From an uncultured Gammaproteobacteria bacterium (GTDB lineage Bacteria > Patescibacteriota > Microgenomatia > Daviesbacterales > UBA10151): 64,000 bases of DNA. Position numbers and translations under genes: made by a program. The notes under the pieces were generated by a model. That model was given only the letters and a program-made list of their open reading frames with translations, did not search any database and was not told the DNA's origin. Positions 1-64,000 of this stretch are shown piece by piece (positions within the stretch are counted from its first letter, which is position 1; the number at the start of each line of letters is the position of its first letter). The stretch spans positions 1,140 through 65,139 of the forward strand of contig CAZDEH010000003.1 of assembly GCA_964504665.1 (NCBI GenBank), read 5' to 3'.

Positions 1-1928
1 TTCTGGGGGCAAATATTTTATCGACCATATTTTCCATCGATACACATGTTTCCATTTGGGGATATTATTCCAGATCAAATGGGGGACTTGTATCAATTTT
101 CTCTTATACCTTACTTTATTTTGCTCTTGTGTCTAACATATCCCGTGAATATGCTATGAAATTCTTAAAATCGGCGGTAGCGGGAGGCACGGTAATCACT
201 CTTTATGCAATCCCAGAACATTTTGGCGTCTCTCCTTCCTGTATATTTTTAACAGGACAATTTAGTGCAAATTGTTGGGTGCAAGATGTCCAAACCAGGG
301 TATTTGCTACTCTTGGTCAGCCAAACTGGCTGGCAGCATACTTGGCGATGCTTATCTTCCCTGTTTTATATTTTGTTCTGACTACCAAAAACAAATTTTC
401 CACTATATTTTATGCTTTTACCTCTATACTTTTTTATCTCGCTTTTACCTTTACATATTCCAGAGGAGCAACTTTAGGACTTCTGGCAGGATTTGCAGTT
501 TTCCTGGGGGCATTTTTATGCGTCCACCTCGGAGGTGGAAAGCTAAATCTAAATAAATCCATACTAATAATTTTATCGGCGTTTATCCTTATTAATCTAT
601 TTTTTGGTTCTGCTCTTACCAGCTTTAAATTATTATCCAAATTTGCCCCTCCTCCCAGACCTGGGGTAATTACCAAAGTCCCACCTAACTCTGGTACCCA
701 ACTGGAAAACGGAGGCACAGAATCCGGGGCTATCAGATTAATTGTGTGGCGCGGGGAAATAGACATCTGGAGGCACTTTCCTGTCCTGGGTACCGGAGTA
801 GAAACGTTTGCTTTTTCCTACTACAGTTTTAGACCTCCGGAACACAACCTGGTTTCCGAGTGGGATTTTCTTTATAACAAAGCCCACAATGAGTTCTTAA
901 ATTATCTTGCTAATACTGGTTTAGTGGGATTTTTAAGCTATACGATACTGATATTAACCTTCATATTTTGGTCAATTAAAAAAATTATTTCTCCTAAAGC
1001 AGACAATCGTTTACTGCTTATCGCAATTTTAGCATCGCTTGTAAGTTATCACGTTCAAAATTTTTTTGGTTTTTCTGTAGTAATTATCGCTGTTTTTTTC
1101 TACCTATTCCCAGCCTTAGCATTTATTACCACAGATTCTCTAAGACCATTTAAAATTCCCTCCAGCTTCTATCTTCTATCTTCCGGCTTCCAGCTAATCT
1201 ACCGTCGTCCAATTTACACCAAACTGGCAAAGATAGCGGTTATCATCATTTCAACCTCAATCATCATCACTCTTACCAGACATTATTGGGCTGATACTTA
1301 TTTTGCCTCAGGTAATAGTGCCTCTGACGCGGGTAATTCTGGAAAAGCTTATAATAAATTTATCGAGGCAGTATCTCTGAGTCCAGGAGAACCATATTAT
1401 CGTTCAGAGTTAGCATATGCTGCAGCAGCGTCTGCTGTAGCCTTATCGGAAGAAGACGCCACAATTAGCGCCAGATTAAAAACTGAAGCAATAAAAGTAA
1501 CTGAACAGGTGTTGAAAGAAAGTCCTAAAAATGTATCTTTTTATAGAACAGCCATCAGAACTTATTACTATCTCTCAATTCTTGACAAGCAATTTACAGC
1601 AAAAACTTTACAAACTCTCAATCAAACCATTACTTTAGCTCCTACTGATGCAAAATTACTTTACAATAAGGCTGTAATTTTAGGACAGACAGGCAGAAAT
1701 CAGGAAGCTATTCAAGCACTTGAAAAAACTGTTATTTTAAAACCAAATTACCGGGATGCTTATTATACTTTAGGACTTTTCTATTTTGATAGCGCTAGCG
1801 ATCAAAAGAGCTCCGCTCATCTTGATGATAAGCAAAAAGATAAAGCTAGGGAGCAAATGAAAAAAGTACTTCAACTAATTCCGGGAGATTCAGAGGCTAC
1901 AGAAAAGTTAAAGGAATGGGGTCAGTGA
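1..1928 (+). CDS. O-antigen ligase-like (Wzy_C) polytopic membrane protein with C-terminal TPR repeats; 5' end probably beyond the window (frame is open from nt 3, and the GTG at 129 is only the first in-window start)
   Basis: Multi-TM N-terminal region; motif GTGVETFAFSYY...EWDFLYNKAHNEFLNYLANTGLVGF typical of the Wzy_C/O-antigen ligase family; C-terminal TPR-like repeats (YNKAVILGQTGRNQEAIQALEKTVILKPNYRDAYYTLGLFYF). No in-frame stop between nt 3 and 129. Confidence 0.6.
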   Translation, partial: LGANILSTIFSIDTHVSIWGYYSRSNGGLVSIFSYTLLYFALVSNISREYAMKFLKSAVAGGTVITLYAIPEHFGVSPSCIFLTGQFSANCWVQDVQTRVFATLGQPNWLAAYLAMLIFPVLYFVLTTKNKFSTIFYAFTSILFYLAFTFTYSRGATLGLLAGFAVFLGAFLCVHLGGGKLNLNKSILIILSAFILINLFFGSALTSFKLLSKFAPPPRPGVITKVPPNSGTQLENGGTESGAIRLIVWRGEIDIWRHFPVLGTGVETFAFSYYSFRPPEHNLVSEWDFLYNKAHNEFLNYLANTGLVGFLSYTILILTFIFWSIKKIISPKADNRLLLIAILASLVSYHVQNFFGFSVVIIAVFFYLFPALAFITTDSLRPFKIPSSFYLLSSGFQLIYRRPIYTKLAKIAVIIISTSIIITLTRHYWADTYFASGNSASDAGNSGKAYNKFIEAVSLSPGEPYYRSELAYAAAASAVALSEEDATISARLKTEAIKVTEQVLKESPKNVSFYRTAIRTYYYLSILDKQFTAKTLQTLNQTITLAPTDAKLLYNKAVILGQTGRNQEAIQALEKTVILKPNYRDAYYTLGLFYFDSASDQKSSAHLDDKQKDKAREQMKKVLQLIPGDSEATEKLKEWGQ

Positions 1929-2191
1929 AAAAAATTGGTCAAATTATTGATGAAACTAAACATCCAAACCGCCCTAAAAATCTTTCTACAGAGTTCCAGG
2001 TTTATGGTGTATATTTAGCCGAAGAATTAGATGATACCAAACATTATTCTCTTTATATTAAGCTAGCTAAAATTCATAAACGTGAGATGCTGGACGACGC
2101 TTTAACTTATGCCAAGGATTACACCAGAGCCAAATCCAAAGCCAAAATCTTCATGTGGAAATTAAAACAACTTAAGCAAATCAACCTATAG
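1916..2191 (+). CDS. hypothetical small protein
   Basis: ORF only; Lys-rich, no recognisable motif. Confidence 0.3.
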   Translation: MGSVKKIGQIIDETKHPNRPKNLSTEFQVYGVYLAEELDDTKHYSLYIKLAKIHKREMLDDALTYAKDYTRAKSKAKIFMWKLKQLKQINL

Positions 2192-2261
2192 TGGTTTGAC
2201 TTCTTTCCCCAGACTGATTATAATTCGCTTAGAATAATCTTGATAATGATCAAACCATAAT

Positions 2262-3044
2262 ATGATTTACGAGTTTGAACCGAAACAATTTATTTATAAC
2301 CGAACCGGTATCCTTGCAACAACTACTGCTGTTAATGAGGAAATTGCAGCACAATTTATGCGTCTTTCAGATCTTCGACGTAATATTGTCATTGTTGATT
2401 CTGGTAAAGAACCTGAATCTAATACTGTAACAGTTAGTTCTGACACTTTAGCCTGGCGTGCTGTTGCACCGTTAAGTGAACTTACAAAAACTGTTTTAAG
2501 ACCTAAACAATTTCATCAAATAGAAATTGTTGATCAGCAATATGTAGTCCAAATCCATGAGCAAATAATTGATGATAATATCAGAAAGAAAAGTTATTTT
2601 GATCACGAAGATTACGAAAGAAAATATCTTACAAGACTCAAAAAAGAAGTTAAAGATGCATCAGCTGAGATTTTATGGAATGAAAAGATTGGATTTTCTC
2701 AACAAACAAGAAATTGGTTATTATATTCTTTACCACTAGCAGTAATAGTTACGGATCTTATTAGAAGAGACTACCCCGGCGCATTAATTCAAGCAGGGAT
2801 ATTAATTGGATTTACAAACCCGATGCTAAACGTAATGGAAAATGACTATTTCAATAGAACTATGCAATATTTGAACCAAAGAAGACCCTTTTCTGTACCG
2901 GGATTTCAAGTGTTTATACCTCCTTATAGAAACCCAAGATCTTGGAAAAAAGCATTTTACCCTCTTTTCCCTATTGATAAATGGGTTCAGGGAAGAATAT
3001 TTTTAGCAAAACATGGACAAGAACTAATTACTGCTAAAACTTGA
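2262..3044 (+). CDS. hypothetical protein
   Basis: 260-aa ORF with coding-like composition and no family motif recognised; followed by a GC-rich hairpin. Confidence 0.4.
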   Translation: MIYEFEPKQFIYNRTGILATTTAVNEEIAAQFMRLSDLRRNIVIVDSGKEPESNTVTVSSDTLAWRAVAPLSELTKTVLRPKQFHQIEIVDQQYVVQIHEQIIDDNIRKKSYFDHEDYERKYLTRLKKEVKDASAEILWNEKIGFSQQTRNWLLYSLPLAVIVTDLIRRDYPGALIQAGILIGFTNPMLNVMENDYFNRTMQYLNQRRPFSVPGFQVFIPPYRNPRSWKKAFYPLFPIDKWVQGRIFLAKHGQELITAKT

Positions 3045-3117
3045 TCTTTAGCCACACAAGTGGACGTCTTGTGTGCCTAAATTAGAAAAACAGCCTCAAG
3101 TCTGGTAAAATACACTA

Positions 3118-3636
3118 ATGCAAATTGTGAAGGCACCTGATCAAAGACTGAGGACAAAAACTAAAATTGTAAAAAAAATAACTCCAGAGCTGTTAAAACT
3201 GGCATCCAGTATGATCAAATTTGCCCAAAGTTTCCAGGATCCTGAAGGAGTTGGGTTATCTACTAATCAAATAGGCAAAACAGAAAGATTTTTCGTGGCT
3301 AAAATAGGAGAGGAATTTCTCCCTTTCTTTAATCCAATGATCCATTCTTTTTCTCCTAAGACCAAAATCTTTTTTGAAGGATGTTTATCTATTCCGGATT
3401 ATTATGGAGAAACAAAACGCCCTATTTCTGTAAAAGTTTCTTATCAAAATGAAAAAGGAGAAAAAATCTCCAAAACCCTAAGGGGTATCTCTTCCTGGAT
3501 TTTTCAGCATGAAGTTGACCATATGAACGGTATATTATTCATGGAGAGGGTACTTGAATCTAAAGGTAAGGTTTTTAAACTGGCTGGAAAAGATAAAGCA
3601 GGGTCTGATGTTTTTGAGGAGATAAAAATACTTTAA
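3118..3636 (+). CDS. def: peptide deformylase
   Basis: The three PDF motifs are present: GVGLSTNQIG (motif 1), EGCLSIPD (motif 2), HEVDHMNG (motif 3). Confidence 0.85.
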   Translation: MQIVKAPDQRLRTKTKIVKKITPELLKLASSMIKFAQSFQDPEGVGLSTNQIGKTERFFVAKIGEEFLPFFNPMIHSFSPKTKIFFEGCLSIPDYYGETKRPISVKVSYQNEKGEKISKTLRGISSWIFQHEVDHMNGILFMERVLESKGKVFKLAGKDKAGSDVFEEIKIL

Positions 3637-4391
3637 GCTTTTCTAACTACAATCATCACTTTATTTATACCATCTATAGGTTGATGATAACCAGTAGGAT
3701 AATCTCTGATAGCGCGATAAAATATTTGTTCAGGGTACCTATACAGTTCCCCTTCTTTAATGCCTGGATCATTAGTAATAATTTCACCCTTTGTATCATC
3801 AAATCCCCGCACCACAATATTGTGCCTTTCCGGACCAGGAGGAGTAAAATGAGGATTGTTTAAAGCTTGTCCATTAGCTGGTACTATGACCAAATTTCCC
3901 TTGATAATCTCCGTTTTAATATCTTCCAGTGTGATATTATCCCTCACTTCAAATTGATCATAGTTGAAATAGCCTGAAATCAATCTGTTGGCAGTATCTT
4001 TCGTAGATGTATCCCTAAATTCCTGATATTTTTCACTTTGATATGCTGACATCGCTAAAATTTCCTCGCGAGCTTTGGCTTTATCAATTGTTAATCCTTT
4101 AGCCCAAAAAACAACCAACAGAGCTGCTGCTTCTTCACATCCATCCTGAAACCTAGGGTCTTTCCACTCAGCAAAGGGAGCTTGGGGGGCAAAAGGAACA
4201 TTTTCAATTAGAATCTGGGATTGACGAGTTATAGTTGGTTTTATCTGGGTTAATGTAACTGTTGGCATTAGTGTTGGCGTTGGTTTTGGTGTTAGTGGGA
4301 TTGGTCTTTCCAAGCTGACTTGCTTTGGTATTATTATATATATGACTACAATCACAAAAATCAACATAAATAACACTAGAAATCTGTTCAT
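3633..4391 (-). CDS. membrane-anchored papain-fold (peptidase C39-like) cysteine peptidase candidate
   Basis: N-terminal TM helix (probable start MNRFLVLFML at 4391), a Pro/Thr linker, then a domain with QDGCEEAAALLV resembling the catalytic Cys region of C39_2-like peptidases common in CPR. Upstream in-frame codons to 4574 would overlap fmt. Confidence 0.4.
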   Translation of the reverse strand: MNRFLVLFMLIFVIVVIYIIIPKQVSLERPIPLTPKPTPTLMPTVTLTQIKPTITRQSQILIENVPFAPQAPFAEWKDPRFQDGCEEAAALLVVFWAKGLTIDKAKAREEILAMSAYQSEKYQEFRDTSTKDTANRLISGYFNYDQFEVRDNITLEDIKTEIIKGNLVIVPANGQALNNPHFTPPGPERHNIVVRGFDDTKGEIITNDPGIKEGELYRYPEQIFYRAIRDYPTGYHQPIDGINKVMIVVRKA

Positions 4392-4431
4392 TTTATGGAT
4401 AATATCATTTTTCTGGTAAAATATCCCATAT

Positions 4432-5286
4432 ATGAAAAAACCTAAGTTGAAAGTGGTCTTTTTTGGGACACCTGATTTTGTGATTCCGGTTTTAACAACT
4501 TTAATCAAAAATTTTGATGTTGTTGGAGTTGTGACTGCACCAGATAAAGCAGTTGGCAGAAAACAAATCCTCACTCCCTCACCAATTAATTTAGCCTCAC
4601 AAGCCGAGGGCTTGCGAGGCTATAATCTTAAAATATTTACTCCCGAAAAATTAGATGAGGAGTTAGCCAAAAAAATATATAAATTAAAATCTGATCTATT
4701 TGTAATGGCTTCTTATGGCAAAATTATTCCACAATTTATTTTAGATATTCCCAAATTTGGTGCTATCAATATCCACCCGTCACTACTACCAAAGTACCGA
4801 GGACCTTCTCCCATCCAATCTGCTATTTTAAATGGTGATAAAATTTCCGGGATTTCCATTATGAAGATGGATGCCAAAATGGACCATGGACCTGTTATTT
4901 ATGCAGAAGAGTTTAGATTATCAAGTCTAGATAATTTTCAAACTTTGAGTATAAATATGTTTCTTCGTTCTGCCGAAATTTTATCTAAAATAATTACCGC
5001 ATTTATAAGCGGTAAATTAATTCTTACATCACAAGACGATATAAAAGCTACTTATTGTAAGTTGGTTACTAAAGAAGATGGATATTTTGATATTGATAAT
5101 CCTGCCTCTCCAGTAAAATTAGATCAAATGGTCAGAGCCTATTATCCCTGGCCCACAGCTTGGACTAAGTGGGAAGGTAAAATTGTTAAATTTTTACCAG
5201 GAAATATGGTCCAGCTAGAAGGCAAAAAGCCAGTTCAATTAGAAGATTTCTTAAGAGGTTATCCTAATTTCCCGTTAAAATCCTGA
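4432..5286 (+). CDS. fmt: methionyl-tRNA formyltransferase
   Basis: KVVFFGTPDFVIPVL N-terminus; NIHPSLLPKYRG plus a formyltransferase SLD-like motif; def-fmt neighbourhood. Contains an in-frame GC-rich palindrome (4592-4622). Confidence 0.85.
   Translation: MKKPKLKVVFFGTPDFVIPVLTTLIKNFDVVGVVTAPDKAVGRKQILTPSPINLASQAEGLRGYNLKIFTPEKLDEELAKKIYKLKSDLFVMASYGKIIPQFILDIPKFGAINIHPSLLPKYRGPSPIQSAILNGDKISGISIMKMDAKMDHGPVIYAEEFRLSSLDNFQTLSINMFLRSAEILSKIITAFISGKLILTSQDDIKATYCKLVTKEDGYFDIDNPASPVKLDQMVRAYYPWPTAWTKWEGKIVKFLPGNMVQLEGKKPVQLEDFLRGYPNFPLKS
4592..4622. repeat. REP-like GC-rich palindrome, family A (tagcctcacaagcc-gag-ggcttgcgaggcta), in-frame inside fmt, encoding LASQAEGLRG
   Basis: Imperfect inverted repeat seen directly; same core (gcctcgcaagg...ccttgcgaggc) at 28989-29017 and 48006-48035, all in the same codon phase. 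Confidence 0.7.
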
Positions 5287-5394
5287 TCTAATCAAACTCT
5301 TGACAAGAATAGTTTGTAAAAGGTAAACTCTTTTCTAAATTCCCTGCCTTTATCTCCTGCTCAATTAAAATGCCAGAAGCAGTTCTTTATTTAA

Positions 5395-5727
5395 ATGAAA
5401 CTTATGAACGAACGTGAAAGTAAGGGATTAAAATTAACAGTACAAGAGTTACCTTTTGATCCACCTGATTTATGGATACCAGAATTAAGAGTTGGTGTCA
5501 TTGGTATAAAGAATCAGTTCTTAAGGAGAGCGAAATTACTACAAGCAGCAACTTTAAAAGCACAGGGGATAATCGATGCCAATCAAAGCGATACCAGATT
5601 GACTGAAGGAGATCCAAGAATAGAACTTCTACCTACTGCTATGTTTTTCATGGAAAATTTAGAACAAGTAAGTAGGTCTTTACGAGCCGGACATGAATTG
5701 CTTATAGAGAAAGACATTATAGAATAA
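5395..5727 (+). CDS. hypothetical protein
   Basis: ORF only. Confidence 0.35.
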   Translation: MKLMNERESKGLKLTVQELPFDPPDLWIPELRVGVIGIKNQFLRRAKLLQAATLKAQGIIDANQSDTRLTEGDPRIELLPTAMFFMENLEQVSRSLRAGHELLIEKDIIE

Positions 5728-5949
5728 TGAGCTTCTAAATTAAAGAAAGATCTTTAATAATTAATAGAACTCTTAAAAGAACTTAACCTCACCAGGCGTT
5801 GCCTGGGAGTTTATTAACCTTACTAACCTTTCATAACCTTCATCTTCCATTTTTGTCAATGAAGTTAATGGAGACAAGGAGCAACATTGTAAGAATTTTT
5901 ACTTTAAAAAATACCTTCTTCTGTGTTATATTATTATTGATTAAATATT

Positions 5950-6186
5950 ATGGAACAGCGAGAAAAACGTTGCAGGAGTTGTGAATTTATTAAACGATTG
6001 TCCTCAGAAGATATAATTGCAGTCAACAAAGCTCTGGCAGGAATGAGAGACCGCCCATATACCAATCATTGTGGCAAATTAAGATTATTAGTTGCCAGAG
6101 AAGATCTTCCCTTTACCACCCGATTTCCAGAAGAAACATTTCCTAACGTACAAGTAAAATCTTGTCACTCTCCTCGCTTAATCTAA
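5950..6186 (+). CDS. hypothetical small Cys-containing protein
   Basis: ORF only (RCRSCEF...HCGKL). Confidence 0.25.
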   Translation: MEQREKRCRSCEFIKRLSSEDIIAVNKALAGMRDRPYTNHCGKLRLLVAREDLPFTTRFPEETFPNVQVKSCHSPRLI

Positions 6187-6287
6187 AAAGATAGACTTAT
6201 AGCAATTTATTAAGAAAACCTATAATATATAAATAGCTTTATTTTAGAGCTTCCATTAACACACTATTATCGAATCTCTCTATGTTA

Positions 6288-7394
6288 TTATCGGAGACCT
6301 TCTAGTAACATAGAGTAGAACCTGAGATTGTGGATTGTAGCTAACCTAATAGATAAAACGTCCTGGATTTTAAATAAATGATGTAAATAGGCACGGGAAT
6401 ATTCCCTACAGGTTAAACAATCACAAAATTTACTGACTGGATCCATCGATTTTTCATATTTAGCGCTCCCAAAGTATAAGTTCGAGTAACAACTTCCTTC
6501 AATTAATCCTTGTTTAGTAGGAAGTTTGGTAAAAACGTATAACTTTTTATGGCGGGCTTCCCGGGTTGGGATCACGCAGTCAAAGATTCCATAACCCCAA
6601 CCAACACAGTCAACAATATTTTCCGGTCTACCCACCCCCAAAGCATATTTTGGTTTATTGTCTGGTAATAATGAGGCTGTATACTTTACAATTTCAGACA
6701 AAAATTTCCCATCAGCAACCGGAAAACCACCAAAACAATAACCATCAAAGCCAATTTTGATCAGCTCTTTAGCACAATATTTCCTTAAATTTTTATCATT
6801 TCCACCCTGAACAACTGCAAAAAGAAGAGGTTTAGCCTTGCAAGGATACACCTTGCGAAGCTGGGGCTGGCTAGTAGTTAATTTATTAAACTCATCTTTT
6901 GACCTTTTTGCCCACTTAATAGTCCTTTCTACTGAAATTTTTTGTTCATCAAATGAGCATTCCGGCTTAGTACAATCATCCAAAACTATAGCTATATCTG
7001 TACCCAACCGTAGTTGTAACTGAATTGATTTTTCAGGAGTCAGAACTATTTTTTGTGCTCCATTTGGCTTAAAAATAATTTCTTTATCCCTGATAACTCC
7101 AAATTGTGGATTATCATGGATCAAAGACATTACCTGGAAGCCCCCAGAATCGGTTATGATGGGTCTTGTCCACCTCATAAAGTAGTGAATACCGTCAAAA
7201 CTTTTAATTCTTTGGCTGAGTGCATCTGATAACAGATGATAGGTATTAATAACTAAACCCTCAACCTGAGCATTTTCTAAATCCGTGGCATCAACTCCCC
7301 TTACTACTCCCCTTGTTCCATCAGGGAAAAAGGTAGGCAGAGTTATTTGACCATGAAGAGTCTGTAAGTGACTTAAGCAACTGGATGAGAACAT
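6288..7394 (-). CDS. tgt: queuine tRNA-ribosyltransferase (tRNA-guanine transglycosylase)
   Basis: DSGGFQV, ALGVGRPE, FDCVIPTR and the zinc motif CDCLTCREYSRAYLHHL. Confidence 0.85.
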   Translation of the reverse strand: MFSSSCLSHLQTLHGQITLPTFFPDGTRGVVRGVDATDLENAQVEGLVINTYHLLSDALSQRIKSFDGIHYFMRWTRPIITDSGGFQVMSLIHDNPQFGVIRDKEIIFKPNGAQKIVLTPEKSIQLQLRLGTDIAIVLDDCTKPECSFDEQKISVERTIKWAKRSKDEFNKLTTSQPQLRKVYPCKAKPLLFAVVQGGNDKNLRKYCAKELIKIGFDGYCFGGFPVADGKFLSEIVKYTASLLPDNKPKYALGVGRPENIVDCVGWGYGIFDCVIPTREARHKKLYVFTKLPTKQGLIEGSCYSNLYFGSAKYEKSMDPVSKFCDCLTCREYSRAYLHHLFKIQDVLSIRLATIHNLRFYSMLLEGLR

Positions 7395-7396
7395 TT

Positions 7397-7630
7397 TTAT
7401 AAAGTTGCAGGAGAAATAGGAATAGCTCTATTAGCTTCTACTGATTTTCGAACAATCCTTAAACATTTACTACACAGTTTCATTCCCTGATAAGTATGTA
7501 AGTTTGGGTACTGGGTCTTTTTGTGAATTTGAGCACGGAGAGACCACTGGGATGCTCCCGATGAACCCTTTTTATGTTTAGAAACCGCTACCTTATGAAT
7601 TCCTTTTGCACAAAGTTGACACATCATCAT
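7397..7630 (-). CDS. rpmB: ribosomal protein L28-like (zinc-ribbon type) candidate
   Basis: Starting from the MMM run: MMMCQLCAKG...SKH...KKTQYPNLHTYQ...KLCSKCLRIV parallels Zn-binding L28 (M..C..CGK...SH...KRT.R.F.PNL...C..C). Call is weak. Confidence 0.4.
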   Translation of the reverse strand: MMMCQLCAKGIHKVAVSKHKKGSSGASQWSLRAQIHKKTQYPNLHTYQGMKLCSKCLRIVRKSVEANRAIPISPATL

Positions 7631-7649
7631 AAAGGTAAATATACCATGT

Positions 7650-8684
7650 TTATCGCGTTTCTGCAACGCTATCATCAGATCTCCCTAACCCAGTAATTTC
7701 CTTCAGCCTTTGAGTAGCTAAAGTAAAAGATTTGCTGTCTCCATCCATTCCAAAATGATAGGTATATGTATTTGCTGCAAACAGAGTTTTATTTTCCGAC
7801 CTCAATTTCCGAATTTCATGACTAGTCGGTTCATGTTGTAGAATTTTATTTAAACAAAACCATTCATCGATTATCTCCCTCTCTGACGTACAATAATGTT
7901 TGCCTATACGGTTTCTCAACTTCTCCAGTTGGGCTTCTTTTTTTGGAGTAACTGAGTGAACATGTTCTGCAAAGACTTTTTGGTCTCGTAAAACACCAAT
8001 ACAGACACCACTTATTCCTTCGTGTTTACTATGATCACGTTGTAATCTGGAACTAGAAACACCTCCTGTGTAGAGTAAATCCCCTAAACAATTGGCTATC
8101 TTTGTATAACTTGTATTTAGTTTAATATAATTAGACCTTACACTCCCTCTTAACTCGAAAAATCCTTCCAAAAAACCCCATATGTAATCAGGATTTGTAT
8201 AAATCCAATTATGCTTATTAACTAAAGTTTCAGTCCACAAAGAACGCCTGAGATCACCAAAAGCTATAGCTAAAGATTTTGAATAGAAAATTGCATTATC
8301 TCTCATTAAATATACATTAACTCTGAACAAATCCTCCACGACCGACTGAAAAGTTTCTAACAGTTCTTTGTTTGAGCTATAAACTTCTACATTATACCCC
8401 CTATTTCCAAGTGCAACATAACCACCTCCAGAGACTAAACCTACTAACCAAGCTAACTTGCGTGAAGGTGTTAGTACCTCTGGGTAAATTATTTTTGACA
8501 TAAAATGCCTTTCCCGAGTCAAGTCTGCTCTCTTTAATGTATTGGATACACTATAAACACTTTTATAACGAAACCTTTCCTGAAGTTCTTCTAATGAAGA
8601 TAGCTTCCTAATTTCCCTAGCTTTATATTGTTCAATTTCTGTTCTGACAAACTGTCTTAATGCATCTGCTCTTTCTTTTGACAT
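7650..8684 (-). CDS. double-motif LAGLIDADG-like protein (paralog 1)
   Basis: LAWLVGLVSGGGYV and IWGFLEGFFELRGSV resemble LAGLIDADG motifs 1 and 2; clear paralogy to the next ORF (HNWIYTNPDYIWGF / HSWIMSNPEYIWGF; FAEHVHSVTPKKE / FAEYVHSVCPEKE; TYHFG / SYHFG). Confidence 0.5.
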   Translation of the reverse strand: MSKERADALRQFVRTEIEQYKAREIRKLSSLEELQERFRYKSVYSVSNTLKRADLTRERHFMSKIIYPEVLTPSRKLAWLVGLVSGGGYVALGNRGYNVEVYSSNKELLETFQSVVEDLFRVNVYLMRDNAIFYSKSLAIAFGDLRRSLWTETLVNKHNWIYTNPDYIWGFLEGFFELRGSVRSNYIKLNTSYTKIANCLGDLLYTGGVSSSRLQRDHSKHEGISGVCIGVLRDQKVFAEHVHSVTPKKEAQLEKLRNRIGKHYCTSEREIIDEWFCLNKILQHEPTSHEIRKLRSENKTLFAANTYTYHFGMDGDSKSFTLATQRLKEITGLGRSDDSVAETR

Positions 8685-8690
8685 AGATTT

Positions 8691-9848
8691 TTATCTTTCC
8701 TGATCTTCAATTATCCTTTCCAAATTAACTCTGGCAACACTAAATTTTCCCTCTCCGAAATGGTAAGAAAAGGTTGTAGCAGAATGCTCAATAATACCTT
8801 TTTCTCTTAAGTTTTCTATAAATGGAATTGTAGGTAGTTTGCCTCTTTGTTTTAAACTGAATTCTCTTACCAATAAATATTGTTCAACCAACTGTCCCTC
8901 TGATAATACTCTAGTATAAGGTGTAGGTAACTTGGCTTCTACTAAGGATAAATTTCTATAGTAATTAAGTTTTTCTTCTTTTTCAGGGCAAACAGAATGA
9001 ACATATTCGGCAAAAAATTTTAAATCACGGAGATTGAGAACACCTAATCCACTAATGCCTCCACTCTCCGTTTGCGACATAAGTAATCTCGGTCTTGCAA
9101 TATTAACTCTTTGGAAAAGTTCAGCCATAAAATTAATGTTGTTTGGATAGTTTGTTGAATAAACAAGTCCTTTTCCGTATTGTAAATACATACTAGTTTC
9201 AAAAACAGCTCGAATAAAACCCCAGATATACTCGGGATTAGACATAATCCAGGAATGTTTTATGGCAACTGTATCCGACCAATGATCCTTACGTAAATCT
9301 CCTAAAAATCGTGCAGATGGACGATCATAAAATCTGGCTAGCTCATATTGACGACCTTTTTTATCTGTTCTAATATCAATTCTTGCCATGTCACTCTGAA
9401 AGAGTTCTTCACCGACATTCTGAAATTGGGCAATCAGACGAGGATTAAACGTCGGTATTGAAATTGCTCCGCTTGATCGCTGTACTGTTCCCTCCTCCGA
9501 TAATAAACCTATCATCCAGGCTAAATTATAAGAAGGTGAGATCCTGGTACCAAACTCTACTCTAGCTAAACGTCTTTGTTCTACTAACCCTTCAGATCTC
9601 AATATATTGTAAACCGAGGCAAAACCGCGATAACTAAACAATAACCCCAATTCATCAGGAGTTGACAGGTGATTGATTTCTCCACTACGGAGTCTATTGA
9701 TTTCTTCTCTAGAAAAATCTAGTAATGCTTCTCTTCTAAATTTTCTCTCTGGGTTCATATTTTCAAATCTCCTGAGGTAAAAGGATGCGCCTGATATACT
9801 ATCGTCCAGTGCGGGCGTCTTTTTGTGCATCTTCAAGATCTCGGTCAA
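8691..9848 (-). CDS. double-motif LAGLIDADG-like protein (paralog 2)
   Basis: LAWMIGLLSEEGTV and IWGFIRAVFETSMYL; tandem paralog of 7650-8684. Confidence 0.5.
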   Translation of the reverse strand: MTEILKMHKKTPALDDSISGASFYLRRFENMNPERKFRREALLDFSREEINRLRSGEINHLSTPDELGLLFSYRGFASVYNILRSEGLVEQRRLARVEFGTRISPSYNLAWMIGLLSEEGTVQRSSGAISIPTFNPRLIAQFQNVGEELFQSDMARIDIRTDKKGRQYELARFYDRPSARFLGDLRKDHWSDTVAIKHSWIMSNPEYIWGFIRAVFETSMYLQYGKGLVYSTNYPNNINFMAELFQRVNIARPRLLMSQTESGGISGLGVLNLRDLKFFAEYVHSVCPEKEEKLNYYRNLSLVEAKLPTPYTRVLSEGQLVEQYLLVREFSLKQRGKLPTIPFIENLREKGIIEHSATTFSYHFGEGKFSVARVNLERIIEDQER

Positions 9849-12012
9849 TTCTAATCACTCTTAACAAACGATTTTGCTCTTCTAAAAATACTATACGTTC
9901 TTGTTTATCTTTAATTTGTGCAATAATATCAGGATAACCCCAACCAAATTTACCAATCACTTTCATTGCTTCACTGAGACTATTTAAATTAGTTGGTGAG
10001 ATACTACCATAATCCAGGTCGTAATTTTGAATAGCATCAACAAAAGGTCTTAAGTGAATACCAATTTCCCGCTGTAATCTTCGGTTAAGCTCGTCAAGCC
10101 GTCTTTTCTCATTCTCTCCCTCGCTAATAATTGGTTGTTCTATGATGTCTGGTCTTGTAGTGGGCAAAGGAGTTCGCATCTCAGGTGGTCTAACAGGAAC
10201 TTGCTGAGAAGGTGCTGAAGGAACAACTGCTACTATTGGTTTTTCCGGTACTGAAGCAATTGGTTTTGGTGGAATTGCAGCTTTTGCACTACGCTCATCT
10301 CTTTCTTTCTGTTTCGCTAATGCAAATTTTATCGTCATCAGACCACCTTCTTCAATAACCTCTGATTGCAAATCACGGTCAAGCTTCGTTAAATCTTGGA
10401 TTCTTTGTTGGATTTCTCTCACTTCTTGCTCATTTAATACCACGCCTCGATCCCTTATCGAAAAGTTTCTCATGATATACCGGTAAATCATTTGACCCAA
10501 TAAACTCCCTGTGCCTGCTCTAGTATCTGTAAAAGAGTGCTCTACTAAACGGTCCACAAGATAGCTATTTTGCTGTACATTAATACTCTTTCTTCTCTCC
10601 ATATAAACTACTTCTAATTGTTGTTTAGCAAAATTCAAATCACCTACAGTTATCGATGAGAAAACAGACCTTTGATTACTTTTTAACTTTCCGATTGCTT
10701 CATCGATCGTGACTGCATCAACACCCCGTTGAACTAATGCTCCGCGGTTTGCTACCAGATTTTCAATAAATTGACTCGTTTGCATAATCTGCTTATTGGC
10801 TTCGATTATATTACGGGCTATTGTTGCTGGTTGAACAGATTTAAAATCCATAACAAATCCCAGGCGTTCAAGTAAATTAACTTCAGTGGATGTTAAATTA
10901 TCAGCAGGTTTTTTTGAAACTTCCAAATATATTCTTCTTAACAACTTTCGGTTATAACCCTTTTTTACTTCACTATATTTTTGCACTGGCTGTTCTGCTG
11001 CAAATACCTCCGAAACTTGTGATAAATTTAGTCTTTGATCTTCCAGGATGGCTGGCACGTTATCAAACAGATTTTCTCTCTGCACAGAGTCAACCACTTT
11101 CCCCAGAGAGGTAAGGATAGTTCTGGCGAGCTCGTCTCTTACCCTTTCCCGACTAGTACCCTCGGGAACAGATGCTAATTTCTTCTCTATCTCTGGTGTG
11201 TGTAACATACCATATATATTGCGGATTGCAGCCTGTTCGCCACCGATCGCTGGTGAAAGTTTTGCTACTAATTCAAGTGCTGCTCTAGCCACGTTAAAGC
11301 TTCGCAAATTGGATAATTGGATAACTTCCGCCATTTCCAGAAAAGCTTGTATTATCCTCTGTTTTTGTTCTTGTGTTTCATTCACCAAAATAGTTTCTTT
11401 TTTCAGTTGAGTCTCAAGTATACTTGGAGCGAGTGAACTTTTGGTAGCCAGAAATCCAAGGGCGGCTGTGGCTGAATATTGAGCAGCAATCTCAGGTCCA
11501 ACCATATTATTCCAACCATTCATCAGGTGACCAGCAATTCTACCCGGAACTATTTCTTGATGCGCCCTGGTAGAGGGGATAACAGCGCGCAGATATTGCA
11601 GCCAAGTCAGAGCTTGTTGATCGTCGCACTGTTCGTCACGATGGACAACTGTTAAATCATGAAGGAAAGTTGCTGTCACATCTTTGACTTCAAAAACAAA
11701 GTCAGGTTTGGCCCGCTGAATAATTTCTGGATGATCAGCAGCAAATTTGGTACGGTTCAAACCGTCAAGTACGAAATAACGAGTGGTCTCTTTCCCATCT
11801 GGTAAAGGTGTTAATACCCTCACTACTTGAGGCTTATCCCAAGCCTCAATACTAAAATTATGTTCCAGACGGTTATAAATTTCTGGACTAATAATATTTG
11901 CAGCCGGATTTCCTCTAACTAATTCCAGAGGGTCAACGGCAAATATTCTTCCGTTCTCCGGATTTTGATATCCTTCTGTTTTATTTTCCTTACTAATATC
12001 TGGTGAAGCCAT
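9799..12012 (-). CDS. large protein with an N-terminal ParB/Srx-fold-like domain, a long helical/coiled-coil region and a Pro-rich C-terminal segment
   Basis: FAVDPLELVRGNPAAN...VVRVLTPLPDGKETTRYFVLDGLNRTKFAA parallels the ParB N-domain (I..I..NP...VVR....Y.VAGERRWRAA) with DGxxR in place of GERR. Probable start MASPD at 12012 (the GTG at 12030 is also possible). PPKPIASVPEKPIVAVVPSAPSQQVPVRPPE is low-complexity. Confidence 0.45.
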   Translation of the reverse strand: MASPDISKENKTEGYQNPENGRIFAVDPLELVRGNPAANIISPEIYNRLEHNFSIEAWDKPQVVRVLTPLPDGKETTRYFVLDGLNRTKFAADHPEIIQRAKPDFVFEVKDVTATFLHDLTVVHRDEQCDDQQALTWLQYLRAVIPSTRAHQEIVPGRIAGHLMNGWNNMVGPEIAAQYSATAALGFLATKSSLAPSILETQLKKETILVNETQEQKQRIIQAFLEMAEVIQLSNLRSFNVARAALELVAKLSPAIGGEQAAIRNIYGMLHTPEIEKKLASVPEGTSRERVRDELARTILTSLGKVVDSVQRENLFDNVPAILEDQRLNLSQVSEVFAAEQPVQKYSEVKKGYNRKLLRRIYLEVSKKPADNLTSTEVNLLERLGFVMDFKSVQPATIARNIIEANKQIMQTSQFIENLVANRGALVQRGVDAVTIDEAIGKLKSNQRSVFSSITVGDLNFAKQQLEVVYMERRKSINVQQNSYLVDRLVEHSFTDTRAGTGSLLGQMIYRYIMRNFSIRDRGVVLNEQEVREIQQRIQDLTKLDRDLQSEVIEEGGLMTIKFALAKQKERDERSAKAAIPPKPIASVPEKPIVAVVPSAPSQQVPVRPPEMRTPLPTTRPDIIEQPIISEGENEKRRLDELNRRLQREIGIHLRPFVDAIQNYDLDYGSISPTNLNSLSEAMKVIGKFGWGYPDIIAQIKDKQERIVFLEEQNRLLRVIRIDRDLEDAQKDARTGR

Positions 12013-12106
12013 TGGGGGGCATTTTAGCACTACATATAATATTTTTCAAGTACAACTACATCCTATCGCTATATACATCAAAATTGCTTTTAGGTAAAAT
12101 GATGGA

Positions 12107-12769
12107 ATGGATCCAACTATTTTTGCCGGAGCAATTGTTATTTTACTTTTTTCAGTTATAGTCCATGAAGTTATGCATGGTTTAGTGGCTTTAAAGTTTG
12201 GTGACAGGACAGCCCAAAATGCTGGCAGGTTAACTTTAAATCCACTCCCCCATATTGATCCTATAGGCACAATTCTGGTACCAACCATACTTATATTATC
12301 AGGATTATTACTTCCAGGTGGTAATAGTTTTATTATTGGGTGGGCCAAACCTGTACCAGTAAATCCGTTAAATTTCTCCAATTTCAGAACAGGCGAGTTG
12401 TTTGTATCTTTAGCAGGCGTCGGATCAAATTTTGCTTTAGCTATTTTTGCTGCTATAATTTATCATTTGTTTATCCTCTTGTTACCTCAAGCAATCCTTG
12501 AATTACTAAAATTTACCGTTACAATTAATCTACTTTTAGGTATATTTAATTTATTGCCTATTCCTCCTCTTGACGGGTCAAAAGTTCTCATGTCCAGATT
12601 ACCAACAACATTAGCTATCCAGTATCAAAGCATTGAAAGATATGGCATGTTTATATTGCTATTCCTTTGGTTTGTCCCAATTGGAGGAATACCAATCCTA
12701 AGTCTAATTATAGGTATTGCAGTTAGTACAATTAATTTAATCTTAAGAGTTCCTTTAAGGCTTTTTTGA
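12107..12769 (+). CDS. site-2 protease family (peptidase M50) zinc metalloprotease
   Basis: HEVMHG (HExxH) in TM1; polytopic; LDGS motif region. Confidence 0.75.
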   Translation: MDPTIFAGAIVILLFSVIVHEVMHGLVALKFGDRTAQNAGRLTLNPLPHIDPIGTILVPTILILSGLLLPGGNSFIIGWAKPVPVNPLNFSNFRTGELFVSLAGVGSNFALAIFAAIIYHLFILLLPQAILELLKFTVTINLLLGIFNLLPIPPLDGSKVLMSRLPTTLAIQYQSIERYGMFILLFLWFVPIGGIPILSLIIGIAVSTINLILRVPLRLF

Positions 12770-12778
12770 GACTAAACT

Positions 12779-13099
12779 TTAATTTTTTCTCAGTTCATGA
12801 GCAATAACTGGAATTTTTCCAATATCTTTCAACTTTTTCTCATGCTCAAAAACAGTTTCATCTACATGTTCAGCAAACTCTAGAATAGTATCAGCTTTTT
12901 CATTTAATTCTTTAAATTTATCACCAAATTTTCTTTCAATTCTTTTAATATCATCTTTGACTTCTTGCATATCTTCTTTAATACCGCCAACATCCTTTTT
13001 AATCCCTTGAACATCAACTTTTACTTCTTGAATATCATCTTTAGAAGCCACAGCTTCTATTAGCCTTGTTACTAATTTAGTAATATCTTTATCATTCAT
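12779..13099 (-). CDS. small coiled-coil protein
   Basis: Heptad-like repeats VKVDVQGIKKDVGGIKEDMQEVKDDIKRIE. Confidence 0.4.
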   Translation of the reverse strand: MNDKDITKLVTRLIEAVASKDDIQEVKVDVQGIKKDVGGIKEDMQEVKDDIKRIERKFGDKFKELNEKADTILEFAEHVDETVFEHEKKLKDIGKIPVIAHELRKN

Positions 13100-13251
13100 A
13101 AATACATTTTAGTTTTAACTTTCCAAGAACACAATCTAGTACTAATAGATCAAATTACTTCAATTATTAATAACTACTTGAATAGCCCTTTATGAAGCCT
13201 TAAACATAAGTCTAAATCATAAATTTAGGCACGATTTTGAGCATTTTTAAC

Positions 13252-13280
13252 TTGACAAGAAACTTAATAATTGTTAGTAT
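13252..13280 (+). promoter_or_regulatory. sigma70-like promoter TTGACA-17-TAGTAT
   Basis: -35 at 13252-13257, -10 at 13275-13280, 17-nt spacer. Confidence 0.5.
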
Positions 13281-13286
13281 TAAGAT

Positions 13287-13540
13287 GTCCGAAAGGACAA
13301 GTAGATGGTCCGCCTTAGGCGAGACTCCCTACGAGGTACGTTAAAAGTTTGAGGATTACATTTTTCCTCCATCGTTAATAAACTTTGGAGATCCGGAGTG
13401 TCCCGGCGTAAAGTCGGACCAGGATTTCCACCTGAAAGTATTAGGGGAAAAAACCTCAAGCCACGGCTGAGTAGGGTGGAATTATTTTTTTTATTTTGAA
13501 TTCTGCCCAGTCCCTCGAAACTTCGAGGGGCTGGTTTTTG
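13287..13540 (+). ncRNA. unidentified structured ncRNA candidate (~255 nt) between a promoter and an intrinsic terminator
   Basis: Several GNRA-type hairpins (GUCCGAAAGGAC; CGCCUUAGGCG; CCGGCGUAAAGUCGG), GC content well above the flanks, bounded by a promoter and a terminator. No match to RNase P, tmRNA or SRP conserved motifs could be made by eye. Confidence 0.4.
13506..13539 (+). terminator. Rho-independent terminator (cccagtccctcgaaacttcgaggggctgg + TTTTT)
   Basis: 11-bp stem with a G-U pair, a GAAA-containing loop, then a T-run. Confidence 0.6.
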
Positions 13541-13594
13541 TATTATCAGCTTCCAGTTCCCAATCAACCAACTTTTTGTTAAAATATACACTGT

Positions 13595-13666
13595 GCCGAT
13601 GTAGCTCAGAAGTAGAGCAGACGCTTTGTAAGCGTAAGGTCGAGATTGCGATATTCTCCATCGGCT
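13595..13666 (+). tRNA. tRNA-like gene, anticodon UGU (Thr), atypical
   Basis: Perfect 7-bp acceptor stem (GCCGATG/CATCGGC) and D-arm TAGCTCAG..GAGC; anticodon loop TTTGTAA. The D-loop lacks GG and the T-loop reads TGCGATA rather than TTCRANY, so this may be a pseudo-tRNA or unusual tRNA. Confidence 0.5.
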
Positions 13667-13725
13667 CAGACTTATGGTTATTTTAGTATCTTGATATTTG
13701 TGTTTTATTTGGGTAACATATAATT

Positions 13726-14361
13726 ATGCGTCCTGCCTTTTATGATGATCTTCAATATAAACAAAAACAATCAGAGATTATCCATAAATATTGGCAAAAT
13801 GGAATATATAACAAGTTAGTAAAACCCTTAGAAATCAGATACTGTAAAAACATTAGCTGCAATTCTCCTTTTAAAATTAAGCCTTATGGAAAGAAAATAT
13901 ATTGTAGTTCTAGGTGCGCTGCCATTATCAATAACATAAATAGATTTCGAAAAATTGTTTTTTGTAGAACATGTAATAAACAATTAAATCGATCTAATCG
14001 GGTTTACTGTTCTGTAAAGTGCCAGATGATATATCAACATAAAATCCTAATAGAAGATTGGCAGAAAAAATCAATTGATGGAAATCCAATTTTAAATACT
14101 AAAAATATATCAAGACATCTTAAGCGCTTTTTACTAGAAAAATACGGAGAAAAGTGCTTAGCTTGCGGATGGGATAATATTAATCCCCTAACTAATAAAG
14201 TTCCTTTGGAAATAGACCATATAGACGGAAATTCTAGTAATAATAAGGAAGGAAATTTGAGATTACTTTGTCCTAATTGCCATTCATTAACTCCTCATTT
14301 TAGAAACCTAAACAAAGGTAACGGAAGAGCCTGGAGACAAAAACAATCCAAAATAATATAA
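13726..14361 (+). CDS. HNH endonuclease with N-terminal Cys-rich zinc-ribbon region
   Basis: LEIDHIDGNSSNNKEGNLRLLCPNCHSLT (HNH motif); multiple CxxC pairs N-terminally; sits between two tRNA genes. Confidence 0.75.
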   Translation: MRPAFYDDLQYKQKQSEIIHKYWQNGIYNKLVKPLEIRYCKNISCNSPFKIKPYGKKIYCSSRCAAIINNINRFRKIVFCRTCNKQLNRSNRVYCSVKCQMIYQHKILIEDWQKKSIDGNPILNTKNISRHLKRFLLEKYGEKCLACGWDNINPLTNKVPLEIDHIDGNSSNNKEGNLRLLCPNCHSLTPHFRNLNKGNGRAWRQKQSKII

Positions 14362-14471
14362 TTTTGTGGCAAGCTGGCATAACTAAGTGATAAGAACAGC
14401 AGTTTGTAACAGTCCGATCCCGACATCAACAGGGACAGGATCTCTGAGCGGAGCGAAAGGTTCTTATTCTG

Positions 14472-14699
14472 TTAGGAGACTCCTATATTACACCCTAAAA
14501 CTTCTGACAGAATCTTAAAACAATCAGCCCTTAATTGTCTTACGTATCCTTGACGGATCATATAAATTAATACTTCTGAAAGACCCTGATTACTTAATCG
14601 TTCATCAATAACTTGAGCATCCCCTCTAACCCAAGCATCTTTGATGACCTGATGGGATATTGGTAAATAAGACCATTCTGTGCTTATTTCTTTTTTCAT
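14472..14699 (-). CDS. hypothetical small protein
   Basis: ORF only. Confidence 0.3.
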   Translation of the reverse strand: MKKEISTEWSYLPISHQVIKDAWVRGDAQVIDERLSNQGLSEVLIYMIRQGYVRQLRADCFKILSEVLGCNIGVS

Positions 14700-14749
14700 A
14701 AAATATGTTTCTGGTTAATTTTATCAGAATTTGATAAAATTTTCCCACT

Positions 14750-14824
14750 GCCGACGTAGCTTAGTGGTAAAGCACTTCATTGGTAATGAAGAGACCATGG
14801 GTTCGATCCCCATCGTCGGCTCCA
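14750..14824 (+). tRNA. tRNA-Thr (anticodon GGU), CCA encoded
   Basis: Canonical cloverleaf: acceptor GCCGACG/CGTCGGC, D GCTT/AAGC, anticodon stem CTTCA/TGAAG with loop TTGGTAA, T-arm ATGGG-TTCGATC-CCCAT, then 3' TCCA. Confidence 0.85.
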
Positions 14825-14873
14825 ACCTTAAAACTTATTGAATTTCTATCATTTATATGTATATGATTAACTT

Positions 14874-15449
14874 ATGCATGGTTTTACTGCCTTACCTTTA
14901 GTTATTATTTTAGTCATTGCTGGTGTTGTGGGTGTTGGTTGGTACACATTCTCAGCTAACCAACAAGCTAAAGTTACAGTTTCTCCCAGCATTAAGCCTA
15001 CTGTTCTATCAACACCCAGTCCAACATTAACTCCTACATTTACTCCCAAACCCACTTTAAAACCTACTATCAAATTAAGTCCTACGCCTTCCCCGAGTCC
15101 CTCTCCTACACCAACTCCTACACCTACCCCAACTAGCAGTTCACAATCATCGGGTTGTAATACAAGTACTGATTTAGGAAATTTAACAGTTAATATTCAA
15201 CCAAACTCAGGTGAGTCATTAGTTGGAGATGCCTCAGTAAATATGAGCAACGGTAGCGGTGACTGTGCCGGAAATGATTCCAGACTGCCTTACACACAGA
15301 TTATCCGTCAAGGATCAACCTCAATTACATTCCCCAGTTTTAGACCAGGGAAATTCCATATCCAGGTTGGCTATCATGGGAATAATTATGACAATGATGT
15401 AAATATAAACCCAGGGGATAATTCAATAACTGTGACGGTAAATAATTAG
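14874..15449 (+). CDS. secreted/anchored protein with a Pro-Thr-Ser-rich linker
   Basis: N-terminal TM/signal; [40 protein letters not shown]. Confidence 0.5.
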
Positions 15450-15464
15450 GGGTTCCTAAGGAAT

Positions 15465-15995
15465 TTATTTTTTAGAAGGATACTTTGGTCTGTGATGTTT
15501 AGCAAACTCAAGCATATCTTCCAATCTGATTCCTTTTACCACTTTATCACAACTAACAGCCACTCCCTGATCTGTTTCAACTAATAACTCTTTTTGTAAT
15601 GATGGTAAAGCACCTCGTCTTATCGCTGAGTAGATTGTTTGTAATGGGATTTGGGTAATATCCGAAGTTCTTCCAGGAGTGTAAAAATCATTTCTTTCTA
15701 AAAGCACTAAAGCTACACGTCTCCTTAACTGCCAGTCCTTACCCATCAAACTACTTAATTCTTGCTTATCTGGTCTTTCCTGTATTCTCCTTCTAACTTC
15801 TGCGTATTCTTGAGAATTTAGTGGTTCATCATCACTAATCCCATACGCTTGTCTATATTCTGCTTGAGATTTGTAACCATGAACCTTTAAATGTGATCTA
15901 TGCAGAAGATTAAACCCACCGCCACATTCCTGACAAACAACTTTGTCAGGTCTTTCAACAGCCTTTTTTCCGCCTAAAACTTTTTCTGGACCCAT
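15465..15995 (-). CDS. MucR/Ros-family zinc-finger DNA-binding protein with a C-terminal extension
   Basis: [36 protein letters not shown] closely parallels Ros/MucR [45 protein letters not shown] matches AYAEARSRLAKE. Confidence 0.65.
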   Translation of the reverse strand: [176 protein letters not shown]

Positions 15996-16061
15996 AAAGG
16001 CTAATTTTACTTGATAACTATGGGATTGTCAAAACTAACTCTAACAGAGGGATATTAAGAG

Positions 16062-16688
16062 TTATTTACAGACAGTTAGATCAGAACCAGCTTCATATAA
16101 GTTAGGATTATCACCTTTGTCTTGGCTGGCATATTTGGTTTTATCTTGCTGGGATTCCATCGGAACTTCAATTTCCCAATTTTTACCATCTGAACAATAT
16201 CTGTAATACAATTCAGTTGAGTTAACCGGATCTATAGGCAACAGGTCAGTGGATAATATTTTGGTTTTAGATAGATCTACTTTTACCCAACCACTACCAT
16301 CAATATTTTTAACGTCTGGCTCAGTTGAACTAGACCTACCTTCGCAGGGTGCTTGAGTTTTGTAACAAAGCGCGTTTAGATCAGTGGCATTTTCTACAGC
16401 AATATTAACAGCTTGTTGAACATTAGCTACATCAGACAATCTAGCAGCATCTCTGGCCCGTCTTGTTAGTTCCAAAGGATTGATAGTCACAACCACGATA
16501 GCTGCCAAAATTGGGATCATAATAAGGAACAATACTGCAATTCCAGCTGATAAAAGTATCTTAACCCATAAAGGCCACTTCATCCAAAGAAACATAAATA
16601 AAACTCCTAGGGGAAAGAAAAATAATAAAGATAGTACAGTTACTACTGTTTTCCAGGTAGGGACAGGTTGATTTTGATTAGCAGCCAT
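16062..16688 (-). CDS. membrane protein with a type IV pilin-like segment but no canonical prepilin cleavage motif
   Basis: Hydrophobic helix followed by TRRARDAARLSDVANVQQAVNIA (pilin-like R..RD..R.SD motif); two extra N-terminal TM helices; no G/FTLIE site. Confidence 0.4.
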   Translation of the reverse strand: MAANQNQPVPTWKTVVTVLSLLFFFPLGVLFMFLWMKWPLWVKILLSAGIAVLFLIMIPILAAIVVVTINPLELTRRARDAARLSDVANVQQAVNIAVENATDLNALCYKTQAPCEGRSSSTEPDVKNIDGSGWVKVDLSKTKILSTDLLPIDPVNSTELYYRYCSDGKNWEIEVPMESQQDKTKYASQDKGDNPNLYEAGSDLTVCK

Positions 16689-16812
16689 TAAATCCAGTTT
16701 AAGAATAACCTTGTAACAATGTCAATAGTCATTTGATTTTTAAGCACCAATTGACTATTTACAAAACTTACATAATCACATTACTATAGAATTAGATCGA
16801 AAAGATTGAAAT

Positions 16813-17820
16813 ATGGAAGAAAAAGATAAAGACTGGAGTATTTCTGAACTTTATAGTAAGAGCTGGCAAATCATCAAGGATAACAAAATTCTCTGGTTAT
16901 TTGGTATGGCTGCTGTTGGCATTAGTTCAGGCAGTTCAAGGACAAACATCAGTTCAAAAAACCTTGATTCCATAAAAAAGTTTTTTCAAAACAACGACCC
17001 TGGCACTACCTCAAATAAACTCACTCAAGTATTAGGGGCGTCAACAGACACTTTTGCTGAGACTATCAAGAATCTATTCTTTGCGGTTCCAATATGGCTG
17101 TATGTTCTACTTGGCTTGGGTATACTGCTACTTATTCTAGTAAATATCGTTTTGGGTATGATCTATCAAGCCTGGACAAATGGGGCACTAATTGCTGGTG
17201 TAAATGCTGGTGCGGTTAATCAGAAACCTACTATTAGCCAAAATTCAAATAATGCTTTCCCAGCCATTAAAGGACTCATCTGGCTAAATATAATCCCCAC
17301 CTTAGTGTTCTTTTTAATTGCAGCTGTAGTATTTGGTATTCTTATCTTTGCAATTGTCTTACTGCCTTCTTTTACAAAGGCTATACCAATAATAATTACG
17401 ATTGTGGCTGTAATCGGTGCTTTTATCGGATGGATTCTCCTCACCTTAACTCAAATTTGGGCTAGCAGAAGAGTTGTGTTGGATAAGAGGTCTGCTGCTC
17501 AATCATTTTCCAGTTCATTTAGGATAGTAAAGAAAAAATTTTGGCATATGTTTGCCTTAGCTATAGTTAATACCATGCTTTCACTTGTTGCGATGTTTAT
17601 TATGGCAGTCCCACTTATTATTGTAGGAGGAGTTGCGGTATTTAGCTTTATTTTCTCGAAACCCAACCTTTCCTTATTGCCTCTCCTTATTGTCGTCGGT
17701 ATAGTGTTATTCCTACTTTATACTGTAGGCTACACAATTTTCTCCGGCATTCTTAACTCTTTCAAGGCTAGTGTTTGGACTCTTGCTTACAACCATATAA
17801 AAGGAGCCTACAATGAGTAA
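16813..17820 (+). CDS. polytopic membrane protein, hypothetical
   Basis: Multiple TM helices; no motif. Confidence 0.45.
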   Translation: MEEKDKDWSISELYSKSWQIIKDNKILWLFGMAAVGISSGSSRTNISSKNLDSIKKFFQNNDPGTTSNKLTQVLGASTDTFAETIKNLFFAVPIWLYVLLGLGILLLILVNIVLGMIYQAWTNGALIAGVNAGAVNQKPTISQNSNNAFPAIKGLIWLNIIPTLVFFLIAAVVFGILIFAIVLLPSFTKAIPIIITIVAVIGAFIGWILLTLTQIWASRRVVLDKRSAAQSFSSSFRIVKKKFWHMFALAIVNTMLSLVAMFIMAVPLIIVGGVAVFSFIFSKPNLSLLPLLIVVGIVLFLLYTVGYTIFSGILNSFKASVWTLAYNHIKGAYNE

Positions 17821-19240
17821 TCCGCCTCCGGCCGGTTTCTTTTTGAGATTACTTGCCTACCTCAATGAAAAGTTAGTTTTTCTTCTTGTAGCTTCTCTAG
17901 TTGTATGGAACCTATCAAAAAATAATACGTTGAGCAGCATCTATCAGGGGATTGTGGTTCTGTTGGTAATTATTGTTTTCTATTTTCTACTTAGTATGAT
18001 ATATAACGTTCTATTTACTCATTATTTCGGAGGCAACTTAGGTAAACTGATTGGTGGCTTGAGGGTTAGAGATGAATCCGGTAACAAATTGGCTTTTAAT
18101 AAAATCCTTTTTAGGCAATTGCTATCTTATAAATTCTCTTGGTTAGTATTCGGGTTGGGATTTTTATCAATACTGAAAGACCCTAATAAACAAGCATGGC
18201 ACGATAAAACAGTTGATTCTAATGTTTTTAAAGTACAGCCACTTTTACCACTAGCTCTCTTAGTCTTTCTTTTAACACTTGGTGGCAGCGGATATCTTTT
18301 GAAATCGAGTTTTGACAGCTTTCTCAACAGTCCTGTTAAACAGGAAGTACTAGGTTTGGTCGCAGCCTTCCAGGAGCAAAGCAAGAACAGCAAAACTCCT
18401 ACTAGCCAGAAAATCTCAAAAGAAATTCAAGATCAGCAACTTAAGGTTTATGATTTAATGAAGGCTAATAAACTAGACGAAGCTAGTAAAGTCGCTCAGC
18501 AAATGCTGGATAGCTCCAAAACAGATAGCGAGAAAGCCATATCTATGCAGGTTATTGGAGAAGTATACGCTTCTAAGCTAGATTACCCCACGGCTAAAAA
18601 ATACTTCATGGATGCCTTAAAATTAGACAATAACCTACCAGGATCCTACATAGGTTTAGCAGCTGCTAACATTCGAGAAAAAGATTTCCAGCAAGCTATA
18701 ACTAATGCTCAAAAGGCTATTGATTTGGCTCCTAACAGAACTGATTTCTATTATCTATTAGGCTTAGCTTATTATGGAGCAGGAGAAAAAGATAAGGCTA
18801 TCGAAAGCATTGAAAAGGCAATTCAGGGTAATCCGACTGTAGGAGAGTATAAAAAGACTTTAGAAGATATTAGAAAATCAACTCCTCAAACTACTTCCTC
18901 ACAAACTAAACCTCAAGTTGCTACTCCTACTCAATCCACTGGTCCAGGATATACAAAGCAGGATATAGACAACCTAGTTACAGACTTAAATAATGCCGAC
19001 AAAGATTATCAGGCAATTCAGCAATTCAAAGGTAGCTCTTCTTATAATCAACAGACAATTAACAGAATTATTGAAATTATTCCTCAACGCAAAGCACTAG
19101 CCCAGAAGCTTTTAGATAAAATGGGCAAAGATCAAAGTTTGACCCAAGCTGATTTTGCTACTTGGGATCAATATGATGCCTTAAGTGCCGAACAAAATAA
19201 GCTAGTGACCAGCTTATATAATGGTAATGGTGGGTTTTAA
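17813..19240 (+). CDS. RDD-family membrane domain protein fused to TPR repeats
   Basis: N-terminal TM region ending LRVRDESGNK...WHDKTVDSNVF (RDD-like); C-terminal TPR repeats (AISMQVIGEVYASKLDYPTAKKYFMDALKLD...). Confidence 0.55.
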   Translation: MSNPPPAGFFLRLLAYLNEKLVFLLVASLVVWNLSKNNTLSSIYQGIVVLLVIIVFYFLLSMIYNVLFTHYFGGNLGKLIGGLRVRDESGNKLAFNKILFRQLLSYKFSWLVFGLGFLSILKDPNKQAWHDKTVDSNVFKVQPLLPLALLVFLLTLGGSGYLLKSSFDSFLNSPVKQEVLGLVAAFQEQSKNSKTPTSQKISKEIQDQQLKVYDLMKANKLDEASKVAQQMLDSSKTDSEKAISMQVIGEVYASKLDYPTAKKYFMDALKLDNNLPGSYIGLAAANIREKDFQQAITNAQKAIDLAPNRTDFYYLLGLAYYGAGEKDKAIESIEKAIQGNPTVGEYKKTLEDIRKSTPQTTSSQTKPQVATPTQSTGPGYTKQDIDNLVTDLNNADKDYQAIQQFKGSSSYNQQTINRIIEIIPQRKALAQKLLDKMGKDQSLTQADFATWDQYDALSAEQNKLVTSLYNGNGGF

Positions 19241-20127
19241 GATTGAGAGCCTGTTGTAACCGGAGTTGCTACAATATTCTTGGTTACTGGAGTAGTTGGT
19301 AAAAAGGATTGTGATAGAAATAGGTACGTTGGGATTAGAACACCATCAGAAATCCAGCCGAAGAAGTAATTTAGTAACAGACCTCCACCACCTAGCGTTA
19401 AGATTAAAATTGTCTGATATAAACGCAATTGTGAATCATCATGTCTTGAAATAAGAATATTGGCATATTCTTTCCATTTTCTTTTTCTCTCCTCCCAACT
19501 ATCATGTTTATCGCCAGGTAACACCAGCATATAGATAAAACATAAATTTGCCATGAGTGTAAAGGCTGTGAAACCTGTTAAAAACGCATCATAAGGTGAA
19601 GCGAAATGTAGTTTGGAATAATCCCAAAGAGATATTTCATTTGAAAAAAGATAAAAGAATATAAAAAATACATTCATCAAAATAAACCAGACATAGAAAA
19701 ATAACTTAAAATATGGAGCCAATTGTAAGTTCACAAAAGATAAGTAAATTATCAAAACAGAAGGTACCAGCACCAATAACAATAGGTATTCAGTGTCTGG
19801 ATAATGGAAGAGGACATATTTCACAAAACTATATAGAAATATCAAAGTCATAATTAAGAGTGAATGCTCTCTTATGCGAGGTAAGATATTTTTATAGAGG
19901 AAAAGAGTTATCATAAAACCAAAGGCTAGAAAAGTTGCAAGTAGAAACTGTTCTAATGTAGGTGTATGGTTTTTATAGATCCTGGCAGCTCCGTACAAAG
20001 CAAAAAACCAACTAGCACCCCACCACAACAAGTCTTTCCATCTTTTAATAGCAAAAAGACTTTTTACTGAAATGCCAGCTCCAAATATTAACAATAAAGT
20101 AAGAGGGTCAACTAAATTAATATCCAT
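19237..20127 (-). CDS. polytopic membrane protein, hypothetical
   Basis: About 8 predicted TM helices. Confidence 0.45.
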   Translation of the reverse strand: MDINLVDPLTLLLIFGAGISVKSLFAIKRWKDLLWWGASWFFALYGAARIYKNHTPTLEQFLLATFLAFGFMITLFLYKNILPRIREHSLLIMTLIFLYSFVKYVLFHYPDTEYLLLLVLVPSVLIIYLSFVNLQLAPYFKLFFYVWFILMNVFFIFFYLFSNEISLWDYSKLHFASPYDAFLTGFTAFTLMANLCFIYMLVLPGDKHDSWEERKRKWKEYANILISRHDDSQLRLYQTILILTLGGGGLLLNYFFGWISDGVLIPTYLFLSQSFLPTTPVTKNIVATPVTTGSQS

Positions 20128-20432
20128 CCGTATCTATCATATCTCAAAATATATTCTAGTAAAAGTTTATACCATATTTTGGAAATTACCACCTAGATGG
20201 CTTTTAAGTAAGCTTAACTGAAATGCTAGTAATTTAGCTTCTTCAGAGTTATCATTGAATAAGTTTTGGAGTCCGACCCTAATACCGACTCCCGCTCCCA
20301 TCCTACGCCATATGACAACCTTATGGCTTCGGAATGGCAAGTAAGTGAAACTGGAAGAGTGGTTTTAGATTGTTTTGGTAGCCTCTAAGTGGTACTTTTA
20401 TGCCTATATTGGATTAACTGATAGGTAAGGTG

Positions 20433-20461
20433 TTGACAAAAACTCCTTACTATTATATAAT
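20433..20461 (+). promoter_or_regulatory. consensus sigma70 promoter TTGACA-17-TATAAT, probably giving a near-leaderless vapBC transcript
   Basis: -35 at 20433-20438, -10 at 20456-20461; ATG at 20471 with no SD. Confidence 0.55.
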
Positions 20462-20470
20462 CTCCTTACC

Positions 20471-20716
20471 ATGAATTATATTGCCACTATTACTAGTAAA
20501 AGACAGTTAACCCTGCCTTCTAAGCTGACCCACAAATTAAATCTCAAGCCAGGAGAAAAAATAGCTATTAAAGAAGAAAATGGCCGCCTGGTCATGACGC
20601 CTGCAATTAGATTAGTAGAAGAACTAGCTAATTCTTTAAAACTTCCCGATAAGTTTAAGGGTCTGGATACCGAGCAAATGATTGAAAAGGCGAAGAAAGA
20701 GTATTTTTCTAAATGA
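20471..20716 (+). CDS. AbrB/SpoVT-type antitoxin (VapB-like)
   Basis: ITSKRQLTLPSKLTHKLNLKPGEKIAIKEENGRLVMTP swapped-hairpin motif; 4-nt overlap (ATGA) with the downstream PIN gene. Confidence 0.6.
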   Translation: MNYIATITSKRQLTLPSKLTHKLNLKPGEKIAIKEENGRLVMTPAIRLVEELANSLKLPDKFKGLDTEQMIEKAKKEYFSK

Positions 20717-21108
20717 TTTTTGTTGATACTAACTATTTCTTACGTTTTCTCCTAGGTGATAATATTTCCCAACATAAAGAAGCTAAAGAAATCTTTTTAC
20801 AAGCTGCTGAAGGGAAAATAGAGCTTTTTACATCCCTTTTAGTAATTTTTGAAATATATTGGGTGCTTACTAGTTTTTATGAGAAACAAAAGGATGAGAT
20901 TAGTAAAACACTTACTGATATTTTAAATCTAGAGTTTATTTTACTTGAAGAAAAAGAGATTCTTAGAAAAGCAGTTTCAACTTATGAGACAACTAGCTTT
21001 GACCTTGAAGATTCTTTTAATCTGTCATTTGCTAAGTCCAAAAAAACAATAGATTTTAAAACCTTTGATATTAAGTTGCAAAAAGTCTTTTTTGGCAAGT
21101 TGGCTTAG
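20713..21108 (+). CDS. PIN-domain toxin (VapC-like)
   Basis: IFVDTNYF (Asp5), FEIYW, DLEDSF, TFD acidic quartet pattern. Confidence 0.6.
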   Translation: MIFVDTNYFLRFLLGDNISQHKEAKEIFLQAAEGKIELFTSLLVIFEIYWVLTSFYEKQKDEISKTLTDILNLEFILLEEKEILRKAVSTYETTSFDLEDSFNLSFAKSKKTIDFKTFDIKLQKVFFGKLA

Positions 21109-21283
21109 GCTTAATAGGTTATTTAAAAAATTAAGGAAAAGAGAATTTCGTGGAATCTGGAAGTTTTGGCATACATCAACCTCCTCAATCATCAATCAAA
21201 CCTGCTCTAATTATAACAGTCGACACAAGAAGATTTACTATTGATGTATAATAAGGATACTGTCTGAATACGAGTCCTATAGT

Positions 21284-21312
21284 TTGACTTGAAGATAAAA
21301 AGGCGCTATAAT
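21284..21312 (+). promoter_or_regulatory. sigma70-like promoter TTGACT-17-TATAAT
   Basis: -35 at 21284-21289, -10 at 21307-21312; upstream of ORF 21377. Confidence 0.5.
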
Positions 21313-21376
21313 ACGCAATACTAAAGTTACAACTTACTGAAGTAATTACTGCACAGGAAGGTTTTAAATTATAACT

Positions 21377-22117
21377 ATGACAGAAGCATCTGAAAAACCA
21401 GCAACAGAAAGTGGGCCTAAGTTAAACCCTGAAGTTGGCAAACTTCTTGATGAGCTTCCACTAGGCAGTAGATTATTCGCAACTCCAGAGGCAATTCAGA
21501 AAATAGCAAAACAAGAAGATAATCCTTCGGATGAAAATCCTTGGTACGATTACTATAACGATATTCAAGCCTATGAGACTACATTTAGAGATGTATTGGG
21601 CGAGACGCATATCGTTGATTATTTACAGGGAAGAAAAAAACAAGAAAAGGGCGCCGTTGTTCTTGATTTAATGGGACCGGGTTTTGTGCTGAGAAGTTTA
21701 CCTTATGATGCTGCTTTAGCAGTTACACTAGGAGATAGGCGGGTTCAAGAGCAAAAAGATATTGATACACAAAAAGATTTAACAGTGATAGCGGGAGATG
21801 TAAGAAAAAGTTGGGATAGGGTAAAAGAGTGGTTAAATAAACATGAAGTAGTAGGATTTGATCTGATTCTTTGTCGTCCTTTAAAAGGATACGACACCTT
21901 ACCTCGAGATAACGAAACTTATTACTCATTGCTTCAATCAATTTGGGAAGTGCTAAATAAAGATGAAGGTATGCTTCTTTTTGAAGTACCTGGGTATAAA
22001 CAAAGAACGTTATCTAGTTGGGCTAAAAGGATTAGCAGAATTCCTGGCGTAAAAACTAATTTTAAAGAGAATCTTTTAATAATTAAGGAAGCCATTGCTC
22101 CCGATAAAATAATATAA
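21377..22117 (+). CDS. hypothetical protein, possibly Rossmann-fold methyltransferase-like
   Basis: VVLDLMGPG (motif I-like), DLILCRP; weak. Confidence 0.35.
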   Translation: MTEASEKPATESGPKLNPEVGKLLDELPLGSRLFATPEAIQKIAKQEDNPSDENPWYDYYNDIQAYETTFRDVLGETHIVDYLQGRKKQEKGAVVLDLMGPGFVLRSLPYDAALAVTLGDRRVQEQKDIDTQKDLTVIAGDVRKSWDRVKEWLNKHEVVGFDLILCRPLKGYDTLPRDNETYYSLLQSIWEVLNKDEGMLLFEVPGYKQRTLSSWAKRISRIPGVKTNFKENLLIIKEAIAPDKII

Positions 22118-22198
22118 GCTATGGAAAAAACAAAACCCAGAAAGAATTTTAAGAGTTGTGGTTGCAAAAGATATAGCAGTTAAGGTAAAATCTAAAAC

Positions 22199-22369
22199 AT
22201 GGCTAAAAAGGGAAACAGACAATCATTTAATTTAGAATGTTCTATCTGTAAAAATAAAAATTATATTACTTCTAAAAATGTGACTAAAACTAAAGAAAAA
22301 TTGGCTTTTAAGAAGTTTTGTAAAAAATGCCGCCGACAAACAATTCATAATGAAGCTAAAGTTAAATAA
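22199..22369 (+). CDS. rpmG: ribosomal protein L33 (56 aa; absent from the ORF track because it is under 60 aa)
   Basis: MAKKGNRQSFNLECSICKNKNYITSKNVTKTKEKLAFKKFCKKCRRQTIHNEAKVK; C-x2-C...C-x2-C zinc ribbon typical of L33. Confidence 0.8.
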   Translation: MAKKGNRQSFNLECSICKNKNYITSKNVTKTKEKLAFKKFCKKCRRQTIHNEAKVK

Positions 22370-22746
22370 GTTAAGTGTTTATTGGTGCCAGTTTCATCCA
22401 GGATCGTTTCTCTTTGTCTGGTATCAGTTCTTCATTACCAAAGCCATTTCCATTCAACCCATATCCATTTATCCTATATAGTACTTGCATAAAGTGTGAT
22501 AAGTGACATCCTTCTGCCCATCCTGCACAAAAAAGACTATCAAGCCTACAAGTAGGAATAGAGCTTATGGTGTTATTTTCTGTTTGATCAGTTTTAAGAA
22601 GATCAGTAAAACAAGCACATCGTTTTTCACTAGTTTCCAAAGGCATGATAAGTATTAATGCCACTTTTCCTCTTTTTCTGCAATACCCCACTTATTACTG
22701 AAATCGTAGTAAACACCTTTAAATCTTGATATACTTACCTTTGCGT

Positions 22747-22817
22747 ACGGGTGTGGTGAAATGGTATCACGAAAGTCTCCAAAACTTTCTTTCCAGGTTC
22801 GAGTCCTGGCACCCGTG
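22747..22817 (+). tRNA. tRNA-Trp (anticodon CCA)
   Basis: Acceptor ACGGGTG/CACCCGT, D GTGA/TCAC, anticodon stem AAAGT/ACTTT with loop CTCCAAA, T-arm CCAGG-TTCGAGT-CCTGG, discriminator G. Confidence 0.8.
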
Positions 22818-22824
22818 CCCGAAT

Positions 22825-23142
22825 TTACTCCCGTATCAAATCCATTGCGTGTTTAAGATAAACAGCTCTAACTATACTTTTAGGTAAAAAGTTGTGTAAT
22901 TGTGTTATCTGCCCCCACATATAAGCTCTTGCTTCTTGATCTGTTCCCGAAACCTTATCTTTTAAGCAACTAGGGTCAATTGGATGATGTGAATCTACTT
23001 GCTGCAAAAGACTGTACAGTTGATCCACATAAAATCTCTGATCTTGGCTTGAAAATCTTCTACCTCTGATCTTAACAAAAGACAGATCTCCCTCAGGAGA
23101 TTGTTCTGCAGCTTTTTTTATATCTTTTTCCATAAATATCAC
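22825..23142 (-). CDS. hypothetical protein
   Basis: ORF only. Confidence 0.3.
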   Translation of the reverse strand: MIFMEKDIKKAAEQSPEGDLSFVKIRGRRFSSQDQRFYVDQLYSLLQQVDSHHPIDPSCLKDKVSGTDQEARAYMWGQITQLHNFLPKSIVRAVYLKHAMDLIRE

Positions 23143-23210
23143 CTCTTTTTATGTCATTTTATGACTGTTGGAATCCTAACCTATTAAAATAATAAGTCAA
23201 ATTGAGAAGT

Positions 23211-23564
23211 CTAGTAAGCTTTAATAAAGTAATGATTATCTTTACCCCAAAGAAGCATTTTGTGACCAGGGAGTTTTAACCATAGATAAGTATCTACTTT
23301 TCGGAATGTCTTTGGTAAAAGATGATAACGGTGATAATAAAACTCTAAAGGAACAGCTCCAGCTTGATTAATTTCCTTAGAAAGGCATTTACTTTCCTGA
23401 AATATCATCCAGGGTTCTTCGATATACATCAAAATACCTACTTCTAACGCCCTAGCTTCTATTAATATTCTAGGAATTCTCCTTTTACTGGGAGATTTCC
23501 AAAGATAAGCAGCATGTAATATTTTCCCCTCTTTCAGATGATACTTAGCACCAATAGCACTCAT
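23211..23564 (-). CDS. hypothetical protein
   Basis: ORF only. Confidence 0.3.
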   Translation of the reverse strand: MSAIGAKYHLKEGKILHAAYLWKSPSKRRIPRILIEARALEVGILMYIEEPWMIFQESKCLSKEINQAGAVPLEFYYHRYHLLPKTFRKVDTYLWLKLPGHKMLLWGKDNHYFIKAY

Positions 23565-23715
23565 GTTTTTAAATTAAGTTAAAAAGTTTGTTAAATCAAG
23601 TCCTTGTGCTGACAGGCCTACAACTTCTTATTAATTTTTTTATAAACTTTAAAGCTTGTTGGAATTGAAGGTCCTGTGATCTAAAGAGTAATTTGGTATA
23701 ATTTATTACTTATTT

Positions 23716-24327
23716 ATGAAAGAAAGAGCAGCAGTTAGTATTGAAGACCTTCAAGCTGGTGATTTAAAACCTGGAGTAGTTATCACTGGTTTAAATGAGC
23801 CTGCAGAAATTAATAGATTTGTTGGTTTATCAGGTAAACTAAAATTCGCACCTAATTTAGGTTCTGAATTTCAACTTTGCTACAATGGCTTAAGAAACGC
23901 CCCCTATTTTCAGGACTTATTAAGACGGAGGATTCTTACCCCGGACCTACTTCCGTCACGTTTGTTTACTTCTGCTTTAAAAAGACCTGGAATAAGTGAA
24001 GAAGAGATTTTAGCTAATTTGGGGAAGGTTTTTATTATGGTTGAAGAACCTGAGTCTAGTCAAACTAAAGGAATGGACCATAGTAGCATTGATCCAGATA
24101 AAATCTTAAGTTTCCTAGTTCTAGCCCATCTTTATCGTCCTTCAAATAATACTTCTAAAGAAGTATTCGGAAATGTTAGGGCTGAATATACTTTATATAC
24201 TAATCCAGAGAACCCAAGAACTCTGTGGATGGGTTTTAGAATGAGAGACCAGGAACAGTTAAAAATACTTATGGATCAGCTAGCTTACCATCTCAGACAT
24301 ATCAAACATAATAGAAGACAAAAATAG
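23716..24327 (+). CDS. hypothetical protein
   Basis: ORF only. Confidence 0.4.
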   Translation: MKERAAVSIEDLQAGDLKPGVVITGLNEPAEINRFVGLSGKLKFAPNLGSEFQLCYNGLRNAPYFQDLLRRRILTPDLLPSRLFTSALKRPGISEEEILANLGKVFIMVEEPESSQTKGMDHSSIDPDKILSFLVLAHLYRPSNNTSKEVFGNVRAEYTLYTNPENPRTLWMGFRMRDQEQLKILMDQLAYHLRHIKHNRRQK

Positions 24328-24408
24328 GATTCTTGCAGAAGAAAGAGATTTAGAAGAATCTAATTTACTATGTTGACAAAGTAATTCTTAGGGTGAATAC
24401 TAAAGGTA

Positions 24409-24876
24409 ATGGCAAACACTTCAGATAATATGGATTATAAATCTTACCTACTACAGCTGGAAAATCTGCTTGATGATTATCTGGTGAAAAAAGCTCCCTC
24501 ACTTCCGAAGAACATAACAGATTTTATTGTAATGGTAATGCCCTATCTAACCGTAATCTTTTTAGTTCTTGCCCTACCTATTATTCTGGCATTAATTGGT
24601 ATTACTGCTTTAGTTCTACCATTTTCCCTTGTAGGAGGGCTGGGAACTGGATTCTCTTACGTTGCAGGAGTGATTGTAACAATTATTACTGTGATACTTG
24701 AAATAATTGCTTTGCCAGGACTATTTAAAAGACAAAAGAAGTCGTGGACGCTGCTTTATTATGTAGCCTTAATTGGTGGAGTCAACAGTATTTTATCTCT
24801 TAATCTGTGGGGACTAGTACTTGGTACAGGTATTTCTCTCTATATTCTTTTTCAAATTAAAAGCTACTATAAGTGA
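24409..24876 (+). CDS. small polytopic membrane protein
   Basis: About 4 TM helices. Confidence 0.4.
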   Translation: MANTSDNMDYKSYLLQLENLLDDYLVKKAPSLPKNITDFIVMVMPYLTVIFLVLALPIILALIGITALVLPFSLVGGLGTGFSYVAGVIVTIITVILEIIALPGLFKRQKKSWTLLYYVALIGGVNSILSLNLWGLVLGTGISLYILFQIKSYYK

Positions 24877-24877
24877 A

Positions 24878-25627
24878 TTAAAAAATAATTTTAATCCTGG
24901 CGTTTTGCACAGTGGAGGCATAACCAGTGGTTGTCTTTAGCTGCATATTGTAAGTTTTTTTACCTGAAGACAGAGAAAAATTTGAAGATGAAACCCAGGT
25001 AAAATCAATAGCACTAACAGAAACCTCTGAGCCTCCGATAGCCTGGGAAGCTGTGGCGTCATTAAGCCTGGCATAGGCTTTACCATTTCCCTGGTATGGC
25101 ATCAGAAAAACTTCAAATACAGCACTGGTATAACCCGGGTAATCATTAGTATCAATAATTATAGAAGGGGTTGTTACAGTAGTCCAATCAAAAGCTGAAG
25201 ATGAAGCCACCCACCCCAGAGGAATATATGAAGGAGCTTGTTTGATGCTGGTACTTACAACTGGGGTTTGTGTTACAGTTGCGGTTGGTGCTAAAGGCAC
25301 TCCAGGTTGAAGCTGACTAATTTGCCTTTGCAAGGCAGTAACTTTATCTTCCAGACTGCTTACTCTACTATCCAAACCGGTAGTAGCACTGGTAGACTTG
25401 GTCTCTCCGTTTATTTTTTTCGCCAGAACTATAACTGCATCTTCTAAAATTTTTATCCTATCACTACTTGATATCGGAGCAAAAGAGTTGACATTAGTCT
25501 GACCAGATATCTCTGTCAGTTGTTTTATCACCGGAGTTGGCTGGATCTGTGATCTTTTTATTAATAAATAACCGCTTACAGCTATTATTAATAGAATTAA
25601 TACTCCTACAGGCAGGAACTTTACCAT
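24878..25627 (-). CDS. N-terminally anchored extracytoplasmic protein, hypothetical
   Basis: Single N-terminal TM; coiled-coil LEDKVTALQRQISQLQ; Ser/Thr-rich. Confidence 0.4.
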   Translation of the reverse strand: MVKFLPVGVLILLIIAVSGYLLIKRSQIQPTPVIKQLTEISGQTNVNSFAPISSSDRIKILEDAVIVLAKKINGETKSTSATTGLDSRVSSLEDKVTALQRQISQLQPGVPLAPTATVTQTPVVSTSIKQAPSYIPLGWVASSSAFDWTTVTTPSIIIDTNDYPGYTSAVFEVFLMPYQGNGKAYARLNDATASQAIGGSEVSVSAIDFTWVSSSNFSLSSGKKTYNMQLKTTTGYASTVQNARIKIIF

Positions 25628-25672
25628 ATAGTTATCATAACACTTAACCCTTTTTTATGTTATCCTAAAATA

Positions 25673-26569
25673 ATGACCCACCTGCCTTTTACATTATTGG
25701 CTTATTTTTTTAACGCTTCTGCAGTGACTATAGATAAGTTTATGTTATCCCGACATATTCCCAACCCTTTAGTTTACATTTTTTATTTTAGCGCTTTTTC
25801 TGCTTTAGCCTTAATTTTATTACCTTTTACAAAGATCCCAACTTTAGTTGTTTTTCTTTTAGCTTCACTCTCCAGTGTTCTTTGGACAACTGGAGCTTAT
25901 TTTATGTTTAAAGCCTTGCAAATTGGCCAGGTTTCCAGGGTAATCCCAATAATAGGTACACTGGTACCTGTATTTTTGCTATTCCAATCAATAATTACGG
26001 GCAATATCACGGCTCAGGAAATTTTAGCAGTCTTCATCTTAATTTTAGGACTCGTGGCTTTAACAATTCTTGATTGGAAAGGATCAATTAAAAAGTCTGA
26101 AGTGCTTTATGAAATTTTAGCTGCTCTGCTTTTTGCTGTTTCTTATATAATCTTGCGGGAAGCCTATCTTAGAGCAGAGTTTTTAACAGTGCTGGTTTGG
26201 TCCAGATTCATCATTTTACCTGTTAGTATCATCATTTTACTTATTCCTAGTCTTAAAAAGATAGTTTTTGAAAGTAGAGGCAATCAACCGGCTTTCAATA
26301 TTATTTCCAAATCAGGACTATTATTCCTCATAGGTCAGGGAGCAGGTGGAGCCAGTGAACTGTTATTAACATATTCCATCTCTTTAGCTAATCCTGCTCT
26401 TGTCAACTCTCTTCAAGGCTCACAGTATATTTTTCTGTTTATCTTTAGCCTACTACTCGCTAAGAAATATCCCGGTGTTTTTACGGAAAAATTTACTGCG
26501 TTGAAACTGATCCCAAAAATCTTAGGAATCTTATTAATTGGGACAGGTTTATTTTTGCTCGCCAAATGA
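25673..26569 (+). CDS. DMT/EamA-like 10-TM transporter candidate
   Basis: Two 5-TM halves; no strong motif. Confidence 0.4.
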   Translation: MTHLPFTLLAYFFNASAVTIDKFMLSRHIPNPLVYIFYFSAFSALALILLPFTKIPTLVVFLLASLSSVLWTTGAYFMFKALQIGQVSRVIPIIGTLVPVFLLFQSIITGNITAQEILAVFILILGLVALTILDWKGSIKKSEVLYEILAALLFAVSYIILREAYLRAEFLTVLVWSRFIILPVSIIILLIPSLKKIVFESRGNQPAFNIISKSGLLFLIGQGAGGASELLLTYSISLANPALVNSLQGSQYIFLFIFSLLLAKKYPGVFTEKFTALKLIPKILGILLIGTGLFLLAK

Positions 26570-27597
26570 TTATTAAATATATTGCTAAAAAATATCAGGC
26601 AACTGAGCATATAAAAATATATCTTCTGCTTGGATTAATTGTCCTGGCTTTAATGTTTTTCTTTATTGCCAAAGCCTATGATAGGATAAACAGCTCTTCT
26701 CCTGTTATTTTTGGAGTTACTTTTTCCCCAGATTATGCTAAAACACTAGGATTTGATCCCAAGAAAATCTATCAGCAAATGTTTCAGGATTTAAAAATTA
26801 AAAAAATCAGATTATTAGCTTATTGGGATACCCTGGAACCCAAACCAAATGAATTTGATTTTAAAGATCTTGATTTTTATGTGGACTGGGCTACCCTAAA
26901 TAATGCCCAGGTCATTTTAGCCATAGGATATAAGCTTCCCCGTTGGCCAGAATGCCGGGTTCCGGATTGGCTGAAAAATAAAGGGATGAAGATCCGTCAA
27001 GAAAGACAGTTAATTTATCTACAAGCCATCATCAGCCGTTATGAAAACAATAAAACTATTAGTGCTTGGCAAATTGAAAACGAACCCTTATTCTCTTTTG
27101 GAGAATGTGATCCGGTTGATGAATTATTCCTAAATAAGGAGGTGGCATTCGTGAGAAACCTTTCAAATAAACCTATACTGCTCACAGATTCCGGAGAATT
27201 AAGTTCCTGGATTACTCCGATGAGGCTTTCAGATTATTTTGGGACTACTATGTATAGAACTGTCTATAATCCGGTTGTGGGGTGGTTGCCCTACCCACTT
27301 CAACCTTGGTACTACAGAATCAAATCTGATGTAATCAGGACTTTTTTAGCTCCTCAAAACAAGAAAACAATCACTATCGAGTTACAGGCAGAACCTTGGG
27401 CGGAAGATTTTATTGCTGATAAACCAATTAAGGAACAGTTAGAACATTTTACTGTTCAAGATGTTCAAGATAATATCAACTTTGCCAAAAAGGTTGGTAC
27501 TCCGGAAATCTATTTATGGGGTGTGGAATGGTGGTATTGGATCAAAACTCAAGGCCACCCTGAATTTTTAGACTATGCCAAACAGATCATCAGATAA
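26566..27597 (+). CDS. TIM-barrel glycoside hydrolase-like protein (GH5-like NEP motif)
   Basis: N-terminal TM anchor; AWQIENEP catalytic-acid-like motif. Confidence 0.4.
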   Translation: MIIKYIAKKYQATEHIKIYLLLGLIVLALMFFFIAKAYDRINSSSPVIFGVTFSPDYAKTLGFDPKKIYQQMFQDLKIKKIRLLAYWDTLEPKPNEFDFKDLDFYVDWATLNNAQVILAIGYKLPRWPECRVPDWLKNKGMKIRQERQLIYLQAIISRYENNKTISAWQIENEPLFSFGECDPVDELFLNKEVAFVRNLSNKPILLTDSGELSSWITPMRLSDYFGTTMYRTVYNPVVGWLPYPLQPWYYRIKSDVIRTFLAPQNKKTITIELQAEPWAEDFIADKPIKEQLEHFTVQDVQDNINFAKKVGTPEIYLWGVEWWYWIKTQGHPEFLDYAKQIIR

Positions 27598-27625
27598 TAA
27601 ATAATAGGTGTATACTGTTTAAGGT

Positions 27626-28384
27626 ATGCCAGAAACTGAAGATTCTTCCCCTCCAGAAATAAAACCTTCCAAAACTAGCTTTCATGAATCATCTTTTATC
27701 CCAAGATTTATCCAAAATTTAGGTTATTGGATTCAAGAAAAAGTGCCTTATGGAGATATTACTCTTCCTGAGAAGGCAGAAAATTTAGTCATACAAGCTA
27801 AAATATTAAACTATTTACAGCCTGGTGGGACTTATTTAGATGTTGGAGCAGGACTTGGACATGTTGTAGAAAAAATCTTAAAAGCAAAGGGTGAAACAGG
27901 TATAAAGTACTTATCTTCTGACCCAATTAGAAATCCCACTAAAGCTGTTCAAAATAGAGTTGCCCAAAACTTCCCTACCCAAGGTATGTTTTTAAAAGCC
28001 ACTGGAGAATCTTTACCTATAGCTGATAATTACTTAGATGGGGCTTCTTTGTTTTTTGTGATGCATCACGCTTCCAAGGAGCAACAAGACCAAATTGTGA
28101 GCGAGCTCAAAAGGGCTATCAAATCAGAAGGATACTTCTTCTTAATTGAAGATACTCCTGAAACTGAGGAAGAAAAACAGAGAAATATTAATTGGGACAG
28201 AAGATTAAACTTAGAGTCGACAGAACCAATTCATACCTATAGAACTTCTGCTGAGTGGATAAAAGCTGTAGAACAGTTAGGGTTTAAACTTGTTGAAGAA
28301 GTACCTTTTAAGAGCCAGTCAGGTAAGAAAAATGAAGGGATCATTAAACATACCAGTTTAATCTTCCAAAAGCTGAGTTCCTAA
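27626..28384 (+). CDS. class I SAM-dependent methyltransferase
   Basis: YLDVGAGLGHVVEKI (motif I), FFVMHHA, FFLIED. Confidence 0.6.
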   Translation: MPETEDSSPPEIKPSKTSFHESSFIPRFIQNLGYWIQEKVPYGDITLPEKAENLVIQAKILNYLQPGGTYLDVGAGLGHVVEKILKAKGETGIKYLSSDPIRNPTKAVQNRVAQNFPTQGMFLKATGESLPIADNYLDGASLFFVMHHASKEQQDQIVSELKRAIKSEGYFFLIEDTPETEEEKQRNINWDRRLNLESTEPIHTYRTSAEWIKAVEQLGFKLVEEVPFKSQSGKKNEGIIKHTSLIFQKLSS

Positions 28385-28501
28385 ATCCTTTCCTCAAAAC
28401 AATTTTGAGATAGTTTGCCCTAGATTGTTATCTTAAATACTACTTATATTTATAGCTTATCAACAGCTAAAATAAGTTCAAATTAGCCTGTCCGAGAAAT
28501 T

Positions 28502-30697
28502 ATGCCCAGGCATTATAAAAAACCAGTTAAATCAAGTTCGTGGATACTACCTCTTCTTGCTGTGGCTTTTATTTTGATCAAAATTGGGCAAATACCTCTT
28601 TTTTTATGCAAAGTCATCATATTACTACTGACAATAAAATTACCTAGCAGATTTTTGGCTGGGTTACCAAAAGTCATTAAATTTCAAACTGTTATTTTCC
28701 TTTTTGCTATTTTTATCATTCTCTATTCTTATATTTTGTTAAAACTAGCTGTTCAGCTTCCTTCACCGGAGTTACTATCTGTTACCCCCCGCCCATTAAC
28801 TACGCAGGTTTTTGACAGAAACGGCAAGTTATTATTTCAGTTTTATGAAGGACAAAACCGTCAACCAATTGATATCAATACGCTGCCAAAATATATACTG
28901 CAAGCAACAATCGCCATCGAGGACAAACATTTTTATTCCCATCTTGGTTTTGATGCAGAAGGAATCATCCGTGCTCTGAAAGTCCGTCTAGCCTCGCAAG
29001 GATCAACCTTGCAAGGCGGATCAACAATCACCCAACAATTAATTAAAAATACCTTACTCACCCCTGACAAAACCCTAAAACGAAAAATTAAGGAGGTTAT
29101 TTTAGCTTTTTGGGCTGAAAGATTATACACCAAAGATCAAATTCTCCAGATGTATCTAAACGAGGCACCTTTTGGTGGACCATCCTGGGGAATTGAATCT
29201 GCTGCACAAACGTATTTTAACAAAAGTGCGAAAGATTTAAGTTTGGCCGAAAGCTCATTCCTGGCAGGACTTCCCGCTGCTCCTACAGAATACTCTCCTT
29301 TTGGTATTTATCCGGATAAGGGGAAGACAAGACAAATAGAAGTTCTACGCAGGATGGTAGAAGATGGGTATATCACCAAAGAGCAAATGACCCAAGCTCT
29401 CTCTGAAACTTTATCCTTTAAATCTCAAATTTTAGATATTAGAGCTCCCCACTTTGTAATGTACGTCCGTTCTCTACTGGCTGCTAAATACGGCGAAAAA
29501 GTAGTTTCCCAAGGAGGCTTGAAAGTTATTACCACACTTGATTTGAGTCTCCAGGAAATGGCAGAAAATATAGTTACACAAAATATGATTCCGTTGGCAA
29601 ATTTAAAAGTTGGAAACAGTGCAGCTATGATCACCGATAGTAGAAATGGTCAAATTTTAGTGATGGTGGGATCAAAGGATTATTTCGAAACAAACAGTGG
29701 TAATTATAATGTGGCTTTGGCAACCCGTCAACCAGGCTCATCTATTAAACCTGTAACCTATGCCACAGGATTTATGCAAGGCTTTACTCCAGGTACAACC
29801 CTTCTTGATTCCCATACAACATTCCCTCAAGCTGGGAGTAAACCTTATTCCCCGGTTAATTATGATGGCAGATTTCATGGACCTGTTTCGATAAGAACAG
29901 CTCTTGGATCTTCATATAATGTTCCTGCTGTCAAAATGTTAGCTCTGGTTGGAGTTCCCCAAATGATAAATACAGCTAAAGACTTAGGCATTACCACATT
30001 TAGTGATCCAGATAATTACGGATTATCCCTCACTCTTGGAGGTGGTGGAGTCAGACTAATTGATATGATGACAGTTTACGGCACTTTTGCTGCAAACGGT
30101 ATTAAACATCCCTCGCAAGCAATCTTAAAAATATATGACCCATACGGAAATGTGTTGGAAGACCACAGTAAAGATCAAGGAAAGCGTGTATTGTCGGAAG
30201 AAGTGGCATATCTTATAAATAATATTTTATCTGATAATAACGCCAGAACACCTGCTTTTGGAGTTAACTCACTTCTACAAATTTCTGGACATATAGTAGC
30301 AGTTAAAACAGGTACTTCAGATGATAAACGGGATAACTGGACCTTTGGGTATACTCCGGAGTATACAGTCGGGGTTTGGGTTGGGAATAATGATAACTCA
30401 CCCATGAACCCTATTCTTACTTCAGTCATCACAGGCGCTACTCCTATCTGGCATGATCTGATGACACAGATTTTAGTAGACAAATCAGATTTAGCATTCC
30501 AGAAACCGCCCGGGATAATTAATGCTGTAGTAGATAGCAGACACGATTTGGCAATTGCTGGAGTTCCGCCAAAATCAGTAACCAGGCTCAGTAAAATTCG
30601 AGGGAAGAACGGAACAACTGGCGAAGAAAAAGAAACTACAGCTTTTTCTGATCAATTCTCTAATTTTAAGCCTAATCAAAAAACAGTCATTCAGTAA
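28502..30697 (+). CDS. bifunctional class A penicillin-binding protein (GT51 transglycosylase + transpeptidase), PBP1A-like
   Basis: AIEDKHFYSHLGFD, QGGSTITQQL, RKIKE (GT51 motifs); SSIKP (SxxK), SYN, KTGTSDD (KTG). Contains an in-frame REP-A palindrome at 28989-29017. Confidence 0.85.
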   Translation: MPRHYKKPVKSSSWILPLLAVAFILIKIGQIPLFLCKVIILLLTIKLPSRFLAGLPKVIKFQTVIFLFAIFIILYSYILLKLAVQLPSPELLSVTPRPLTTQVFDRNGKLLFQFYEGQNRQPIDINTLPKYILQATIAIEDKHFYSHLGFDAEGIIRALKVRLASQGSTLQGGSTITQQLIKNTLLTPDKTLKRKIKEVILAFWAERLYTKDQILQMYLNEAPFGGPSWGIESAAQTYFNKSAKDLSLAESSFLAGLPAAPTEYSPFGIYPDKGKTRQIEVLRRMVEDGYITKEQMTQALSETLSFKSQILDIRAPHFVMYVRSLLAAKYGEKVVSQGGLKVITTLDLSLQEMAENIVTQNMIPLANLKVGNSAAMITDSRNGQILVMVGSKDYFETNSGNYNVALATRQPGSSIKPVTYATGFMQGFTPGTTLLDSHTTFPQAGSKPYSPVNYDGRFHGPVSIRTALGSSYNVPAVKMLALVGVPQMINTAKDLGITTFSDPDNYGLSLTLGGGGVRLIDMMTVYGTFAANGIKHPSQAILKIYDPYGNVLEDHSKDQGKRVLSEEVAYLINNILSDNNARTPAFGVNSLLQISGHIVAVKTGTSDDKRDNWTFGYTPEYTVGVWVGNNDNSPMNPILTSVITGATPIWHDLMTQILVDKSDLAFQKPPGIINAVVDSRHDLAIAGVPPKSVTRLSKIRGKNGTTGEEKETTAFSDQFSNFKPNQKTVIQ
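28989..29017. repeat. REP-like family A palindrome in-frame in PBP1A (tagcctcgcaagg-atcaa-ccttgcaaggc, encoding LASQGSTLQG)
   Basis: Seen directly; same codon phase as the other two family A copies. Confidence 0.7.
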
Positions 30698-30777
30698 ACA
30701 TTTACTTTTAGCCTCGTAATATTATGATATAGAAAATCTATCTTGTTATCAACAAACACCTGTAATATTATAATTAA

Positions 30778-31098
30778 ATGAATAATGACGATTTAAATAA
30801 AATCCGTGGACTTATACAAGAAGAATTAGAACCAGTTAAAAAGATACTTACCCAGCATACTTAGGTTTTAGATAAACATACCAACACACTTACTACACTT
30901 TGGGAACAAACTACTAAATTAACAGAAGATTTGGGTGAAGTACAAGAAACTTTAAATCATCATACTAATTCTCTAAAAAGAATTGAAGAAAAAGTGGAAG
31001 CAAGTAATGATAATATATTCAGGCTTGATAAAAGAGTAACTGCAACTGAAACTCAGCTCGGGATTGTCCCTCCAGTGGAATTTGCTGTGATTAAATAA
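30778..31098 (+). pseudogene. coiled-coil small ORF interrupted by one in-frame TAG (30862-30864)
   Basis: A continuous single frame of 106 codons except for the amber codon; the heptad-rich product resembles other small coiled-coil proteins here. Confidence 0.35.
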
Positions 31099-31167
31099 TA
31101 TCACTTTGTAACTCTATGCTTACTTTTTTTCCAACACCACCCATCCTCTTTGGTCTATTTTTTTGAA

Positions 31168-31189
31168 CCTCCAAGGAGAGTCCTTGGAG
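31168..31189. repeat. REP-like family B palindrome (cctccaagg-agagt-ccttggag) 40 nt upstream of the RAYT-like gene start
   Basis: Perfect 9-bp arms seen directly. Confidence 0.7.
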
Positions 31190-31227
31190 TCTTGACAAAA
31201 ACATTACTATATGTAATAAATGTATCT

Positions 31228-31914
31228 ATGCCTGCAAGAAACGCCATAAAACAATATCAGGAAAATGGATATTATCATCTTTATAATAGAGGTGTGGAAA
31301 AGAGGATTATCTTTCTGGACTCCCAGGATTATGGTGTATTCCTCTCTTATCTGAAAGAGTATCTTCTTCCTAAAGATGATGTTGGTTTGAGTAAACAACT
31401 CTCAAATTCCAATATTACTCCTAGAGAAAAGGATAAGATTCTTAAAGCTCTTAGATTAAATAATTTTTTTGGCGAAATAACCTTATTCACCTACTGCCTA
31501 ATGCCTAATCATTTTCACCTATTGATTAGACAAAAAAGTGCTGGTTCAATTAATAAATTTATGAGATCAATCGGAACAAGATACACCATGTATTTTAATA
31601 AAAAATATAAAAGGGTTGGAGCTCTCTGCCAGGCAGTGTACAAAGCAGTACTCATAGAAAATAACAACCAACTATTACACCTTAGCAGATATATTCATAA
31701 ACAATCCTTAGCTTCGCAAGGAGAGTCCTTGGAGGCACAACCATGCTCATATTTTGATTATCTTGGTAAAAGAAAAACTGAATGGGTAAAACCAGAAGAA
31801 ATTTTAGCCTATTTTTCTTCCACAAATCCCTTCCTCTCCTACCAAGCTTTTGTAGAAGAGAAAGATGATGAACTAATTCCCCACAAACTCCTTTTAGAAG
31901 AAGGCTGGCCATAA
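31228..31914 (+). CDS. HUH/Y1 transposase family protein (IS200/IS605 TnpA-like, REP-associated tyrosine transposase-like), paralog 1
   Basis: GYYHLYNRGVEKR (YHV.NRG-like), HUH motif MPNHFHLL, Tyr region RYIHKQ; ATG at 31228 lies downstream of the REP; paralog of 36343-37017. Confidence 0.65.
   Translation: MPARNAIKQYQENGYYHLYNRGVEKRIIFLDSQDYGVFLSYLKEYLLPKDDVGLSKQLSNSNITPREKDKILKALRLNNFFGEITLFTYCLMPNHFHLLIRQKSAGSINKFMRSIGTRYTMYFNKKYKRVGALCQAVYKAVLIENNNQLLHLSRYIHKQSLASQGESLEAQPCSYFDYLGKRKTEWVKPEEILAYFSSTNPFLSYQAFVEEKDDELIPHKLLLEEGWP
31707..31732. repeat. REP-like A/B hybrid palindrome (gcttcgcaagg-agagt-ccttggaggc) inside the RAYT-like CDS, encoding LASQGESLEA
   Basis: Seen directly; the left arm is family-A-like and the right arm family-B-like. 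Confidence 0.6.
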
Positions 31915-31959
31915 AAAATCACGCTTGACAGTAAGAGATAGATTTTATAGCATTGTTTA

Positions 31960-32241
31960 ATGAATGAATCTTTGAGGGATGTTAGCGGGGCTATAATATC
32001 AGAAACCCCTCTTGAAGGATCAAAAGTGATTCAATTACCACCCCAAAATGCTGATGAAGTCCGACGAAGATTGGGCTTAGATCAAGTATCCCCTCTCCAC
32101 CATCCACGTAATTTTGGAGCTATCGCCGCAACTCATAATGACTATGAAGGAACAATGGGAAGAACATCTCCAGGAATAGCTTTGAAATTAAATCGACACA
32201 ATAAGAATCGATTTGGACAAGTTAAAAAAGTCTCTGTTTAA
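31960..32241 (+). CDS. hypothetical small protein
   Basis: ORF only. Confidence 0.3.
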   Translation: MNESLRDVSGAIISETPLEGSKVIQLPPQNADEVRRRLGLDQVSPLHHPRNFGAIAATHNDYEGTMGRTSPGIALKLNRHNKNRFGQVKKVSV

Positions 32242-32645
32242 TTTATTACCATCCAACCCCTTTGGTCTGATTTTTTAATCTTAATTGGGGATGTAATAAA
32301 CCTCTCTGAATCACCAATAAAGATTAAAGTCCCATATTTAGATTGTTTTTTATTTATATGATATTTATTGTCTTCTTCTATTTGTCCTATCCCAATCTGA
32401 TTACCATACTTCATAAAAATATCATCAATATCTTGTTCAGTTAGGCCGTCAAAAGAGAACACTTTTTTTACTCTAAATTGACCGATTACCTCTTCCCCTG
32501 GTGGCTTCATATAAATCAAATCTTCCTTGGAAATAACACCAAAAGGGGCAATTTTATGCAGAGAAAAACGGGTTTCAATGGTTTTTTTACCATTAAGTAT
32601 TGCTTCTATAGTAGCCTTATTCATTATTGCTAAGTGCTTTTTCAT
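32238..32645 (-). CDS. ASCH (PUA-like) domain protein
   Basis: MNKATIEAILNGKKTIETRF... typical ASCH N-terminal signature. Confidence 0.6.
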   Translation of the reverse strand: MKKHLAIMNKATIEAILNGKKTIETRFSLHKIAPFGVISKEDLIYMKPPGEEVIGQFRVKKVFSFDGLTEQDIDDIFMKYGNQIGIGQIEEDNKYHINKKQSKYGTLIFIGDSERFITSPIKIKKSDQRGWMVIN

Positions 32646-32721
32646 AGTATGATCTTAACCTACTCCGAATATACTCTTAAAGTCATGGAACTTCAAGCCA
32701 GGTTATGTTAAACTTAAGGTT

Positions 32722-32910
32722 ATGAATAAAGCACTTGATTTTATTAGTGAGGTTAGGGTAGAATTACAAAAAGTCGTTTGGCCTACACCAAATGCTACAC
32801 TACGGCTTACAGTAATTGTTATTTTAGTAACTCTTACCGTAGGCTTTTTTGTTGGAGGAGTAGATTTTGTGCTAACAAAAGCACTTGAACTTTTGTTAAA
32901 TAAAAAATAA
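32722..32910 (+). CDS. secE: preprotein translocase subunit SecE
   Basis: 62-aa single-TM protein; ...VRVELQKVVWPT...; immediately upstream of nusG-rplK-rplA. Confidence 0.75.
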   Translation: MNKALDFISEVRVELQKVVWPTPNATLRLTVIVILVTLTVGFFVGGVDFVLTKALELLLNKK

Positions 32911-32912
32911 AT

Positions 32913-33737
32913 ATGAATGAAGATCAAACTATAAAACAGGATGACCCACAAACAACCCCAATTGATGAGGCAAATCCAGTTGTGGAAGAACCAGAAGCAA
33001 CTGAAGCAAAACCCGACGAAATAGATACTGCGGGTGACGCAGAGGAGAGATCTCAGGCGTCGACCGCAAGTGAGCCTGCGAACGAGGAGGCACCTGAAAT
33101 ACCACCAGCAAAGGACCCGCAGACAGAAGAACCAGCAGAAACAACAGAAGAAGGAACTGAAGAATCTGATGTCGCCGACGAGCCGGCTCCCCAACCTGAA
33201 CCTGATATCCCTGGTTCCCATTGGTATGTAGTCCATACTTATTCTGGACAAGAAAACAGAGTGGCAGCAGCTTTAAAGCAAAGAGTTGAATCAGAACATT
33301 TGGAAAATCAAATCTTGGATATACTAGTTCCTACCCAGGAGAAAATTGAAATCAGGGGTGGAAAAAAAGAAAATGTGAAAGAAAAAATATTTCCTGGTTA
33401 TATTTTAGTCAGAATGGTTTTGGATGATATTTCCTGGCTGGCAGTTCGGACCACACAAGGAGTCACATCATTTGTAGGAATGAGCAATAAACCAACCGCC
33501 ATCCCTGATTCCGAGGTCAAATCAATCGTTTCTTATTTGTCTCAAGGAGCTCAACCTACTTATAAAACAACTTTCTCGGAAAATGATACTGTCAAAATCA
33601 TTGACGGACCGTTTGCTGAATTTATCGGCAAAGTGGAATCTGTTGATAAAGAAAGAGGTAAAATTAAAGTCCTGGTTTCTATCTTTGGCAGAGAAACACC
33701 AGTGGAGCTAGACTTTCTTCAAGTTGCGAAATTATAA
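32913..33737 (+). CDS. nusG: transcription termination/antitermination factor NusG with a ~100-aa acidic low-complexity N-terminal extension
   Basis: NGN domain HWYVVHTYSGQENRV; KOW motif DTVKIIDGPFAEFIGKV; conserved secE-nusG-rplK order. Confidence 0.85.
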   Translation: MNEDQTIKQDDPQTTPIDEANPVVEEPEATEAKPDEIDTAGDAEERSQASTASEPANEEAPEIPPAKDPQTEEPAETTEEGTEESDVADEPAPQPEPDIPGSHWYVVHTYSGQENRVAAALKQRVESEHLENQILDILVPTQEKIEIRGGKKENVKEKIFPGYILVRMVLDDISWLAVRTTQGVTSFVGMSNKPTAIPDSEVKSIVSYLSQGAQPTYKTTFSENDTVKIIDGPFAEFIGKVESVDKERGKIKVLVSIFGRETPVELDFLQVAKL

Positions 33738-33746
33738 CCCAAAACT

Positions 33747-34172
33747 ATGGCAAAGAAGATTAAGACCTATATTAAATTAAATGTTCCAGCAGGATCAGCT
33801 ACAGCTGCCCCTCCTGTGGGACCTGCTTTAGGTCAACACGGTCTTCCTATCATGGAATTTGTCAAGGCTTTTAACGAGAGGACAGCCGATAAAAAAGGCA
33901 ATATTTTACCTGTAGTTATTACAGTTTATATTGATAGAACTTTTTCTTTTATTACCAAAGAACCACCGGTAGCAGAAATGATTAAGAAATCTTTAAATAT
34001 CGAAAAAGGTTCAGGTAAAGCCGGTAAAGAGTCTGCTGGAACTTTAAGCCAGGATCAAATTAGAAAAATTGCCGAAGCTAAACTACCTGATTTTAATACC
34101 AAGCAGGTGGAATCTGCTATGAAAATGGTTGAGGGAGTTGCCAAATCAATGGGAGTAAAAATCCAAAAATAA
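33747..34172 (+). CDS. rplK: ribosomal protein L11
   Basis: KLNVPAGSATAAPPVGPALGQHGLPIMEFVKAFN. Confidence 0.9.
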   Translation: MAKKIKTYIKLNVPAGSATAAPPVGPALGQHGLPIMEFVKAFNERTADKKGNILPVVITVYIDRTFSFITKEPPVAEMIKKSLNIEKGSGKAGKESAGTLSQDQIRKIAEAKLPDFNTKQVESAMKMVEGVAKSMGVKIQK

Positions 34173-34173
34173 T

Positions 34174-34965
34174 ATGGGTAAAACTAAAATAAAAAAAATT
34201 GAGGAAATTGAAGAAGTAAAAACAAATACCATACCAGAAATGAGTGAGGATGCACGGCGGGAAACCGAGCTGGCAGGACCCCAAACCAAGGACGAAAAGA
34301 AAAGTAAGAAACCAAAAAAAGGTCAGCCTAAAATCCGTTCTAAAAAATATCAGGAAGTTTTAGAAAAAATAGATAAAAACCAAAAATTAGCAGCAAACTT
34401 AGCTGTAGAAGCCACCCAAAAAGGTTCCTATTCTAAATTTGAAGGAACAATAGAGGCTCATATTAATACTAATGCTAAAAATCTACGCGGTTTAGTTAAT
34501 TTGCCTTTTGCCCAAGGTAAGAAATTAAGGATTTTAGCTTTTGGAACTAATGCAGATAAATCCGGTGCTGACATTATTGGATCAGAAGAGGCAATTGGAG
34601 AAATTGAAAAAGGCAAAATTAATTTTGATATTGTAGTTACAACCCCAGAGTGGATGCCCAAATTAGCTAAAATTGCTAAAATCCTGGGACCCAAAAGTTT
34701 AATGCCTAACCCCAAAAATGGAACTATCACAGAAAATTTAGAAAAAGCTGTCACAGAGCTTCAAGCCGGTAAAACCGAATATAAAACCGAAAACAATGGG
34801 CAGGTAATTCATCTATCCGTTGGAAAGTCTAATCAAAACCCGGAAGAAATAGTAGCAAATCTTAAAGTGATTTATAATACTGTGGGCAGATCAAAAATCA
34901 AAAAGATCTTTCTTTCCCCCACCATGGGCCCATCTGTGAAAGTAGATTTATCAACTCTAAATTAA
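34174..34965 (+). CDS. rplA: ribosomal protein L1 with a Lys-rich N-terminal extension
   Basis: FEGTIEAHINTNAKNLRGLVNLPFAQGKK...; 1-nt spacing from rplK. Confidence 0.85.
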   Translation: MGKTKIKKIEEIEEVKTNTIPEMSEDARRETELAGPQTKDEKKSKKPKKGQPKIRSKKYQEVLEKIDKNQKLAANLAVEATQKGSYSKFEGTIEAHINTNAKNLRGLVNLPFAQGKKLRILAFGTNADKSGADIIGSEEAIGEIEKGKINFDIVVTTPEWMPKLAKIAKILGPKSLMPNPKNGTITENLEKAVTELQAGKTEYKTENNGQVIHLSVGKSNQNPEEIVANLKVIYNTVGRSKIKKIFLSPTMGPSVKVDLSTLN

Positions 34966-34970
34966 TTTTT

Positions 34971-35237
34971 ATGAAAGAAGATTTTTTGAGAACTACTGAA
35001 AATGTTTTAAAAGAAGGACCTCCATTAGAATGGTACTATGGATTTGGAAGAAAAGATGCTGGAATTACACATATAGATTATTCAGATATCTTTAGACAAT
35101 CTTTTAATGGAAGATTAGATCGCTATTTTGGGCAGTGGTCTCATATTGGTGTCATGCCAAGGGTTTTTGGAATTCCTGAAGGAGAAGAAGATCAATATGA
35201 ACAGTTAATTATGCAACTGCATGTACAAGATCTATAA
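34971..35237 (+). CDS. hypothetical small protein
   Basis: ORF only. Confidence 0.3.
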   Translation: MKEDFLRTTENVLKEGPPLEWYYGFGRKDAGITHIDYSDIFRQSFNGRLDRYFGQWSHIGVMPRVFGIPEGEEDQYEQLIMQLHVQDL

Positions 35238-35270
35238 GATATCTGGATTTTGGCCTGAAGAAATCGTACA

Positions 35271-36185
35271 TTCTAGGTGGAAGTGCACCACTTGCTTAGG
35301 ATAATACCTCCATCATTTTCTCATATGGTGTCAAGTATCCCAGACATTTTCTGGGAGTTGAATTTAATCTGTACTCCAACTCCTTGATCTGATCCTCTGT
35401 TAAATTATCCAGACTCAACCTTTTAGGAATGAATCTTCTTATCCTGCCATTAGTATTTTCAACTGTCCCTTTCTCCCAGGAATGGTAGGCATGACAGAAA
35501 AACATAGATAATTTAAGTTTACTGGCAATCTCCTGATGGTTGGTATTTTCTGCTCCATTGTCAGCTGTTAAAGTTACTCTGGGAAAAGTAGCCAATCTTT
35601 CAATTAAGCTTTCTGTTTTAGACTCAGCAGATCTACTGGTAAGAGATAATATCGTCAGTCTTGTTAACCTTTCAACTGTCACAGACAAGGCAGTTTTATC
35701 TGTCTGTTTACCAATAACATTATCTGTTTCCCAGTCTCCAACCCTGGATCTTAAGCTGACTGTCTCAGGTCTTAAATCAATACTGACTGCAAAGGGTATT
35801 TTTGAGGCTCTTTGAACCCTTCTACCCATCTTTTTCATCCTCTTTTTCCTGGCATGAGGTAGTAGTTTCCAAAGATTATATCTTTTTGATTTCTTTGAAT
35901 AAATGTACTGGTAAATTGCCTCAGTACAAATACTTTCACCAGGATGTATCTTTGGTAATCTTCCACTAATTTCCTCCGGAGTCTAGCTAAATGGAGCTCT
36001 TAAATGTTCCCTGACAAAACTTGAATGGGATCTGCCTAATCTTTTAGCAATATCCCGAAGAGATAATCCAGCCTCTTTAAAAGCTACTAATTTTTCTCTT
36101 TCTTCCAAACTTAGATGTTTATATTTATTCATTAAGTGCACCTCCTTCCCCAGGTATGAATTTTACTCTAGGTGGTGCACTTCGT
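35271..36185. mobile_element. degenerate IS30-family insertion sequence (~0.9 kb)
   Basis: DDE transposase with IS30 hallmarks; imperfect terminal inverted repeats sharing the core GAAGTGCACCAC (35280-35291 and, as reverse complement, 36172-36183); direct tctaggtgg at both ends. Confidence 0.6.
35296..36132 (-). pseudogene. IS30-family transposase, disrupted by an in-frame TAG (35983-35985) and missing ~50 aa between the HTH and DDE regions
   Basis: N-terminal HTH (LSLEEREKLVAFKEAGLSLRDIAKRLGRSHSSFVRE), then TAG, then TPEEISGRLPKIHPGESICTEAIYQYIY, GDWETD, TADNGAE, HSWEKGTVENTNGRIRRFIPK. Confidence 0.65.
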
Positions 36186-36284
36186 TTTAGAATCTATGAA
36201 TAGTAGGAAAAAAGATGCTCTTTTAATAATTTATGAAGGACTAGAATCTGCTCCATTTCAAGTCTTATTAATAAATTGATTTGT

Positions 36285-36309
36285 GCCTCCAAGGGGACGC
36301 CTTGGAGGT
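36285..36309. repeat. REP-like family B palindrome (gcctccaagg-ggacg-ccttggaggt), 5' flank of the RAYT-like gene
   Basis: Seen directly; an identical 23-nt copy at 37039-37061. Confidence 0.75.
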
Positions 36310-36342
36310 TGACATTTCTCACAGTCATGCTATTTTATATAT

Positions 36343-37017
36343 ATGCCCAGCAAAAATTCCATCAAACAGTATACAGAAAATAGCTATTATCATATCTATA
36401 ATCGAGGAGTTGAGAAAAGAAAAATTTTTCTTGATGAACAAGATTATGGAGTATTCCTCTCCTATCTTAAAGAATACCTTTTATCAAAAGATGAAAAAGA
36501 CTTATTAAATCAACTTTCTATTCCAACTATCTCTGCTCAAGAAAGGGACCGGGTACTTAAAAAACTTAGACTGAACAATTTTGCTGATGAAATAACTTTG
36601 TTAGCTTATTGTTTGATGCCGAATCATTTTCACTTCTTTATTAAGCAAAAAAACGAAAAGTCCATTGATAAGTTTATGAATTCCCTCTTAACTAGATATA
36701 CTATGTATTTTAATAAAAAATATAAACGAGTTGGGGCTTTATATCAGGATGTTTATAAAGCAGTTACGGTTGACCGCGAAGATCAATTTCTTTATCTTAC
36801 TAAATATATTCATAAACAGGCTTTAAAAACCCACAAAAGACAACCGTCTTCCCTACCTGATTATCTTGGAAACAGAAAAACTGAATGGGTTCACCCCGAA
36901 GAAATATTAGCTTATTTTTCCAAAACCAAACCCTCTCTTAGTTATAAAGATTTCCTTGATCTAGAAGAATCTGAAGATCTATTAACTATCCAAGACTTAA
37001 TGATTGATATCAAATAA
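36343..37017 (+). CDS. HUH/Y1 transposase family protein (RAYT/IS200-like), paralog 2
   Basis: SYYHIYNRGVEKR, MPNHFHFF (HUH), KYIHKQ; flanked by identical palindromes. Confidence 0.65.
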   Translation: MPSKNSIKQYTENSYYHIYNRGVEKRKIFLDEQDYGVFLSYLKEYLLSKDEKDLLNQLSIPTISAQERDRVLKKLRLNNFADEITLLAYCLMPNHFHFFIKQKNEKSIDKFMNSLLTRYTMYFNKKYKRVGALYQDVYKAVTVDREDQFLYLTKYIHKQALKTHKRQPSSLPDYLGNRKTEWVHPEEILAYFSKTKPSLSYKDFLDLEESEDLLTIQDLMIDIK

Positions 37018-37038
37018 CTCTCCACTCTCCCTCTTCAT

Positions 37039-37061
37039 GCCTCCAAGGGGACGCCTTGGAG
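37039..37061. repeat. REP-like family B palindrome (gcctccaagg-ggacg-ccttggag), 3' flank of the RAYT-like gene
   Basis: Identical to 36285-36307. Confidence 0.75.
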
Positions 37062-37063
37062 AT

Positions 37064-38059
37064 TCATTTTCCTTTTCCTTTGATTTTTCTCCACACTAAA
37101 TTTAAATCAAACTTAAGAAAATATAACGAGGCAGTTCCTAAGATTGCCAGAACTATCAGCGTCAAGATATGGGCAAAAACTGTGCCTGCTGAAGCAACAT
37201 CAGCATTAATACCTAACACACCTCCAAATACTGCTAAACCTGCTGCTTCAGCTGAACCAATAAAACCAGGGGCAGATGGCATTAAATAGGTAAAAGCATT
37301 TAAGGCGTTACCCAAAATTCCCTGACTTAAACTAAAATCAGGCATAAATTGACGGAAACAGACCAGCATTAAAAATCCATCTGAGGTTGCCGCCAAAAAA
37401 CTTAAGAATATAAATAAAGCTAGTTCTTTGGGATGACGATCTAAGACTTCAAACCCTTCAATAATTGTCACACTAAAATTAACGAATTTTTGCTTCAAAC
37501 TTGGGAATATTAAAACTCCGCTGACAAGCTTTATTAGTTTTTTGAGATTATGTGATTTTTTAACAGCCATGGTTAATAGAACCATTAAAACAATAAAAAT
37601 CAGTGAAATTACTTTGAAAAAATCAGCAGGTAAATTTGTTGGCACAAAATTAATAAATACCACCACTATCATGACAAACGTTAGAAAATCCATGAAACGG
37701 TCGATAAATATCCAAGTTAAAGTTTTAGCAAAAGGAACTTTAAATTGATGTGATAAATAAACGCTTTTAGCAATCTCCCCTGCCCTGATAGGAATCAGCA
37801 GAGATAAAAACTGACTCAAAAAATTTAACAGCCATAAATCTTTCCAAGCCAAATTTGGTATATTAAGTATTTTTTGGAGTCTTAAGGCCTTAAACCCTGC
37901 GGAAGCCACAAAGAACAATAAGAAAGGAAAAATTACACTCGGGCTGGCTGAAAACACTTTGGCCAAAACATCACCTAAATTAACAAACCTACTCCAAATA
38001 ATAATCAGCACAACACCTAAAATGGTGTTTAAAACAATCTTGGGAAGAATTTGCCTCAT
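37064..38059 (-). CDS. UPF0104/lysylphosphatidylglycerol-synthase-TM-like (flippase-like) membrane protein
   Basis: 8-TM protein; N-terminal KIVLNTILGVVLIIIWSRFVNLGDVL...FKALRLQKIL pattern typical of the family. Confidence 0.45.
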   Translation of the reverse strand: MRQILPKIVLNTILGVVLIIIWSRFVNLGDVLAKVFSASPSVIFPFLLFFVASAGFKALRLQKILNIPNLAWKDLWLLNFLSQFLSLLIPIRAGEIAKSVYLSHQFKVPFAKTLTWIFIDRFMDFLTFVMIVVVFINFVPTNLPADFFKVISLIFIVLMVLLTMAVKKSHNLKKLIKLVSGVLIFPSLKQKFVNFSVTIIEGFEVLDRHPKELALFIFLSFLAATSDGFLMLVCFRQFMPDFSLSQGILGNALNAFTYLMPSAPGFIGSAEAAGLAVFGGVLGINADVASAGTVFAHILTLIVLAILGTASLYFLKFDLNLVWRKIKGKGK

Positions 38060-38100
38060 CTGGAGATTATACTTTATTTGTGCTAATCTTAAAATAAACT

Positions 38101-39066
38101 ATGCCAGGCTTAACAAAAACTCAGATCATTGGTTTGATCGGTTTCTTATTAATATTAATCAGCATCCCAATTTCCTTCTCTTTAGCCAAGAGATCCCAAA
38201 TTTTCCGCTCCCGGGCATCTGAATTAAAAACTACTGCTACAACCACCGGAACAGTTTCCGGAACAGTGACAAAATCCCGCGAAGTTCCTGCTTCTTCCCC
38301 CCTGACTGATTTACAAAAATTACTACAGGGAGAATCCCCAACCCCAGACAGTACTACAAACCCAAGTATTTCCCCTACTCCCACATCTGAAGTTAGCCTG
38401 GCTTTCGGGCCAACTTTAAATCTTAAGGTTTCTATCGAAGGTAGGCCTGAAGCTAAACAATCAGATAGAATATTTATCGGTATTGCTTCAAACAGTACTG
38501 CTCCCCCAACATACATTTTGACTTTCACTATCGATATGCCTGATTCAGGAATATTTAAAGGTATCTCCCTGGCAGGTCTAAATCCGGGTTCTCAGTATAC
38601 AGCTTTTATCAAAGGAACATCACAAATTGACGTTTCCTCAACTTTTACCATGGATCCAACAGAAAGCAATCTTAATAATGATCAACCAATAACCTTAATT
38701 TCCGGTGACTTAAATGAGGATAATACTATCAATACTACAGATTATTCTCTTGCCCAAAACCTATATGGCACTACATCATCTTCCAGTAATTGGAATGCCC
38801 GAGCTGATTTTAACAAGGATAATATAATTAATAACTATGACCTGGCTATTATTTCTAAAAATATAGGCAAAGCAGGAGCATCTGGATCCTGGATTTCTTC
38901 CCCAAGGCCATCTACCCAATCAGCCTCATTAACTACTAAACCAGGTGTGGGTGGTCCACCTACAAATTTTGGTGATCTACTTTTATCATCCAGCCCCTCT
39001 GCCTCACCTACAGAACCATCTAATAATACTTCTAATTCTTCTAGTTATTGGCTACGGGTTCCATAA
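38101..39066 (+). CDS. membrane-anchored secreted protein with dockerin-like Ca-binding repeats
   Basis: GDLNEDNTINTTDYSL ... ADFNKDNIINNYDLAII (dockerin type I-like pair); Ser/Thr/Pro-rich. Confidence 0.45.
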   Translation: MPGLTKTQIIGLIGFLLILISIPISFSLAKRSQIFRSRASELKTTATTTGTVSGTVTKSREVPASSPLTDLQKLLQGESPTPDSTTNPSISPTPTSEVSLAFGPTLNLKVSIEGRPEAKQSDRIFIGIASNSTAPPTYILTFTIDMPDSGIFKGISLAGLNPGSQYTAFIKGTSQIDVSSTFTMDPTESNLNNDQPITLISGDLNEDNTINTTDYSLAQNLYGTTSSSSNWNARADFNKDNIINNYDLAIISKNIGKAGASGSWISSPRPSTQSASLTTKPGVGGPPTNFGDLLLSSSPSASPTEPSNNTSNSSSYWLRVP

Positions 39067-39173
39067 AAGAATTCTTAACTTGGACTTCAGCCGGATCTTG
39101 TAAACCCAGTCTTTTCCAAACGGTAAAATGCCTTGACAAATTTGGATTTGTGTAATACAGTATATACAATTGA

Positions 39174-39467
39174 ATGAAAGTTATCAAATCTGCTTTAGAG
39201 TTTGTATGGGATAAAGGAAATAGTGGAAAAAACTTAAAACATAAAGTAGAAGATCAGGAAGCAGAGGAACCGTTTCTTGATGAAAATAAAGTAATTTACA
39301 AAGATCTACTCCCCTCTGAAAAGGAGAACCGGTTTATTTTAGTTGGAAAGAGCAAACAAGACAGATTATTATTTATATCTTTTACATATAGAAATAATAA
39401 AATTAGAATAATTTCAGCAAGAGATATTAATAGAAAGGAGGTGTCAATTTATGAAAAAGCCATTTAA
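39174..39467 (+). CDS. brnT: BrnT-family ribonuclease toxin (DUF497)
   Basis: FVWDKGNSGKNLKHKV...RIISARDINRKE signature. Confidence 0.7.
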   Translation: MKVIKSALEFVWDKGNSGKNLKHKVEDQEAEEPFLDENKVIYKDLLPSEKENRFILVGKSKQDRLLFISFTYRNNKIRIISARDINRKEVSIYEKAI

Positions 39468-39717
39468 ATTACCTAAATTTAAAAACGAAGATGAGGAAAG
39501 AGAATTTTGGTGGAAGATAGATCTTTCCGAATATTTTGAGCCTTCAGATTTTGAAAGAGTAAGTTTTCCAAACTTAAAACCTACTTCAAGATCTATTTCT
39601 ATTAGAATTCCAGAATATCTTTTAAATAGAGTTAAAGAGAAGGCTAACCAGATCAATATTCCTTACCAATCTCTAATCAAGGAATATATTCAAAAAGGAG
39701 TTTTTTCTAATGAGTAG
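39451..39717 (+). CDS. brnA: BrnA-family antitoxin (CopG/RHH-like)
   Basis: ISIRIPEYLLNRVKEKANQINIPYQSLIKEYIQKGV; overlaps brnT by 17 nt, in the toxin-first order typical of brnTA. Confidence 0.6.
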   Translation: MKKPFKLPKFKNEDEEREFWWKIDLSEYFEPSDFERVSFPNLKPTSRSISIRIPEYLLNRVKEKANQINIPYQSLIKEYIQKGVFSNE

Positions 39718-39802
39718 GCCGAGATACATCGATAACATTTCTAAGTTAGATGTATTTATTAATAAATACACTATACAATCCTAAAAGCATCCTAAAAACG
39801 CT

Positions 39803-40306
39803 ATGTCATCAGAGAATAGATTAGTTAGAATACAAGAAATATTAGCAAGAAGAGAAGAACTTATTCCGCTGCTTGATCCAGCAAATGTTATAACAAGAGA
39901 TAAAGCAGCTGTATTTCGACAGATGGAGGAACAGGCTGCTATGGATGTTACATCGGAATTAAAAATAATTGTCGCACCATATGCAACTACTATTCATGCA
40001 ATGATTGCTGATAAATTACATCATCCAGAGGATATTCTTGTGAGAGATAAGGATAAACGTATCCAATTTTCAATGGTAAGTTCAGATCCCGATTTTATAA
40101 CCTTAGTCACCATGAAGTTACAGCAAATTAAAATGTCAGAGAAAAAAGAATTAATATGTAAAGAAGTTGTTTTTGGGGAAATTCCAACGAGCTGTTTTAC
40201 TCCATTTACAGAAAATTTTATAGACGTTCGATTTTTGAACCAATTATGTACGATTTACACTGGTACCATTATATACCTCAATTTTTTAAATATCTTACTA
40301 CAATAG
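39803..40306 (+). CDS. hypothetical protein
   Basis: ORF only. Confidence 0.3.
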   Translation: MSSENRLVRIQEILARREELIPLLDPANVITRDKAAVFRQMEEQAAMDVTSELKIIVAPYATTIHAMIADKLHHPEDILVRDKDKRIQFSMVSSDPDFITLVTMKLQQIKMSEKKELICKEVVFGEIPTSCFTPFTENFIDVRFLNQLCTIYTGTIIYLNFLNILLQ

Positions 40307-40617
40307 CTTTCTCAAAAACAGGTTCTCTTGATTTTATCTTTTATGATAATGGGGAAATGAGATACCACCCTACTTTTTATACACTTGCAAAAGATAGGTT
40401 TATCTCAGGGTCTGTTTCTCAAAGAGCTGTTAATAGTAAATACGGCACTGATTATAGACAGGATACTGAATATAGATATCGATACTGCCAAGATGGTTTG
40501 TTTCGTCGTGAACCAGTTACCAATGAAACTCTAACAATACAAGAAGAGGTTGGTACTATTCTCCTACAGTTACCTTTTACAGGCTTTGATGTTTCCTCGT
40601 TTAGACAACTAAAATAA
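40246..40617 (+). CDS. hypothetical protein
   Basis: ORF only. Confidence 0.25.
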   Translation: MYDLHWYHYIPQFFKYLTTIAFSKTGSLDFIFYDNGEMRYHPTFYTLAKDRFISGSVSQRAVNSKYGTDYRQDTEYRYRYCQDGLFRREPVTNETLTIQEEVGTILLQLPFTGFDVSSFRQLK

Positions 40618-40685
40618 TACAAACAAAAAAACAAACAAAAACCGTATTGACATTTTTATAAGCTGAATAATATACTTAATAAAAT

Positions 40686-41210
40686 ATGAGCGCTGAAAAT
40701 AGAAGTGAAGAATTAACTGTTATTATTATGGGGTCTGGTGGTGATGAAAAGCACGCTGATGTAATAGCAGCGGTTATGCAAAAATTTGGAGTAGATTATG
40801 TCAAAAGGGTAGGCTCTGCTCATAAAACTCCTAAGCATGTTTTAGGAATAGTAAACAAATATGATGCTTTAGTAGATAGACGAATCGCTTATATTACCGT
40901 CGCAGGTCGAGCTGATGCCTTAAGTGCTTTTGTGGATGGCGCTTCTTCCAATCCTGTCACCGCAGCTCCTCCTTATGGTGAAAAATATGCCGGGCAGGAT
41001 GTTTTATCCTCACTACGGGTTCCTTCTGGTATTGGCACTGCTGTTTGTATTGAAGCAGAAGCTGCTGCTTTACATACAATAAAAATATTTGCCTTAAGCA
41101 ACCCCAAACTCAGACATGCTTTAGATGAGTACCACCTACAGTCTGCTCTTAAAGTTACTTCTGCTGATGCTAGAATGCAGGTACAAAATCAAACTAGAGG
41201 AGTTGAATAA
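40686..41210 (+). CDS. PurE/AIR-carboxylase-family protein
   Basis: VIIMGSGGDEKHADV, SAHKTP, ITVAGRADAL, VPSGIGTAVCIEAEAAAL parallel PurE-fold motifs. Confidence 0.5.
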   Translation: MSAENRSEELTVIIMGSGGDEKHADVIAAVMQKFGVDYVKRVGSAHKTPKHVLGIVNKYDALVDRRIAYITVAGRADALSAFVDGASSNPVTAAPPYGEKYAGQDVLSSLRVPSGIGTAVCIEAEAAALHTIKIFALSNPKLRHALDEYHLQSALKVTSADARMQVQNQTRGVE

Positions 41211-41246
41211 ATTCTGGTCTTAAGTGTAAAAAACCGCTAAAATCCA

Positions 41247-41275
41247 TTGACAATTGTTACTCTTACTAGTACAAT
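41247..41275 (+). promoter_or_regulatory. sigma70-like promoter TTGACA-17-TACAAT for rplJ-rplL
   Basis: -35 at 41247-41252, -10 at 41270-41275. Confidence 0.55.
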
Positions 41276-41289
41276 ATCAAAGCTTAAGA

Positions 41290-41431
41290 AAGTGAGCATG
41301 TTATAAGTCTCACCGAGGCGAATGAAATAGCTATCAGTCATCAGCTATCAGCTTTCAGATATCTTTTTTGTCTGAAGACTGAAGACTGACTACTGAAGAC
41401 TACCAAATACCTCGCTTAAGCGGGGTTTTTT
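41290..41431 (+). promoter_or_regulatory. rplJ leader: a long imperfect inverted repeat plus a terminal GC hairpin/T-run attenuator
   Basis: tcagtcatcagctatcagctttcag opposes ctgaagactgaagactgactactgaagac; cctcgcttaagcgggg + TTTTTT at 41410-41431, 10 nt before the rplJ ATG. Confidence 0.45.
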
Positions 41432-41440
41432 AATATCAAA

Positions 41441-41971
41441 ATGAAGACAAGAGCACAAAAAGAAGAATCTGTAAAAAATCTGACTGAAAAGTTCAGGTCT
41501 GCTAAATCTGTAGTTTTTACAGATTATCGTGGGATGACTATGAGTCAACTGTCAAACCTTCGCAATAAACTTACTGAGGCTGATGCACAATTTATTATTA
41601 CTAAAAATACTCTGGTAGATATTTCTTTAAAAGCAGCAGGACTCTTTGGTAAGTCTAATAATATTGCCAAAGGACCTACTGCTACTTTATTTAGTTTTAA
41701 TGATGAAATTTTACCTATCAAAACACTGGCAAAAGCACTACAAGACAACCAAGTAGGTAAATTTAAGGGTGGATTTTTAAACGGAGAATTTATGGAGGCT
41801 CTATCTATTACTAGACTAGCTGAACTGCCAAGTAAACTAGAATTACAAGCCAAAATTGTTGGTTCACTCTCTTCTCCACTTTATGGAATGGTGAATGTCC
41901 TTCAAGGTAACCTAAGAAATTTAGTATATGCACTCGATCAAATTAGAATCTCGAAAGGTGGTGAACTTTAG
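41441..41971 (+). CDS. rplJ: ribosomal protein L10
   Basis: [41 protein letters not shown]; ends with TAG. Confidence 0.85.
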
Positions 41972-41975
41972 ATAT

Positions 41976-42542
41976 ATGTCAGATGATACACAAGAAAATG
42001 TACAAGAAGAAAAAATTGAAGAAGCTGTAGAACAAGCAACTGAATCTGCTGAAGAAGCTAAAGAGGCTGTTGAAGAAGTTAAAGAAACAGTCGCAGAGAT
42101 TAAAGAGGAAATCAAAACAGACGCACCAAAAACTTCCAAAAAAGCTTCTAAAGCAGTTTCTAAAGACTTAGAAAAAATTATTGAGCAAATTGAAAAATTG
42201 ACAGTTTTAGAACTGGCTGATTTAGTTCATGCCTTAGAAGAAAAGTTTGGTGTGAGTGCCGCTGCTCCTATGGCAGTAGCTACTGCAGGCGCTGCTCCAG
42301 CTAATGGCGCAGAACCAGTGGAAGAAAAAACTACCTTTAATGTCATTTTAAGCTCTGGTGGAGCTAACAAAATAGCTGCTATTAAAGCAGTGAGAGAAAT
42401 TGTACCAACACTTGGCTTAAAAGAAGCGAAAGATTTAGTTGAAGCTGCTCCAAAACCAGTCTTAGAAAGTGTTAACAAAGCTACAGCTGAAGAAGCAAAG
42501 GCAAAATTAACAGCAGCTGGTGCAACCGTAGAATTACAGTAA
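41976..42542 (+). CDS. rplL: ribosomal protein L7/L12 with an acidic N-terminal extension
   Basis: [29 protein letters not shown] (NTD) and [29 protein letters not shown] (CTD); ATG at 41976 just after the rplJ stop. Confidence 0.8.
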
Positions 42543-42555
42543 ACCTTGCAATCAA

Positions 42556-42609
42556 TTAAGCTTCTGGATATGAGTTTTTAGATCTAAAATCCATAACAGA
42601 AGCTTTTTT
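42556..42609 (+). terminator. possible terminator after rplL (aagcttctgga...tccataacagaagctt + TTTTT)
   Basis: 9-bp outer stem, long bulged interior, T-run. Confidence 0.4.
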
Positions 42610-42688
42610 GTATTTCTGAGGCTCCAATGAAAAATAGATTCTAAAACTGTTGACAAGTACCCTATAACATGGTAAGATTCTGACTATT

Positions 42689-43375
42689 ATGATTGAGAGA
42701 GCTTTTGAAGAAGCACAATTACATCAGGATAATAAAGGAAACGCTACTAGGCGGTTTGCTATTGAGCAAGCTTGGAATCTATTAAGAGCTGCTGGGGTAA
42801 CTGATCCTGCTATTACCGATCAGGCTGTAGCTACAAGACTCCAAAGAGCAGTAGAATCTCTATATTTTATCACTGAAGGATTGGGAGTAAGAAGCATTCT
42901 GGATATTGGGGGTAAGTCAGTAGATCGACTAGAAGCTGATGTCAAAAGGGTAAGAAATATAGGCGGATATGCTTCAGATGTGGTGCATAATCCTAAATTT
43001 ACGACTCTTGAGAAAGTTACACCCATAGAAATAATTAAACTACCAGTTTCTGCTTTAGGATTGGATGGTACTCCTACTACCAAACAAGTTCTTGGAAGAA
43101 TCCCACAATGTAGAGTAGGAGATATGGCTTTAGAGCTTTGTCCTGTAGAAGTAGGACTACATCTGGCGATAAAAGATACAGAACAACCTTTAAGTGACTG
43201 TTACTATATTATGCACGAACCAATTCCCGACCGTCACGGCTCTCCGCTCGTGTTCGGGCTGGAGCGTGACGCTCGCGGACTTTGGTTGAGCGTTTCTTGG
43301 GCTAGACCTGACCGCAGGTGGCTTCCTGAGTATCAGTTAGTTTGTGCTCTCCGAAGGTTGCAGTACTGCGTTTGA
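42689..43375 (+). CDS. hypothetical protein with visibly higher GC and a GC-rich 3' end
   Basis: ORF with Arg/Ala/Gly-rich composition, unlike its neighbours; preceded by a TTGACA-18-TAAGAT promoter (42649-42678); occupies the position where rpoB normally follows rplL. Confidence 0.4.
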   Translation: MIERAFEEAQLHQDNKGNATRRFAIEQAWNLLRAAGVTDPAITDQAVATRLQRAVESLYFITEGLGVRSILDIGGKSVDRLEADVKRVRNIGGYASDVVHNPKFTTLEKVTPIEIIKLPVSALGLDGTPTTKQVLGRIPQCRVGDMALELCPVEVGLHLAIKDTEQPLSDCYYIMHEPIPDRHGSPLVFGLERDARGLWLSVSWARPDRRWLPEYQLVCALRRLQYCV

Positions 43376-43867
43376 ACAATAAACTGTCTTAAGAAAAAGT
43401 ACTTTTCTTTTGGAATCTATCACATAAGGTACAGCATAAGCATATTCTTCTCTCTTTATTACCAATATTCTTTGGTAAGTATATTTTTTATTAGCATGTA
43501 TTAAATCATCTATTATCTTTTTTCTTCAATAGTAACGATAACATCCTCAAGCCCTATCTATCTCGTTTCTTTTAGTAACAGATTTTTCTCCTCAGAGAAC
43601 TCAATTCTATAACCTTAAAAAGGTTTCAAGCTTTGCTTATAACCTTTATAATTCACAAGTATATTATACTTTTTTGTACATACTTTATCAATACTAAAAG
43701 AGGAACTTCTTTAGTATTTCCCAGTAGCGTCATTGCGAGGAGGGAGTATCCAACCGACATGGCAATCTTCCGGGCAAAATGATTAATATCCTGCCATGGA
43801 AGATTCCTCGGTTGCACTCGGAATGACAAATCTGCCGGGAAGAACTAATTAGTTACTACAACGGAGG

Positions 43868-44821
43868 TTATGGAAGCAAACCGACATCTCTGAGGATTTT
43901 AGTGAGTTTTGAATAATCAAACACATTAACTACCCCATCTTGATTCATGTCTGCTTTCAGAGTACCTTGACCTTGACTACCCCAGGCAGAAAGAAGCACA
44001 CTTAAATCCTGCAAGTCTACTTTTGTGTCCTGATTAACATCTCCTTCCAGAGACCCTATTGGAGTAGGGGTTAAGGTAGGAGAAGGCAACACCTCTATCG
44101 TGGGAGTCACAGTTGATGAAGGAGATGCAATCGGCGTTTCCCCCAAAATTTTGATAGTGACTCCTGTTTTGGAAGATAAAATATTGGCATTATCCGAGTT
44201 TCGATAAATTGTGGAAGTATCATTAAAGGAAATAGTAGCCTCCCCAGGAGATTTAGGGGTAAAAATTACATCTGCCATAGCAGAACCGCTTGATTCAGGC
44301 TGTGACTGAAAACCAGGGTTAGGCACACCTCCTACTAAACTAACAGATCCGGTCTCGTTATCAATAGTGTTTTCCACCCAATTACTAATAAACCAATTTT
44401 TGATAAACCCACTTGCTGTGGCTTCTGATCGGAGGTCAATACTTTTAGCCTGAAGAATATTGTTGGGAAATTTTAATTTGGCTACAAATAGATTTGCACT
44501 GTCATTATCTGATTTAACTAAAACAGATACCTTAATTTGGCCTCCCAGGGTAGCTTCTGTAGGACTTGCATTTAAAATAAAGCTAGCACCGTGTGAGGAT
44601 ACCGGGGGCACCTGAGGCTCTTCCTGGGGCTTTGGCTTTGCTTTTAAAAAATATGCTGCACCTAAAATTACTATAAGAAGCAACAATATACCAACTGCCA
44701 GAATCATTTTTTTTGGAATAACAGCACTGGGTTTTTTCTTTATACCAGGATCTATGAGAGTTGTTTGGGGCAGTTGTTGATCCATTAATTTAAGTATAGG
44801 AGGCATGGCGTGGTTTCGCAA
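43868..44821 (-). CDS. membrane-anchored secreted protein with C-terminal dockerin-like repeats
   Basis: GDVNQDTKVDLQDLSVLL ... ADMNQDGVVNVFDYSKL; N-terminal TM. Confidence 0.45.
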   Translation of the reverse strand: MRNHAMPPILKLMDQQLPQTTLIDPGIKKKPSAVIPKKMILAVGILLLLIVILGAAYFLKAKPKPQEEPQVPPVSSHGASFILNASPTEATLGGQIKVSVLVKSDNDSANLFVAKLKFPNNILQAKSIDLRSEATASGFIKNWFISNWVENTIDNETGSVSLVGGVPNPGFQSQPESSGSAMADVIFTPKSPGEATISFNDTSTIYRNSDNANILSSKTGVTIKILGETPIASPSSTVTPTIEVLPSPTLTPTPIGSLEGDVNQDTKVDLQDLSVLLSAWGSQGQGTLKADMNQDGVVNVFDYSKLTKILRDVGLLP

Positions 44822-44912
44822 CTCTTTAAGATCCGGAACACTTTAATAGCTCTTTTGCGATCAATTAACTACTTTAAATATATCTTTTCTATCTAATATT
44901 AAGTTCTACTCT

Positions 44913-44941
44913 TGACACTGTCTGAAGATGTGTGATATAAA
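44913..44941 (+). promoter_or_regulatory. sigma70-like promoter TTGACA-17-TATAAA with extended -10 TGn
   Basis: -35 at 44913-44918; -10 at 44936-44941. Confidence 0.45.
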
Positions 44942-44951
44942 TTTTACTAGT

Positions 44952-45167
44952 ATGGCAGAGAAAATTTCACTCGAAAATCTCCCGGATTTATTAACAGTCA
45001 AAGAAGTAGCAGAAGTACTGCGTGTTTCTCCACTCACTATAAAAAGGTGGGGTAAAAGAGGAAAACTTCCTGCTATTAGAATCAATTCCAGAGGTGATAG
45101 AAGATATAAGAAAGAAGCTGTTCTTTGGCTCTTAGGAATTACTCAGAAAGTAGCTTCTGTTGTTTAA
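44952..45167 (+). CDS. small MerR/excisionase-type HTH DNA-binding protein
   Basis: LTVKEVAEVLRVSPLTIKRWGKRGKLPAIRINSRGDRRY. Confidence 0.55.
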   Translation: MAEKISLENLPDLLTVKEVAEVLRVSPLTIKRWGKRGKLPAIRINSRGDRRYKKEAVLWLLGITQKVASVV

Positions 45168-45445
45168 TTAAAACTATATAAAAAAGGGGGTTCTCTCAAA
45201 AAGACAGTTCGCTCACTTTAACTGACGGAATAATTCTTAGTGGCAAACCTGTCAAGGTCAGTTTTAGTAGCAAAAACTGTTTTTAAGTTTTTTAACATCA
45301 ATATCAGTAATCATAAAAAATAATATACCAAAAAAAAGTTGTAATATCCAAGAGAGACAAAAGAGATTAAAATTATTTGACTAAATCAGCACTCGGAATA
45401 ATATATTGCTAATACTACTAGATTAGATTTTTGGGAGAGTGTAAA

Positions 45446-45955
45446 CTACACCGTAGAGATCTGGGGATGGATATGATAGTTAGGATTTGGCTCAAATCCC
45501 ACCTCACCCTTTTTATCTATGATATAGTATGCCAAACCATGTTTATCTTTAATATCTTTTATACTATTTTCCTGTACCCCTAACGGTGAATTTTCAATCA
45601 CCACTAAATAATTTTTACCGACATTAGCAATAGTGTGTCCATACCCTGCGGGAATTTCAACTATGGATGTGGGTCTTAACCCCACTATTCTAATTTCTTT
45701 AGCTTCCCCATTATCATCATTTCTTTGCATAATCAAAACTCCTTGACCATATACAACATGATAAATTTCCACCTCTTTATAATTATGAAAGTGACCATAA
45801 ATTTTATTAAACTCTATTCCGTTAACACCAGGACTAATGATAATAATATTTTGTCCCCCTTCTCCGGATATTATAAAATACGGTTCTTTTACCCCCGGAG
45901 CTTTGTCATCCATTAGTACATCTTTAAGTTCTTGGTGAGTACAGGCAGTAATCAT
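45446..45955 (-). CDS. cupin-type glucose-6-phosphate isomerase-like protein
   Basis: YGHFHNYKEVEIYHVVYGQGVLIMQ matches the cPGI metal-binding GH.H....E.Y pattern. Confidence 0.5.
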   Translation of the reverse strand: MITACTHQELKDVLMDDKAPGVKEPYFIISGEGGQNIIIISPGVNGIEFNKIYGHFHNYKEVEIYHVVYGQGVLIMQRNDDNGEAKEIRIVGLRPTSIVEIPAGYGHTIANVGKNYLVVIENSPLGVQENSIKDIKDKHGLAYYIIDKKGEVGFEPNPNYHIHPQISTV

Positions 45956-45987
45956 TTCCTTACTATTTCAGCTTACACAAACCAAAT

Positions 45988-46701
45988 CTATTTAGTCAAG
46001 ACTAACCATAAAAATTTTATCAAAACAGATTGTCTTTTAACTCTCCACGGTTGAAGTATTAGTCTAAATAACCACTCCAAACCTAATACCCTCATCCCCC
46101 ATGGGGCTCTTAATACTTTTCCTGATAGATAATCAAAAGCGCCTCCTATCCCTATTGCCACTTTAACAGGCAATTTATCCAGGTTGTTAACGATCCACTT
46201 TTCCTGCTTAATATGACCAAAACCTACAAATAAAATATCTACACGTAATTTCCTGTGTTTATCACTGGAAAACAAGGCAGTCTCCTTACCATTCTTATCA
46301 ACCATAGGACCATCTTCTGCATATAATATCTTCAGTTTTTGATATTTTTTCCGTAAGCGCTCAGCAGCCTTCTTTGCTACTCCCTTTTTACCACCTAAAA
46401 AGCCTACACTAAAGCCCTTATCGGCTAAAACAAGACAAAGTTTTTCCATCAAATCAATACCAGTAGTGGTGTGTTTAATACTTCTTGATAACTTTAAACC
46501 TACCCCATCAGGAATAGCTAAATCAGCTCTGTTTAGAATCTCTTTAAATTCGGAATCTGTTTGGGCAGCCATAATAAATTCAGGATTTGGAGTAACTACA
46601 TATCTTTTTTTATCTGACTTCAACCAGTTTATCACTATATCAACGGCTTCCTTCAAAGAAACGTCGTCAATGTTTACTCCCAGAATATTTACTTTTTCCA
46701 T
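45988..46701 (-). CDS. WecB/TagA/CpsF-family (GT26) glycosyltransferase
   Basis: ILGVNIDDVSLKEAVDIV...YVVTPNPEFIMAAQTD...AIPDGVGL family signature. Confidence 0.7.
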   Translation of the reverse strand: MEKVNILGVNIDDVSLKEAVDIVINWLKSDKKRYVVTPNPEFIMAAQTDSEFKEILNRADLAIPDGVGLKLSRSIKHTTTGIDLMEKLCLVLADKGFSVGFLGGKKGVAKKAAERLRKKYQKLKILYAEDGPMVDKNGKETALFSSDKHRKLRVDILFVGFGHIKQEKWIVNNLDKLPVKVAIGIGGAFDYLSGKVLRAPWGMRVLGLEWLFRLILQPWRVKRQSVLIKFLWLVLTK

Positions 46702-46798
46702 TTTTAAACAGTATATTTATCTATTATACATTATACATTCTGACATATTTAATATATCTTGTGACATGGTGAATGCTAAGGTATAGTGCAAATGTATC

Positions 46799-47821
46799 AT
46801 GTTTAACTTTGGAAAACGTATTGCTATTGATCTTGGAACAGCTAACAGTTTGGTCTATGTGGCAGGAGAAGGAATCATTCTGAACGAACCCACTGTGGTG
46901 GCTGTAGGGACGGATGATAACCGGGTTTTGGCTGTGGGGAATGAAGCCAAAGAGATGCTCGGCCGAACTCCTGGTAATATCACGGCTTCAAGACCGATGC
47001 GAGACGGTGTGATTGCCGATTATGTTATTACTGAAGCAATGCTGCGCTATTTTATCGATAAGGTTTGCGGTCACTCTCGGCTTTTTAAGCCGGAGGTAAT
47101 GATTTGTGTTCCGGCCGGAGTCACCTCAGTTGAGCGAAGAGCGGTGTTGGATGCCACTCTCTCAGCCGGTGCCAAAACTGCTTACCTTATTGATGAACCA
47201 CTTGCAGCCGCAATTGGTGCCAAAATCCCCATTGCCAATCCTTCTGGCAATATGATCGTGGATATAGGTGGAGGTACTGCTGAGGCAGCTGTGATCTGTT
47301 TGGGAGGTGTTGTTGTTCACTCTTCTATCCGTGTTGGTGGAAATAAGATTGATGAGGCTATTGCCTCTGCTATCAGGAAAAAATACAGTTTGATTATAGG
47401 AGAAAATCAGGCTGAAGACGTAAAAATTAAAATTGCCTCTGCCATCCCTATCAAAAGAACCCAGGATGAGAAAACTATGGAAGTCCGTGGTAGAGATAGT
47501 ATTACCGGACTTCCCAGAACTATCATACTTTCAACATCCGAGGTTCATGAGATGATCGAATCCGCTGTTTTAAAAATTATTTCCGCGGTCAAAGGAGTTT
47601 TAGAACAAACTCCTCCGGAGTTAGCCTCAGATATTATTGATAAAGGAATCGTTCTATCCGGAGGTACAGCACTTCTTTGTAATCTGGACAAATTAATGAC
47701 TTCGGCAACAGGTGTCCCTTGTCATGTGGCTGAAAACCCTTTGATGTGTGTAGCTTACGGCACAGGTATGGCCTTAGAAAATCTGGATTTGTATAAGCGT
47801 TCAGTCAGCTCAAAACGCTGA
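46799..47821 (+). CDS. mreB: rod shape-determining protein MreB
   Basis: IDLGTANSLVYV, DIGGGTAEAAV, actin-fold motifs. Confidence 0.9.
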   Translation: MFNFGKRIAIDLGTANSLVYVAGEGIILNEPTVVAVGTDDNRVLAVGNEAKEMLGRTPGNITASRPMRDGVIADYVITEAMLRYFIDKVCGHSRLFKPEVMICVPAGVTSVERRAVLDATLSAGAKTAYLIDEPLAAAIGAKIPIANPSGNMIVDIGGGTAEAAVICLGGVVVHSSIRVGGNKIDEAIASAIRKKYSLIIGENQAEDVKIKIASAIPIKRTQDEKTMEVRGRDSITGLPRTIILSTSEVHEMIESAVLKIISAVKGVLEQTPPELASDIIDKGIVLSGGTALLCNLDKLMTSATGVPCHVAENPLMCVAYGTGMALENLDLYKRSVSSKR

Positions 47822-47872
47822 CTTCTCGCTTGCGACAAGAGTCTTAAAAAAAGTGTATCAACCAAAAGATAG

Positions 47873-49063
47873 ATGAAAATAGGTTTTGATGGATCCCGTG
47901 CTTTTTTCAATAATAAGACCGGCACGGAAAATTATTCCTTTCAACTCTTAAAACACCTAGCTAAAATTGACAGTAAAAACCAATATATCATTTATTTAAG
48001 ACCTTTAGCCTCGCAAGGACCAGCCTTGCAAGGCTGGCCGACTAATTTCCATTTTACTATGATTCCTTATTCAAGACTATGGACTCAATTTGGCTTAGCT
48101 CAACAAACTTTTAAAGATAAAATTGATGTGCTATTTGTTCCTGCCCACACACTCCCCTTAATTAGAAAACCCGGACTTAAAACTGTAGTCACAGTACATG
48201 ACTTAGGTGCAGAGTACTTACCACAAACTCATCAATTAAAACAAAGGGTATATTTAAAATTGATAACTGATTTTCAACTTAAATCTGCCGGATATCTTAT
48301 TGCCGTATCAAGGAATACTAAAGATGATCTGGTGAAAAAAGTCCATATTAATCCTAATAAAATCACTGTTATATATGAAGGATATGATAAAACAGCATTT
48401 AAACCCTTAAAAACTGATGAATTAAAAGATACTTTAAACTATTACGATTTAGAAAGAGATAGATATTTCTTATTTGTGGGAACCATCCAACCAAGAAAGA
48501 ATTTAGAAAGGTTAATTAAAGCTTTTGCTAATTTTTTAGCGGGTGGTGCGAGCCGGGGCGCCCCATATTTTTATTATGGGGCTGGCGAGCAACAGGACCC
48601 GTTAAAGCCCCGAACAAAAAAAATACAACTTATCCTAACTGGTTCTAAAGGTTGGCTTTCAGAAGAAATTTATGAACTTCCTAAAAAGCTTGGTATCGAA
48701 AATCAAGTGAAGTTTTTAGGCTATGTTCCTGACAAGAATTTACCGGCGCTTTACAGCGGAGCTACCGCCTTACTTTTCCCTTCCTTATTTGAAGGTTTTG
48801 GACTACCTCTACTTGAAGCTATGGCTTGTGGAACACCGGTTTTAACATCTAATCTTTCTTCTATGCCGGAGATTTCAGGAAAAGCAGCACTCCTTGTAGA
48901 TCCTTACTCTGAAGAACAAATCGCGCAAGGAATTAATAGGCTATTTTACGATCAAAAACTAAAAAATCAGCTGAAAAAACTGGGAATTGCGCAAGCCCAA
49001 AAATATTCCTGGGAAAGATGTGCTGAGGAAACCTTAAAACTACTTGAAGCTACTTCAGATTAA
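47873..49063 (+). CDS. GT4-family glycosyltransferase carrying two in-frame GC-rich inserts
   Basis: EGFGLPLLEAMACGTPV (GT4 E-x7-E region); inserts at 48006-48035 (LASQGPALQG) and 48540-48613 (AGGASRGAPYFYYGAGEQQDPLKPRT). Confidence 0.75.
   Translation: MKIGFDGSRAFFNNKTGTENYSFQLLKHLAKIDSKNQYIIYLRPLASQGPALQGWPTNFHFTMIPYSRLWTQFGLAQQTFKDKIDVLFVPAHTLPLIRKPGLKTVVTVHDLGAEYLPQTHQLKQRVYLKLITDFQLKSAGYLIAVSRNTKDDLVKKVHINPNKITVIYEGYDKTAFKPLKTDELKDTLNYYDLERDRYFLFVGTIQPRKNLERLIKAFANFLAGGASRGAPYFYYGAGEQQDPLKPRTKKIQLILTGSKGWLSEEIYELPKKLGIENQVKFLGYVPDKNLPALYSGATALLFPSLFEGFGLPLLEAMACGTPVLTSNLSSMPEISGKAALLVDPYSEEQIAQGINRLFYDQKLKNQLKKLGIAQAQKYSWERCAEETLKLLEATSD
48006..48035. repeat. REP-like family A palindrome in-frame in the GT4 gene (tagcctcgcaagg-accag-ccttgcaaggct)
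   Basis: Seen directly. Confidence 0.7.
48540..48613. repeat. GC-rich element family C (gggtggtgcgagccggggcgccccat ... atggggctggcgagcaacaggaccc), in-frame in the GT4 gene
   Basis: Near-identical arms recur at 56326-56400 with a different central segment. Confidence 0.7.
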
Positions 49064-50243
49064 TTCCAAATAAATTTGGGATTGTGGCTGTTGGGGTATT
49101 AAAGGTAGTTAAAACCACCAACCTACTAGAATCTAACCAGGGAAAAACGTTTACATCTTCAAATTTACCGGCAAAAATAGCTGATATATTTAATCCATCA
49201 TACTCCCCTATACTGATTTTATCCTCCAGAATTAAGATTATATGCCTAGAATCAGGTAACCAATAATATGCTTTTGCCTCAAGTAAATCAAACTCTTTAT
49301 TAGTCATCAGATCATAAACTTTAAAGCCTTTAAGCAAGTCTCCAGTCTTCAGATTCGTCCCGATTTTATCGGAACTGTCAGCTTTCAGACTACCAGTTAT
49401 TATTTTTGATTCATCAGGAGACCATTTTAAAACAGCGGAGCTAGACGCAATCTGTTGAATTTTTAAATTAGGAATAAGTGCTAGTCTTACCTCATCCTTA
49501 ATCTTTTGATCTTCATCCCAACCCTTCAGTGTATTTTCAATCAAAGGAGTTATATCTTTTAAATCACTGAGCGAGGTTTGATAGTCAGCAGATATCAAAA
49601 AATTTCTGGCAGCAGCATCACCTACTACTCCCCCTTCTTGCATAGTTACTAACAGTTGTTTGGAATCCGGTGACCATTTAAAAGTGCTTTTCGAAAAATC
49701 CAAGGTAGTCGTTGAAATAACTACTTGATGAGGTTCTGCTCCTCTGTTAAATGATAAGGGTTGTGTGGTCATAGTCCAAACCCAAATACCTCCTTTTTGC
49801 CTTGAATGCTGATCAGAGGTTAAAGGGACAGCAAAGACAAGTTTCTGCCCATCCGGAGATAATATTGGATTTATCACACCGTTATAGGTTAGGGGATAAA
49901 TGGTGGGTAAAGCAGGAAATAGCGTGGCTTTAATCTCCGAAACTATTCCCTCTTTAACCTCAATATTTTTTTCCCAGGGGATAAACCCTTCTTTAATAAG
50001 TTTAATGTTATAAGATTTAGGAGTCAGTTGTGAAAGAGTCGCATTTGTAGCAGTAGCCAAATGCCCGTCTATATAGACTGAAGCTCCATCAGGAACTGAG
50101 GTAGCTGTAATAATACCTGTTCCTGATATCCTTTTCTCTGTAGGAGAAAAAGTATAACCCTTACTTAGATATATCGTTATCCCGGCAATAATCCCAATAA
50201 ATAATATTGTGGCTAATGTAATAACAAACCTCTTACTAATCAT
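49050..50243 (-). CDS. membrane-anchored PEGA-domain protein with a TolB-like beta-propeller repeat region
   Basis: PDGASVYIDGHLATATNATLSQLTPKSYNIKLIKEGF (PEGA); repeated SPDGQKL / WSPDSKQL / WSPDESKI / WLPDSRHI blades. Confidence 0.55.
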   Translation of the reverse strand: MISKRFVITLATILFIGIIAGITIYLSKGYTFSPTEKRISGTGIITATSVPDGASVYIDGHLATATNATLSQLTPKSYNIKLIKEGFIPWEKNIEVKEGIVSEIKATLFPALPTIYPLTYNGVINPILSPDGQKLVFAVPLTSDQHSRQKGGIWVWTMTTQPLSFNRGAEPHQVVISTTTLDFSKSTFKWSPDSKQLLVTMQEGGVVGDAAARNFLISADYQTSLSDLKDITPLIENTLKGWDEDQKIKDEVRLALIPNLKIQQIASSSAVLKWSPDESKIITGSLKADSSDKIGTNLKTGDLLKGFKVYDLMTNKEFDLLEAKAYYWLPDSRHIILILEDKISIGEYDGLNISAIFAGKFEDVNVFPWLDSSRLVVLTTFNTPTATIPNLFGINLK

Positions 50244-50246
50244 TAG

Positions 50247-50966
50247 TTAATTATACCCTGCGAGTCTTGCCCGTACAACTAAACGGTTGATAGTCGTTCC
50301 CGGAGGGTCACAGGTTTGCAAAGTTAAGACAGGTTGGTCATAGGTTTGGACTAAAAAATTTATGTTACTTGGCTCAGTGATGGTTTTATCATAAACAATA
50401 TAATCAAAACGTTTGCCTTTATAAAAAAGTATGATCTTATCTCCAGTATCCATCTTTCCCAGAAGATAAAACACAGCATTGTACCTTACTACATCCCAGG
50501 GGGCATTTACTGAGTGGGAAAATAAATAAATATTACCATTTTCCCCAGGGAATACAGTACCTTTAGCATGAGCTATACCTTGTGACAATGCCTGCATATA
50601 TTCTTTTTCATTACCCGGATCAACATTCGCAATAATTTTAGCATTAGCATTTATTTTTTCTATCACAATTCCAAAATCGGTTGAGACAGGAACAATTGTT
50701 TTTTGCTCTTCACCAAATATATCACCAAAACCAGATCTATTTTCTTTAGGTGTGGGTGTTAATGTGGGGATTTCTTCCCCCACGGATGTAACTACTTTAG
50801 GTAAAACTGCTTTTCTCCCTGTAGCTTCCCCTAAATTATACTTAACCTCTTCCAAAGAAACCGGTTCAATAATCAAAATCACGGTCACAATACCTATTAA
50901 TATAAACAAATAGCTCAAAAAATGAACTATAAAAGCACTATAATAGTGTGATAATATTTTTTTCAT
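50247..50966 (-). CDS. sortase-family transpeptidase candidate
   Basis: N-terminal TM; IYLFSHS (His), VLTLQTCDPPGT (TLxTC Cys), RLVVRARL (Arg); start MKKIL at 50966 avoids overlap with the tRNA. Confidence 0.55.
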   Translation of the reverse strand: MKKILSHYYSAFIVHFLSYLFILIGIVTVILIIEPVSLEEVKYNLGEATGRKAVLPKVVTSVGEEIPTLTPTPKENRSGFGDIFGEEQKTIVPVSTDFGIVIEKINANAKIIANVDPGNEKEYMQALSQGIAHAKGTVFPGENGNIYLFSHSVNAPWDVVRYNAVFYLLGKMDTGDKIILFYKGKRFDYIVYDKTITEPSNINFLVQTYDQPVLTLQTCDPPGTTINRLVVRARLAGYN

Positions 50967-50969
50967 CAG

Positions 50970-51042
50970 TATCCCTGGAGGGATTTGCACCCCCGACCTT
51001 TCCCTTAGGACGGGACCGCTCTATCTACTGAGCTACAGGGAC
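50970..51042 (-). tRNA. tRNA-Arg (anticodon CCU)
   Basis: Reverse complement gives GTCCCTG-TA-GCTC..GAGC, anticodon loop GTCCTAA, T-arm GGGGG-TGCAAAT-CCCTC, acceptor CAGGGAT (G-U at 1:72). Confidence 0.65.
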
Positions 51043-51059
51043 AAAACATCTATAATAAT

Positions 51060-51205
51060 GATTATACCAGTTATAATTGTTATAATCTTCTAAATTATAC
51101 GGGGACTAGTTCACCCGCCTGCTAGCGCCTGAGCGCCCGCCTGCTTCGATAGGCGAAGCATTTCGGGCAGGCAGCGATGGCGGGCAGGTCGGTAGCCCGC
51201 CAAAA
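51060..51205. repeat. GC-rich structured block between divergent tRNA genes
   Basis: cccgcctgc / gcaggc, cttcg-ataggc-gaag, gcggg...cccgc inverted repeats; composition unlike the AT-rich surroundings. Confidence 0.45.
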
Positions 51206-51208
51206 TTT

Positions 51209-51280
51209 CGGGGATTGGCGCAGTGGTAGCGCGCTCGGTTCGGGACCGAGAGACCGGCAGTTCAAATCTGCCATCCCCGA
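51209..51280 (+). tRNA. tRNA-Pro (anticodon CGG)
   Basis: Acceptor CGGGGAT/ATCCCCG, D GCGC/GCGC, anticodon stem CTCGG/CCGAG with loop TTCGGGA, T-arm GGCAG-TTCAAAT-CTGCC. Confidence 0.85.
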
Positions 51281-51298
51281 CAAATAGAAGACTAAAAA

Positions 51299-52156
51299 TT
51301 AAGCTGAAAGAGAGTCTGGTTCTGTAGTTAACAATCTACTGTCTAAATCACGAGGATTATAGCTGATGGCCCTTAAGGCACTTACCACCAGTGACCCACG
51401 CTCTTCAAACACCCTTTGTATTGCTAGAAGTTCTCTTCCTCTACCAACACCCAACATCCTCTTAGGTTCTTTTTCTGAAAAAATAAACATGGATTTTCTA
51501 GTTGCAACAGATCGTCCTGCAAGCTCCATGACTATTCTTCTTAACTCCCCAACTTCTCTTTGCACAGATAAAATAGAATCACTGCCATGTACCAAATTAT
51601 TGGGCAGGTTTTCTTCAATGGCATGTCTCCCGCGGATAGAATCCGGGTCTGCCTGTTTGGGGTGAGTTGCCCCCATTCTACCTCTCCACCAGCTGACAGC
51701 ATCTCCCTGCTCACGGTAAATTAACATAAAGGTTAAGGGGCCTGACTGAGCATGGCTGGAAATCATATCCCAAATCTCTCTAGGATATTTATCCTTAGCA
51801 TCCTGATAAAATCGTTCTACATCATGGTTTGAGAGTTTGGTAGAAAAAGTAAAAACAACATTATCATGCTCAGTCTCATCCATAAGCATATCTGCAGCTG
51901 CTTGGTCATCAGAAGACAATCCCTTACTTACATTTACCTGAGGTTTAATTAACCCTAAGGTTATTTTCCCCTCTGCTATAAGCTTGTCAAGTTCCGGATG
52001 ATGTAATACCTTATTAATTCTATTTAATTTTTGCTGTTCCAACTCTCCTAAAGCTACTTCACCGGAACGGATACCATCTGTAACCTCCGCTGCTAATCCT
52101 CTGTTATGAGAATTAAATACATATGGTGTTTCTATATTAAATATTTCTCTACTCAT
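51299..52156 (-). CDS. ndk: nucleoside diphosphate kinase with N- and C-terminal extensions
   Basis: ITLGLIKPQ, HAQSGPLTFMLIY, GATHPKQADPDSIRGRHAI, NLVHGSDS (active-site His). Confidence 0.7.
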   Translation of the reverse strand: MSREIFNIETPYVFNSHNRGLAAEVTDGIRSGEVALGELEQQKLNRINKVLHHPELDKLIAEGKITLGLIKPQVNVSKGLSSDDQAAADMLMDETEHDNVVFTFSTKLSNHDVERFYQDAKDKYPREIWDMISSHAQSGPLTFMLIYREQGDAVSWWRGRMGATHPKQADPDSIRGRHAIEENLPNNLVHGSDSILSVQREVGELRRIVMELAGRSVATRKSMFIFSEKEPKRMLGVGRGRELLAIQRVFEERGSLVVSALRAISYNPRDLDSRLLTTEPDSLSA

Positions 52157-52429
52157 TTTTTTGGCGCTTCCCTTTCTTATTTCTTTTTATCAAGGAATTT
52201 TATAAAATTATCCAGAACTTGAATCTCTTTGAGGATTTTTTTCTTTTTAATGTTCTGCTTATTATCCTGATCGCTTATCATTATTGCATCAAAAAACAGA
52301 TTGACTTTTTTTGTGAAGCCACGATATCATAGCATCTTATTGTCTAAAATTCAAGTAGCTATCCACCACAAAAAATCTGTGAATTTCACAGCTAACGAGA
52401 CTTAAAAAGTTTATTAGCCCAAGAAGAAA

Positions 52430-53503
52430 TTACTCTTCTGTTAAAATTTTAGCCATTTGTTTAAGTAAAGCTACCACTACCGGAGCAGGCATCAAACTAT
52501 GAGATTCCACTCCTTGGTTATCTTGCACTACCCAAGGACTTTCATGAGTACTCACGGTCTTGGTTTGTTCATCAAATTGATAGCTAAAAGCAGGTGTCAG
52601 CTCATATTTATCAAAAAGTTCTTCTGCCTGGCTTACAGGAATAGAATTCCGCAACAGTATGTTGGGGATACCGGAAAGTTTAAAAGACTCATCTATAATT
52701 TCCTGATCTTTTGCAAGCCTCTCTTTAATTGGGTCTATCCCTAATTCATCACCCTCTTTACTAACCATAATGGCTTTATTGCAAGATGGATTATCGCATC
52801 TCAGATAATATTCTTTTGTCTTTTCATCATATTCTACAATAGAGGTTGGTAATAATCTGATGTTGCGTGGAGCTTGACAGATAGGACAGATCCGGCGGAA
52901 TTTAATTCTTTCATTGATCACAGAGTCCGGAATATCAATCAAAATGTACATGTCTTGATCCGCTCCTCTCCCAACAATTTCCTTAAAATATAATGAGCAA
53001 GATATTTGATCAATTTCTCGCGGGTATCCATCCAGAAAAACACTTTTTCCGGCTAACTCATCAAATTTTACCCTGAGCATTGCCAGGATAAACTCTGAGG
53101 GGAGTAATTTACTGGCAGAACGACCCAAGAATCTTTCAACTGCCTCGTCAAAACTCAAAGGTCCCCTATAAAATGATTTTAATTTTTTGCCTTGCTCACC
53201 TTTAGAATAATTCTCCCAATCAGCATGTACTTCCCTCACCAAATCACCCACAGAAAGATGAACTATTTTTTCTTTTCCGATCAAATTGGAAAATATTTTT
53301 GAATACGTTCCTTTACCGGCATTCTTTTTCCCCACAAAGAAAGCAATGAAGTTTCGTTTTTCTAAAGCTTTTTTGATAATTTCAATTTCTTTTCCTGTTT
53401 TAGCTTGAAAATACGCCTGCAACGAATCGGGATTGGTTAAATCATAAACTTTAGTCACATCTTGTGTTTTAGCACCAATTAAAGGAAAATTAGTTTTTGT
53501 CAT
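52430..53503 (-). CDS. adenylate kinase-family protein (extended, Zn-lid type)
   Basis: GKKNAGKGTY (P-loop), SVGDLVRE, LDGYPRE, and lid CPICQ...CDNPSC. Confidence 0.55.
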   Translation of the reverse strand: MTKTNFPLIGAKTQDVTKVYDLTNPDSLQAYFQAKTGKEIEIIKKALEKRNFIAFFVGKKNAGKGTYSKIFSNLIGKEKIVHLSVGDLVREVHADWENYSKGEQGKKLKSFYRGPLSFDEAVERFLGRSASKLLPSEFILAMLRVKFDELAGKSVFLDGYPREIDQISCSLYFKEIVGRGADQDMYILIDIPDSVINERIKFRRICPICQAPRNIRLLPTSIVEYDEKTKEYYLRCDNPSCNKAIMVSKEGDELGIDPIKERLAKDQEIIDESFKLSGIPNILLRNSIPVSQAEELFDKYELTPAFSYQFDEQTKTVSTHESPWVVQDNQGVESHSLMPAPVVVALLKQMAKILTEE

Positions 53504-54642
53504 TATTCCACCTCTATATCTGAAATATTGTAACTGCCATCAGCATAAACGTCAACGGTAGCAAATCTGGGAGCCTCTGTATTCCGTTCTTTGGTTATTG
53601 CTCCAACTGTAACCATATTCATATTACTTGCCATATCAGTGTATGAAGTATATGCATGAATATCACCGGCAAAGATTCCTGCCACACCCGCATTTTTAAA
53701 ATTATTTAGCAGCTCCTTAGCCTGCTCTTTAATTTTAGTATTTTCCAATATGGCTGGATCTGTTTTTCTGGCAGAGCCCGCTTCGCCGAATCGAGACGAG
53801 TCCGCTTCGCCAGTCTTGCGAGGCGAGCCCATGACTTGATCTGAGGTTGGATGAACCAATGGTTCATGTAGAAAGATATAGATTGACTTAGATTGATTAG
53901 TCTGCACCTTATTTAATTCATTTTTTAACCAGTTAAATTGTAAATCGTCTACCCCATTATAATTATCAGAGTTAAAAGTAAGAATAAATCTGACACCGGA
54001 ATCGGAAAAAGCCTGATAAGGCATACCAAATACCTGGCTATAATTATTGACCGCAACACTACCTTTATCCCGAGAGTCCCACAAATCATGATCTCCCGGG
54101 ATGACATAAAAAGGTAAGCCGCTTGTCTCAAAAACCTGCTTGGCATCCTCCAACTCCTTAATTGTTCCCACATCACTAAAATCTCCCAAACCAATCACAA
54201 ACTTTGCTCCACCTGCTTTAGCTTGAGCTAAGGCTTTTTTTAAATCTTCATTGTTGTTATGTGAATCTGCTACAAGGGCAAATTTAAAAAGCGGAGATCC
54301 GCTTTTCTTTGTGGGACGGGAAGTATTGTTATTTTCCGGTGCATCGTTGTTATTCAAGGACAATTTTAGATCTTTAGCAGGACTAAAACTTAAGACACCG
54401 GCAATCATTTTGGTCGTTTCCTCTGAAGTAATAAGCCCAATAATTGCCTGTTTAGGGTTAGCTGGAAACTCATTCACAGCTTTCGTAATAGGATCACCCT
54501 CAAGTATATTCCCTGAAAAATATTTAAAAGCCTGAATCAGAGCTACTCCTAAAATTAAAAATAAAACCAGGGAAATAAACAGCCTCAAGATAGTCAAAGG
54601 CAGTGGTACTCCGTGTCTCCGATTTTCAGACCGATGAAACAT
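53503..54642 (-). CDS. calcineurin-like metallophosphoesterase, membrane-anchored, with an in-frame GC-rich insert
   Basis: ALVADSH, GLGDFSDVG, YVIPGDHDLW, GDIHAY; insert GSPRKTGEADSSRFGEAGSA encoded by 53776-53829. Confidence 0.65.
   Translation of the reverse strand: MFHRSENRRHGVPLPLTILRLFISLVLFLILGVALIQAFKYFSGNILEGDPITKAVNEFPANPKQAIIGLITSEETTKMIAGVLSFSPAKDLKLSLNNNDAPENNNTSRPTKKSGSPLFKFALVADSHNNNEDLKKALAQAKAGGAKFVIGLGDFSDVGTIKELEDAKQVFETSGLPFYVIPGDHDLWDSRDKGSVAVNNYSQVFGMPYQAFSDSGVRFILTFNSDNYNGVDDLQFNWLKNELNKVQTNQSKSIYIFLHEPLVHPTSDQVMGSPRKTGEADSSRFGEAGSARKTDPAILENTKIKEQAKELLNNFKNAGVAGIFAGDIHAYTSYTDMASNMNMVTVGAITKERNTEAPRFATVDVYADGSYNISDIEVE
53776..53829. repeat. GC-rich element family D (cccgcttcgcc ... 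ttgcgaggcgagcc), in-frame in the metallophosphoesterase
   Basis: Shares both termini with 59094-59134. Confidence 0.65.
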
Positions 54643-54659
54643 AATATTAATTATACACG

Positions 54660-56294
54660 CTACATTCTTTCCGGCGCTTCAATCCCCATAATTTTAAGTG
54701 TATTACCCAAAACAATTTTGCAGGCTGAAACTAAAGCCAGTCTGGATTTTTTTAAATCATCCGTTTCAGCATTAAGTACTCTGCAGGATTCATAAAACTT
54801 ATGGAATAAATCTGCCAATTTTATAACATAAGCTGTTAATTTATGAACATGATAGGTTTCCGCTATCTCTGCTATCAAATCAGGAAACTGAACTAAATGT
54901 TTAATTAAGGATAGTTCTAAGTGATTTAATTTAGCCACGCCAAGCGAGGCTTGGGAGCCCACATCGGCTTTATTTAAAATATTAGACATTCTGGCATGAG
55001 CATATTTAACATAATAGACAGGGTTTTTTTGTGATTTTTCTTTGGCTAAATCCAGATCAAAATTCATATGAGTATGCATATCATACATTAGAAAGAAAAA
55101 ACGGATTTCGTCTTTACCAATTGTCTGCAATAGCTCATCCAAAGCAACATAAGTACCTGCCCTTTTACTCATTCTTACTTCTTGTCCATTTTTTATAAGC
55201 TTCACCATCTGGAATAGGACAAAATCTAACCACTCAGTTTTAGTAATAGCTTCCACACTCAACTTTAATCTAACTACATAACTATGATGGTCAGCTCCCA
55301 GAAAATTTATCCTTTTTACGTAACCACGCTTGAACATCTCCAGGTGATGAATAATATCTGGCAGCAAATAGGTGGGTTCGGCTCTACCACGCACATCAAC
55401 TGACGTCATCAACACCCGATCTTTTTCATCCCCAAATTGACTTGATTTGAACCAGACTGCTCCGTCTTTTTTATAAGATAATCCTTTCTCTTCTAATAAT
55501 TTAACTGTTTTTTGGATTAAATCTCTTTCATGCAGACTTCGTTCGGAATAATACTCATCAAATTTAATTCCCATTTTTTTTATTGCCGGCTTAATTTCAT
55601 GATCCATAAGATAATCTGCCAGGATATAACCTAATTCCTGAGACTCTAAATCCAGTTTGTCTACAAATTTAACAGCTAATTCTTTAATATATTCACCCTG
55701 ATAATGTTCTTCTTTAGACTCAATTTTTCCTGCAGCAGAGAGCACAGATTCACCAAGTATTCTGATCTGATTACCAGTATCATTAACATAATATTCTCTA
55801 TTGACCTCAAATCCATTCCAGCTTAAAACGTTAGCTAGTGTATCCCCAAGTGACCCTCCCCTACCATTAGCTAGTGTTAAAGGACCTGTTGGATTAGCAG
55901 AAATATACTCAACCTGAATTTTTTTACCCTTCCCAAAATCAGACTTGCCAAAATCTTCACCCTCTTTTAAAATAACCTCCAAGCTTTTTACTAATATCTC
56001 ATCTTTAATATAAAAGTTAATAAAGCCCGGACCAGCAACTTCTATTTTATCCAAATATGGAAGGGTTCTTAAATTTTCCAAAATTTTATTAGCAATCTCT
56101 TGCGAAGTTTGCTTGCCTTTTTCTGATTTCTGTTTAGCAAGCTGCAAAGCGATGTTCGAAGTATAGTCTCCAAAGGATGAATTTTGTGGAATATCACAAA
56201 CTATATCAATGGTTTTAAAAACCTGCCTGTCGGCAGGCAGACCTAAATCTTCTACAGCTTTTTTTAAGTCACCAACTAACTGCTGCTTAATCAT
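54660..56294 (-). CDS. argS: arginyl-tRNA synthetase
   Basis: ISANPTGPL...GRGG (HIGH-region equivalent), C-terminal DALR/anticodon-binding region HKFYESCRVL. Confidence 0.85.
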   Translation of the reverse strand: MIKQQLVGDLKKAVEDLGLPADRQVFKTIDIVCDIPQNSSFGDYTSNIALQLAKQKSEKGKQTSQEIANKILENLRTLPYLDKIEVAGPGFINFYIKDEILVKSLEVILKEGEDFGKSDFGKGKKIQVEYISANPTGPLTLANGRGGSLGDTLANVLSWNGFEVNREYYVNDTGNQIRILGESVLSAAGKIESKEEHYQGEYIKELAVKFVDKLDLESQELGYILADYLMDHEIKPAIKKMGIKFDEYYSERSLHERDLIQKTVKLLEEKGLSYKKDGAVWFKSSQFGDEKDRVLMTSVDVRGRAEPTYLLPDIIHHLEMFKRGYVKRINFLGADHHSYVVRLKLSVEAITKTEWLDFVLFQMVKLIKNGQEVRMSKRAGTYVALDELLQTIGKDEIRFFFLMYDMHTHMNFDLDLAKEKSQKNPVYYVKYAHARMSNILNKADVGSQASLGVAKLNHLELSLIKHLVQFPDLIAEIAETYHVHKLTAYVIKLADLFHKFYESCRVLNAETDDLKKSRLALVSACKIVLGNTLKIMGIEAPERM

Positions 56295-56325
56295 AAATTA
56301 ATCATAACATATATACGATGGGTGG

Positions 56326-56400
56326 TGCGAGTCGGGGCGCCCCATCGAACACCCGCAACGAAGTGAGGATGTCGGATGGGGCTGACGAGCAATAGGACCC
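56326..56400. repeat. GC-rich element family C, intergenic copy (atgggtggtgcgagtcggggcgccccat ... atggggctgacgagcaataggacccat)
   Basis: Both arms match 48540-48613 with 3-4 substitutions. Confidence 0.7.
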
Positions 56401-56401
56401 A

Positions 56402-57394
56402 TCATTTTTTTGATAATTTCCATACCCCTACTCCCAACATTAAATAATACCCTATCCACATCAATATCCCTGTTTGGTTAATATTAATACTGGCCCCAGG
56501 TATTTTGGAAAATAGCTGAACGATATAAATAAAGTAGGTCAGTAAAATTCCCGGTATTAAACCCACAATTTGACCCAAGAGTTGACTGATCAAACCTAAA
56601 ATCATAGCCACAAAACCTGAAATCATCACGATTGGCACACTCCAAAGAACTAAACTATTTGTAAGGAGTCCTGCAATAGAAATTTGATTAAAATTATAGG
56701 CAATCACTGGTAATACCATCAGTTGAGCAGCTAAAGTTACGGCAAAATCTTCTCTCATTAGCTTGGGGATCTTTTTTATAGCTTCAGAAAAAATTGGAGC
56801 TACCACTATTACTCCAAATGTAGCCAGAAAACTGAGCTGAAAAGAAATATTTAGCAACCAATTTGGTTGATAAAGTAACATCAGGCCTCCGGTAAACAGT
56901 AAAATCCACCAACCAGTTCCCTCCCTGCCTAACAGCTTTCCTGTATAGGAGAGTCCTGCCATAATAGCCGCCCTAACTACCGGCACTCCAAAGCCTGTTA
57001 ACACACTATAAAATATAATTACTCCTAAAGTGAATATTATTGTTTTTCTCCTGCCTAATAAACTTACCAGACTCATGACAAATCCTGCCAAAATAGTTAA
57101 ATTTTGACCTGAAACTACCACAATATGAATGGTTGAAGTTATCTGTAATTGCTTTTTAAAATAAAATGGTAAACTCGACTGATTCCCTAAAATAATGCCT
57201 GAAAGTAGGGCTGACTGAGGATAAGGTAAGATACGGTCAATAGTTTGAGATAGCGACGATCTAAGAGGCAAAAATAGCTGAACACCTTCTTCTTTATAAG
57301 TGGGGTCAACTCCCCCAATTTGGATTACCCTAAAACTAAATAATATAGCCCAAATTATGATAATCCCAATAATAACCTTGTACATTGTTACCAA
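56402..57394 (-). CDS. comEC: ComEC/Rec2-family competence channel protein (TM core only)
   Basis: SALLSGIILGNQSSLP...IHIVVVSGQNLTILAG (Competence domain); adjacent to comEA. Confidence 0.65.
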   Translation of the reverse strand: MVTMYKVIIGIIIIWAILFSFRVIQIGGVDPTYKEEGVQLFLPLRSSLSQTIDRILPYPQSALLSGIILGNQSSLPFYFKKQLQITSTIHIVVVSGQNLTILAGFVMSLVSLLGRRKTIIFTLGVIIFYSVLTGFGVPVVRAAIMAGLSYTGKLLGREGTGWWILLFTGGLMLLYQPNWLLNISFQLSFLATFGVIVVAPIFSEAIKKIPKLMREDFAVTLAAQLMVLPVIAYNFNQISIAGLLTNSLVLWSVPIVMISGFVAMILGLISQLLGQIVGLIPGILLTYFIYIVQLFSKIPGASININQTGILMWIGYYLMLGVGVWKLSKK

Positions 57395-58041
57395 ACATTA
57401 ACTAACCCCTTGATCTTTTCATAAACTGACCTGGAGACTACTTTTTTAGTTAAGAGATCCTCTATGCCTGAATATGGTCTATTATCAATAATTTTCTGGG
57501 CAGTAACCGGTCCAACACCAGATAATTTATCTAAATCAGCCGGGGTGGCAGTGTTAATATTTATAAGTACTTGCTGGTTTGAAATGGTGTCATTTGACAC
57601 CAACACAGAACTTACCTGTGATGTTTCCCCTGTTGATGGCACATAAATCTTCATTCCATCTACCACCTTTTGGGCTAAATTTATAGTTTTTGATAAATAT
57701 GTCGGGTCTACTGACTCTGTTACTCCTCCGGCTATTTTTAGGGCATCTTCAACCCTAGCATCAAAAGGCAATGAATAAACACCGGGAGTTTTTACTGCAC
57801 CTGAAACATCAACTTTTACTTCTTGTACTTTTTTAACACCGCTGACTTCAGAAGCAGAAACTAAAGGTGGTAATTGTTTTGAGGACTTAATGAAAGTTTT
57901 GGGGATAATCCCGGAAGAAATAATACCACCAATCAGTAGAACAAAACCCACTATTCCCACAATAATTGGCACTTTTAATCTAGCTAGCGAATCATCCAGA
58001 TTACTTTCCAAGTTCATATTTAATATAAACCAAACCTCCAA
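57388..58041 (-). CDS. comEA: ComEA-like helix-hairpin-helix DNA-binding competence protein
   Basis: ININTATPADLDKLSGVGPVTAQKIIDNRPY... Confidence 0.7.
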   Translation of the reverse strand: MEVWFILNMNLESNLDDSLARLKVPIIVGIVGFVLLIGGIISSGIIPKTFIKSSKQLPPLVSASEVSGVKKVQEVKVDVSGAVKTPGVYSLPFDARVEDALKIAGGVTESVDPTYLSKTINLAQKVVDGMKIYVPSTGETSQVSSVLVSNDTISNQQVLININTATPADLDKLSGVGPVTAQKIIDNRPYSGIEDLLTKKVVSRSVYEKIKGLVNVW

Positions 58042-58496
58042 ATAGACCTTTTAATCTTAACTTTTCTCTTATACTGTTCTTTTAACTCTTCCCGGTAACT
58101 TTTAATCCATGCTCTGTAAGCATTAAATAGGTGTACCAAACCCCTAGTTTCCATCTCTTTCTTAATCACTCCTCCTTCATGCGGAAATCTGTGTAACCTT
58201 TGGTGGGGTGAAGAAAAACCATGGGCATAATGACAAAGTTCATGGGCAATTGTATGGTCAACTACCTCCTCTGCAACACTAAGGTCTTTAAACATAGCAG
58301 TAATAGTAATGTATGTTTTACCTGAAGCTGGATCAAGCTTGATTGAACCGAGCCTGAGTTTTGAATAACGACCAAAGCGGATTAAGATTAGGTTCAGTCG
58401 AGGTACATCTTTAAAATAAACTGACCAGAGGAAGTTAAGCCTACCAAACAACCAGGAGTTATCTCGGGTATAAGATGTAGTTGCTAAATTAGGCAT
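58020..58496 (-). CDS. DUF45/YgjP-like HExxH metal-dependent hydrolase
   Basis: TIAHELCHYAHGFSSPHQRLH. Confidence 0.5.
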   Translation of the reverse strand: MPNLATTSYTRDNSWLFGRLNFLWSVYFKDVPRLNLILIRFGRYSKLRLGSIKLDPASGKTYITITAMFKDLSVAEEVVDHTIAHELCHYAHGFSSPHQRLHRFPHEGGVIKKEMETRGLVHLFNAYRAWIKSYREELKEQYKRKVKIKRSIWRFGLY

Positions 58497-58525
58497 TATT
58501 AATTATTGTATGAATTTAAAAATAT

Positions 58526-61150
58526 TTAGTCAACTTCATTAATCAGCCACCAATCAAAAGTAATATCTTTAGATGCATTTTTAGAAGCAGTCACAGTAAA
58601 TTTTTTAGCTTCTTCTTTAGCAGTCACTGCCAACACTGTATCTGTCTCCGTTGTGGGTGTTACCAGAATTCTTGATCTTGTTGAAACTATTAAGTTATCG
58701 ATCTCCACTGATTTTTCACCCAAAGTAATTTTTGCATTACCTGATGTCTTTCCCCCTTTTATTTTAAGTTCAGAAACTTCAGCTGTTTTGGCTTTGACAG
58801 TTCCTGTCTTATCAATAGTAACCATCCCGTTAAAAAAATCTACCAAAGCTGTCAAATCTGATTTTTGAATGAATAGAGTGGGTAAAGCATTGATGGCATT
58901 GCCATCAGTCAGGAAAAGTGTCCCATCTTGAACAATATCACCAGCAGCAATCACAGTACCCACCAGAGTTTCTCCCAAGGATTTTAAAGTTTTGGAAAAT
59001 GTTGCGGTTTCATATGTTAATAAGGAACCTGATAAGGTTGCTTCCATAGGAGGCTCTAGAGTGAGGTTGAGATTGTCTACCGACTGCTGACTTCCCGCTT
59101 CGCCCGTCTTTGACGAGGCTTCGCGAGGCGAGCCGACTTCTGCTAAACCAGCAGAAGGAGTAGCAGAGGAAGAAGCGGATTGTTGTGCTGAAGTACTGGA
59201 CTCCTCGGATGGTGGCAACGACCTGTCCGCCGAAGCCGTGGCGAAGGAAGAAGGAAACTCCTCCGAGGTGAACAGAGTGGCTGAGATGGAAGATTCTAAA
59301 TTATTTAATCTCAAATCTGTATCTTTTAATACTGCTACAATATCAAGAGTGAGGTGATAGCTGCTGCTAACCTCTGTTGCTAACTCCTGGATAGACTTAA
59401 CTAAAACTGGGATCATTCCGATGGTATTTAATGATTTTAACCCTGTTTCACTCTCAGTTGTTACCAGTTTAGGTATAACTTGTTCTACCTCTTGGGCAAT
59501 AAACCCAAGATTTTTAGTAATAGCATCAGATTCTGTTTTCCAGTTATACCAAACAGGCCGAAGAGACATTACAGCATCCAGTCCATAATTTAGATCATCA
59601 ATATTTTTCTTTAAGTTAACATCTGAAGAACAGGAAATTGTTCCTCCTGTAGCCAAAGTACACCCTGTGGTATTCACATCAGTAAATTTAGCTATAGTTG
59701 CTCCTGTGCCTGTGCCTTTTACCTCAAAAGGAGCAGAAGGATTGGTGGTGCCAATTCCTACATTGCCAGTCGAACTGTCGACAGTTAATGAATCACTCCA
59801 CATAGGATTACCTGATGTCCCTATGATCATAGTACTTCCTTGATTACCAGCACTCAGCGCTGAAAATGAAGTAGTTGAGTCAGCAAATAATAAGTCACCA
59901 GCTAAAAAAGAGGATAAACCAGTACCACCATGCTCAGGGCTTAACTCCCCTTGTTTAATAGAGCCTGCATCAACATGACCATCATATGATATAGAAATAC
60001 TATCTTGTATATCAGAATCTATCAAGCAATTATCACAACCACCCCTATCTCTGACAGAAAATAAAGTAGATGTGTCACTAATAACTAAACCATCAACCGC
60101 AATGTCATTACCTCCAATAAGTTTCAAATCTCCACTAAGTCCCCCTAAAGAGCTGACTAAAGCTGGTAATTTTAAACTTATTTTCGGTGTTTGCCCACCG
60201 GAAATAACCACATTATCACCGGCTATTAGACCATAAATAATATTAGGAGCAGTTAATAGTCCCTCCACAATAGTGCTGCCTTTAAGCATAATCTGGTTAA
60301 CAGCATCTGTTGATTCTCCAAGAACCTTGGTATCAGAATTTATTTGTTGACGATTAAAAGTCGAAGATGAAATTTTAACGTTTGTAGATAACTGGCGTAT
60401 TTGATCAGTCATTTCCAAAACTTCATCCATCTCTGTTTGTATACCAGCTACTTTCTGGTTAATAAAATTAGTATTGCTATTAACTTTATCTAACTTATCC
60501 ATAATTTGAAAACCAGTATACAACCCAATAGATACTCCTGCTGACATAATGAAAAGAAAAAGAATGACTGCCAACGAATAATGAATTACGTTTGTTCTGC
60601 TAGATCTATTATTACTATTTTTTGGTTGATCAGGGGAAACAGCTCCGGGAATGTTCATCTCCTCTTGTAGCTTTAAAATTAATTTTTTGGAAAAACGCCT
60701 GGCTCCTCCACTGGCTCTTTGACTGGCAATTAACCCTTTTTTATCCCAGTTCCTAATAGTATCCGGGGAAACCTGAAGTAATCTGGCTGCCTTAGAAACA
60801 GACAAACCGGTAATTAGGGCGTTAACTTGAGTCTTATTTTTAGTATTTAGTTGTTTTTGCATCTCTTCCAATTCAATTAGGTTGTAGCGCCTGGATCCAC
60901 CTTGCGTTCTATCCGGTATCAGCCTTCCTTGTTTTTCCCAATTTCGGAGAGTGTCAGGATTCACTTGTAAAATTTGGGCTGCTTTAGAAATTGGGATGAA
61001 ACTTTTGGCTATCTTTCTCGGCTTACTAGATGGGATACTTACTCTCATCTCAAATAGTCTATTTTGACCTATAATTAAAGAGTTTCCAGCAGCACTTTTT
61101 TCTTCGTGTAGTTCTAGAGTTGGTAATCTTTTAAGTGTTAATTTAGGCAT
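58526..61150 (-). CDS. large membrane-spanning protein: two N-terminal MerR-type HTH domains, one TM, an extracytoplasmic beta-rich region with an S74-like intramolecular-chaperone domain, and a Ser-rich tail
   Basis: VNPDTLRNWEKQGRLIPDRTQGGSRRY and VSPDTIRNWDKKGLIASQRASGGARRF (MerR HTH + wing); TM VIHYSLAVILFLFIMSAGVSIGL; NLKKNIDDLNYGLDAVMSLRPVWYNWK...LGFIAQEVEQVIPKLV resembles the tailspike chaperone (peptidase S74) motif; in-frame family D repeat at 59094-59134. Confidence 0.5.
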   Translation of the reverse strand: MPKLTLKRLPTLELHEEKSAAGNSLIIGQNRLFEMRVSIPSSKPRKIAKSFIPISKAAQILQVNPDTLRNWEKQGRLIPDRTQGGSRRYNLIELEEMQKQLNTKNKTQVNALITGLSVSKAARLLQVSPDTIRNWDKKGLIASQRASGGARRFSKKLILKLQEEMNIPGAVSPDQPKNSNNRSSRTNVIHYSLAVILFLFIMSAGVSIGLYTGFQIMDKLDKVNSNTNFINQKVAGIQTEMDEVLEMTDQIRQLSTNVKISSSTFNRQQINSDTKVLGESTDAVNQIMLKGSTIVEGLLTAPNIIYGLIAGDNVVISGGQTPKISLKLPALVSSLGGLSGDLKLIGGNDIAVDGLVISDTSTLFSVRDRGGCDNCLIDSDIQDSISISYDGHVDAGSIKQGELSPEHGGTGLSSFLAGDLLFADSTTSFSALSAGNQGSTMIIGTSGNPMWSDSLTVDSSTGNVGIGTTNPSAPFEVKGTGTGATIAKFTDVNTTGCTLATGGTISCSSDVNLKKNIDDLNYGLDAVMSLRPVWYNWKTESDAITKNLGFIAQEVEQVIPKLVTTESETGLKSLNTIGMIPVLVKSIQELATEVSSSYHLTLDIVAVLKDTDLRLNNLESSISATLFTSEEFPSSFATASADRSLPPSEESSTSAQQSASSSATPSAGLAEVGSPREASSKTGEAGSQQSVDNLNLTLEPPMEATLSGSLLTYETATFSKTLKSLGETLVGTVIAAGDIVQDGTLFLTDGNAINALPTLFIQKSDLTALVDFFNGMVTIDKTGTVKAKTAEVSELKIKGGKTSGNAKITLGEKSVEIDNLIVSTRSRILVTPTTETDTVLAVTAKEEAKKFTVTASKNASKDITFDWWLINEVD
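59094..59134. repeat. GC-rich element family D, in-frame in the 874-aa protein (encoding GSPREASSKTGEAGS)
   Basis: cccgcttcgcc ... ttcgcgaggcgagcc. Confidence 0.65.
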
Positions 61151-61609
61151 AAAAGTTATGAAAAACTTATGAAAAAGTTAGAAGACTTTTCCTAACTTAA
61201 GTGTTATAAATATCTAATACTTTGTCAAGATATCAAAATGACTTATAAGCGTTAGTTAGTCTTTGTAACAGACATCTTTTTCTTTTTATGTTACTCCCTA
61301 TCAGTAAATTTTATGGCTAATCAGAATTATTTTGATAAAACTATTAAGTTAATTAGTTAGTATCTTCAAGAGATTGTAGTCTTACACTTTGTGTATGATA
61401 ATTTTTGACTTATACTATGGTTTACAGTTAATTTTTTAGTTCAAATTGTTCTAAGCAAACTTTGAAACTAGATGATTAGTAAAAAAATCATTCTGTCAGT
61501 GAATTGGGATTAGCAATTTAAATTATTGATTGCTAAGTTTTTAAACAGGTATTTTAGATTGTTAAATCAACCAAATCGTGTTTTGTCTTTTAATCTAAGC
61601 AAAATAACT

Positions 61610-64000
61610 TTAGATAACAATGTTAAATATTTTACCCGGAACGTAAATTATTTTTTTGATAGAGTTTTCTCTAATATATTTGTCAATTTTTGGTAATTTT
61701 AAGACCATTTCTTCAATGATTTTTTTATTATTTACTATATCTTTTTGTATCAAAATGTTTTCCCGTAGTTTACCGTTTATCTGTATAACCAAAATGGTCT
61801 GTTCATCTTCCAGGTATTTTTTATCAAATTCAGGCCAGGGTTGGTTATGGATAGAATACTTATTCCCCATTATCTCCCACAGTTCTTCAGTAATAAACGG
61901 CGCTATTGGAGATAACATAATCAGCAGCTTTTGAATGGTATCTTTGGAGGCTGTTTTTTGTCTGGATAGAAAGTTTAATAGCTCCATTAGACTTGCCACA
62001 ACAGTATTGTATCGCAGGTTTTCAAAATCATTATCAGTTTTTTCGATAGTTTTGTTCAAAATTCTCTTTTCTTCTTCTGTCGCCTCAATATCTTTATAAT
62101 TTTGTACTAAACCCCACACCCTGTTAAGAAAACGATAGGTTCCATTTAAACCGTCATCCCGGAAATCACCCCCACCAGTAAATGGTCCCATAAACATTAG
62201 ATAGGCTCTGAATACATCGGCTCCCCAATCTTTAATGTATTTATCAGGCACAACTACATTACCTTTAGATTTACTCATTTTAGCTCCGTCTTTAATAATT
62301 AAACCGTGAGCCCTAAATTTTGTGAATGGTTCTTCGAAATCAATAAATCCCAGATCCTTAAAAGCCATGGTGATAAACCGCGAGTAAAGCAAGTGAAGAA
62401 CTGAGTGCTCTGCCCCACCAATATACATATCTACAGGCAGCCATTTCTTAGTTCTACTGTCATCAAAAAATTTGTCATCTAAATCCGTGGTTAAATATCT
62501 AAAAAAATATAAAGCTGAGTCAAAAAAATTATCCGATACATCAGTCTCACGCCTGGCTTTTCCCCCACACTTAGGGCAAGTAGTATTAACAAAATCTGGA
62601 TCTGAAGCTAAAGGCCCTAAACCTGTACCCGTAGGCTTAAAATCTTTAACATAAGGCAACTCTACTGGCAAATCTTTTTCCGGCACGGGCTGGGTTCCAC
62701 ACTTATCGCAGTAAATTATTGGAATTGGTGGACCCCAATACCTTTGCCTGGAAATTAACCAATCACGCAGATGATATTGAATTTTAATTGAGCCCAGATG
62801 ATGCTCTACGAGATAGTTTGTTATCTTCTCTCTCGCTTCCGGGGAATTCATACCATTATACTCTCCGCTATTAACAAGTACTCCTTCACCCTCATAAGCT
62901 TCTTCTGATATCTCAGCTTCACAAGGTGTATCCTTGCGAAGCTGAATAACAGTTTGGATGGGTAAATTATATTTCTTAGCAAACTCAAAATCCCTTTGAT
63001 CGTGTGCCGGAACAGCCATAATTGCGCCTGTTCCATAACCCATCAACACATAATCAGCCACCCACACAGGAATGTCTTTCCCAGTGAGAGGATTTTTAAC
63101 AAATGTACCTGTAAAAATACCTGTTTTTTCCTTATCTCCTTGGCGTTCAATATCAGATTTTTCCTTGGCTGCTTGAACATAATCTGAAACTTTGCCTTTC
63201 TGCTCTTTAGTAACTAGTTGATCTATTTTTGGGTATTCCGGACTAATAACCAAGAAAGTTGCTCCAAAAACAGTATCCGGCCTGGTAGTAAACACTTCTA
63301 ATTCGCCGAATTTTATTAAGGCTCCCTCTGATTTTCCTATCCAATTGCGCTGAGCTGTTTTGACTAATTCCGTCCAGTCTAAGGAATCTATATTTAAAAG
63401 CAGTTTTTCTGCATAATCTGTGATCTTTAGAAACCATTGGTCCACTTCTTTTTGAACCATTGTTCAAGTTCTTTTTTCGTCACCCGAGAAGAACATCTCT
63501 CACACTCTCCGGAAATAACCTGCTCATCAGCGAGTACTGTCAGACATGATGGACACCAATTTACCTCTGCTCTTTTCCGGTAAGCCAATCCCTTTTTATA
63601 TAGCTGAAGAAAAGCCCACTCCGTCCATTTGTAATAGTTTGATTTATATGTATCGACTGTTTTCTGCCAATCAAAAGCATTCCCAATTAATAAAAACTGC
63701 TCATAAAAATGCTTTTCTGTTCTTTTACTCACCTCCATTGGATGCTCATTTATTTTCATTGCATAATTTTCGCCATGAATTCCAAAACCATCCAGGCCAA
63801 TAGGTTCAAATACATCATACCCTTGTAGCCTTTTAAACCTGGAGTAAACATCTGATCCTGTAAAAGCATACATATTACCTACATGCATACCCTCAGCTGA
63901 AGGATAAGGAAACATCATCAGAGAATAATATGGTTTTTTTGATTCATCTAAATCAGGGCTAAATAGACCATCTTCTTTCCACTTTTTTGCCCATTTAGGT
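61610..64000 (-). CDS. leuS: leucyl-tRNA synthetase, split by a frameshift near 63430-63475; N-terminus extends beyond the window
   Basis: FPYPSAEGMHVGN (HIGH), CERCSSRV, then WFLKITDYAEKLL in the second ORF; KMSKS at MSKSKGN; upstream frame remains open to nt 64000. Confidence 0.8.

What the first reader, a model, noticed from the sequence alone, without database searches (positions are those of the whole stretch)
48540..48613. Family C: a ~75-nt GC-rich element with conserved arms and a variable core, once in-frame in a glycosyltransferase and once intergenic
48540-48613 (inside GT4, adding about 26 aa: AGGASRGAPYFYYGAGEQQDPLKPRT) and 56326-56400 (between argS and comEC) share arms gggtggtgcgag[c/t]cggggcgccccat and atggggctg[g/a]cgagcaa[c/t]aggaccc. 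Their central segments differ (atttttattat versus a 31-nt core). Terminal short inverted repeats (gggt...accc) and an internal ggggcgcccc palindrome are present. This resembles a MITE-like element able to land in coding sequence without breaking the frame.
Basis: seen in the sequence. Interest (0 to 1): 0.7.

Follow-up and report, generated by a model that had tools for sequence, protein, structure and literature searches.

The report
GC-rich fold-back repeat inside genes
The flagged segment is a shortened copy of a roughly 90-base, GC-rich, hairpin-forming repeat that is widespread in ultra-small "candidate phyla radiation" bacteria, sits in-frame inside many housekeeping genes, and points the same way relative to DNA replication, much like the palindromic elements of Rickettsia.

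Summary
Copy A (48538-48603, inside a GT4 glycosyltransferase) and copy B (56317-56403, between comEC and argS) share 26-nt and 25-nt arms. They differ by five transitions, four of which form two compensatory pairs. Copy B is full length. Copy A has lost the apical hairpin.

The family is large. About 55 true copies were found in low-GC metagenome contigs from Daviesbacteria- and Levybacteria-like CPR bacteria. A diverged third copy lies in the NusG N-terminal extension (33028-33122), and a 3' half lies in rplA.

The copies fold into one four-helix hairpin with strong covariation. 35 of 60 copies lie inside long ORFs (CarB, FolD, PRPP synthetase, ClpB-like, DnaX-like and others), in several frames and both orientations. 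The same GT4 loop holds the element sense, antisense or as another subfamily in different species, and AlphaFold models it as a low-confidence loop.

Orientation follows the replication strand rather than the gene: GC3 skew is negative in 17 of 19 loci.

Best reading: a non-autonomous, translated-through, Rickettsia-palindromic-element-like repeat. It probably spreads through a single-stranded hairpin, which is inferred, not shown. It is not a classical MITE: no target duplication and no autonomous partner were found. Nothing matched in Rfam or in the searchable literature.

The parts
48538..48603 (+). Copy A: apex-deleted copy of the element, in frame in the GT4 glycosyltransferase. 5' arm 48541-48566, AT-rich replacement of the apex 48567-48575, 3' arm 48576-48600, terminal stem extended to A48538/U48603.
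   Evidence: Covariance model hit of 52.4 bits with 37 model positions replaced by 9 nt.
56317..56403 (+). Copy B: full-length copy with helices P1-P4, between the comEC stop and the argS start. It is antisense to both flanking genes, and its terminal stem overlaps the comEC stop codon.
   Evidence: Covariance model hit of 95.8 bits.
33028..33122 (+). Copy C: diverged subfamily-2 relative, with the same termini (GCGGGUGAC...AAAGGACCCGC) and the same inner loop (UCGA-CCGCA...GAGGA) but a different P3. It lies in frame in the N-terminal extension of NusG.
   Evidence: (18.7 bits, E about 0.008). It aligns with the GT4-site copy of L072.
34243..34283 (+). Remnant D: the 3' half only (GUGAGGAUG...GGCAGGACCCC), in frame in the N-terminal extension of ribosomal protein L1.
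   Evidence: Similarity only; not a covariance model hit.
47873..49063 (+). Host gene of copy A: a GT4-family glycosyltransferase. The insert falls between helix 209-222 and strand 252-256 of the C-terminal Rossmann-like domain.
32913..33737 (+). Host gene of copy C: NusG, with a roughly 100-aa N-terminal extension that contains the element.
   Evidence: The NusG of L071 is 220 aa, against 274 aa here.
56402..57394 (-). comEC-like ORF. Its stop codon abuts and overlaps the end of copy B.
54660..56294 (-). argS. Its start codon lies 22 nt from the other end of copy B's extended stem (25 nt from GGGU).

Best explanation
Copy A is an internally deleted member, and copy B a full-length member, of a family of 80-100-nt GC-rich fold-back repeats carried by Microgenomates-type CPR bacteria (Daviesbacteria, Levybacteria and relatives). 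The element has no gene of its own. It is copied within genomes at the DNA level. It persists in intergenic DNA and in the few permissive places of housekeeping proteins, namely surface loops and N-terminal extensions, in either orientation. Because it is GC-rich and poor in stop codons, the ribosome reads through it and adds 20-35 residues of Gly/Ala/Pro/Arg/Ser-rich, disordered peptide. This behaviour matches that of Rickettsia palindromic elements. What is conserved is the fold of one strand, not the peptide. That fold has four covarying helices, fixed internal loops, a G-rich bulge and a GT[GA][GA] tetranucleotide at the foot of the main hairpin. The element's orientation tracks the replication strand. 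From this I infer, without having shown it, that it spreads through a single-stranded DNA hairpin at the replication fork, recognised by a trans-acting enzyme, as in REP/REPIN-RAYT and IS200/IS605 systems. Shown here: the family, the fold, in-frame residence in both orientations, patchy presence among orthologs, within-genome similarity and the strand bias. Inferred: translation through the element, the single-stranded-DNA route and the enzyme.
For: 1. Family. An exact-pattern scan of metagenomes gave 65 loci, about 55 of them true members with both arms, all in contigs of 35-55% GC (all but three 35-48%). A covariance model found 68 hits in 459 kb, including diverged relatives with the same termini.
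2. Fold. 97.2% of cells are paired, against 33-47% when the partners are slid. 141 cells changed on both sides, against 43.5 in shuffles (0 of 500 shuffles reach the observed value). 10 of 22 pairs show compensatory changes. The 8-bp helix P2 has many sequence variants. Copies A and B themselves differ by two compensatory pairs.
3. Strand specificity. The GGGUG strand folds better than its complement in 37 of 48 copies (p = 2e-5). There are 66 G.U cells against 10 A.C cells, plus conserved G.A pairs.
4. Coding residence. 35 of 60 copies lie in long ORFs, 22 sense and 13 antisense, in several frames. Pfam identified ten of the hosts, including CarB, FolD, PRPP synthetase, a ClpB-like ATPase, a DnaX-like protein, a 5'-3' exonuclease, a radical SAM enzyme and a UvrD-type helicase.
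5. One GT4 loop in different species. It holds the element sense (L002, L004, L005, L047, window), antisense (L071), as subfamily 2 (L072) or only as a remnant (L073).
6. Patchy presence. More than 100 of 120 PRPP synthetase orthologs lack any insert at the site.
7. Loop location. AlphaFold gives mean pLDDT 88.9 for the GT4, with its minimum (block means 48-57) at the insert, between a helix and a strand.
8. Copying within genomes. Window copies A and B share derived bases (UGCGAG, CGAGCAAY) absent elsewhere. Element similarity is incongruent with flank similarity among GT4 orthologs.
9. Replication polarity. All six loci with more than one copy have co-oriented copies. GC3 skew in element-strand terms, averaged over sense and antisense genes, is negative in 17 of 19 loci (mean -0.126) and -0.12 in the window. 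The inverted GT4 copy in L071 sits in a gene on the opposite compositional strand.
10. Stop codons. On average 4.29 of 6 frames are open, against 3.69 +/- 0.14 in shuffles.
11. REP-like signature. GTGG or GTGA lies directly 5' of the hairpin foot in 50 of 58 copies (definition from PMC6006769). Two RAYT-like Y1 genes are present in the window.
Against: No target-site duplication, no target motif and no longer autonomous version were found. The two RAYT-like genes in the window are flanked by a different 22-nt hairpin, not by this element. No Y1 gene lies near any other copy. The better-folding strand lies on the C-rich strand, which serves as template for the leading strand. IS608-type elements have their active strand on the lagging-strand template, so either the complement is the active strand or the mechanism differs. 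REPs are 21-65 nt, mostly extragenic and species-specific. This family is longer, mostly intragenic and conserved across many species. Conservation of this kind also fits a functional RNA. Translation through the element is inferred only from intact ORFs in essential genes. The replication strand is inferred from GC3 skew on fragments, not from mapped origins.
Confidence: 0.62

Rival explanations
1. It is a family of functional structured non-coding RNAs, either a small RNA or a cis-acting RNA element, which CPR bacteria keep in many copies. The intragenic copies are by-products or dual-use sequences.
For: There is strong covariation, and the loops, G.U pairs and G.A pairs are conserved across many species. 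Intergenic copies have extended, covarying terminal stems. The sequence conservation across species is unusual for selfish repeats.
Against: No Rfam family matches, even at E up to 10. 13 of 35 intragenic copies are antisense to their host gene, so the structured strand is not in the host mRNA. No consistent promoter or terminator context was seen in the flanks; no formal promoter or terminator scan was run. The apex is freely deleted. Orientation follows the replication strand rather than transcription.
Confidence: 0.13
2. It is a chromosome-level, strand-polar DNA signal that benefits the host, for example a signal for replication, repair, recombination or chromosome organisation. It would be kept by selection rather than by selfish copying.
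For: There is a strong orientation bias relative to compositional skew, and copies within a locus are co-oriented. Sequence and fold are conserved across species.
Against: Known polar signals, from general knowledge, are short oligomers rather than 90-nt hairpins. Presence is patchy among orthologous sites. Truncated and apex-deleted copies and remnants exist. Placing such a signal inside essential enzymes has a cost that a host signal would not need to pay.
Confidence: 0.1
3. The element is removed before or during translation, as an intron-like RNA excision or by ribosomal bypassing as with the mitochondrial byp elements. The host proteins would then never carry the extra peptide.
For: It forms a compact stable hairpin inside coding sequence. 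GC-rich inserts in an AT-rich genome recall the mitochondrial GC clusters and byp elements, a comparison from memory.
Against: Every intragenic copy keeps the frame and has no stop codon in the frame used, in several frames and both orientations. Excision or bypassing would not require that. A strand-specific RNA fold cannot act in antisense copies. No ribozyme or intron family matches. The CUGAYGAG resemblance to a hammerhead core fails, because copy A has CUGGCGAG.
Confidence: 0.03
4. The GT4 insert is an old, vertically inherited protein segment, and the intergenic copy is a secondary duplicate of it. On this view there is no mobile family.
For: Several GT4 orthologs share the peptide pattern GxAGxGAP...RTSDG...RQDP at one site. 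Even the 'empty' ortholog L073 keeps a GGGTGACGCA remnant.
Against: The same nucleotide element lies in at least ten unrelated proteins and in intergenic DNA. It occurs inverted at the same GT4 site. Element similarity and flank similarity are incongruent. Copy A is closest to the intergenic copy of its own genome.
Confidence: 0.02

Closest known systems
Rickettsia palindromic elements (RPE; also reported in Wolbachia)
   Same: Both are interspersed palindromic repeats of about 100 bp, found in intergenic DNA and in frame inside unrelated housekeeping genes. Both are read through as extra peptide. Some insertion sites are shared between species and others are lineage-specific. No transposase and no known mechanism has been found for either (PMC10969869; PMC1779305).
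   Different: The host is a different phylum (CPR/Microgenomates rather than Rickettsiales), and no sequence relation is claimed. This element is shorter (60-100 nt) and GC-rich in an AT-rich genome. It has a defined four-helix fold conserved across many species, both orientations at one protein site, and a replication-strand orientation bias. I do not know whether a strand bias has been examined for RPEs.
REP / REPIN elements mobilised by RAYT (TnpA-REP) HUH enzymes
   Same: Both are GC-rich imperfect hairpins with a GT[AG]G-type tetranucleotide directly 5' of the hairpin foot. Both are non-autonomous and present in many copies per genome. The expected substrate is single-stranded DNA. RAYT-like genes are present in this window.
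   Different: REPs are 21-65 nt, largely extragenic and species-specific, and they flank their own RAYT gene. This element is 80-100 nt, has an extra closing stem and conserved internal loops, and is mostly intragenic. It is conserved across species and does not flank the RAYT-like genes, which carry a different 22-nt hairpin.
IS200/IS605-derived miniature elements (single-strand 'peel and paste' transposition)
   Same: In both, hairpins are recognised by structure, there is no target-site duplication, and orientation is coupled to the replication fork (PMC6006769; PMC5027513 abstract).
   Different: Those elements carry two different subterminal hairpins and insert next to a fixed tetra- or pentanucleotide. 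This is one long fold-back, no target motif was found, and the better-folding strand lies on the opposite compositional strand from the one expected for IS608.
GC clusters and byp elements of yeast mitochondria (from memory, not checked here)
   Same: Both are short, GC-rich, hairpin-forming mobile inserts in a very AT-rich genome, including inside protein-coding genes.
   Different: Those are organellar and eukaryotic. Byp elements are skipped by the ribosome and need not keep the frame, whereas here the frame is always kept.

Membership tests
Rickettsia palindromic elements (as a kind, not as a sequence family) | Interspersed palindromic repeat of about 100-150 bp with many copies | tested here: met
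   Copies of 60-100 nt fold back on themselves. About 55 copies were found in metagenomes, with 3 copies plus a remnant in this 64-kb window. They are somewhat shorter than RPEs.
Rickettsia palindromic elements (as a kind, not as a sequence family) | Found both between genes and in frame inside unrelated protein-coding genes | tested here: met
   35 of 60 copies lie inside long ORFs; Pfam named ten unrelated host families. The rest are intergenic.
Rickettsia palindromic elements (as a kind, not as a sequence family) | Inserts sit at positions compatible with the protein fold (surface) | tested here: met
   In the GT4 model the insert is the lowest-confidence loop between a helix and a strand. 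Other copies lie in N-terminal extensions. Only one host was modelled.
Rickettsia palindromic elements (as a kind, not as a sequence family) | Sequence homology to the RPE-1 to RPE-10 families | not tested
   No RPE sequences were available in the tools. No homology is claimed.
Classical MITE | Target-site duplication (direct repeats) flanking the element | tested here: not met
   The flanks are inverted complements that extend the stem, not direct repeats. The CGAG...CGAG flanks of one subfamily also pair as C-G, G.A, A.G, G-C. The empty-versus-filled comparison shows no clean duplication.
Classical MITE | Terminal inverted repeats shared with an autonomous, transposase-encoding element | tested here: not met
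   No pair of arms 160-6000 nt apart with complementary P2 was found in about 0.5 Mb. The data set is small, so this is weak evidence.
REP / REPIN (RAYT-associated) | GTAG or GTGG tetranucleotide 0-2 nt 5' of a GC-rich hairpin | tested here: met
   GT[GA][GA] lies directly 5' of P2. Counts are GTGG/GTGA 50 of 58; GTAG and GTAA were each seen in single copies. Definition from PMC6006769.
REP / REPIN (RAYT-associated) | Size 21-65 nt, largely extragenic, species-specific sequence | tested here: not met
   The element is 80-100 nt, 58% of copies are intragenic, and it is conserved across many metagenomes and at least two candidate phyla.
REP / REPIN (RAYT-associated) | The cognate RAYT gene is flanked by copies of the same repeat | tested here: not met
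   Both Y1_Tnp genes of the window are flanked by a different 22-nt hairpin, CTCCAAGGnnnnnCCTTGGAG.
IS200/IS605-type single-strand transposition | Orientation bias relative to the replication fork | tested here: inconclusive
   A strong bias exists (17 of 19 loci). The better-folding strand is on the C-rich strand, and origins were not mapped. Which strand is active is unknown.
IS200/IS605-type single-strand transposition | Fixed tetra- or pentanucleotide target next to one end; two distinct subterminal hairpins | tested here: not met
   There is no conserved flank motif, and the architecture is a single fold-back.
Known RNA families (Rfam 15), including self-cleaving ribozymes and introns | Match to a curated covariance model | tested here: not met
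   Only tRNAs reach the gathering score in the window. No relevant match at E up to 10 around copy B.
Integron attC sites | RYYYAAC / GTTRRRY core sites, in arrays next to an integrase | tested here: not met
   The core sites are absent from the consensus. Copies are dispersed and mostly intragenic.

The most novel reading that the evidence does not exclude
The family is a previously undescribed class of structure-dependent, replication-strand-polarised element of CPR bacteria. Its single-strand fold is kept by purifying selection even inside essential enzymes, so those stretches carry two codes at once. It would be either a new single-stranded-DNA mobility system with an unidentified enzyme, or a functional strand-specific nucleic-acid signal that proteins have had to accommodate.
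Probability: 0.3. Interest if true: 0.8.

Novelty: new variant of a known kind. Interest (0 to 1): 0.62.

Why it matters
CPR bacteria have tiny genomes that are usually thought of as streamlined. Yet here a selfish-looking, GC-rich hairpin repeat sits inside core enzymes such as CarB, FolD, PRPP synthetase, NusG and a cell-envelope glycosyltransferase.

If confirmed, four things follow:
- It explains many of the odd low-complexity inserts and length differences seen in CPR proteins. These inserts confuse annotation, alignment and structure prediction.
- It provides a second, independent case of the Rickettsia 'coding palindrome' phenomenon, in an unrelated reduced-genome lineage. That makes the question of how such elements move, and why reduced genomes tolerate them, open to comparison.
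- Its replication-strand polarity and conserved fold give concrete handles for finding the mobilising enzyme.
- Repeats of this kind are likely break or chimera points in metagenome assemblies.

Tried and rejected
- **Rfam.** Gathering thresholds on the whole window and E up to 10 around copy B gave only tRNAs and noise.
- **Hammerhead idea.** CUGACGAG in copy B resembles the hammerhead core, but copy A has CUGGCGAG and others have CCGGCGAG, so I dropped it.
- **GTDB genome scan.** I used the window-specific 5' arm and got only a chance hit in a GC-rich Polyangiaceae contig. The result says nothing about absence from reference genomes.
- **Exact look-up of the window GT4.** It was not on record in the contig index.
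- **Peptide searches for other host proteins.** A concatenated consensus query found nothing, because of the word index and the database size. One search was wasted.
- **Phage, plasmid and IMG/VR searches.** These gave no match, or chance matches that the covariance model rejects.
- **Search for a long autonomous version.** None was found in the loci held.
- **Empty versus filled PRPP synthetase alleles at 77-80% protein identity.** About 107 nt replaces about 17 nt. The alleles are too diverged to define junctions or a duplication.
- **Length modulo 3 of intragenic copies.** This was uninformative, because the element boundaries (stem extensions) vary.
- **AT3 skew.** It shows no replication signal in the window.
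- **Intrinsic-terminator reading.** Copy B is followed by T7, but other copies are not.
- **Literature.** Nine full-text searches found no description of such an element in CPR bacteria.
Full report
**Observation.** The two copies are real. The 26-nt 5' arm lies at 48541-48566 and 56320-56345. The 25-nt 3' arm lies at 48576-48600 and 56376-56400. Each arm occurs exactly twice in the window with up to 3 mismatches allowed, against zero expected. The centres are 9 nt and 30 nt. Copy A is in frame in a 396-aa GT4 glycosyltransferase (47873-49063). Copy B fills the space between the comEC stop and the argS start, and both of those genes are on the other strand. Both copies fold into the same hairpin, with z-scores of -2.75 and -3.59. 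Counting the pair just outside GGGU/ACCC, the two copies differ by five transitions. Four of these make two compensatory C-G to U-A pairs.

**Organism and host gene.** GT4 homologs place the window in Candidatus Daviesbacteria (Microgenomates, CPR). I aligned 120 orthologs, which share the MreB-GT4-PEGA neighbourhood. The alignment shows that the insertion point, between RKNLERLIKAFA and KLVLAGSKGWL, is hypervariable. Inserts there range from 0 to about 70 residues and fall into several recurrent peptide types. AlphaFold models the window protein well (mean pLDDT 88.9). Its confidence minimum (block means 48-57) falls on residues 223-248, a loop between helix 209-222 and strand 252-256.

**The family.** DNA of GT4 orthologs L002, L004 and L005 carries the full-length form of the element at this site. 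So copy B is the full-length type and copy A has lost its apex. A pattern built from the conserved interior found 65 metagenome loci. About 55 of these have both arms and lie in contigs of 35-55% GC, all but three at 35-48%. The other ten, at 59-71% GC, lack the arms and are chance matches.

The consensus is: (N)n GGGUGRC GCGAGnn GGGGnn CCCCRUCGAGYR CCCGCA [variable hairpin] GAGGA YRUCGGAYGGGG nnCGAGCG RCAGGACCC (N)n.

RNAalifold on a structure-blind MAFFT alignment of 48 copies gives 22 pairs, 10 of them with compensatory changes. The counts are as follows:
- 97.2% of cells are paired, against 33-47% for slid partners.
- 141 cells changed on both sides, against 43.5 in shuffles (0 of 500 shuffles reach the observed value).

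The 8-bp helix P2 exists in many sequence versions. Some have a central tandem G.A, and a G.A pair at its base swaps to A.G (38 against 12). The GGGUG strand folds better than its complement in 37 of 48 copies (p = 2e-5), with 66 G.U cells against 10 A.C cells. The selected object is therefore the fold of one strand.

A covariance model found 68 hits in 459 kb. The weaker hits keep the termini but have other interiors:
- L027:8137-8229, a second, independent apex deletion.
- Window 33024-33126, which I call copy C.

Copy C lies in the NusG N-terminal extension. It matches the 'subfamily 2' copy that occupies the GT4 loop of L072. A 3' half lies in the N-terminal extension of ribosomal protein L1. 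With filters off, the window holds no further copies.

**Residence in genes.** 35 of 60 model hits lie within long ORFs, 22 sense and 13 antisense, in several frames. Pfam identified these hosts: CarB, a DnaX-like protein, a 5'-3' exonuclease, FolD, PRPP synthetase, a ClpB-like ATPase, a radical SAM enzyme, a UvrD-type helicase-nuclease, a DNA alkylation repair protein and a PabB-like protein. Reading the insert-flanking peptides by eye, several sites look shared between species: CarB in L057 and L058, FolD in L040 and L056, and PRPP synthetase in L035 and L037.

The antisense translation (SGPAGSQPHPMSSLSLRALDGAPRSPSP) explained a second peptide type seen in GT4 orthologs. L071 indeed carries the element inverted at the same GT4 site. 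L073 is 'empty' but keeps a GGGTGACGCA remnant. In PRPP synthetase of Levybacteria-like organisms, more than 100 of 120 orthologs have no insert at the site and about nine carry assorted inserts. There, insertion is the derived and sporadic state.

Stop codons are mildly depleted: 4.29 of 6 frames are open, against 3.69 +/- 0.14 in shuffles. The frame is always kept, in both orientations and in essential genes. I therefore infer read-through translation rather than excision or bypassing.

**Copying within genomes.** Copies A and B share bases found in no other copy (UGCGAG and CGAGCAAY). Among GT4 orthologs, element similarity does not follow flank similarity:

| Pair | Flank identity | Element identity |
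|---|---|---|
| window - L002 | 0.77 / 0.73 | 0.60 |
| window - L004 | 0.65 / 0.64 | 0.80 |
| L002 - L047 | 0.82 / 0.79 | 0.74 |
| L004 - L047 | 0.66 / 0.66 | 0.84 |

This pattern fits independent insertion, replacement or gene conversion. It does not fit simple vertical descent.

**Replication polarity.** In all six loci with more than one copy, the copies point the same way. That makes seven extra copies, or p of about 0.008 if orientation were random. In the window this holds although copy B is antisense to its neighbouring genes while copies A and C are sense.

I expressed GC3 skew in element-strand terms and averaged it over sense and antisense genes, so that the coding bias cancels. The result is negative in 17 of 19 loci (mean -0.126) and -0.12 in the window. 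Most loci with only one gene class agree. The inverted GT4 copy of L071 lies in a gene on the opposite compositional strand from the sense copies. Orientation therefore follows the replication strand and not the gene. By the usual rule that G exceeds C on the leading strand (established knowledge, not mapped here), the better-folding strand is on the C-rich strand.

**Mechanism.** Four features point to a single-stranded DNA hairpin intermediate at the fork, as in REP/REPIN-RAYT and IS200/IS605 systems (PMC6006769):
- selection on a strand-specific fold;
- independence from host transcription;
- replication polarity;
- absence of target duplication.

The element even has the REP hallmark, GT[GA][GA] directly 5' of the hairpin foot. 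The window encodes two RAYT-like Y1 proteins.

The enzyme assignment nevertheless fails its direct test. Those genes are flanked by a different 22-nt hairpin. The strand polarity is also the reverse of the IS608 expectation. No autonomous version or target motif was found. I therefore hold the single-stranded-DNA route at roughly one in three, and the general 'selfish, translated-through fold-back repeat' reading at about 0.6.

**Comparison with known elements.** Functionally the closest are the Rickettsia palindromic elements. These are interspersed repeats of about 100-150 bp, found between genes and in frame within unrelated genes, with both ancient shared sites and lineage-specific bursts (PMC10969869; PMC1779305).

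This family differs in five respects:
- the host phylum;
- its GC-rich composition;
- a defined four-helix fold conserved across species;
- both orientations at a single protein site;
- the replication-strand bias.

It fails the membership tests for classical MITEs, REPs, IS200/IS605 derivatives, attC sites and all Rfam families. Nine full-text searches found no description of it in CPR bacteria. That library is incomplete, so prior description cannot be excluded.

**Verdict.** The element is a new, RPE-like variant with unusual conservation and strand polarity. Interest 0.62.

Noticed in passing
window 31228-31914 (+) and 36343-37017 (+); hairpins at 31169-31189, 31714-31734, 36287-36307, 37041-37061: Two paralogous (about 60% identical) IS200/RAYT-like Y1 HUH genes lie within 5 kb of each other. 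Each is bracketed by a 21-22-nt GC hairpin, CTCCAAGGnnnnnCCTTGGAG (4 copies found, 0.16 expected). One hairpin (31714-31734) lies in frame inside the first gene. This looks like a small REP-RAYT system distinct from the element studied.
   Followed up: partly
window 48010-48035: A related short hairpin, CTCGCAAGGACCAGCCTTGCAAGG, lies in frame in the N-terminal half of the same GT4 gene (peptide LASQGPALQG). This gene therefore carries two different GC-rich palindromic inserts.
   Followed up: no
window 53766-53836 and 59080-59143: Two GC-rich islands share CCGCTTCGCC...GCGAGGCGAGCC motifs. They lie inside ORFs: a metallophosphoesterase at 53503-54642 and a large ORF at 58526-61150. They are probably another in-frame repeat family.
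   Followed up: no
window 43213-43294, 44581-44642, 51097-51205: These are further short islands of 68-75% GC in a 36% GC window. The last one lies between tRNA-Arg and tRNA-Pro. They were not classified.
   Followed up: no
GT4 orthologs P0002-P0120, alignment columns between RKNLERLIKAFA and KLVLAGSKGWL: The same loop holds several other recurrent insert types, which are probably other element families. Examples are ARLSRKAPLARP...SSVALTDL, HSGAKQSEAIESRSY, HLRGV...HLGG, SSNEVRS and AKRSNL..QARMT..EIASS..APRND.
   Followed up: no
L030 versus L008 and L036: L030 shares its 5' flank with L036 and its 3' flank with L008, and the switch falls inside the element. This is either recombination between copies or a metagenome assembly chimera at the repeat.
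   Followed up: no
window 35296-35838 (-): A 180-aa ORF resembles the C-terminal part of an IS30-type transposase by eye. It has no Pfam hit at E up to 0.01 and may be a fragment.
   Followed up: no
PRPP synthetase orthologs P0122, P0128, P0200, P0203, P0225, P0234, P0239: One site of PRPP synthetase carries at least four different kinds of insert in different Levybacteria-like organisms, whereas more than 100 orthologs have none. It is a second insertion hotspot like the GT4 loop.
   Followed up: partly

Follow-up and report, generated by a model that had tools for sequence, protein, structure and literature searches.

The G+C-rich element that recurs in two genes of the window (the whole 64-kb stretch of DNA analysed here), which we refer to as family D, behaves in sequence comparisons like a miniature copied or mobile DNA element, not like a protein motif. 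The segments that it contributes to its two host proteins are probably tolerated passengers in disordered regions rather than functional motifs, and on our best reading family D extends a known class of elements, that of the intragenic REPs and the Rickettsia palindromic elements. The host genes and the copies that they contain are as follows.

53503..54642, minus strand: host gene 1, a membrane-anchored metallophosphoesterase (MPE) of 379 aa, whose homologues carry the Pfam Metallophos domain
53803..53829, minus strand: family D unit 1 (27 nt, pristine), GGC TCG CCT CGC AAG ACT GGC GAA GCG, encoding GSPRKTGEA
53779..53802, minus strand: family D unit 2 (24 nt, degenerate tandem copy), GAC TCG TCT CGA TTC GGC GAA GCG, encoding DSSRFGEA
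53752..53778, minus strand: probable old, decayed unit 3, GGC TCT GCC AGA AAA ACA GAT CCA GCC, encoding GSARKTDPA
58526..61150, minus strand: host gene 2, encoding an 874-aa protein that combines a pair of MerR-type HTH domains with a transmembrane segment and a Peptidase_S74 domain of the tail-fibre type
59094..59134, minus strand: family D copy in the 874-aa gene, GGC TCG CCT CGC [GAA GCC TCG TCA] AAG ACG GGC GAA GCG GG, encoding GSPR-EASS-KTGEAG

The preliminary description had reported a shared GC-rich element at 53776-53829 and 59094-59134, in frame within minus-strand ORFs, and this observation stands, at a level far above chance. The basic unit is 27 nt long (GGCTCGCCTCGC-AAGACN-GGCGAAGCG), encodes GSPRKTGEA and has a G+C content of about 70% in a window of 36% G+C. 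Exactly three occurrences of CCGCTTCGCC are found in the window (at 53778, 53802 and 59095) against 0.44 expected, and a search for TYGCGAGGCGAGCC with at most two mismatches gives three matches against 0.09 expected, a number reached in none of 100 shuffles. The two exact matches to TYGCGAGGCGAGCC are the two D sites, and the third, with two mismatches, is a hairpin at 28986 that belongs to a second family, A, described below. Both D sites lie inside minus-strand ORFs and are read in a common frame, giving the peptides GSPRKTGEA-DSSRFGEA-GSARK in MPE and GSPR-EASS-KTGEAGS in the 874-aa protein.

Within MPE, unit 1 directly follows the ATG (Met) codon at 53830-53832 of the loop that it enters. 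The internal duplication previously noted for this copy is indeed a repeat, which we can refine to a degenerate 24-nt unit in tandem after the pristine 27-nt one; unit 2 retains GGCGAAGCG together with CTCGTCTCG, whose C-to-T variant is also present in two other loci, L003 and L068. We infer that the stretch that comes next, the 'native' GS[AP]RK of the window's clade, is a probable third unit, an old and decayed D copy, and the copies at MPE can thus be ordered as a tandem age gradient from pristine through degenerate to decayed. The copy in the 874-aa gene is a single D unit with a 12-nt internal expansion (GAAGCCTCGTCA) between GSPR and KTGEAG, and its right half, AAGACGGGCGAAGCGGG, is identical in L002 and L083, which carry D in their MPE genes. 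Translational bypassing of the kind seen in T4 gene 60 or in the yeast mitochondrial byps elements was set aside because all copies are a multiple of 3 in length and free of stops.

The proposal that these segments are insertions fared differently in the two hosts. Judging from the alignment of MPE with its orthologues, D is a real insertion there: it is missing from the sister orthologue P0002/L001 (81% amino acid identity, bootstrap 98), from P0003/L067, L074 and L075, and from the short form M-G-K-x8-QA found in representatives of the wider MPE family, which on the same comparisons is the ancestral form. Most alignments of the wider family to the window MPE split in two stretches, the first of which ends near residue 273, where the insertion starts. 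The insertion lies between the strand at 253-258 (..FLHEP) and the helix at 302-318, in a loop predicted to be disordered, residues 273-299 being coil with pLDDT <50 in an AlphaFold2 model. In the 874-aa protein, where the D copy occupies a Ser/Thr/Ala-rich linker after the Peptidase_S74 domain, the claim of an insertion was not upheld: this linker is hypervariable, and the sole close orthologue (63% identity) has in its place an unrelated AT-rich stretch of similar length.

The unit is far better conserved than the genes that carry it. Unit 1 is identical at 27 of 28 positions to the copies in L002 and L083, whose host genes are only 73% and 57% identical to that of the window in DNA; when L002 and L083 are compared with one another, the genes are 49% identical in protein, 57% in nucleotides and 43% at third positions, and the elements are identical at 28 of 28 positions. 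A D unit is present at the identical codon in MPE orthologues that are only about 49% identical in protein. Its carriers are patchily distributed on the tree, and for each of them a close relative has the site empty (window/P0002, P0005/P0006 and P0020/P0018), and the carrier loci (1.4-4.8 kb) hold a single MPE D copy each and no other. A recent recombination patch or simple allelic transfer was rejected, as carriers and non-carriers are equally similar over the 60 nt on each side of the element. Neither a target-site duplication nor a consistent target sequence was found across four independent D loci, whose 5' flanks have no motif in common: GGGCTC / GGGYTC bounds the insertion in MPE, and the GAAGTC repeat at the site in the 874-aa gene would imply an insertion of 46 nt, which is not a multiple of 3. 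A short target would not by itself readily account for the recurrence of D at one codon.

Copies resembling D were also found in other genes, frames and orientations in two other metagenomic contigs, namely in a RarA-like gene (L068/L069) and at an arginyl-tRNA synthetase gene (ArgRS, L072). The D-like DNA of L068 is read as ARLAEDEAKRA, and that of L072 lies antisense to ArgRS, the reverse-strand reading being LARFAGSSARRAKA. The near-identity of the copies extends to synonymous positions; with these other frames and orientation, it bears out the suggestion that what is repeated at these dispersed sites is a nucleotide sequence and not a protein motif. Beyond these loci the element is rare. 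A scan of 185,579 species-representative genomes with CTCGCAAGACN{1,4}GGCGAAGCG gave 61 matches, none of them credible: nearly all are in unrelated, mostly high-G+C lineages, several apparently represent one locus common to many Methylocystis genomes, and the sole match in Patescibacteria (L010) lies in a different context. Among JGI metagenomes only three low-G+C contigs carry D, at two distinct loci, and viral contigs scanned for the D arms and the family-A hairpins gave chance matches only, four of the six being from contigs with a G+C content of 59-71%. In Rfam 15 no family corresponds to D, only tRNAs being matched, whether over the whole window at the gathering threshold or over 48400-59400 at E<=1.

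In form, D is an imperfect palindrome with arms GCTCGCCTCGC and GCGAAGCGGGC and a loop containing AAGAC. Like the short palindromes of REPs, it can be drawn as a stem, here of 11 bp with one C-A mismatch and G-U/G-T pairs, for which the folding support is modest and differs between RNA and DNA. As RNA, the basic unit folds at -14.9 kcal/mol (z -2.2) and the L072 copy at z -3.2, and the share of D pair cells that are paired is 86%, the figure for slid controls being about 40%. Under DNA parameters, D gains nothing over its shuffles (z -0.4 to -1.25), so we claim no strong DNA hairpin for it, and no compensatory pair changes were seen across the D copies.

The window contains a second set of hairpins, family A, at these loci.

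28989..29017, plus strand: representative hairpin of family A, TAGCCTCGCAAGG-ATCAA-CCTTGCAAGGC, lying in frame within the PBP gene (z -3.95)
3045-3081: family-A copy, intergenic
4592-4620: family-A copy in Fmt
6833-6861: family-A copy in TGT
48006-48034: family-A copy in GT4
54928-54963: weak family-A copy in ArgRS
62914-62942: family-A copy in LeuRS

Seven of the eight family-A loci, and both D loci, are inside ORFs. The family-A hairpins are in frame in Fmt, TGT, PBP, GT4 and LeuRS, with a presence among orthologues that is patchy, as it is for D, and they persist at orthologous sites across many Daviesbacteria; the GC island in ArgRS (54928-54963) sits in a variable stretch. As far as can be judged from primary sequence, D has its outer stem in common with family A, the two sharing the 10-mer GCCTCGCAAG (by our estimate from base composition, a match with a chance of about 4e-4) and a GCGAAGC tail, while the TTAGCC / xTAG head of family A is absent from D. 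Both D sites are among the top ~20 loci of a covariance model built from family A, but the matches are weak (E values of 0.5 and 0.9), neither being significant alone. The earlier suggestion that D is a longer relative of family A is retained as to a probable kinship and dropped as to length: the D unit, at 27 nt, is some 6 nt shorter than an A hairpin, and the D site in MPE is long only because it is a tandem.

Hairpins related to family A also flank genes for transposases.

36343..37017, plus strand: RAYT-like Y1 (HUH) transposase gene (Pfam PF01797, E 5e-14)
36282-36310 and 37036-37064: GCCTCCAAGG-GGAC-GCCTTGGAG hairpins flanking this first Y1 gene
31228..31914, plus strand: second RAYT-like Y1 transposase gene; one hairpin lies upstream of it (31165-31193), and a hybrid A/flank hairpin is in frame at 31709-31737

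The two proteins are 224-228 aa long, conserve the HFH and YIHKQ (HUH, Tyr) motifs and score above the cut-off for Pfam Y1_Tnp; their best and only NCBIfam match is to the REP-associated tyrosine transposase (NF047646), at 35-39 bits against a cut-off of 80, and a sequence search of the PDB with the Y1 protein gave no match. The flanking hairpins (GCCTCCAAGG..CCTTGGAGG) are related to family A and are not D-type, and within the 64-kb window no Y1 gene is flanked by D-type hairpins. Similar Y1 genes with flanking hairpins of their own adjoin the MPE gene in L065 and L067. The same window also contains the competence genes ComEC and ComEA.

We lean towards a reading in which family D is a REP-like miniature repeat, drawn from the same hairpin pool as family A or derived from it, and kept or renewed by copying. 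Hairpin repeats populate the Candidatus Daviesbacteria genome alongside RAYT-like Y1 (HUH) transposase genes and, since the window is about 85% coding, copies would land in genes. The copies that survive would be those that are multiples of 3, stop-free and situated in tolerant loops or linkers, and their translation would presumably yield short peptides rich in Gly/Ser/Pro/Glu/Ala. In the MPE loop, an early insertion behind the Met-Gly codons would have given rise to a 'long form' of the protein; this copy would then have decayed in most lineages, and fresh ones may have been gained or regained there in several of them, reaching a depth of three units in the window. Copying might take the form of renewed insertion through a single-strand transposase working in trans, or of ectopic gene conversion or template switching, for which other copies would be the donors and the remnant already in place would offer a landing pad.

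The genomes of CPR/Patescibacteria are small and gene-dense, and their repeats are little known. If these hairpins are elements of REP type with genes as their main habitat, lineage-specific loop insertions in CPR proteins would have a source that has so far gone unrecognised, and odd G+C-rich patches and local annotation artefacts in MAGs might be due to it; the hairpins would also provide a tractable case for how a sequence of 27 nt can remain identical between species and come back to the same codon, be it by transposition, gene conversion or selection. A bolder proposal, which we put forward only tentatively and hold to be doubtful, is that D is a homing-like, translated 27-nt mini-element, rewritten time and again into the same codon (besides a few other genes) even where lineages have diverged too far for ordinary homologous recombination, by Y1 acting in trans or by hairpin-templated conversion, each new copy being placed beside the old. 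Were this so, D would be among the smallest site-preferring mobile units known, and coding sequence would be the main niche that REP-type elements have colonised in ultra-compact CPR genomes.

It seems unlikely to us that D is instead a functional cis-acting signal under purifying selection, whether an mRNA hairpin (acting on stability or ribosome pausing) or a protein-bound DNA site (broadly comparable to an uptake or recognition sequence), that arose once in MPE and decayed where its function was lost. Such a signal would fit the identity of 27-28 of 28 positions between orthologues whose synonymous sites are saturated, the favouring of the hairpin with G-U pairs on one strand of the element, the persistence of family-A hairpins at orthologous sites and the location of ComEC and ComEA in the window. 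It also has a precedent in DNA uptake sequences, which sit in tolerant coding positions and in preferred frames (Findlay & Redfield 2009, PMC2817400) and which D resembles as a short motif common to related species, at tolerant protein positions, in an organism with competence genes. Uptake sequences, however, are 9-12 nt long, occur about once per kb in both orientations and bring no change in length, whereas D is 27 nt with a conserved loop, lengthens MPE and is of low copy, its two loci in 64 kb falling far below that density. Close relatives repeatedly lack D, which argues that it is dispensable, and the pristine unit beside a decayed one in the window, L002 and L003 would still need a new copying event. 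The antisense orientation of the L072 element to its host gene implies that an mRNA function is not general, and the lack of a matching Rfam family and of compensatory substitutions likewise counts against a conserved signal.

A local tandem duplication or slippage of the native GS[AP]RK of MPE, with the copy in the 874-aa gene as a secondary ectopic event or a coincidence and no relation to family A or to transposases, is a still less probable origin. The inserted GSPRKT does resemble the 'native' GSARK[ST] that follows it, the window copy is a tandem, and the GGGCTC / GGGYTC direct repeats that bound the MPE insertion would permit its precise loss through slippage. Against this, unit 1 agrees with the downstream 'native' 27 nt at only about 48% of bases and with the copies of other species at 96-100%, and it matches the copy in the 874-aa gene; an array of 27 nt, 24 nt and a decayed 27 nt in which the first unit is closer to other genes and species than to its neighbours is not what a simple intragenic tandem repeat would produce. 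The short-form orthologues, moreover, show that the GSxRK stretch is itself an insertion, D-like copies occur in unrelated genes of other organisms, and the 10-mer common to D and the family-A hairpins would seldom arise by chance.

That a flexible Gly/Ser/Pro/Glu linker was selected convergently in both proteins is very improbable, even though both copies encode similar low-complexity peptides in loops or linkers. A conserved motif might be suspected from the fact that GS[AP]RK is kept at this position in many MPE orthologues; because the wider family has the short form without it, however, this stretch looks like the remains of older D copies, and a graded series among orthologues (GSPRKTGEAG > GSPHKDEGETG > GSARKTNEGKE) can be traced. 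Synonymous positions are conserved, the G+C-rich codons are atypical for a genome of 36% G+C, and close orthologues function without D. With the same DNA read in another frame in L068 and on the reverse strand in L072, the frames and orientations of the copies already contradict a protein-level explanation. An assembly or contamination artefact, which might be suspected since the D-bearing MPE contigs that we looked up, other than the window's own, all come from SRA runs with adjacent accession numbers (a possible sampling bias), can scarcely be credited given that D lies in frame at one codon in genes differing by 27-43% in DNA, bears substitutions and indels of its own in L003 and L065, and occurs in independent ENA, NCBI, Logan and JGI assemblies.

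Among known systems, intragenic REPs that encode short peptides have been documented in other phyla (Di Nocera et al. 2013, PMC3733652), and D is like them a short G+C-rich stem-loop repeat that adds a short peptide inside ORFs. The GTAG/CGTC REPs of that survey have stems with G-T pairs, are associated with IS200/IS605-type tyrosine transposases and are found in some ORFs as single units or dimers, including tRNA synthetase and DNA-metabolism genes (PMC3733652). D differs in that neither GTAG nor CGTC is found at either of its ends, which are bordered by GG..GGGY, in its host (Patescibacteria (CPR), outside that survey), in its recurrence at one codon across deeply diverged orthologues, and in that a coding location is the rule here (7/8 for family A, both loci for D): where REPs have many dispersed, mostly extragenic copies, D has two loci in the 64-kb window, both intragenic. 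In REPIN-RAYT systems, a Y1 gene is flanked by hairpins, further hairpins are dispersed, and long-term vertical inheritance, slow turnover and a conserved 'master' sequence are characteristic (Bertels & Rainey 2011, PMC3116915; preprint 10.1101/2021.07.10.451892); we count these last three as features in common, along with the flanking of the window Y1 genes by hairpins that are also dispersed in the genome. REPINs are, however, extragenic inverted REP doublets, whereas D is intragenic and occurs as a single unit or direct tandem, never as an inverted doublet; the window Y1 proteins score under the NCBIfam RAYT cut-off, and none was seen with D-type flanks. We found no literature that links REP/RAYT systems to CPR/Patescibacteria.

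The GC clusters of yeast mitochondria are organellar elements of 30-60 bp, one of which is an optional in-frame cluster in var1, and their spread is attributed to gene conversion. Like D, they are G+C-rich palindromic mini-elements of an A+T-rich genome, variably present at fixed sites that include a coding gene; D is unrelated to them in sequence and neither organellar nor eukaryotic, and the likeness is one of analogy only. These clusters are discussed in PMC4464245. Rickettsia palindromic elements are about 100-150 bp long, encode about 30-50 aa and have no linked transposase (reviewed in PMC10969869). Compared by description and length, D is much smaller, at 27 nt and 9 aa, and resembles them in being a palindromic repeat that sits in frame, where the protein fold can accommodate it, in mutually unrelated housekeeping genes of a small genome rich in A+T: it is found in frame in two unrelated ORFs, in MPE within a low-pLDDT coil, at a site that is empty in the sister orthologue.

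Family D (D), a G+C-rich, weakly palindromic repeat of 27 nt, occurs at two sites in the window, where overall G+C content is 36%, and each site lies within a minus-strand ORF and is translated in the identical reading frame. Judged by the names of its homologs, the window belongs to a Candidatus Daviesbacteria (Microgenomates, CPR) genome. The preliminary description, which called D an in-frame element common to both genes, placed the two sites correctly; the observation is real and the reading largely right, with the unit length, the tandem and the site in the 874-aa protein gene needing correction. The features concerned are as follows.

53503-54642, minus strand: gene for a metallophosphoesterase (MPE), host of site 1
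53776-53829, site 1; coding strand ATG, then unit 1 (27 nt, pristine) GGC TCG CCT CGC AAG ACT GGC GAA GCG, then unit 2 (24 nt, degenerate) GAC TCG TCT CGA TTC GGC GAA GCG; 3' of unit 2, GGC TCT GCC AGA AAA ACA GAT CCA GCC, the GSARK.. stretch common to the window's clade
58526-61150, minus strand: gene for the 874-aa protein, host of site 2
59094-59134, site 2; coding strand GGC TCG CCT CGC [GAA GCC TCG TCA] AAG ACG GGC GAA GCG GGA

The decamer CCGCTTCGCC is found at three places in the window (53778, 53802 and 59095) against 0.44 expected, and the 14-mer TYGCGAGGCGAGCC, with up to two mismatches, gives three matches against 0.09 expected, namely exact ones at sites 1 and 2 and one in a hairpin of family A (the window's other hairpin repeats) at 28986.

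Site 1 lies in a membrane-anchored MPE. When 24 homologs are aligned, 17 extra residues of the window protein are missing from its closest ortholog, P0002, which is its sister in a neighbour-joining tree (bootstrap 98), and likewise from P0003, P0006-P0017 and others. At the DNA level, empty sites in relatives (L001, L067) read ATG GGY TCN GCN AGA AAR, L002 (encoding P0004) holds exactly one 27-nt unit, L003 (P0005) holds one unit with a 3-nt addition, and four orthologs in the 45-50% identity range (P0020, P0022, P0031 and P0039) carry the same D peptide at the same place. A short form, M-G-[KRW]-x8-QA, is found in many other orthologs and in the wider family's representatives, and most alignments of family representatives with the window MPE fall into two stretches, the first stopping near residue 273, at the start of the insertion. 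Because orthologs have empty sites and the wider family has the short form, GSPRKTGEA is a 9-residue insertion after Met-Gly. An AlphaFold2 model predicts coil for residues 273-299 (pLDDT <50), between a strand (253-258) and a helix (302-318). The 'native' GS[AP]RK[ST]DP seen in the window's clade is itself best read as an older, decayed D copy, as suggested by a graded series of ortholog peptides running from GSPRKTGEAG to GSARKTNEGKE.

The strongest result for D is its nucleotide identity across diverged hosts. P0039 (L083) and the window MPE share 49% identity by codon alignment, and the element of P0039, GGC TCG CCT CGC AAG ACG GGC GAA GCG GGT, is identical to that of L002 at 30/30 positions.

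Identity between MPE proteins, genes and D elements
L002 vs L083: amino acids 49%, gene nucleotides 57%, third positions 43%, element 28/28
Window vs L083: amino acids 49%, gene nucleotides 57%, third positions 39%, element 27/28
Window vs L002: amino acids 68%, gene nucleotides 73%, third positions 57%, element 27/28

The copy at L065 (P0020) is more diverged (22-24/28) and brings no gain in length over its sister P0018 (L066), which is without D. The main rival explanation, that D is a nucleic-acid signal under purifying selection, accounts for the identity between species but leaves unexplained both the tandems of a pristine beside a decayed unit and the frequent absence of D in sister lineages. 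A recent allelic recombination patch is ruled out as the source of the pattern, because over 60 nt on each side of D the carriers are not closer to one another than to non-carriers. For the MPE element there remain re-introduction at that place, restoration from other copies, and selection on the bases.

Scanning 185,579 species-representative genomes for the pattern yielded chance matches only, as did viral contigs, and a scan of JGI metagenomes returned five contigs, three of them low in G+C. Two (L068 and L069) represent one locus, with D inside a RarA-like AAA ATPase and read as ARLAEDEAKRA; another, L072, has D within ArgRS but on the reverse strand, reading as LARFAGSSARRAKA, in the same ArgRS region as the window's G+C island. 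The low-G+C copies keep the arms GCTCG[CT]CTCGC and GCGAAGCGGGC, with TGAAGACNNG as the loop. Given the RarA-like and reverse-strand ArgRS copies, D is a real dispersed family, read in varied frames and orientations and rare in public data. Following the ..AR..S[IV]L helix, ArgRS has a variable region with a different G+C-rich hairpin in each of four organisms (L002 1-34; L066 1434-1470; window 54928-54963; L072 3589-3617), one being a reverse-orientation D-type copy; the region therefore looks like a 'slot' that such elements fill repeatedly.

The 874-aa protein combines a pair of MerR-type HTH domains with a transmembrane segment and a Peptidase_S74 domain of the tail-fibre type, and its D copy sits in a Ser/Thr/Ala-rich linker. 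An insertion is not demonstrable here, as the linker is unalignable and the only full-length ortholog (P0122, L073; 63% identity) is without D and has unrelated A+T-rich sequence of similar length. Within the same gene, a G+C-rich patch at 59214-59250 has GGCGAAGG / GCCGAAGCC motifs that faintly recall D, on the opposite strand.

The window also contains two paralogous RAYT-like Y1 (HUH) transposase genes, flanked by hairpins of their own, and the family-A repeats.

31165-31193: flank hairpin, upstream of Y1 gene 1
31228-31914: Y1 gene 1 (Pfam PF01797)
36282-36310: flank hairpin, upstream of Y1 gene 2
36343-37017: Y1 gene 2 (Pfam PF01797)
37036-37064: flank hairpin, downstream of Y1 gene 2
Family A: 3045-3081, intergenic; 4592-4620, Fmt; 6833-6861, TGT; 28989-29017, PBP; 48006-48034, GT4; 54928-54963, ArgRS (weak); 62914-62942, LeuRS

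Both Y1 proteins keep the HFH and YIHKQ motifs and have REP-associated tyrosine transposase as best NCBIfam model, with scores below cut-off. Their flank hairpins, GCCTCCAAGG-N4/5-CCTTGGAGG, are strong (z -5.2), the upstream one adjoining a TTGACA box in each case; gene 1 has an extra in-frame hairpin directly after its YIHKQ tyrosine motif. Similar Y1 genes with their own, different hairpins lie between ArgRS and MPE in L065 and L067 and at the edge of L082.

Family A has the form TTAGCCTCGCAAGG-N5-CCTTGCRAGGC (z -3.95), with TTAGCC-tagged arms of 11-13 bp; a single base in each arm separates it from the flank hairpins, and Y1 gene 1 contains an A/flank hybrid. There are 17 instances of the motif CYTYGCRAGR where 1.45 would be expected. 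All six A copies in ORFs (Fmt, TGT, PBP, GT4, LeuRS and the Y1 gene) are in frame, reading LASQG..LQG in one orientation and LRK..PC.A in the other; a covariance model finds two more, the intergenic copy at 3045 and the weak one in ArgRS, which is likewise in frame. Among Daviesbacteria orthologs of Fmt, GT4, PBP and TGT, many have the A peptide at the matching position and others do not, a patchiness that D shares; in the complete genome of a relative, the DNA of Fmt contains the hairpin and that of TGT does not. Comparison with solved structures shows 13 residues inserted at the TGT copy and 5 added by the Fmt copy; the LeuRS hairpin adds no length relative to L074.

D has GCCTCGCAAG in common with one A arm and GCGAAGC with the tail of the opposite arm, and the MPE copy has the frame of reverse-orientation A copies (CCT CGC AAG vs CTT CGC AAG). 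Under the family-A model the D sites score 12.3 and 11.6 bits (E 0.5 and 0.9), adjoining the scores of the transposase-flank hairpins. We regard D, with moderate confidence, as a probable relative or derivative of A. It had been suggested to be a longer version, which is not borne out; D reads like an A hairpin whose 13-nt inner stem and loop have been swapped for 7 nt.

The D arms can pair into an imperfect stem of 11 bp that includes one C-A mismatch and, on one strand, G-U/G-T pairs. This stem is the RNA fold of the basic unit (z -2.2; other copies, L072 -3.2 and L068 -2.2), and folding with DNA parameters is no better than shuffles. In eight copies taken together, pairing holds for 86% of pair cells versus about 40% in slid controls, with no compensatory change. 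Hairpin potential is present; a conserved structure is putative.

D has been copied between loci and between lineages, survives in frame in tolerant regions, and has occupied one MPE codon repeatedly, with an age gradient in the window. For the agent of copying we infer two options. A Y1 enzyme acting in trans might move D by single-strand transposition. IS200/IS605-type elements insert beside a short target and leave it intact, so re-insertion beside a resident D copy would be possible. Alternatively, hairpins could be points of ectopic gene conversion or template switching, with remnants as landing pads; this would also account for A copies without added length. We found neither a common target motif among D loci nor a transposase with D-type flanks.

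Peptide-encoding intragenic REPs linked to Y1 transposases are known in Proteobacteria, Opitutus, Thauera and Rickettsia (PMC3733652), and RPEs are the classic case of in-frame elements (PMC10969869); we found no literature report of REP/RAYT-type repeats in CPR bacteria. Unlike REPs/REPINs, D has neither REP tag nor doublet organisation, and it is far shorter than RPEs; we therefore file it outside the named families, as a variant of a kind already known. Its interest lies in a translated 27-nt hairpin recurring base-for-base at one codon of deeply diverged orthologs, in a genome whose hairpin repeats are mostly within genes.

Other features were observed in the window. Between divergent tRNA-Arg and tRNA-Pro genes, 51043-51208 (about 165 nt, roughly 67% G+C) has several perfect stems, such as TGCTTCG-ATAGG-CGAAGCA; Rfam returns nothing for this stretch, even with the threshold relaxed to E<=1, and it may represent a cluster of repeats or a structured RNA that annotation has missed. 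LeuRS is split at 63380-63520 into overlapping ORFs (63427-63918 and 61610-63460, the second with its own ATG) by an imperfect ~22-nt duplication (..KKELEQWF / MVQKEVDQWF..), which could reflect an enzyme that is truly split, a frameshift or a fault in the assembly. Rfam gives a fifth tRNA at 13595-13666 (51.9 bits), absent from the ARAGORN output, and a G+C-rich patch lies at 43224-43322 in an ORF (42689-43375, 228 aa) without Pfam matches. A third G+C-rich repeat, GGGTGGYGCGAGYCGGGGCGCCCC.., of up to about 90 nt and matching no Rfam family, occurs at 48535-48602 and 56315-56360, one copy in frame in the GT4 glycosyltransferase and one between ArgRS and ComEC. It is kept in intergenic spacers of relatives (L074 7248-7336; L075 3369-3428 and 7152-7242; L082 7759-7849), and GT4 orthologs have variable G+C-rich insertions at its spot.

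What the first reader, a model, noticed from the sequence alone, without database searches (positions are those of the whole stretch)
58526..61150. 874-aa protein combining cytoplasmic tandem MerR-type HTH domains, a TM helix and an extracytoplasmic tailspike-like region with an S74-type chaperone motif
Two wing-bearing MerR-like HTHs (…PDT[LI]RNW[ED]K[QK]G…GG[SA]RR[YF]) precede a single TM segment. The C-terminal 650 aa are beta-rich and include the motif typical of auto-cleaving intramolecular chaperone domains of phage tailspikes/endosialidases (LKKNIDDLNYGLDAVMSLRPVWYNWK...IAQEVEQVIP). A further Ser-rich ~270 aa follow, containing GC-rich family D repeats. A DNA-binding domain tethered to a surface fibre-like domain is an unusual architecture. 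It might be a transmembrane one-component regulator or a repurposed phage-derived protein.
Basis: inference. Interest (0 to 1): 0.5.

Follow-up and report, generated by a model that had tools for sequence, protein, structure and literature searches.

The report
Membrane-tethered DNA-binder with phage-fibre ectodomain
This gene encodes a single-pass membrane protein with two BldC-like DNA-binding domains inside the cell and a phage-tail-fibre-like rod with a self-cleaving chaperone module outside, and it belongs to a conserved family of ultra-small (CPR) bacteria, not described in the literature I could search, that probably binds repeats in its own promoter region.

Summary
ORF 58526-61150 (-) encodes 874 aa. 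It has two MerR-type winged HTHs (aa 52-99, 116-163), one strong TM helix (188-214; N-side net +19, C-side -32) and a fibre-like ectodomain. The ectodomain carries a canonical Peptidase_S74 domain (Pfam 57 bits; Ser509/Lys514 dyad), a Ser-rich GC-rich linker and a tailspike-like C-terminal beta-sandwich.

It is not a prophage gene or a one-off fusion. It belongs to a Patescibacteria family (194 confirmed genomic relatives, eight or more candidate phyla). The shared plan is HTH(s), TM, conserved "module A", a variable fibre and a C-terminal domain. In 33 of 49 loci the gene diverges from the ATP-synthase operon. S74 is a lineage-specific cassette shared with other CPR surface fibres.

The HTHs are BldC-like. 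Family genes carry phased repeats between a TTGACA box and the start codon. The repeat sequence co-varies with the recognition helix: KTLRRW goes with TTGGACA (32/37 loci), and DTLRNW, as here, goes with TTTTTCATAAC x3 at 11-bp spacing (6/8).

The best model is an autoregulating membrane-tethered DNA-binding protein with a trimeric fibre ectodomain. S74 cleavage would detach the C-terminal 366 aa, not the DNA-binding domain as in MYRF. I found no paper describing it.

The parts
58526..61150 (-). Complete CDS, 874 aa: 2x HTH, TM, stalk, module A, S74/ICA, linker, C-terminal domain
   Evidence: ORF list; identical protein P0001 in NCBI on a 72.5-kb contig; 63%-identical full-length orthologue P0002
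60854..60997 (-). Winged HTH 1 (aa 52-99), BldC-like. Recognition helix D66-T-L-R-N70-W71, wing G85-S-R87-R88-Y89
   Evidence: Pfam MerR/MerR_1/HTH_17; NCBIfam HTH_BldC 58 bits, below its 77-bit cut-off; PDB BldC 6AMK/6AMA alignment; AF2 pLDDT 70-79
60662..60805 (-). Winged HTH 2 (aa 116-163). D130-T-I-R-N134-W135, wing G149-A-R151-R152-F153
   Evidence: Pfam; local HMM; AF2 pLDDT 66-85
60509..60589 (-). Single transmembrane helix (aa 188-214), N-in/C-out
   Evidence: Hydropathy maximum 2.37 and flank charges; net charge +19 inside and -32 outside; a TM at the same relative place in 55 family ORFs
60380..60508 (-). Extracellular helical stalk continuing from the TM (aa 215-257), probably a coiled coil
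   Evidence: AF2 models one helix over 187-257 at pLDDT 51-69. The coiled-coil reading is inference
59741..60295 (-). Module A (aa 286-470): LTAPN...RGGCDNCL...GGTGL...GDLLFA...P.W. This is the ectodomain module most widely shared across the family. Its last ~52 aa (59795-59950) are a unit that is repeated many times in giant proteins
   Evidence: tblastn finds it after the HTH/TM in most family loci of all phyla; the unit occurs up to 58x in P0079
59351..59632 (-). Peptidase_S74 / intramolecular chaperone auto-cleavage domain (aa 507-600). Predicted nucleophile Ser509, base Lys514. Together with the GNVGIGTT lead-in (59633-59767) it forms a cassette 60-73% identical to HTH-less CPR surface fibres
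   Evidence: Pfam E 2e-15; PHROGs tail-fibre C-termini; alignment to 6F45 and 7DC3; dyad definition from PMC8326128; cassette identity
59051..59350 (-). Variable Ser/Thr-rich linker (aa 601-700) containing a GC-rich in-frame cassette at 59095-59134
   Evidence: Composition; cassette shared with the gene at 53778-53829; the region is not conserved in orthologues
58529..59050 (-). C-terminal domain conserved in the Daviesbacteria-type members and a few distant relatives (aa 701-874). The last 73 aa (58529-58747) form a six-stranded beta-sandwich resembling tailspike/depolymerase C-terminal domains
   Evidence: Alignments A1 and A4; tblastn distribution; AF2 pLDDT 85-94 for the last 75 aa; Foldseek best hits Pam1 tailspike 7EEA (E 2.5e-3, rmsd 2.0 over 74 columns) and K1 lyase 7W1C; weak Pfam PF24146 in 7/15 members
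61142..61198 (-). Candidate operator array in the leader. One forward copy AAGTTAGGAA (61189-61198), then same-orientation 11-bp-phased copies: TCTTCTAAC (61177-61185), TTTTTCATAAG (61166-61176), TTTTTCATAAC (61155-61165) and TTTTATGCCTAAA (61142-61154, overlapping the start codon)
   Evidence: The 21-mer is unique in the window against 0.02 expected; it is conserved in otherwise unalignable orthologous spacers; it co-varies with the recognition helix; the RNA fold is not significant, z -0.38
61223..61228 (-). Conserved -35-like TTGACA box, 78 nt upstream of the ATG, within conserved TGATATcTTGACAAA
   Evidence: Invariant block in the alignment of three orthologous spacers; also present in L010, L011, L014, L016 and L017

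Best explanation
The protein is a single-pass, N-in membrane protein of a conserved Patescibacteria family. The cytoplasmic part (aa 1-187) carries two tandem BldC-like winged HTHs. These most likely bind, head-to-tail, the 11-bp-phased direct repeats that lie between the promoter and the start codon of its own gene (61142-61198). That would make the protein a membrane-tethered autoregulator, and in relatives probably also a local regulator of the divergent atp operon. The extracellular part (aa 215-874) is built from phage-fibre modules: a helical stalk, module A, a GNVGIGTT lead-in, an S74 intramolecular-chaperone domain and a tailspike-type beta-sandwich. It most likely folds as a trimeric fibre. 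The S74 domain would drive trimer folding and then cut the chain at Ser509 using the Ser509/Lys514 dyad. This would leave HTH-TM-fibre (aa 1-508) in the membrane and detach the C-terminal 366 aa. Trimerisation outside would cluster six HTHs inside, which gives a plausible route for the state of the surface fibre to influence DNA binding. Shown here: the domain content, a topology supported by hydropathy and charge, family membership, synteny, the conserved repeats and their co-variation with the helix. Inferred: DNA binding to those repeats, trimerisation, cleavage, and any signalling.
For: Domains. Topology. Family: 194 tblastn-confirmed genomic relatives across Daviesbacteria, Amesbacteria, Levybacteria, Shapirobacteria, Woesebacteria, Woykebacteria, WWE3 and Saccharibacteria. 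Of these, 55 ORFs have an HTH followed by a TM, and the profile-free search gave 204 representatives at E<=1e-10. BldC binds the direct repeats CAATTCGGACAATTCGGACA through Lys26/Arg30 and a His46-Arg47-Arg48 wing (PMC5859096). Relatives that keep those residues (KTLRRW) carry TT[GA]GACA/TGTC[CT]AA in their leaders in 32/37 loci, at a density 40x that of the flanking DNA. DTLRNW proteins, including this one, never carry that motif (0/8), and 6/8 have at least two T[TC]C[AC]TAA units at 11-bp spacing. In the window the 21-mer repeat is unique against 0.02 expected. It lies in the only conserved block of the spacer. The leader has no significant RNA fold. The S74 dyad is also intact in P0002 and P0080. 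The ectodomain modules match tail fibres and tailspikes.
Against: There is no experimental evidence of any kind. A generic direct-repeat score did not separate family leaders from control genes (30% against 23%), so the case rests on the specific motif. The co-variation has few independent contrasts, because the DTLRNW group is mostly Daviesbacteria. In this protein the BldC base-contact residues are replaced (Lys26->Asp, Arg30->Asn, His46->Ser/Ala), so binding specificity cannot be transferred from BldC. In KTLRRW relatives the forward and reverse arms could also form an RNA hairpin over the start codon. The monomer AF2 model of the ectodomain is poor (pLDDT<50 for aa 252-419 and 454-799), so the trimeric fibre is an inference from homology. 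No coupling mechanism between ectodomain and HTHs is demonstrated.
Confidence: 0.5

Rival explanations
1. The protein is a structural surface fibre or adhesin. The HTHs are not gene regulators but a cytoplasmic anchor. They would tie the fibre base to the nucleoid, or hold a chromosomal locus at the membrane as RacA does, or bind a protein partner as the RodZ HTH binds MreB.
For: The ectodomain is 75% of the protein and is built from phage-fibre modules shared with HTH-less CPR surface proteins. HTH copy number varies from 1 to about 10 in relatives, which looks more like avidity than classical regulation. MerR-like HTHs with architectural roles are known (RacA and Xis, mentioned in PMC5859096).
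Against: Motif clusters are concentrated at the gene's own leader and co-vary with the recognition helix. A non-specific or protein-binding anchor would not predict that. A sequence-specific tether at that site is, however, hard to tell apart from autoregulation by computation alone.
Confidence: 0.2
2. The conserved leader repeats are not protein operators. They would be RNA or translation-initiation elements (a start-codon-occluding hairpin, a leader peptide, or an S1/ribosome loading site). The HTHs would then have other, unseen targets.
For: In KTLRRW relatives the forward and reverse arms can pair, and the reverse arm contains an ATG (ATGTCCAAGTTT) that either starts the protein or opens a mini-ORF MSKF*. 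The repeats lie downstream of the -35/-10-like boxes and so are transcribed. There is no obvious Shine-Dalgarno sequence before the ATG.
Against: In Daviesbacteria the copies are direct repeats, so they cannot form such a hairpin. The window leader folds no better than shuffles (z -0.38). The motif resembles the BldC operator and changes together with the protein's base-contact residues. Extra paired sites occur far from any start codon, towards atpB. There is no Rfam hit.
Confidence: 0.15
3. The protein is part of the DNA-uptake apparatus. It would work with the SprT-like protein, ComEA and ComEC encoded immediately downstream, for example as a surface fibre that captures DNA or as a cytoplasmic DNA handler.
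For: The order fibre gene, 158-aa HExxH ORF, ComEA, ComEC on one strand is conserved in the window and in L001-L006, L010 and L012-L015.
Against: The linkage is confined to Daviesbacteria. In L016-L018 the LeuRS-SprT-ComEA-ComEC block sits on the opposite strand without the fibre gene. Outside Daviesbacteria, com genes lie within 8 kb in only a few loci (L026, L036, L038), while the atp operon is the recurrent neighbour (33/49). MerR HTHs bind duplex DNA, not the incoming single strand (established knowledge).
Confidence: 0.07
4. A MYRF-like mechanism: S74-driven trimerisation and self-cleavage release the DNA-binding domain from the membrane so it can act as a soluble transcription factor.
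For: It has the same three ingredients as MYRF/MrfA: a DNA-binding domain, an ICA domain with a Ser/Lys dyad, and a TM helix.
Against: The domain order is different. Here the TM (188-214) lies between the HTHs and S74 (507-600), so cleavage at Ser509 leaves the HTHs attached to the TM. MYRF has DBD-ICA-TM with the ICA on the cytosolic side (PMC8326128). Most family members lack S74 altogether.
Confidence: 0.03
5. A prophage or phage-remnant tail-fibre gene (or an assembly or gene-calling fusion of an excisionase-like gene with a tail-fibre gene).
For: There are PHROGs hits to tail fibres and to excisionases, and S74 is typical of phage fibres.
Against: The continuous ORF is conserved in many independent assemblies. 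It is flanked by housekeeping genes in conserved synteny (LeuRS, ComEA/EC, ArgRS; the atp operon in relatives). There are no phage genes nearby. IMG/VR holds only short HTH-only matches and no full-length relative.
Confidence: 0.03

Closest known systems
BldC (Streptomyces; PDB 6AMA/6AMK), founder of the minimal MerR-like wHTH family
   Same: It has a wHTH of the MerR fold without the MerR dimerisation helix or effector domain. The conserved pieces are T-x-x-W in the recognition helix and the G-G-x-R-R-Y wing. BldC binds phased direct repeats head-to-tail (PMC5859096). Relatives of this protein have BldC-like AAGTTGGACA repeats in their leaders.
   Different: BldC is a 68-aa soluble protein. 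Here two copies are fused in tandem and tethered to the membrane, with a 660-aa ectodomain. The NCBIfam BldC model scores 58 bits, below its 77-bit cut-off. The base-contact residues Lys26/Arg30 are Asp/Asn here, and the candidate site (TTTTTCATAAC, 11-bp period) differs from AATTxxxxC (9 bp).
MYRF / Dictyostelium MrfA (membrane-bound transcription factors with an ICA domain)
   Same: A DNA-binding domain, a Peptidase_S74/ICA domain with a Ser-Lys(+5) dyad and one TM helix are combined in a single polypeptide, and the ICA is internal rather than C-terminal.
   Different: The order is DBD-TM-ICA here against DBD-ICA-TM in MYRF, so the ICA is on the opposite side of the membrane and cannot release the DBD. 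The DBD is MerR/BldC-type, not Ndt80-type. This is bacterial. S74 is optional in this family.
Phage tail fibres and tailspikes with a C-terminal intramolecular chaperone (endosialidase K1F/endoNF, phage S16 gp37, T5 pb1) and tailspike C-terminal beta-sandwiches (Pam1 TSP, K1 lyase)
   Same: The S74 domain and catalytic dyad are the same, there are GNVGIGTT-type fibre repeats, and the C-terminal sandwich fold is similar.
   Different: This is a chromosomal cellular gene with a cytoplasmic DNA-binding head and a membrane anchor instead of a virion-attachment domain. S74 is followed by 274 more residues.
ToxR / CadC / TcpP-type membrane-bound one-component regulators
   Same: The topology matches: an N-terminal cytoplasmic DNA-binding domain, a single TM, and an extracytoplasmic domain. 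They bind DNA while membrane-bound (established knowledge).
   Different: Those use OmpR-type wHTHs and small periplasmic sensor domains. Here the HTH is MerR/BldC-type and duplicated, and the outer part is a long fibre with an autoproteolytic module.
HTH-less 'tail fiber domain-containing' surface proteins of CPR bacteria (e.g. P0017-P0028)
   Same: The S74 cassette is 60-73% identical. S74 is usually internal, and some (P0017, P0019, P0025) end in the same beta-sandwich.
   Different: They start with a signal or anchor peptide rather than HTH domains.

Membership tests
Classical MerR-family transcriptional regulators | N-terminal winged HTH of the MerR type | tested here: met
   PF00376 scores 82.9 bits against a 28.2 cut-off, in two copies
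Classical MerR-family transcriptional regulators | Long antiparallel coiled-coil dimerisation helix and C-terminal effector-binding domain after the HTH | tested here: not met
   MerR_1 matches only profile positions 2-47 of 69. All NCBIfam full-length MerR equivalogs score far below their cut-offs and match only the first ~50 positions. HTH1 is followed by HTH2, and HTH2 by the TM
Classical MerR-family transcriptional regulators | Palindromic operator inside an over-long (19-20 bp) -35/-10 spacer | tested here: not met
   The candidate sites are direct repeats lying 30-80 nt downstream of the TTGACA box
BldC family (minimal MerR-like wHTH) | wHTH only, with no dimerisation or effector domain, and sequence membership by the NCBIfam model | tested here: inconclusive
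   The domain limits fit, and BldC is the only PDB sequence hit (E 7e-4). However, NF033787 scores 58.3 bits, below its 77-bit cut-off
BldC family (minimal MerR-like wHTH) | Base-contact residues Lys26 and Arg30 and wing residues His46-Arg47-Arg48 | tested here: not met
   The window protein has Asp66/Asn70 and Asp130/Asn134. The wing is S-R-R or A-R-R, so only the two Arg are kept. Single-HTH relatives do keep Lys and Arg
BldC family (minimal MerR-like wHTH) | Cooperative head-to-tail binding to phased direct repeats | not testable with these tools
   Candidate repeats exist, but binding needs EMSA, footprinting or a structure
Peptidase_S74 / intramolecular chaperone auto-cleavage (ICA) domain | Sequence match above the Pfam gathering threshold | tested here: met
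   57.3 bits against 22, covering profile positions 1-57 of 58
Peptidase_S74 / intramolecular chaperone auto-cleavage (ICA) domain | Catalytic Ser and Lys five residues downstream (endoNF S911/K916; MYRF S587/K592) | tested here: met
   S509-D-V-N-L-K514 aligns to SSDRRIK of 6F45 and to the mutated site of 7DC3. The dyad definition is from PMC8326128
Peptidase_S74 / intramolecular chaperone auto-cleavage (ICA) domain | C-terminal helices forming a trimeric coiled coil; trimer-dependent self-cleavage | not testable with these tools
   AF2 places helices at 570-576 and 579-593, but at pLDDT<50 in a monomer model. Cleavage needs expression of wild type against S509A/K514A
MYRF-type membrane-bound transcription factors | [quoted passage not shown] | tested here: not met
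   The order here is HTH (52-163), TM (188-214), ICA (507-600). The MYRF order is from PMC8326128
MYRF-type membrane-bound transcription factors | Ndt80-type DNA-binding domain | tested here: not met
   There is no Ndt80 hit; the DBDs are MerR-type
ToxR-like membrane-bound one-component regulators | N-terminal cytoplasmic DBD, single TM, extracytoplasmic domain | tested here: met
   Hydropathy and charge asymmetry. This is a prediction only
ToxR-like membrane-bound one-component regulators | OmpR/PhoB-type winged HTH | tested here: not met
   There is no Trans_reg_C hit; the HTHs are MerR-type
Phage tail fibre / prophage structural gene | Encoded in a phage genome or prophage, next to other virion genes | tested here: not met
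   The neighbours are housekeeping genes in conserved synteny. There is no full-length relative in IMG/VR

The most novel reading that the evidence does not exclude
The family is a new class of bacterial contact-sensing, membrane-tethered transcription factor. A phage-fibre-like trimeric ectodomain engages a partner (host cell, cell wall or phage) on the surface of an episymbiotic CPR bacterium. Through clustering, or through S74/G2-type autoproteolysis, it changes how the cytoplasmic BldC-like HTHs occupy phased repeats. That would control its own gene and the adjacent F1Fo ATP-synthase operon, directly coupling surface attachment to energy metabolism.
Probability: 0.2. Interest if true: 0.85.

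Novelty: new variant of a known kind. Interest (0 to 1): 0.6.

Why it matters
CPR/Patescibacteria are mostly uncultured episymbionts with tiny genomes and very few recognisable regulators or host-contact sensors. This family is conserved across many of their lineages. It sits next to the ATP-synthase operon. It physically joins a sequence-specific DNA-binding head to a long, fast-evolving surface fibre assembled from phage modules. If the head really reads the repeats in its own and the atp regulatory region, this would be a one-protein path from the cell surface to transcription in organisms where none is known. It would also be a bacterial counterpart, with inverted topology, to the MYRF combination of a DNA-binding domain with a phage ICA domain. 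Finally, it provides a natural series (1, 2 and about 10 HTHs; KTLRRW against DTLRNW helices with matching site changes) for studying how BldC-type proteins recognise DNA.

Tried and rejected
1. A generic direct-repeat score on the 70 nt upstream of family genes against 558 control genes showed no enrichment (30% against 23% at score >=8). Only the specific motifs are informative.
2. The search for homologous proteins with the C-terminal 175 aa returned nothing, not even the protein itself. I treat this as a tool miss and draw no conclusion from it.
3. The full-length AF2 monomer model had mean pLDDT 43, so I ran no fold search on it. The C-terminal model was confident only for the last 75 aa, and its Foldseek hits are marginal, with none at E<=1e-3.
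4. PADLOC gave only an HTH-level hit to mad1, with no evidence for a defence system.
5. A functional link to ComEA/ComEC is rejected as a general feature, because it is specific to Daviesbacteria and broken in L016-L018.
6. The downstream 158-aa HExxH ORF as a dedicated protease for this protein is not supported. It has only a weak SprT-like hit (E 0.009, below cut-off), and it travels with LeuRS/ComEA rather than with the fibre gene in L016-L018.
7. A loose regex for Daviesbacteria-type repeat pairs gave 10 hits in the window against 3.5 expected. It is too unspecific to define further targets.
8. Identifying the alternative middle module of the orthologues as Peptidase_G2 rests on 2/15 weak hits (best E 7e-5). 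I keep it only as a lead.
9. Literature searches for this architecture found nothing. Subscription-only papers were not searched.


Full report
**1. What is there**

The ORF at 58526-61150 (minus strand, ATG start, 874 aa) is real. An identical protein exists in NCBI on a 72.5-kb contig (P0001). The window is AT-rich (GC about 0.36). Its closest relatives are Candidatus Daviesbacteria, a lineage of the Microgenomates/Patescibacteria, or CPR.

Pfam finds two MerR-type HTHs (82.9 bits against a 28.2 cut-off). It also finds Peptidase_S74 at aa 509-563 (57.3 bits against 22). A local HMM places the HTHs at aa 52-99 and 116-163.

There is exactly one hydrophobic segment, aa 188-214 (Kyte-Doolittle maximum 2.37). 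Residues 1-187 have net charge +19 and residues 215-874 have -32. All four cysteines are in the C-terminal part. With no N-terminal signal sequence, this supports an N-in/C-out topology. That topology is a prediction and has not been tested experimentally.

The S74 match is canonical. It aligns to the C-terminal chaperone of phage S16 gp37 (6F45) and to the MYRF ICA domain (7DC3). S509-D-V-N-L-K514 falls on the Ser/Lys(+5) catalytic dyad, which is defined by endoNF S911/K916 and MYRF S587/K592 (PMC8326128).

After S74 comes a ~100-aa Ser/Thr-rich linker of raised GC content. After that comes a conserved 174-aa domain.

The one correction is that the last ~270 aa are a linker plus a conserved domain, not one Ser-rich tail.

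**2. It is a member of a large family, not a one-off**

A word-indexed protein search found a 63%-identical full-length orthologue (P0002). It also found about fifteen ~900-aa Daviesbacteria proteins with two MerR HTHs but no S74. More distant single-HTH proteins came from Amesbacteria, Shapirobacteria and Saccharimonadales.

The alignment of these proteins shows a modular plan:
- a conserved N-terminus with HTH1, HTH2 and the TM helix;
- a helical stalk;
- a variable fibre part;
- a middle module;
- a coiled or Ser-rich linker, usually with an LTPPDILLAT motif;
- a well-conserved C-terminal domain.

A scan of one genome per GTDB species gave 194 tblastn-confirmed relatives. The best 80 come from Daviesbacteria, Amesbacteria, Levybacteria, Shapirobacteria, Woesebacteria, Woykebacteria, WWE3, Saccharibacteria and unclassified Patescibacteria. 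Several MAG titles say "Gammaproteobacteria", but the gene content is CPR-like.

In 55 of these loci the HTH is followed by a TM helix 85-240 residues from the start. The ORFs run from about 700 to more than 3,400 aa, and many are cut by contig ends.

"Module A" (aa 286-470 here) follows the TM in most family loci of all phyla. Its last ~52 residues (GGTG...GDLLYA...P.W) are a unit repeated up to 58 times in giant proteins.

An exhaustive HMMER search with aa 40-470 gave 1,518 representatives at E<=1e-3, 204 at E<=1e-10 and 25 at E<=1e-30.

HTH number varies across the family. Most members have one, Daviesbacteria and a few others have two, and P0081 has about ten.

**3. S74 is a swappable cassette**

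Among the genomic loci, S74 occurs only in the window protein and in L010. A third family member, P0080, has a divergent S74 (ISDERLK).

In most Daviesbacteria orthologues the same slot holds another module (ADLAE.Y...PVALAGRVPVKV...GDYLTSSS.PGVAMKA). It gives weak Peptidase_G2 hits in 2 of 15 members, best E 7e-5. Peptidase_G2 is the other known phage-appendage auto-chaperone. P0005 and P0083 lack any middle module.

The cassette here (aa ~462-603) is 60-73% identical to HTH-less CPR "tail fiber domain-containing" proteins. That is far more than the rest of the protein is to anything. Those proteins begin with a signal or anchor peptide. Their S74 is usually internal too, and some of them (P0017, P0019, P0025) end in the same C-terminal sandwich.

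The pattern points to module shuffling among CPR surface fibres.

**4. Structure**

The full-length AF2 monomer model is poor (mean pLDDT 43). It is usable only for the two HTHs, for one helix spanning 187-257 (TM plus stalk), and for the last ~75 residues.

A focused model of aa 700-874 was again confident only for the last 75 residues. These form a six-stranded beta-sandwich with pLDDT 85-94.

Foldseek against the PDB gives marginal but coherent hits to C-terminal domains of tailspikes and depolymerases:
- cyanophage Pam1 tailspike 7EEA (E 2.5e-3, rmsd 2.0 Å over 74 columns);
- K64-1 depolymerase;
- K1 lyase 7W1C.

None reaches E<=1e-3. The hits agree with sub-threshold PF24146 matches in 7 of 15 family members.

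Poor monomer confidence is expected for intertwined trimeric fibres. Trimerisation is therefore inferred from homology, not shown.

**5. Genomic context**

In Daviesbacteria the order on one strand is:

LeuRS, ~460-540-bp spacer, this gene, 140-158-aa HExxH ORF, ComEA, ComEC, ArgRS, metallophosphatase, NDK.

This tempted a link to DNA uptake, but the link fails on two counts:
- In L016-L018 the LeuRS-SprT-ComEA-ComEC block lies on the opposite strand without the fibre gene.
- Outside Daviesbacteria, com genes lie within 8 kb in only a few loci (L026, L036, L038).

The recurrent neighbour is the F1Fo ATP-synthase operon. In 33 of 49 family loci with at least 3 kb of upstream sequence, atpB is transcribed divergently, usually 110-900 bp away. 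In Daviesbacteria, LeuRS has come to lie between the two.

The gene is thus a vertically inherited chromosomal gene. A scan of IMG/VR returned only 15 short HTH-only matches and no full-length relative. PADLOC gave only an HTH-level hit.

**6. The HTHs and their probable target**

The only PDB sequence hit is BldC (6AMK/6AMA). NCBIfam's BldC and HspR models are the best HTH hits but fall below their cut-offs.

BldC is a minimal MerR-like wHTH. It binds phased direct repeats head-to-tail, with an optimal site CAATTCGGACAATTCGGACA. It reads bases through Lys26 and Arg30 and the minor groove through His46-Arg47-Arg48 (PMC5859096).

I aligned the spacers upstream of three Daviesbacteria orthologues. 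They are otherwise unalignable, and only two blocks are conserved:
- TGATATaTTGACAAA, a -35-like box, at 61223-61228 here;
- a tandem 11-bp repeat running into the start codon.

In the window the repeat copies are TCTTCTAAC, TTTTTCATAAG, TTTTTCATAAC and TTTTATGCCTAAA (61142-61185). A forward copy, AAGTTAGGAA, precedes them at 61189-61198.

The 21-mer is unique in the 64-kb window against 0.02 expected. The same phased units, typically at -23, -12 and +1, occur in eight of the nine Daviesbacteria-type leaders examined and in L010.

Distant single-HTH relatives show the same layout with a different, BldC-like sequence. An example is AGTTGGACAAAGTTGGACAATCATG in Shapirobacteria.

I ran four tests on these leaders:
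- Generic direct-repeat score: it did not distinguish family leaders from 558 control genes, so this test is negative.
- Specific motif TT[GA]GACA/TGTC[CT]AA: it is 40-fold denser in the -110..+20 leaders (10.2 per kb) than in about 520 kb of flanks (0.25 per kb). In 20 of 49 loci there is a forward/reverse pair 18-21 bp apart.
- Co-variation with the recognition helix. Proteins with KTLRRW keep BldC Lys26/Arg30, and 32 of 37 have the GGACA-type motif while none has the other type. Proteins with DTLRNW, this one included, never have the GGACA type (0 of 8), and 6 of 8 have at least two T[TC]C[AC]TAA units.
- Location of other paired sites. Leaving aside two sites that sit at the real starts of L007 and L032, where my start call was wrong, the remaining paired GGACA-type sites are these: four loci have a site in the spacer towards atpB (L028, L035, L041, L053), one has a site inside the atp operon (L030), and one (L042) has a site 657 nt upstream of the gene with an unidentified neighbour.

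The window leader shows no significant RNA structure (z -0.38). There is no Rfam match in it.

Together these results support sequence-specific binding of the HTHs to the gene's own leader. In relatives they also point to binding in the atp control region.

Three caveats apply. The DTLRNW group is mostly one lineage, so independent contrasts are few. In KTLRRW relatives the two arms could also form an RNA hairpin over the start codon. Nothing here is experimental.

**7. Mechanism proposed**

Shown by computation: the domain content, the predicted topology, family membership, synteny, the conserved repeats and their co-variation with the helix.

Inferred:
- (a) The tandem HTHs bind the 11-bp-phased repeats head-to-tail and autoregulate the gene. 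The sites lie between the promoter-like box and the ATG, a position suited to repression.
- (b) The ectodomain forms a trimeric fibre whose folding is driven by the S74 domain.
- (c) S74 then cuts at Ser509. This leaves aa 1-508 in the membrane and detaches aa 509-874, which comprises the ICA, the linker and the tailspike-like sandwich.
- (d) Trimerisation outside clusters six HTHs inside, a possible means of coupling fibre state to DNA occupancy.

The TM helix lies between the HTHs and S74. A MYRF-type release of the DNA-binding domain is therefore excluded by topology.

I put about 0.5 on this composite model. The architecture and topology part is near 0.9, and operator binding and cleavage are about 0.6 each.

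**8. Comparison with known systems, and novelty**

The parts are all known: the BldC-like wHTH, the S74 ICA domain and the tailspike C-terminal sandwich. So are the two relevant concepts: membrane-bound one-component regulators such as ToxR and CadC, and MYRF as a DNA-binding domain combined with an ICA and a TM helix.

The following appear in no paper I could find (subscription-only literature was not searched):
- the combination and its domain order;
- conservation of the family across Patescibacteria;
- the adjacency to the atp operon;
- the matching operator-like repeats.

Public annotation calls these proteins "MerR family DNA-binding transcriptional regulator" or "hypothetical protein".

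I rate the finding a new variant of a known kind, with interest 0.6.

Noticed in passing
window 59095-59134 and 53778-53829 (both minus strand): A short GC-rich cassette (GGCTCGCCTCGC...GGCGAAGCGG) lies in-frame in two unrelated genes, encoding GSPRE..GEAGS and GSPRKTGEA..GEAGSARKT. In the metallophosphatase it is a 26-aa insertion absent from the orthologues in L001 and L004. It looks like a small element that inserts in-frame, comparable in idea to Rickettsia palindromic elements.
   Followed up: partly
window 61610-63460 and 63427-63918 (minus strand): LeuRS is split into two overlapping ORFs in different frames, whereas orthologues are a single 805-811-aa ORF. This is either a frameshift or an assembly error.
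   Followed up: no
window 44928-45167 (+): A standalone 79-aa BldC/excisionase-like HTH protein (SPLTIKRW...GDRRY) with no TM. It is the only other MerR-type HTH in the window.
   Followed up: partly
window ~33011, 43201, 51091, 51621, 56311: These are further 80-nt islands of 59-62% GC in a ~36% GC genome. The one at 56311 fills the ArgRS-ComEC spacer. None matches Rfam at gathering thresholds.
   Followed up: no
L008, L009, L022, L031, L033, L067 (leaders of single-HTH relatives): The reverse arm of the motif reads ATGTCCAAGTTT. In some genes it is the true start (MSKF-LP...). In many others it is followed by a stop (mini-ORF MSKF*/MSNF*), and the main ORF starts 15-25 nt later, after a conserved CTGCCCA. 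It could be a leader peptide or a DNA-site constraint on the N-terminus.
   Followed up: partly
L028 7564, L035 7595, L041 7616, L053 7614, L030 4570: These are second paired TTGGACA/TGTCCAA sites. They lie in the divergent spacer close to atpB or inside the atp operon, which suggests the ATP-synthase operon is a target of the family's HTH. This cannot be tested in the window, where the atp operon lies beyond the end.
   Followed up: partly
P0081 (623 aa), P0046/L007, P0017: Some relatives have unusual variants. P0081 has about ten tandem MerR-like HTHs before a C-terminal TM. Fibre genes of relatives carry inteins (PF14890 in P0046, and P0017 begins with an intein C-terminal ...GGIVAHNT junction).
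   Followed up: no
window 43868-44821 (-): A 317-aa ORF has an N-terminal TM helix and C-terminal dockerin-like repeats (GDVNQDTKVDLQDL...DMNQDGVVNVFDY). It is another candidate surface-assembly protein.
   Followed up: no
window 58020-58496 (-): A 158-aa ORF has an HExxH motif (HELCHYAHG). It has only a sub-threshold SprT-like hit, yet it is conserved immediately upstream of ComEA in all Daviesbacteria loci examined. It is an uncharacterised small metalloprotease-like partner of the com genes.
   Followed up: partly
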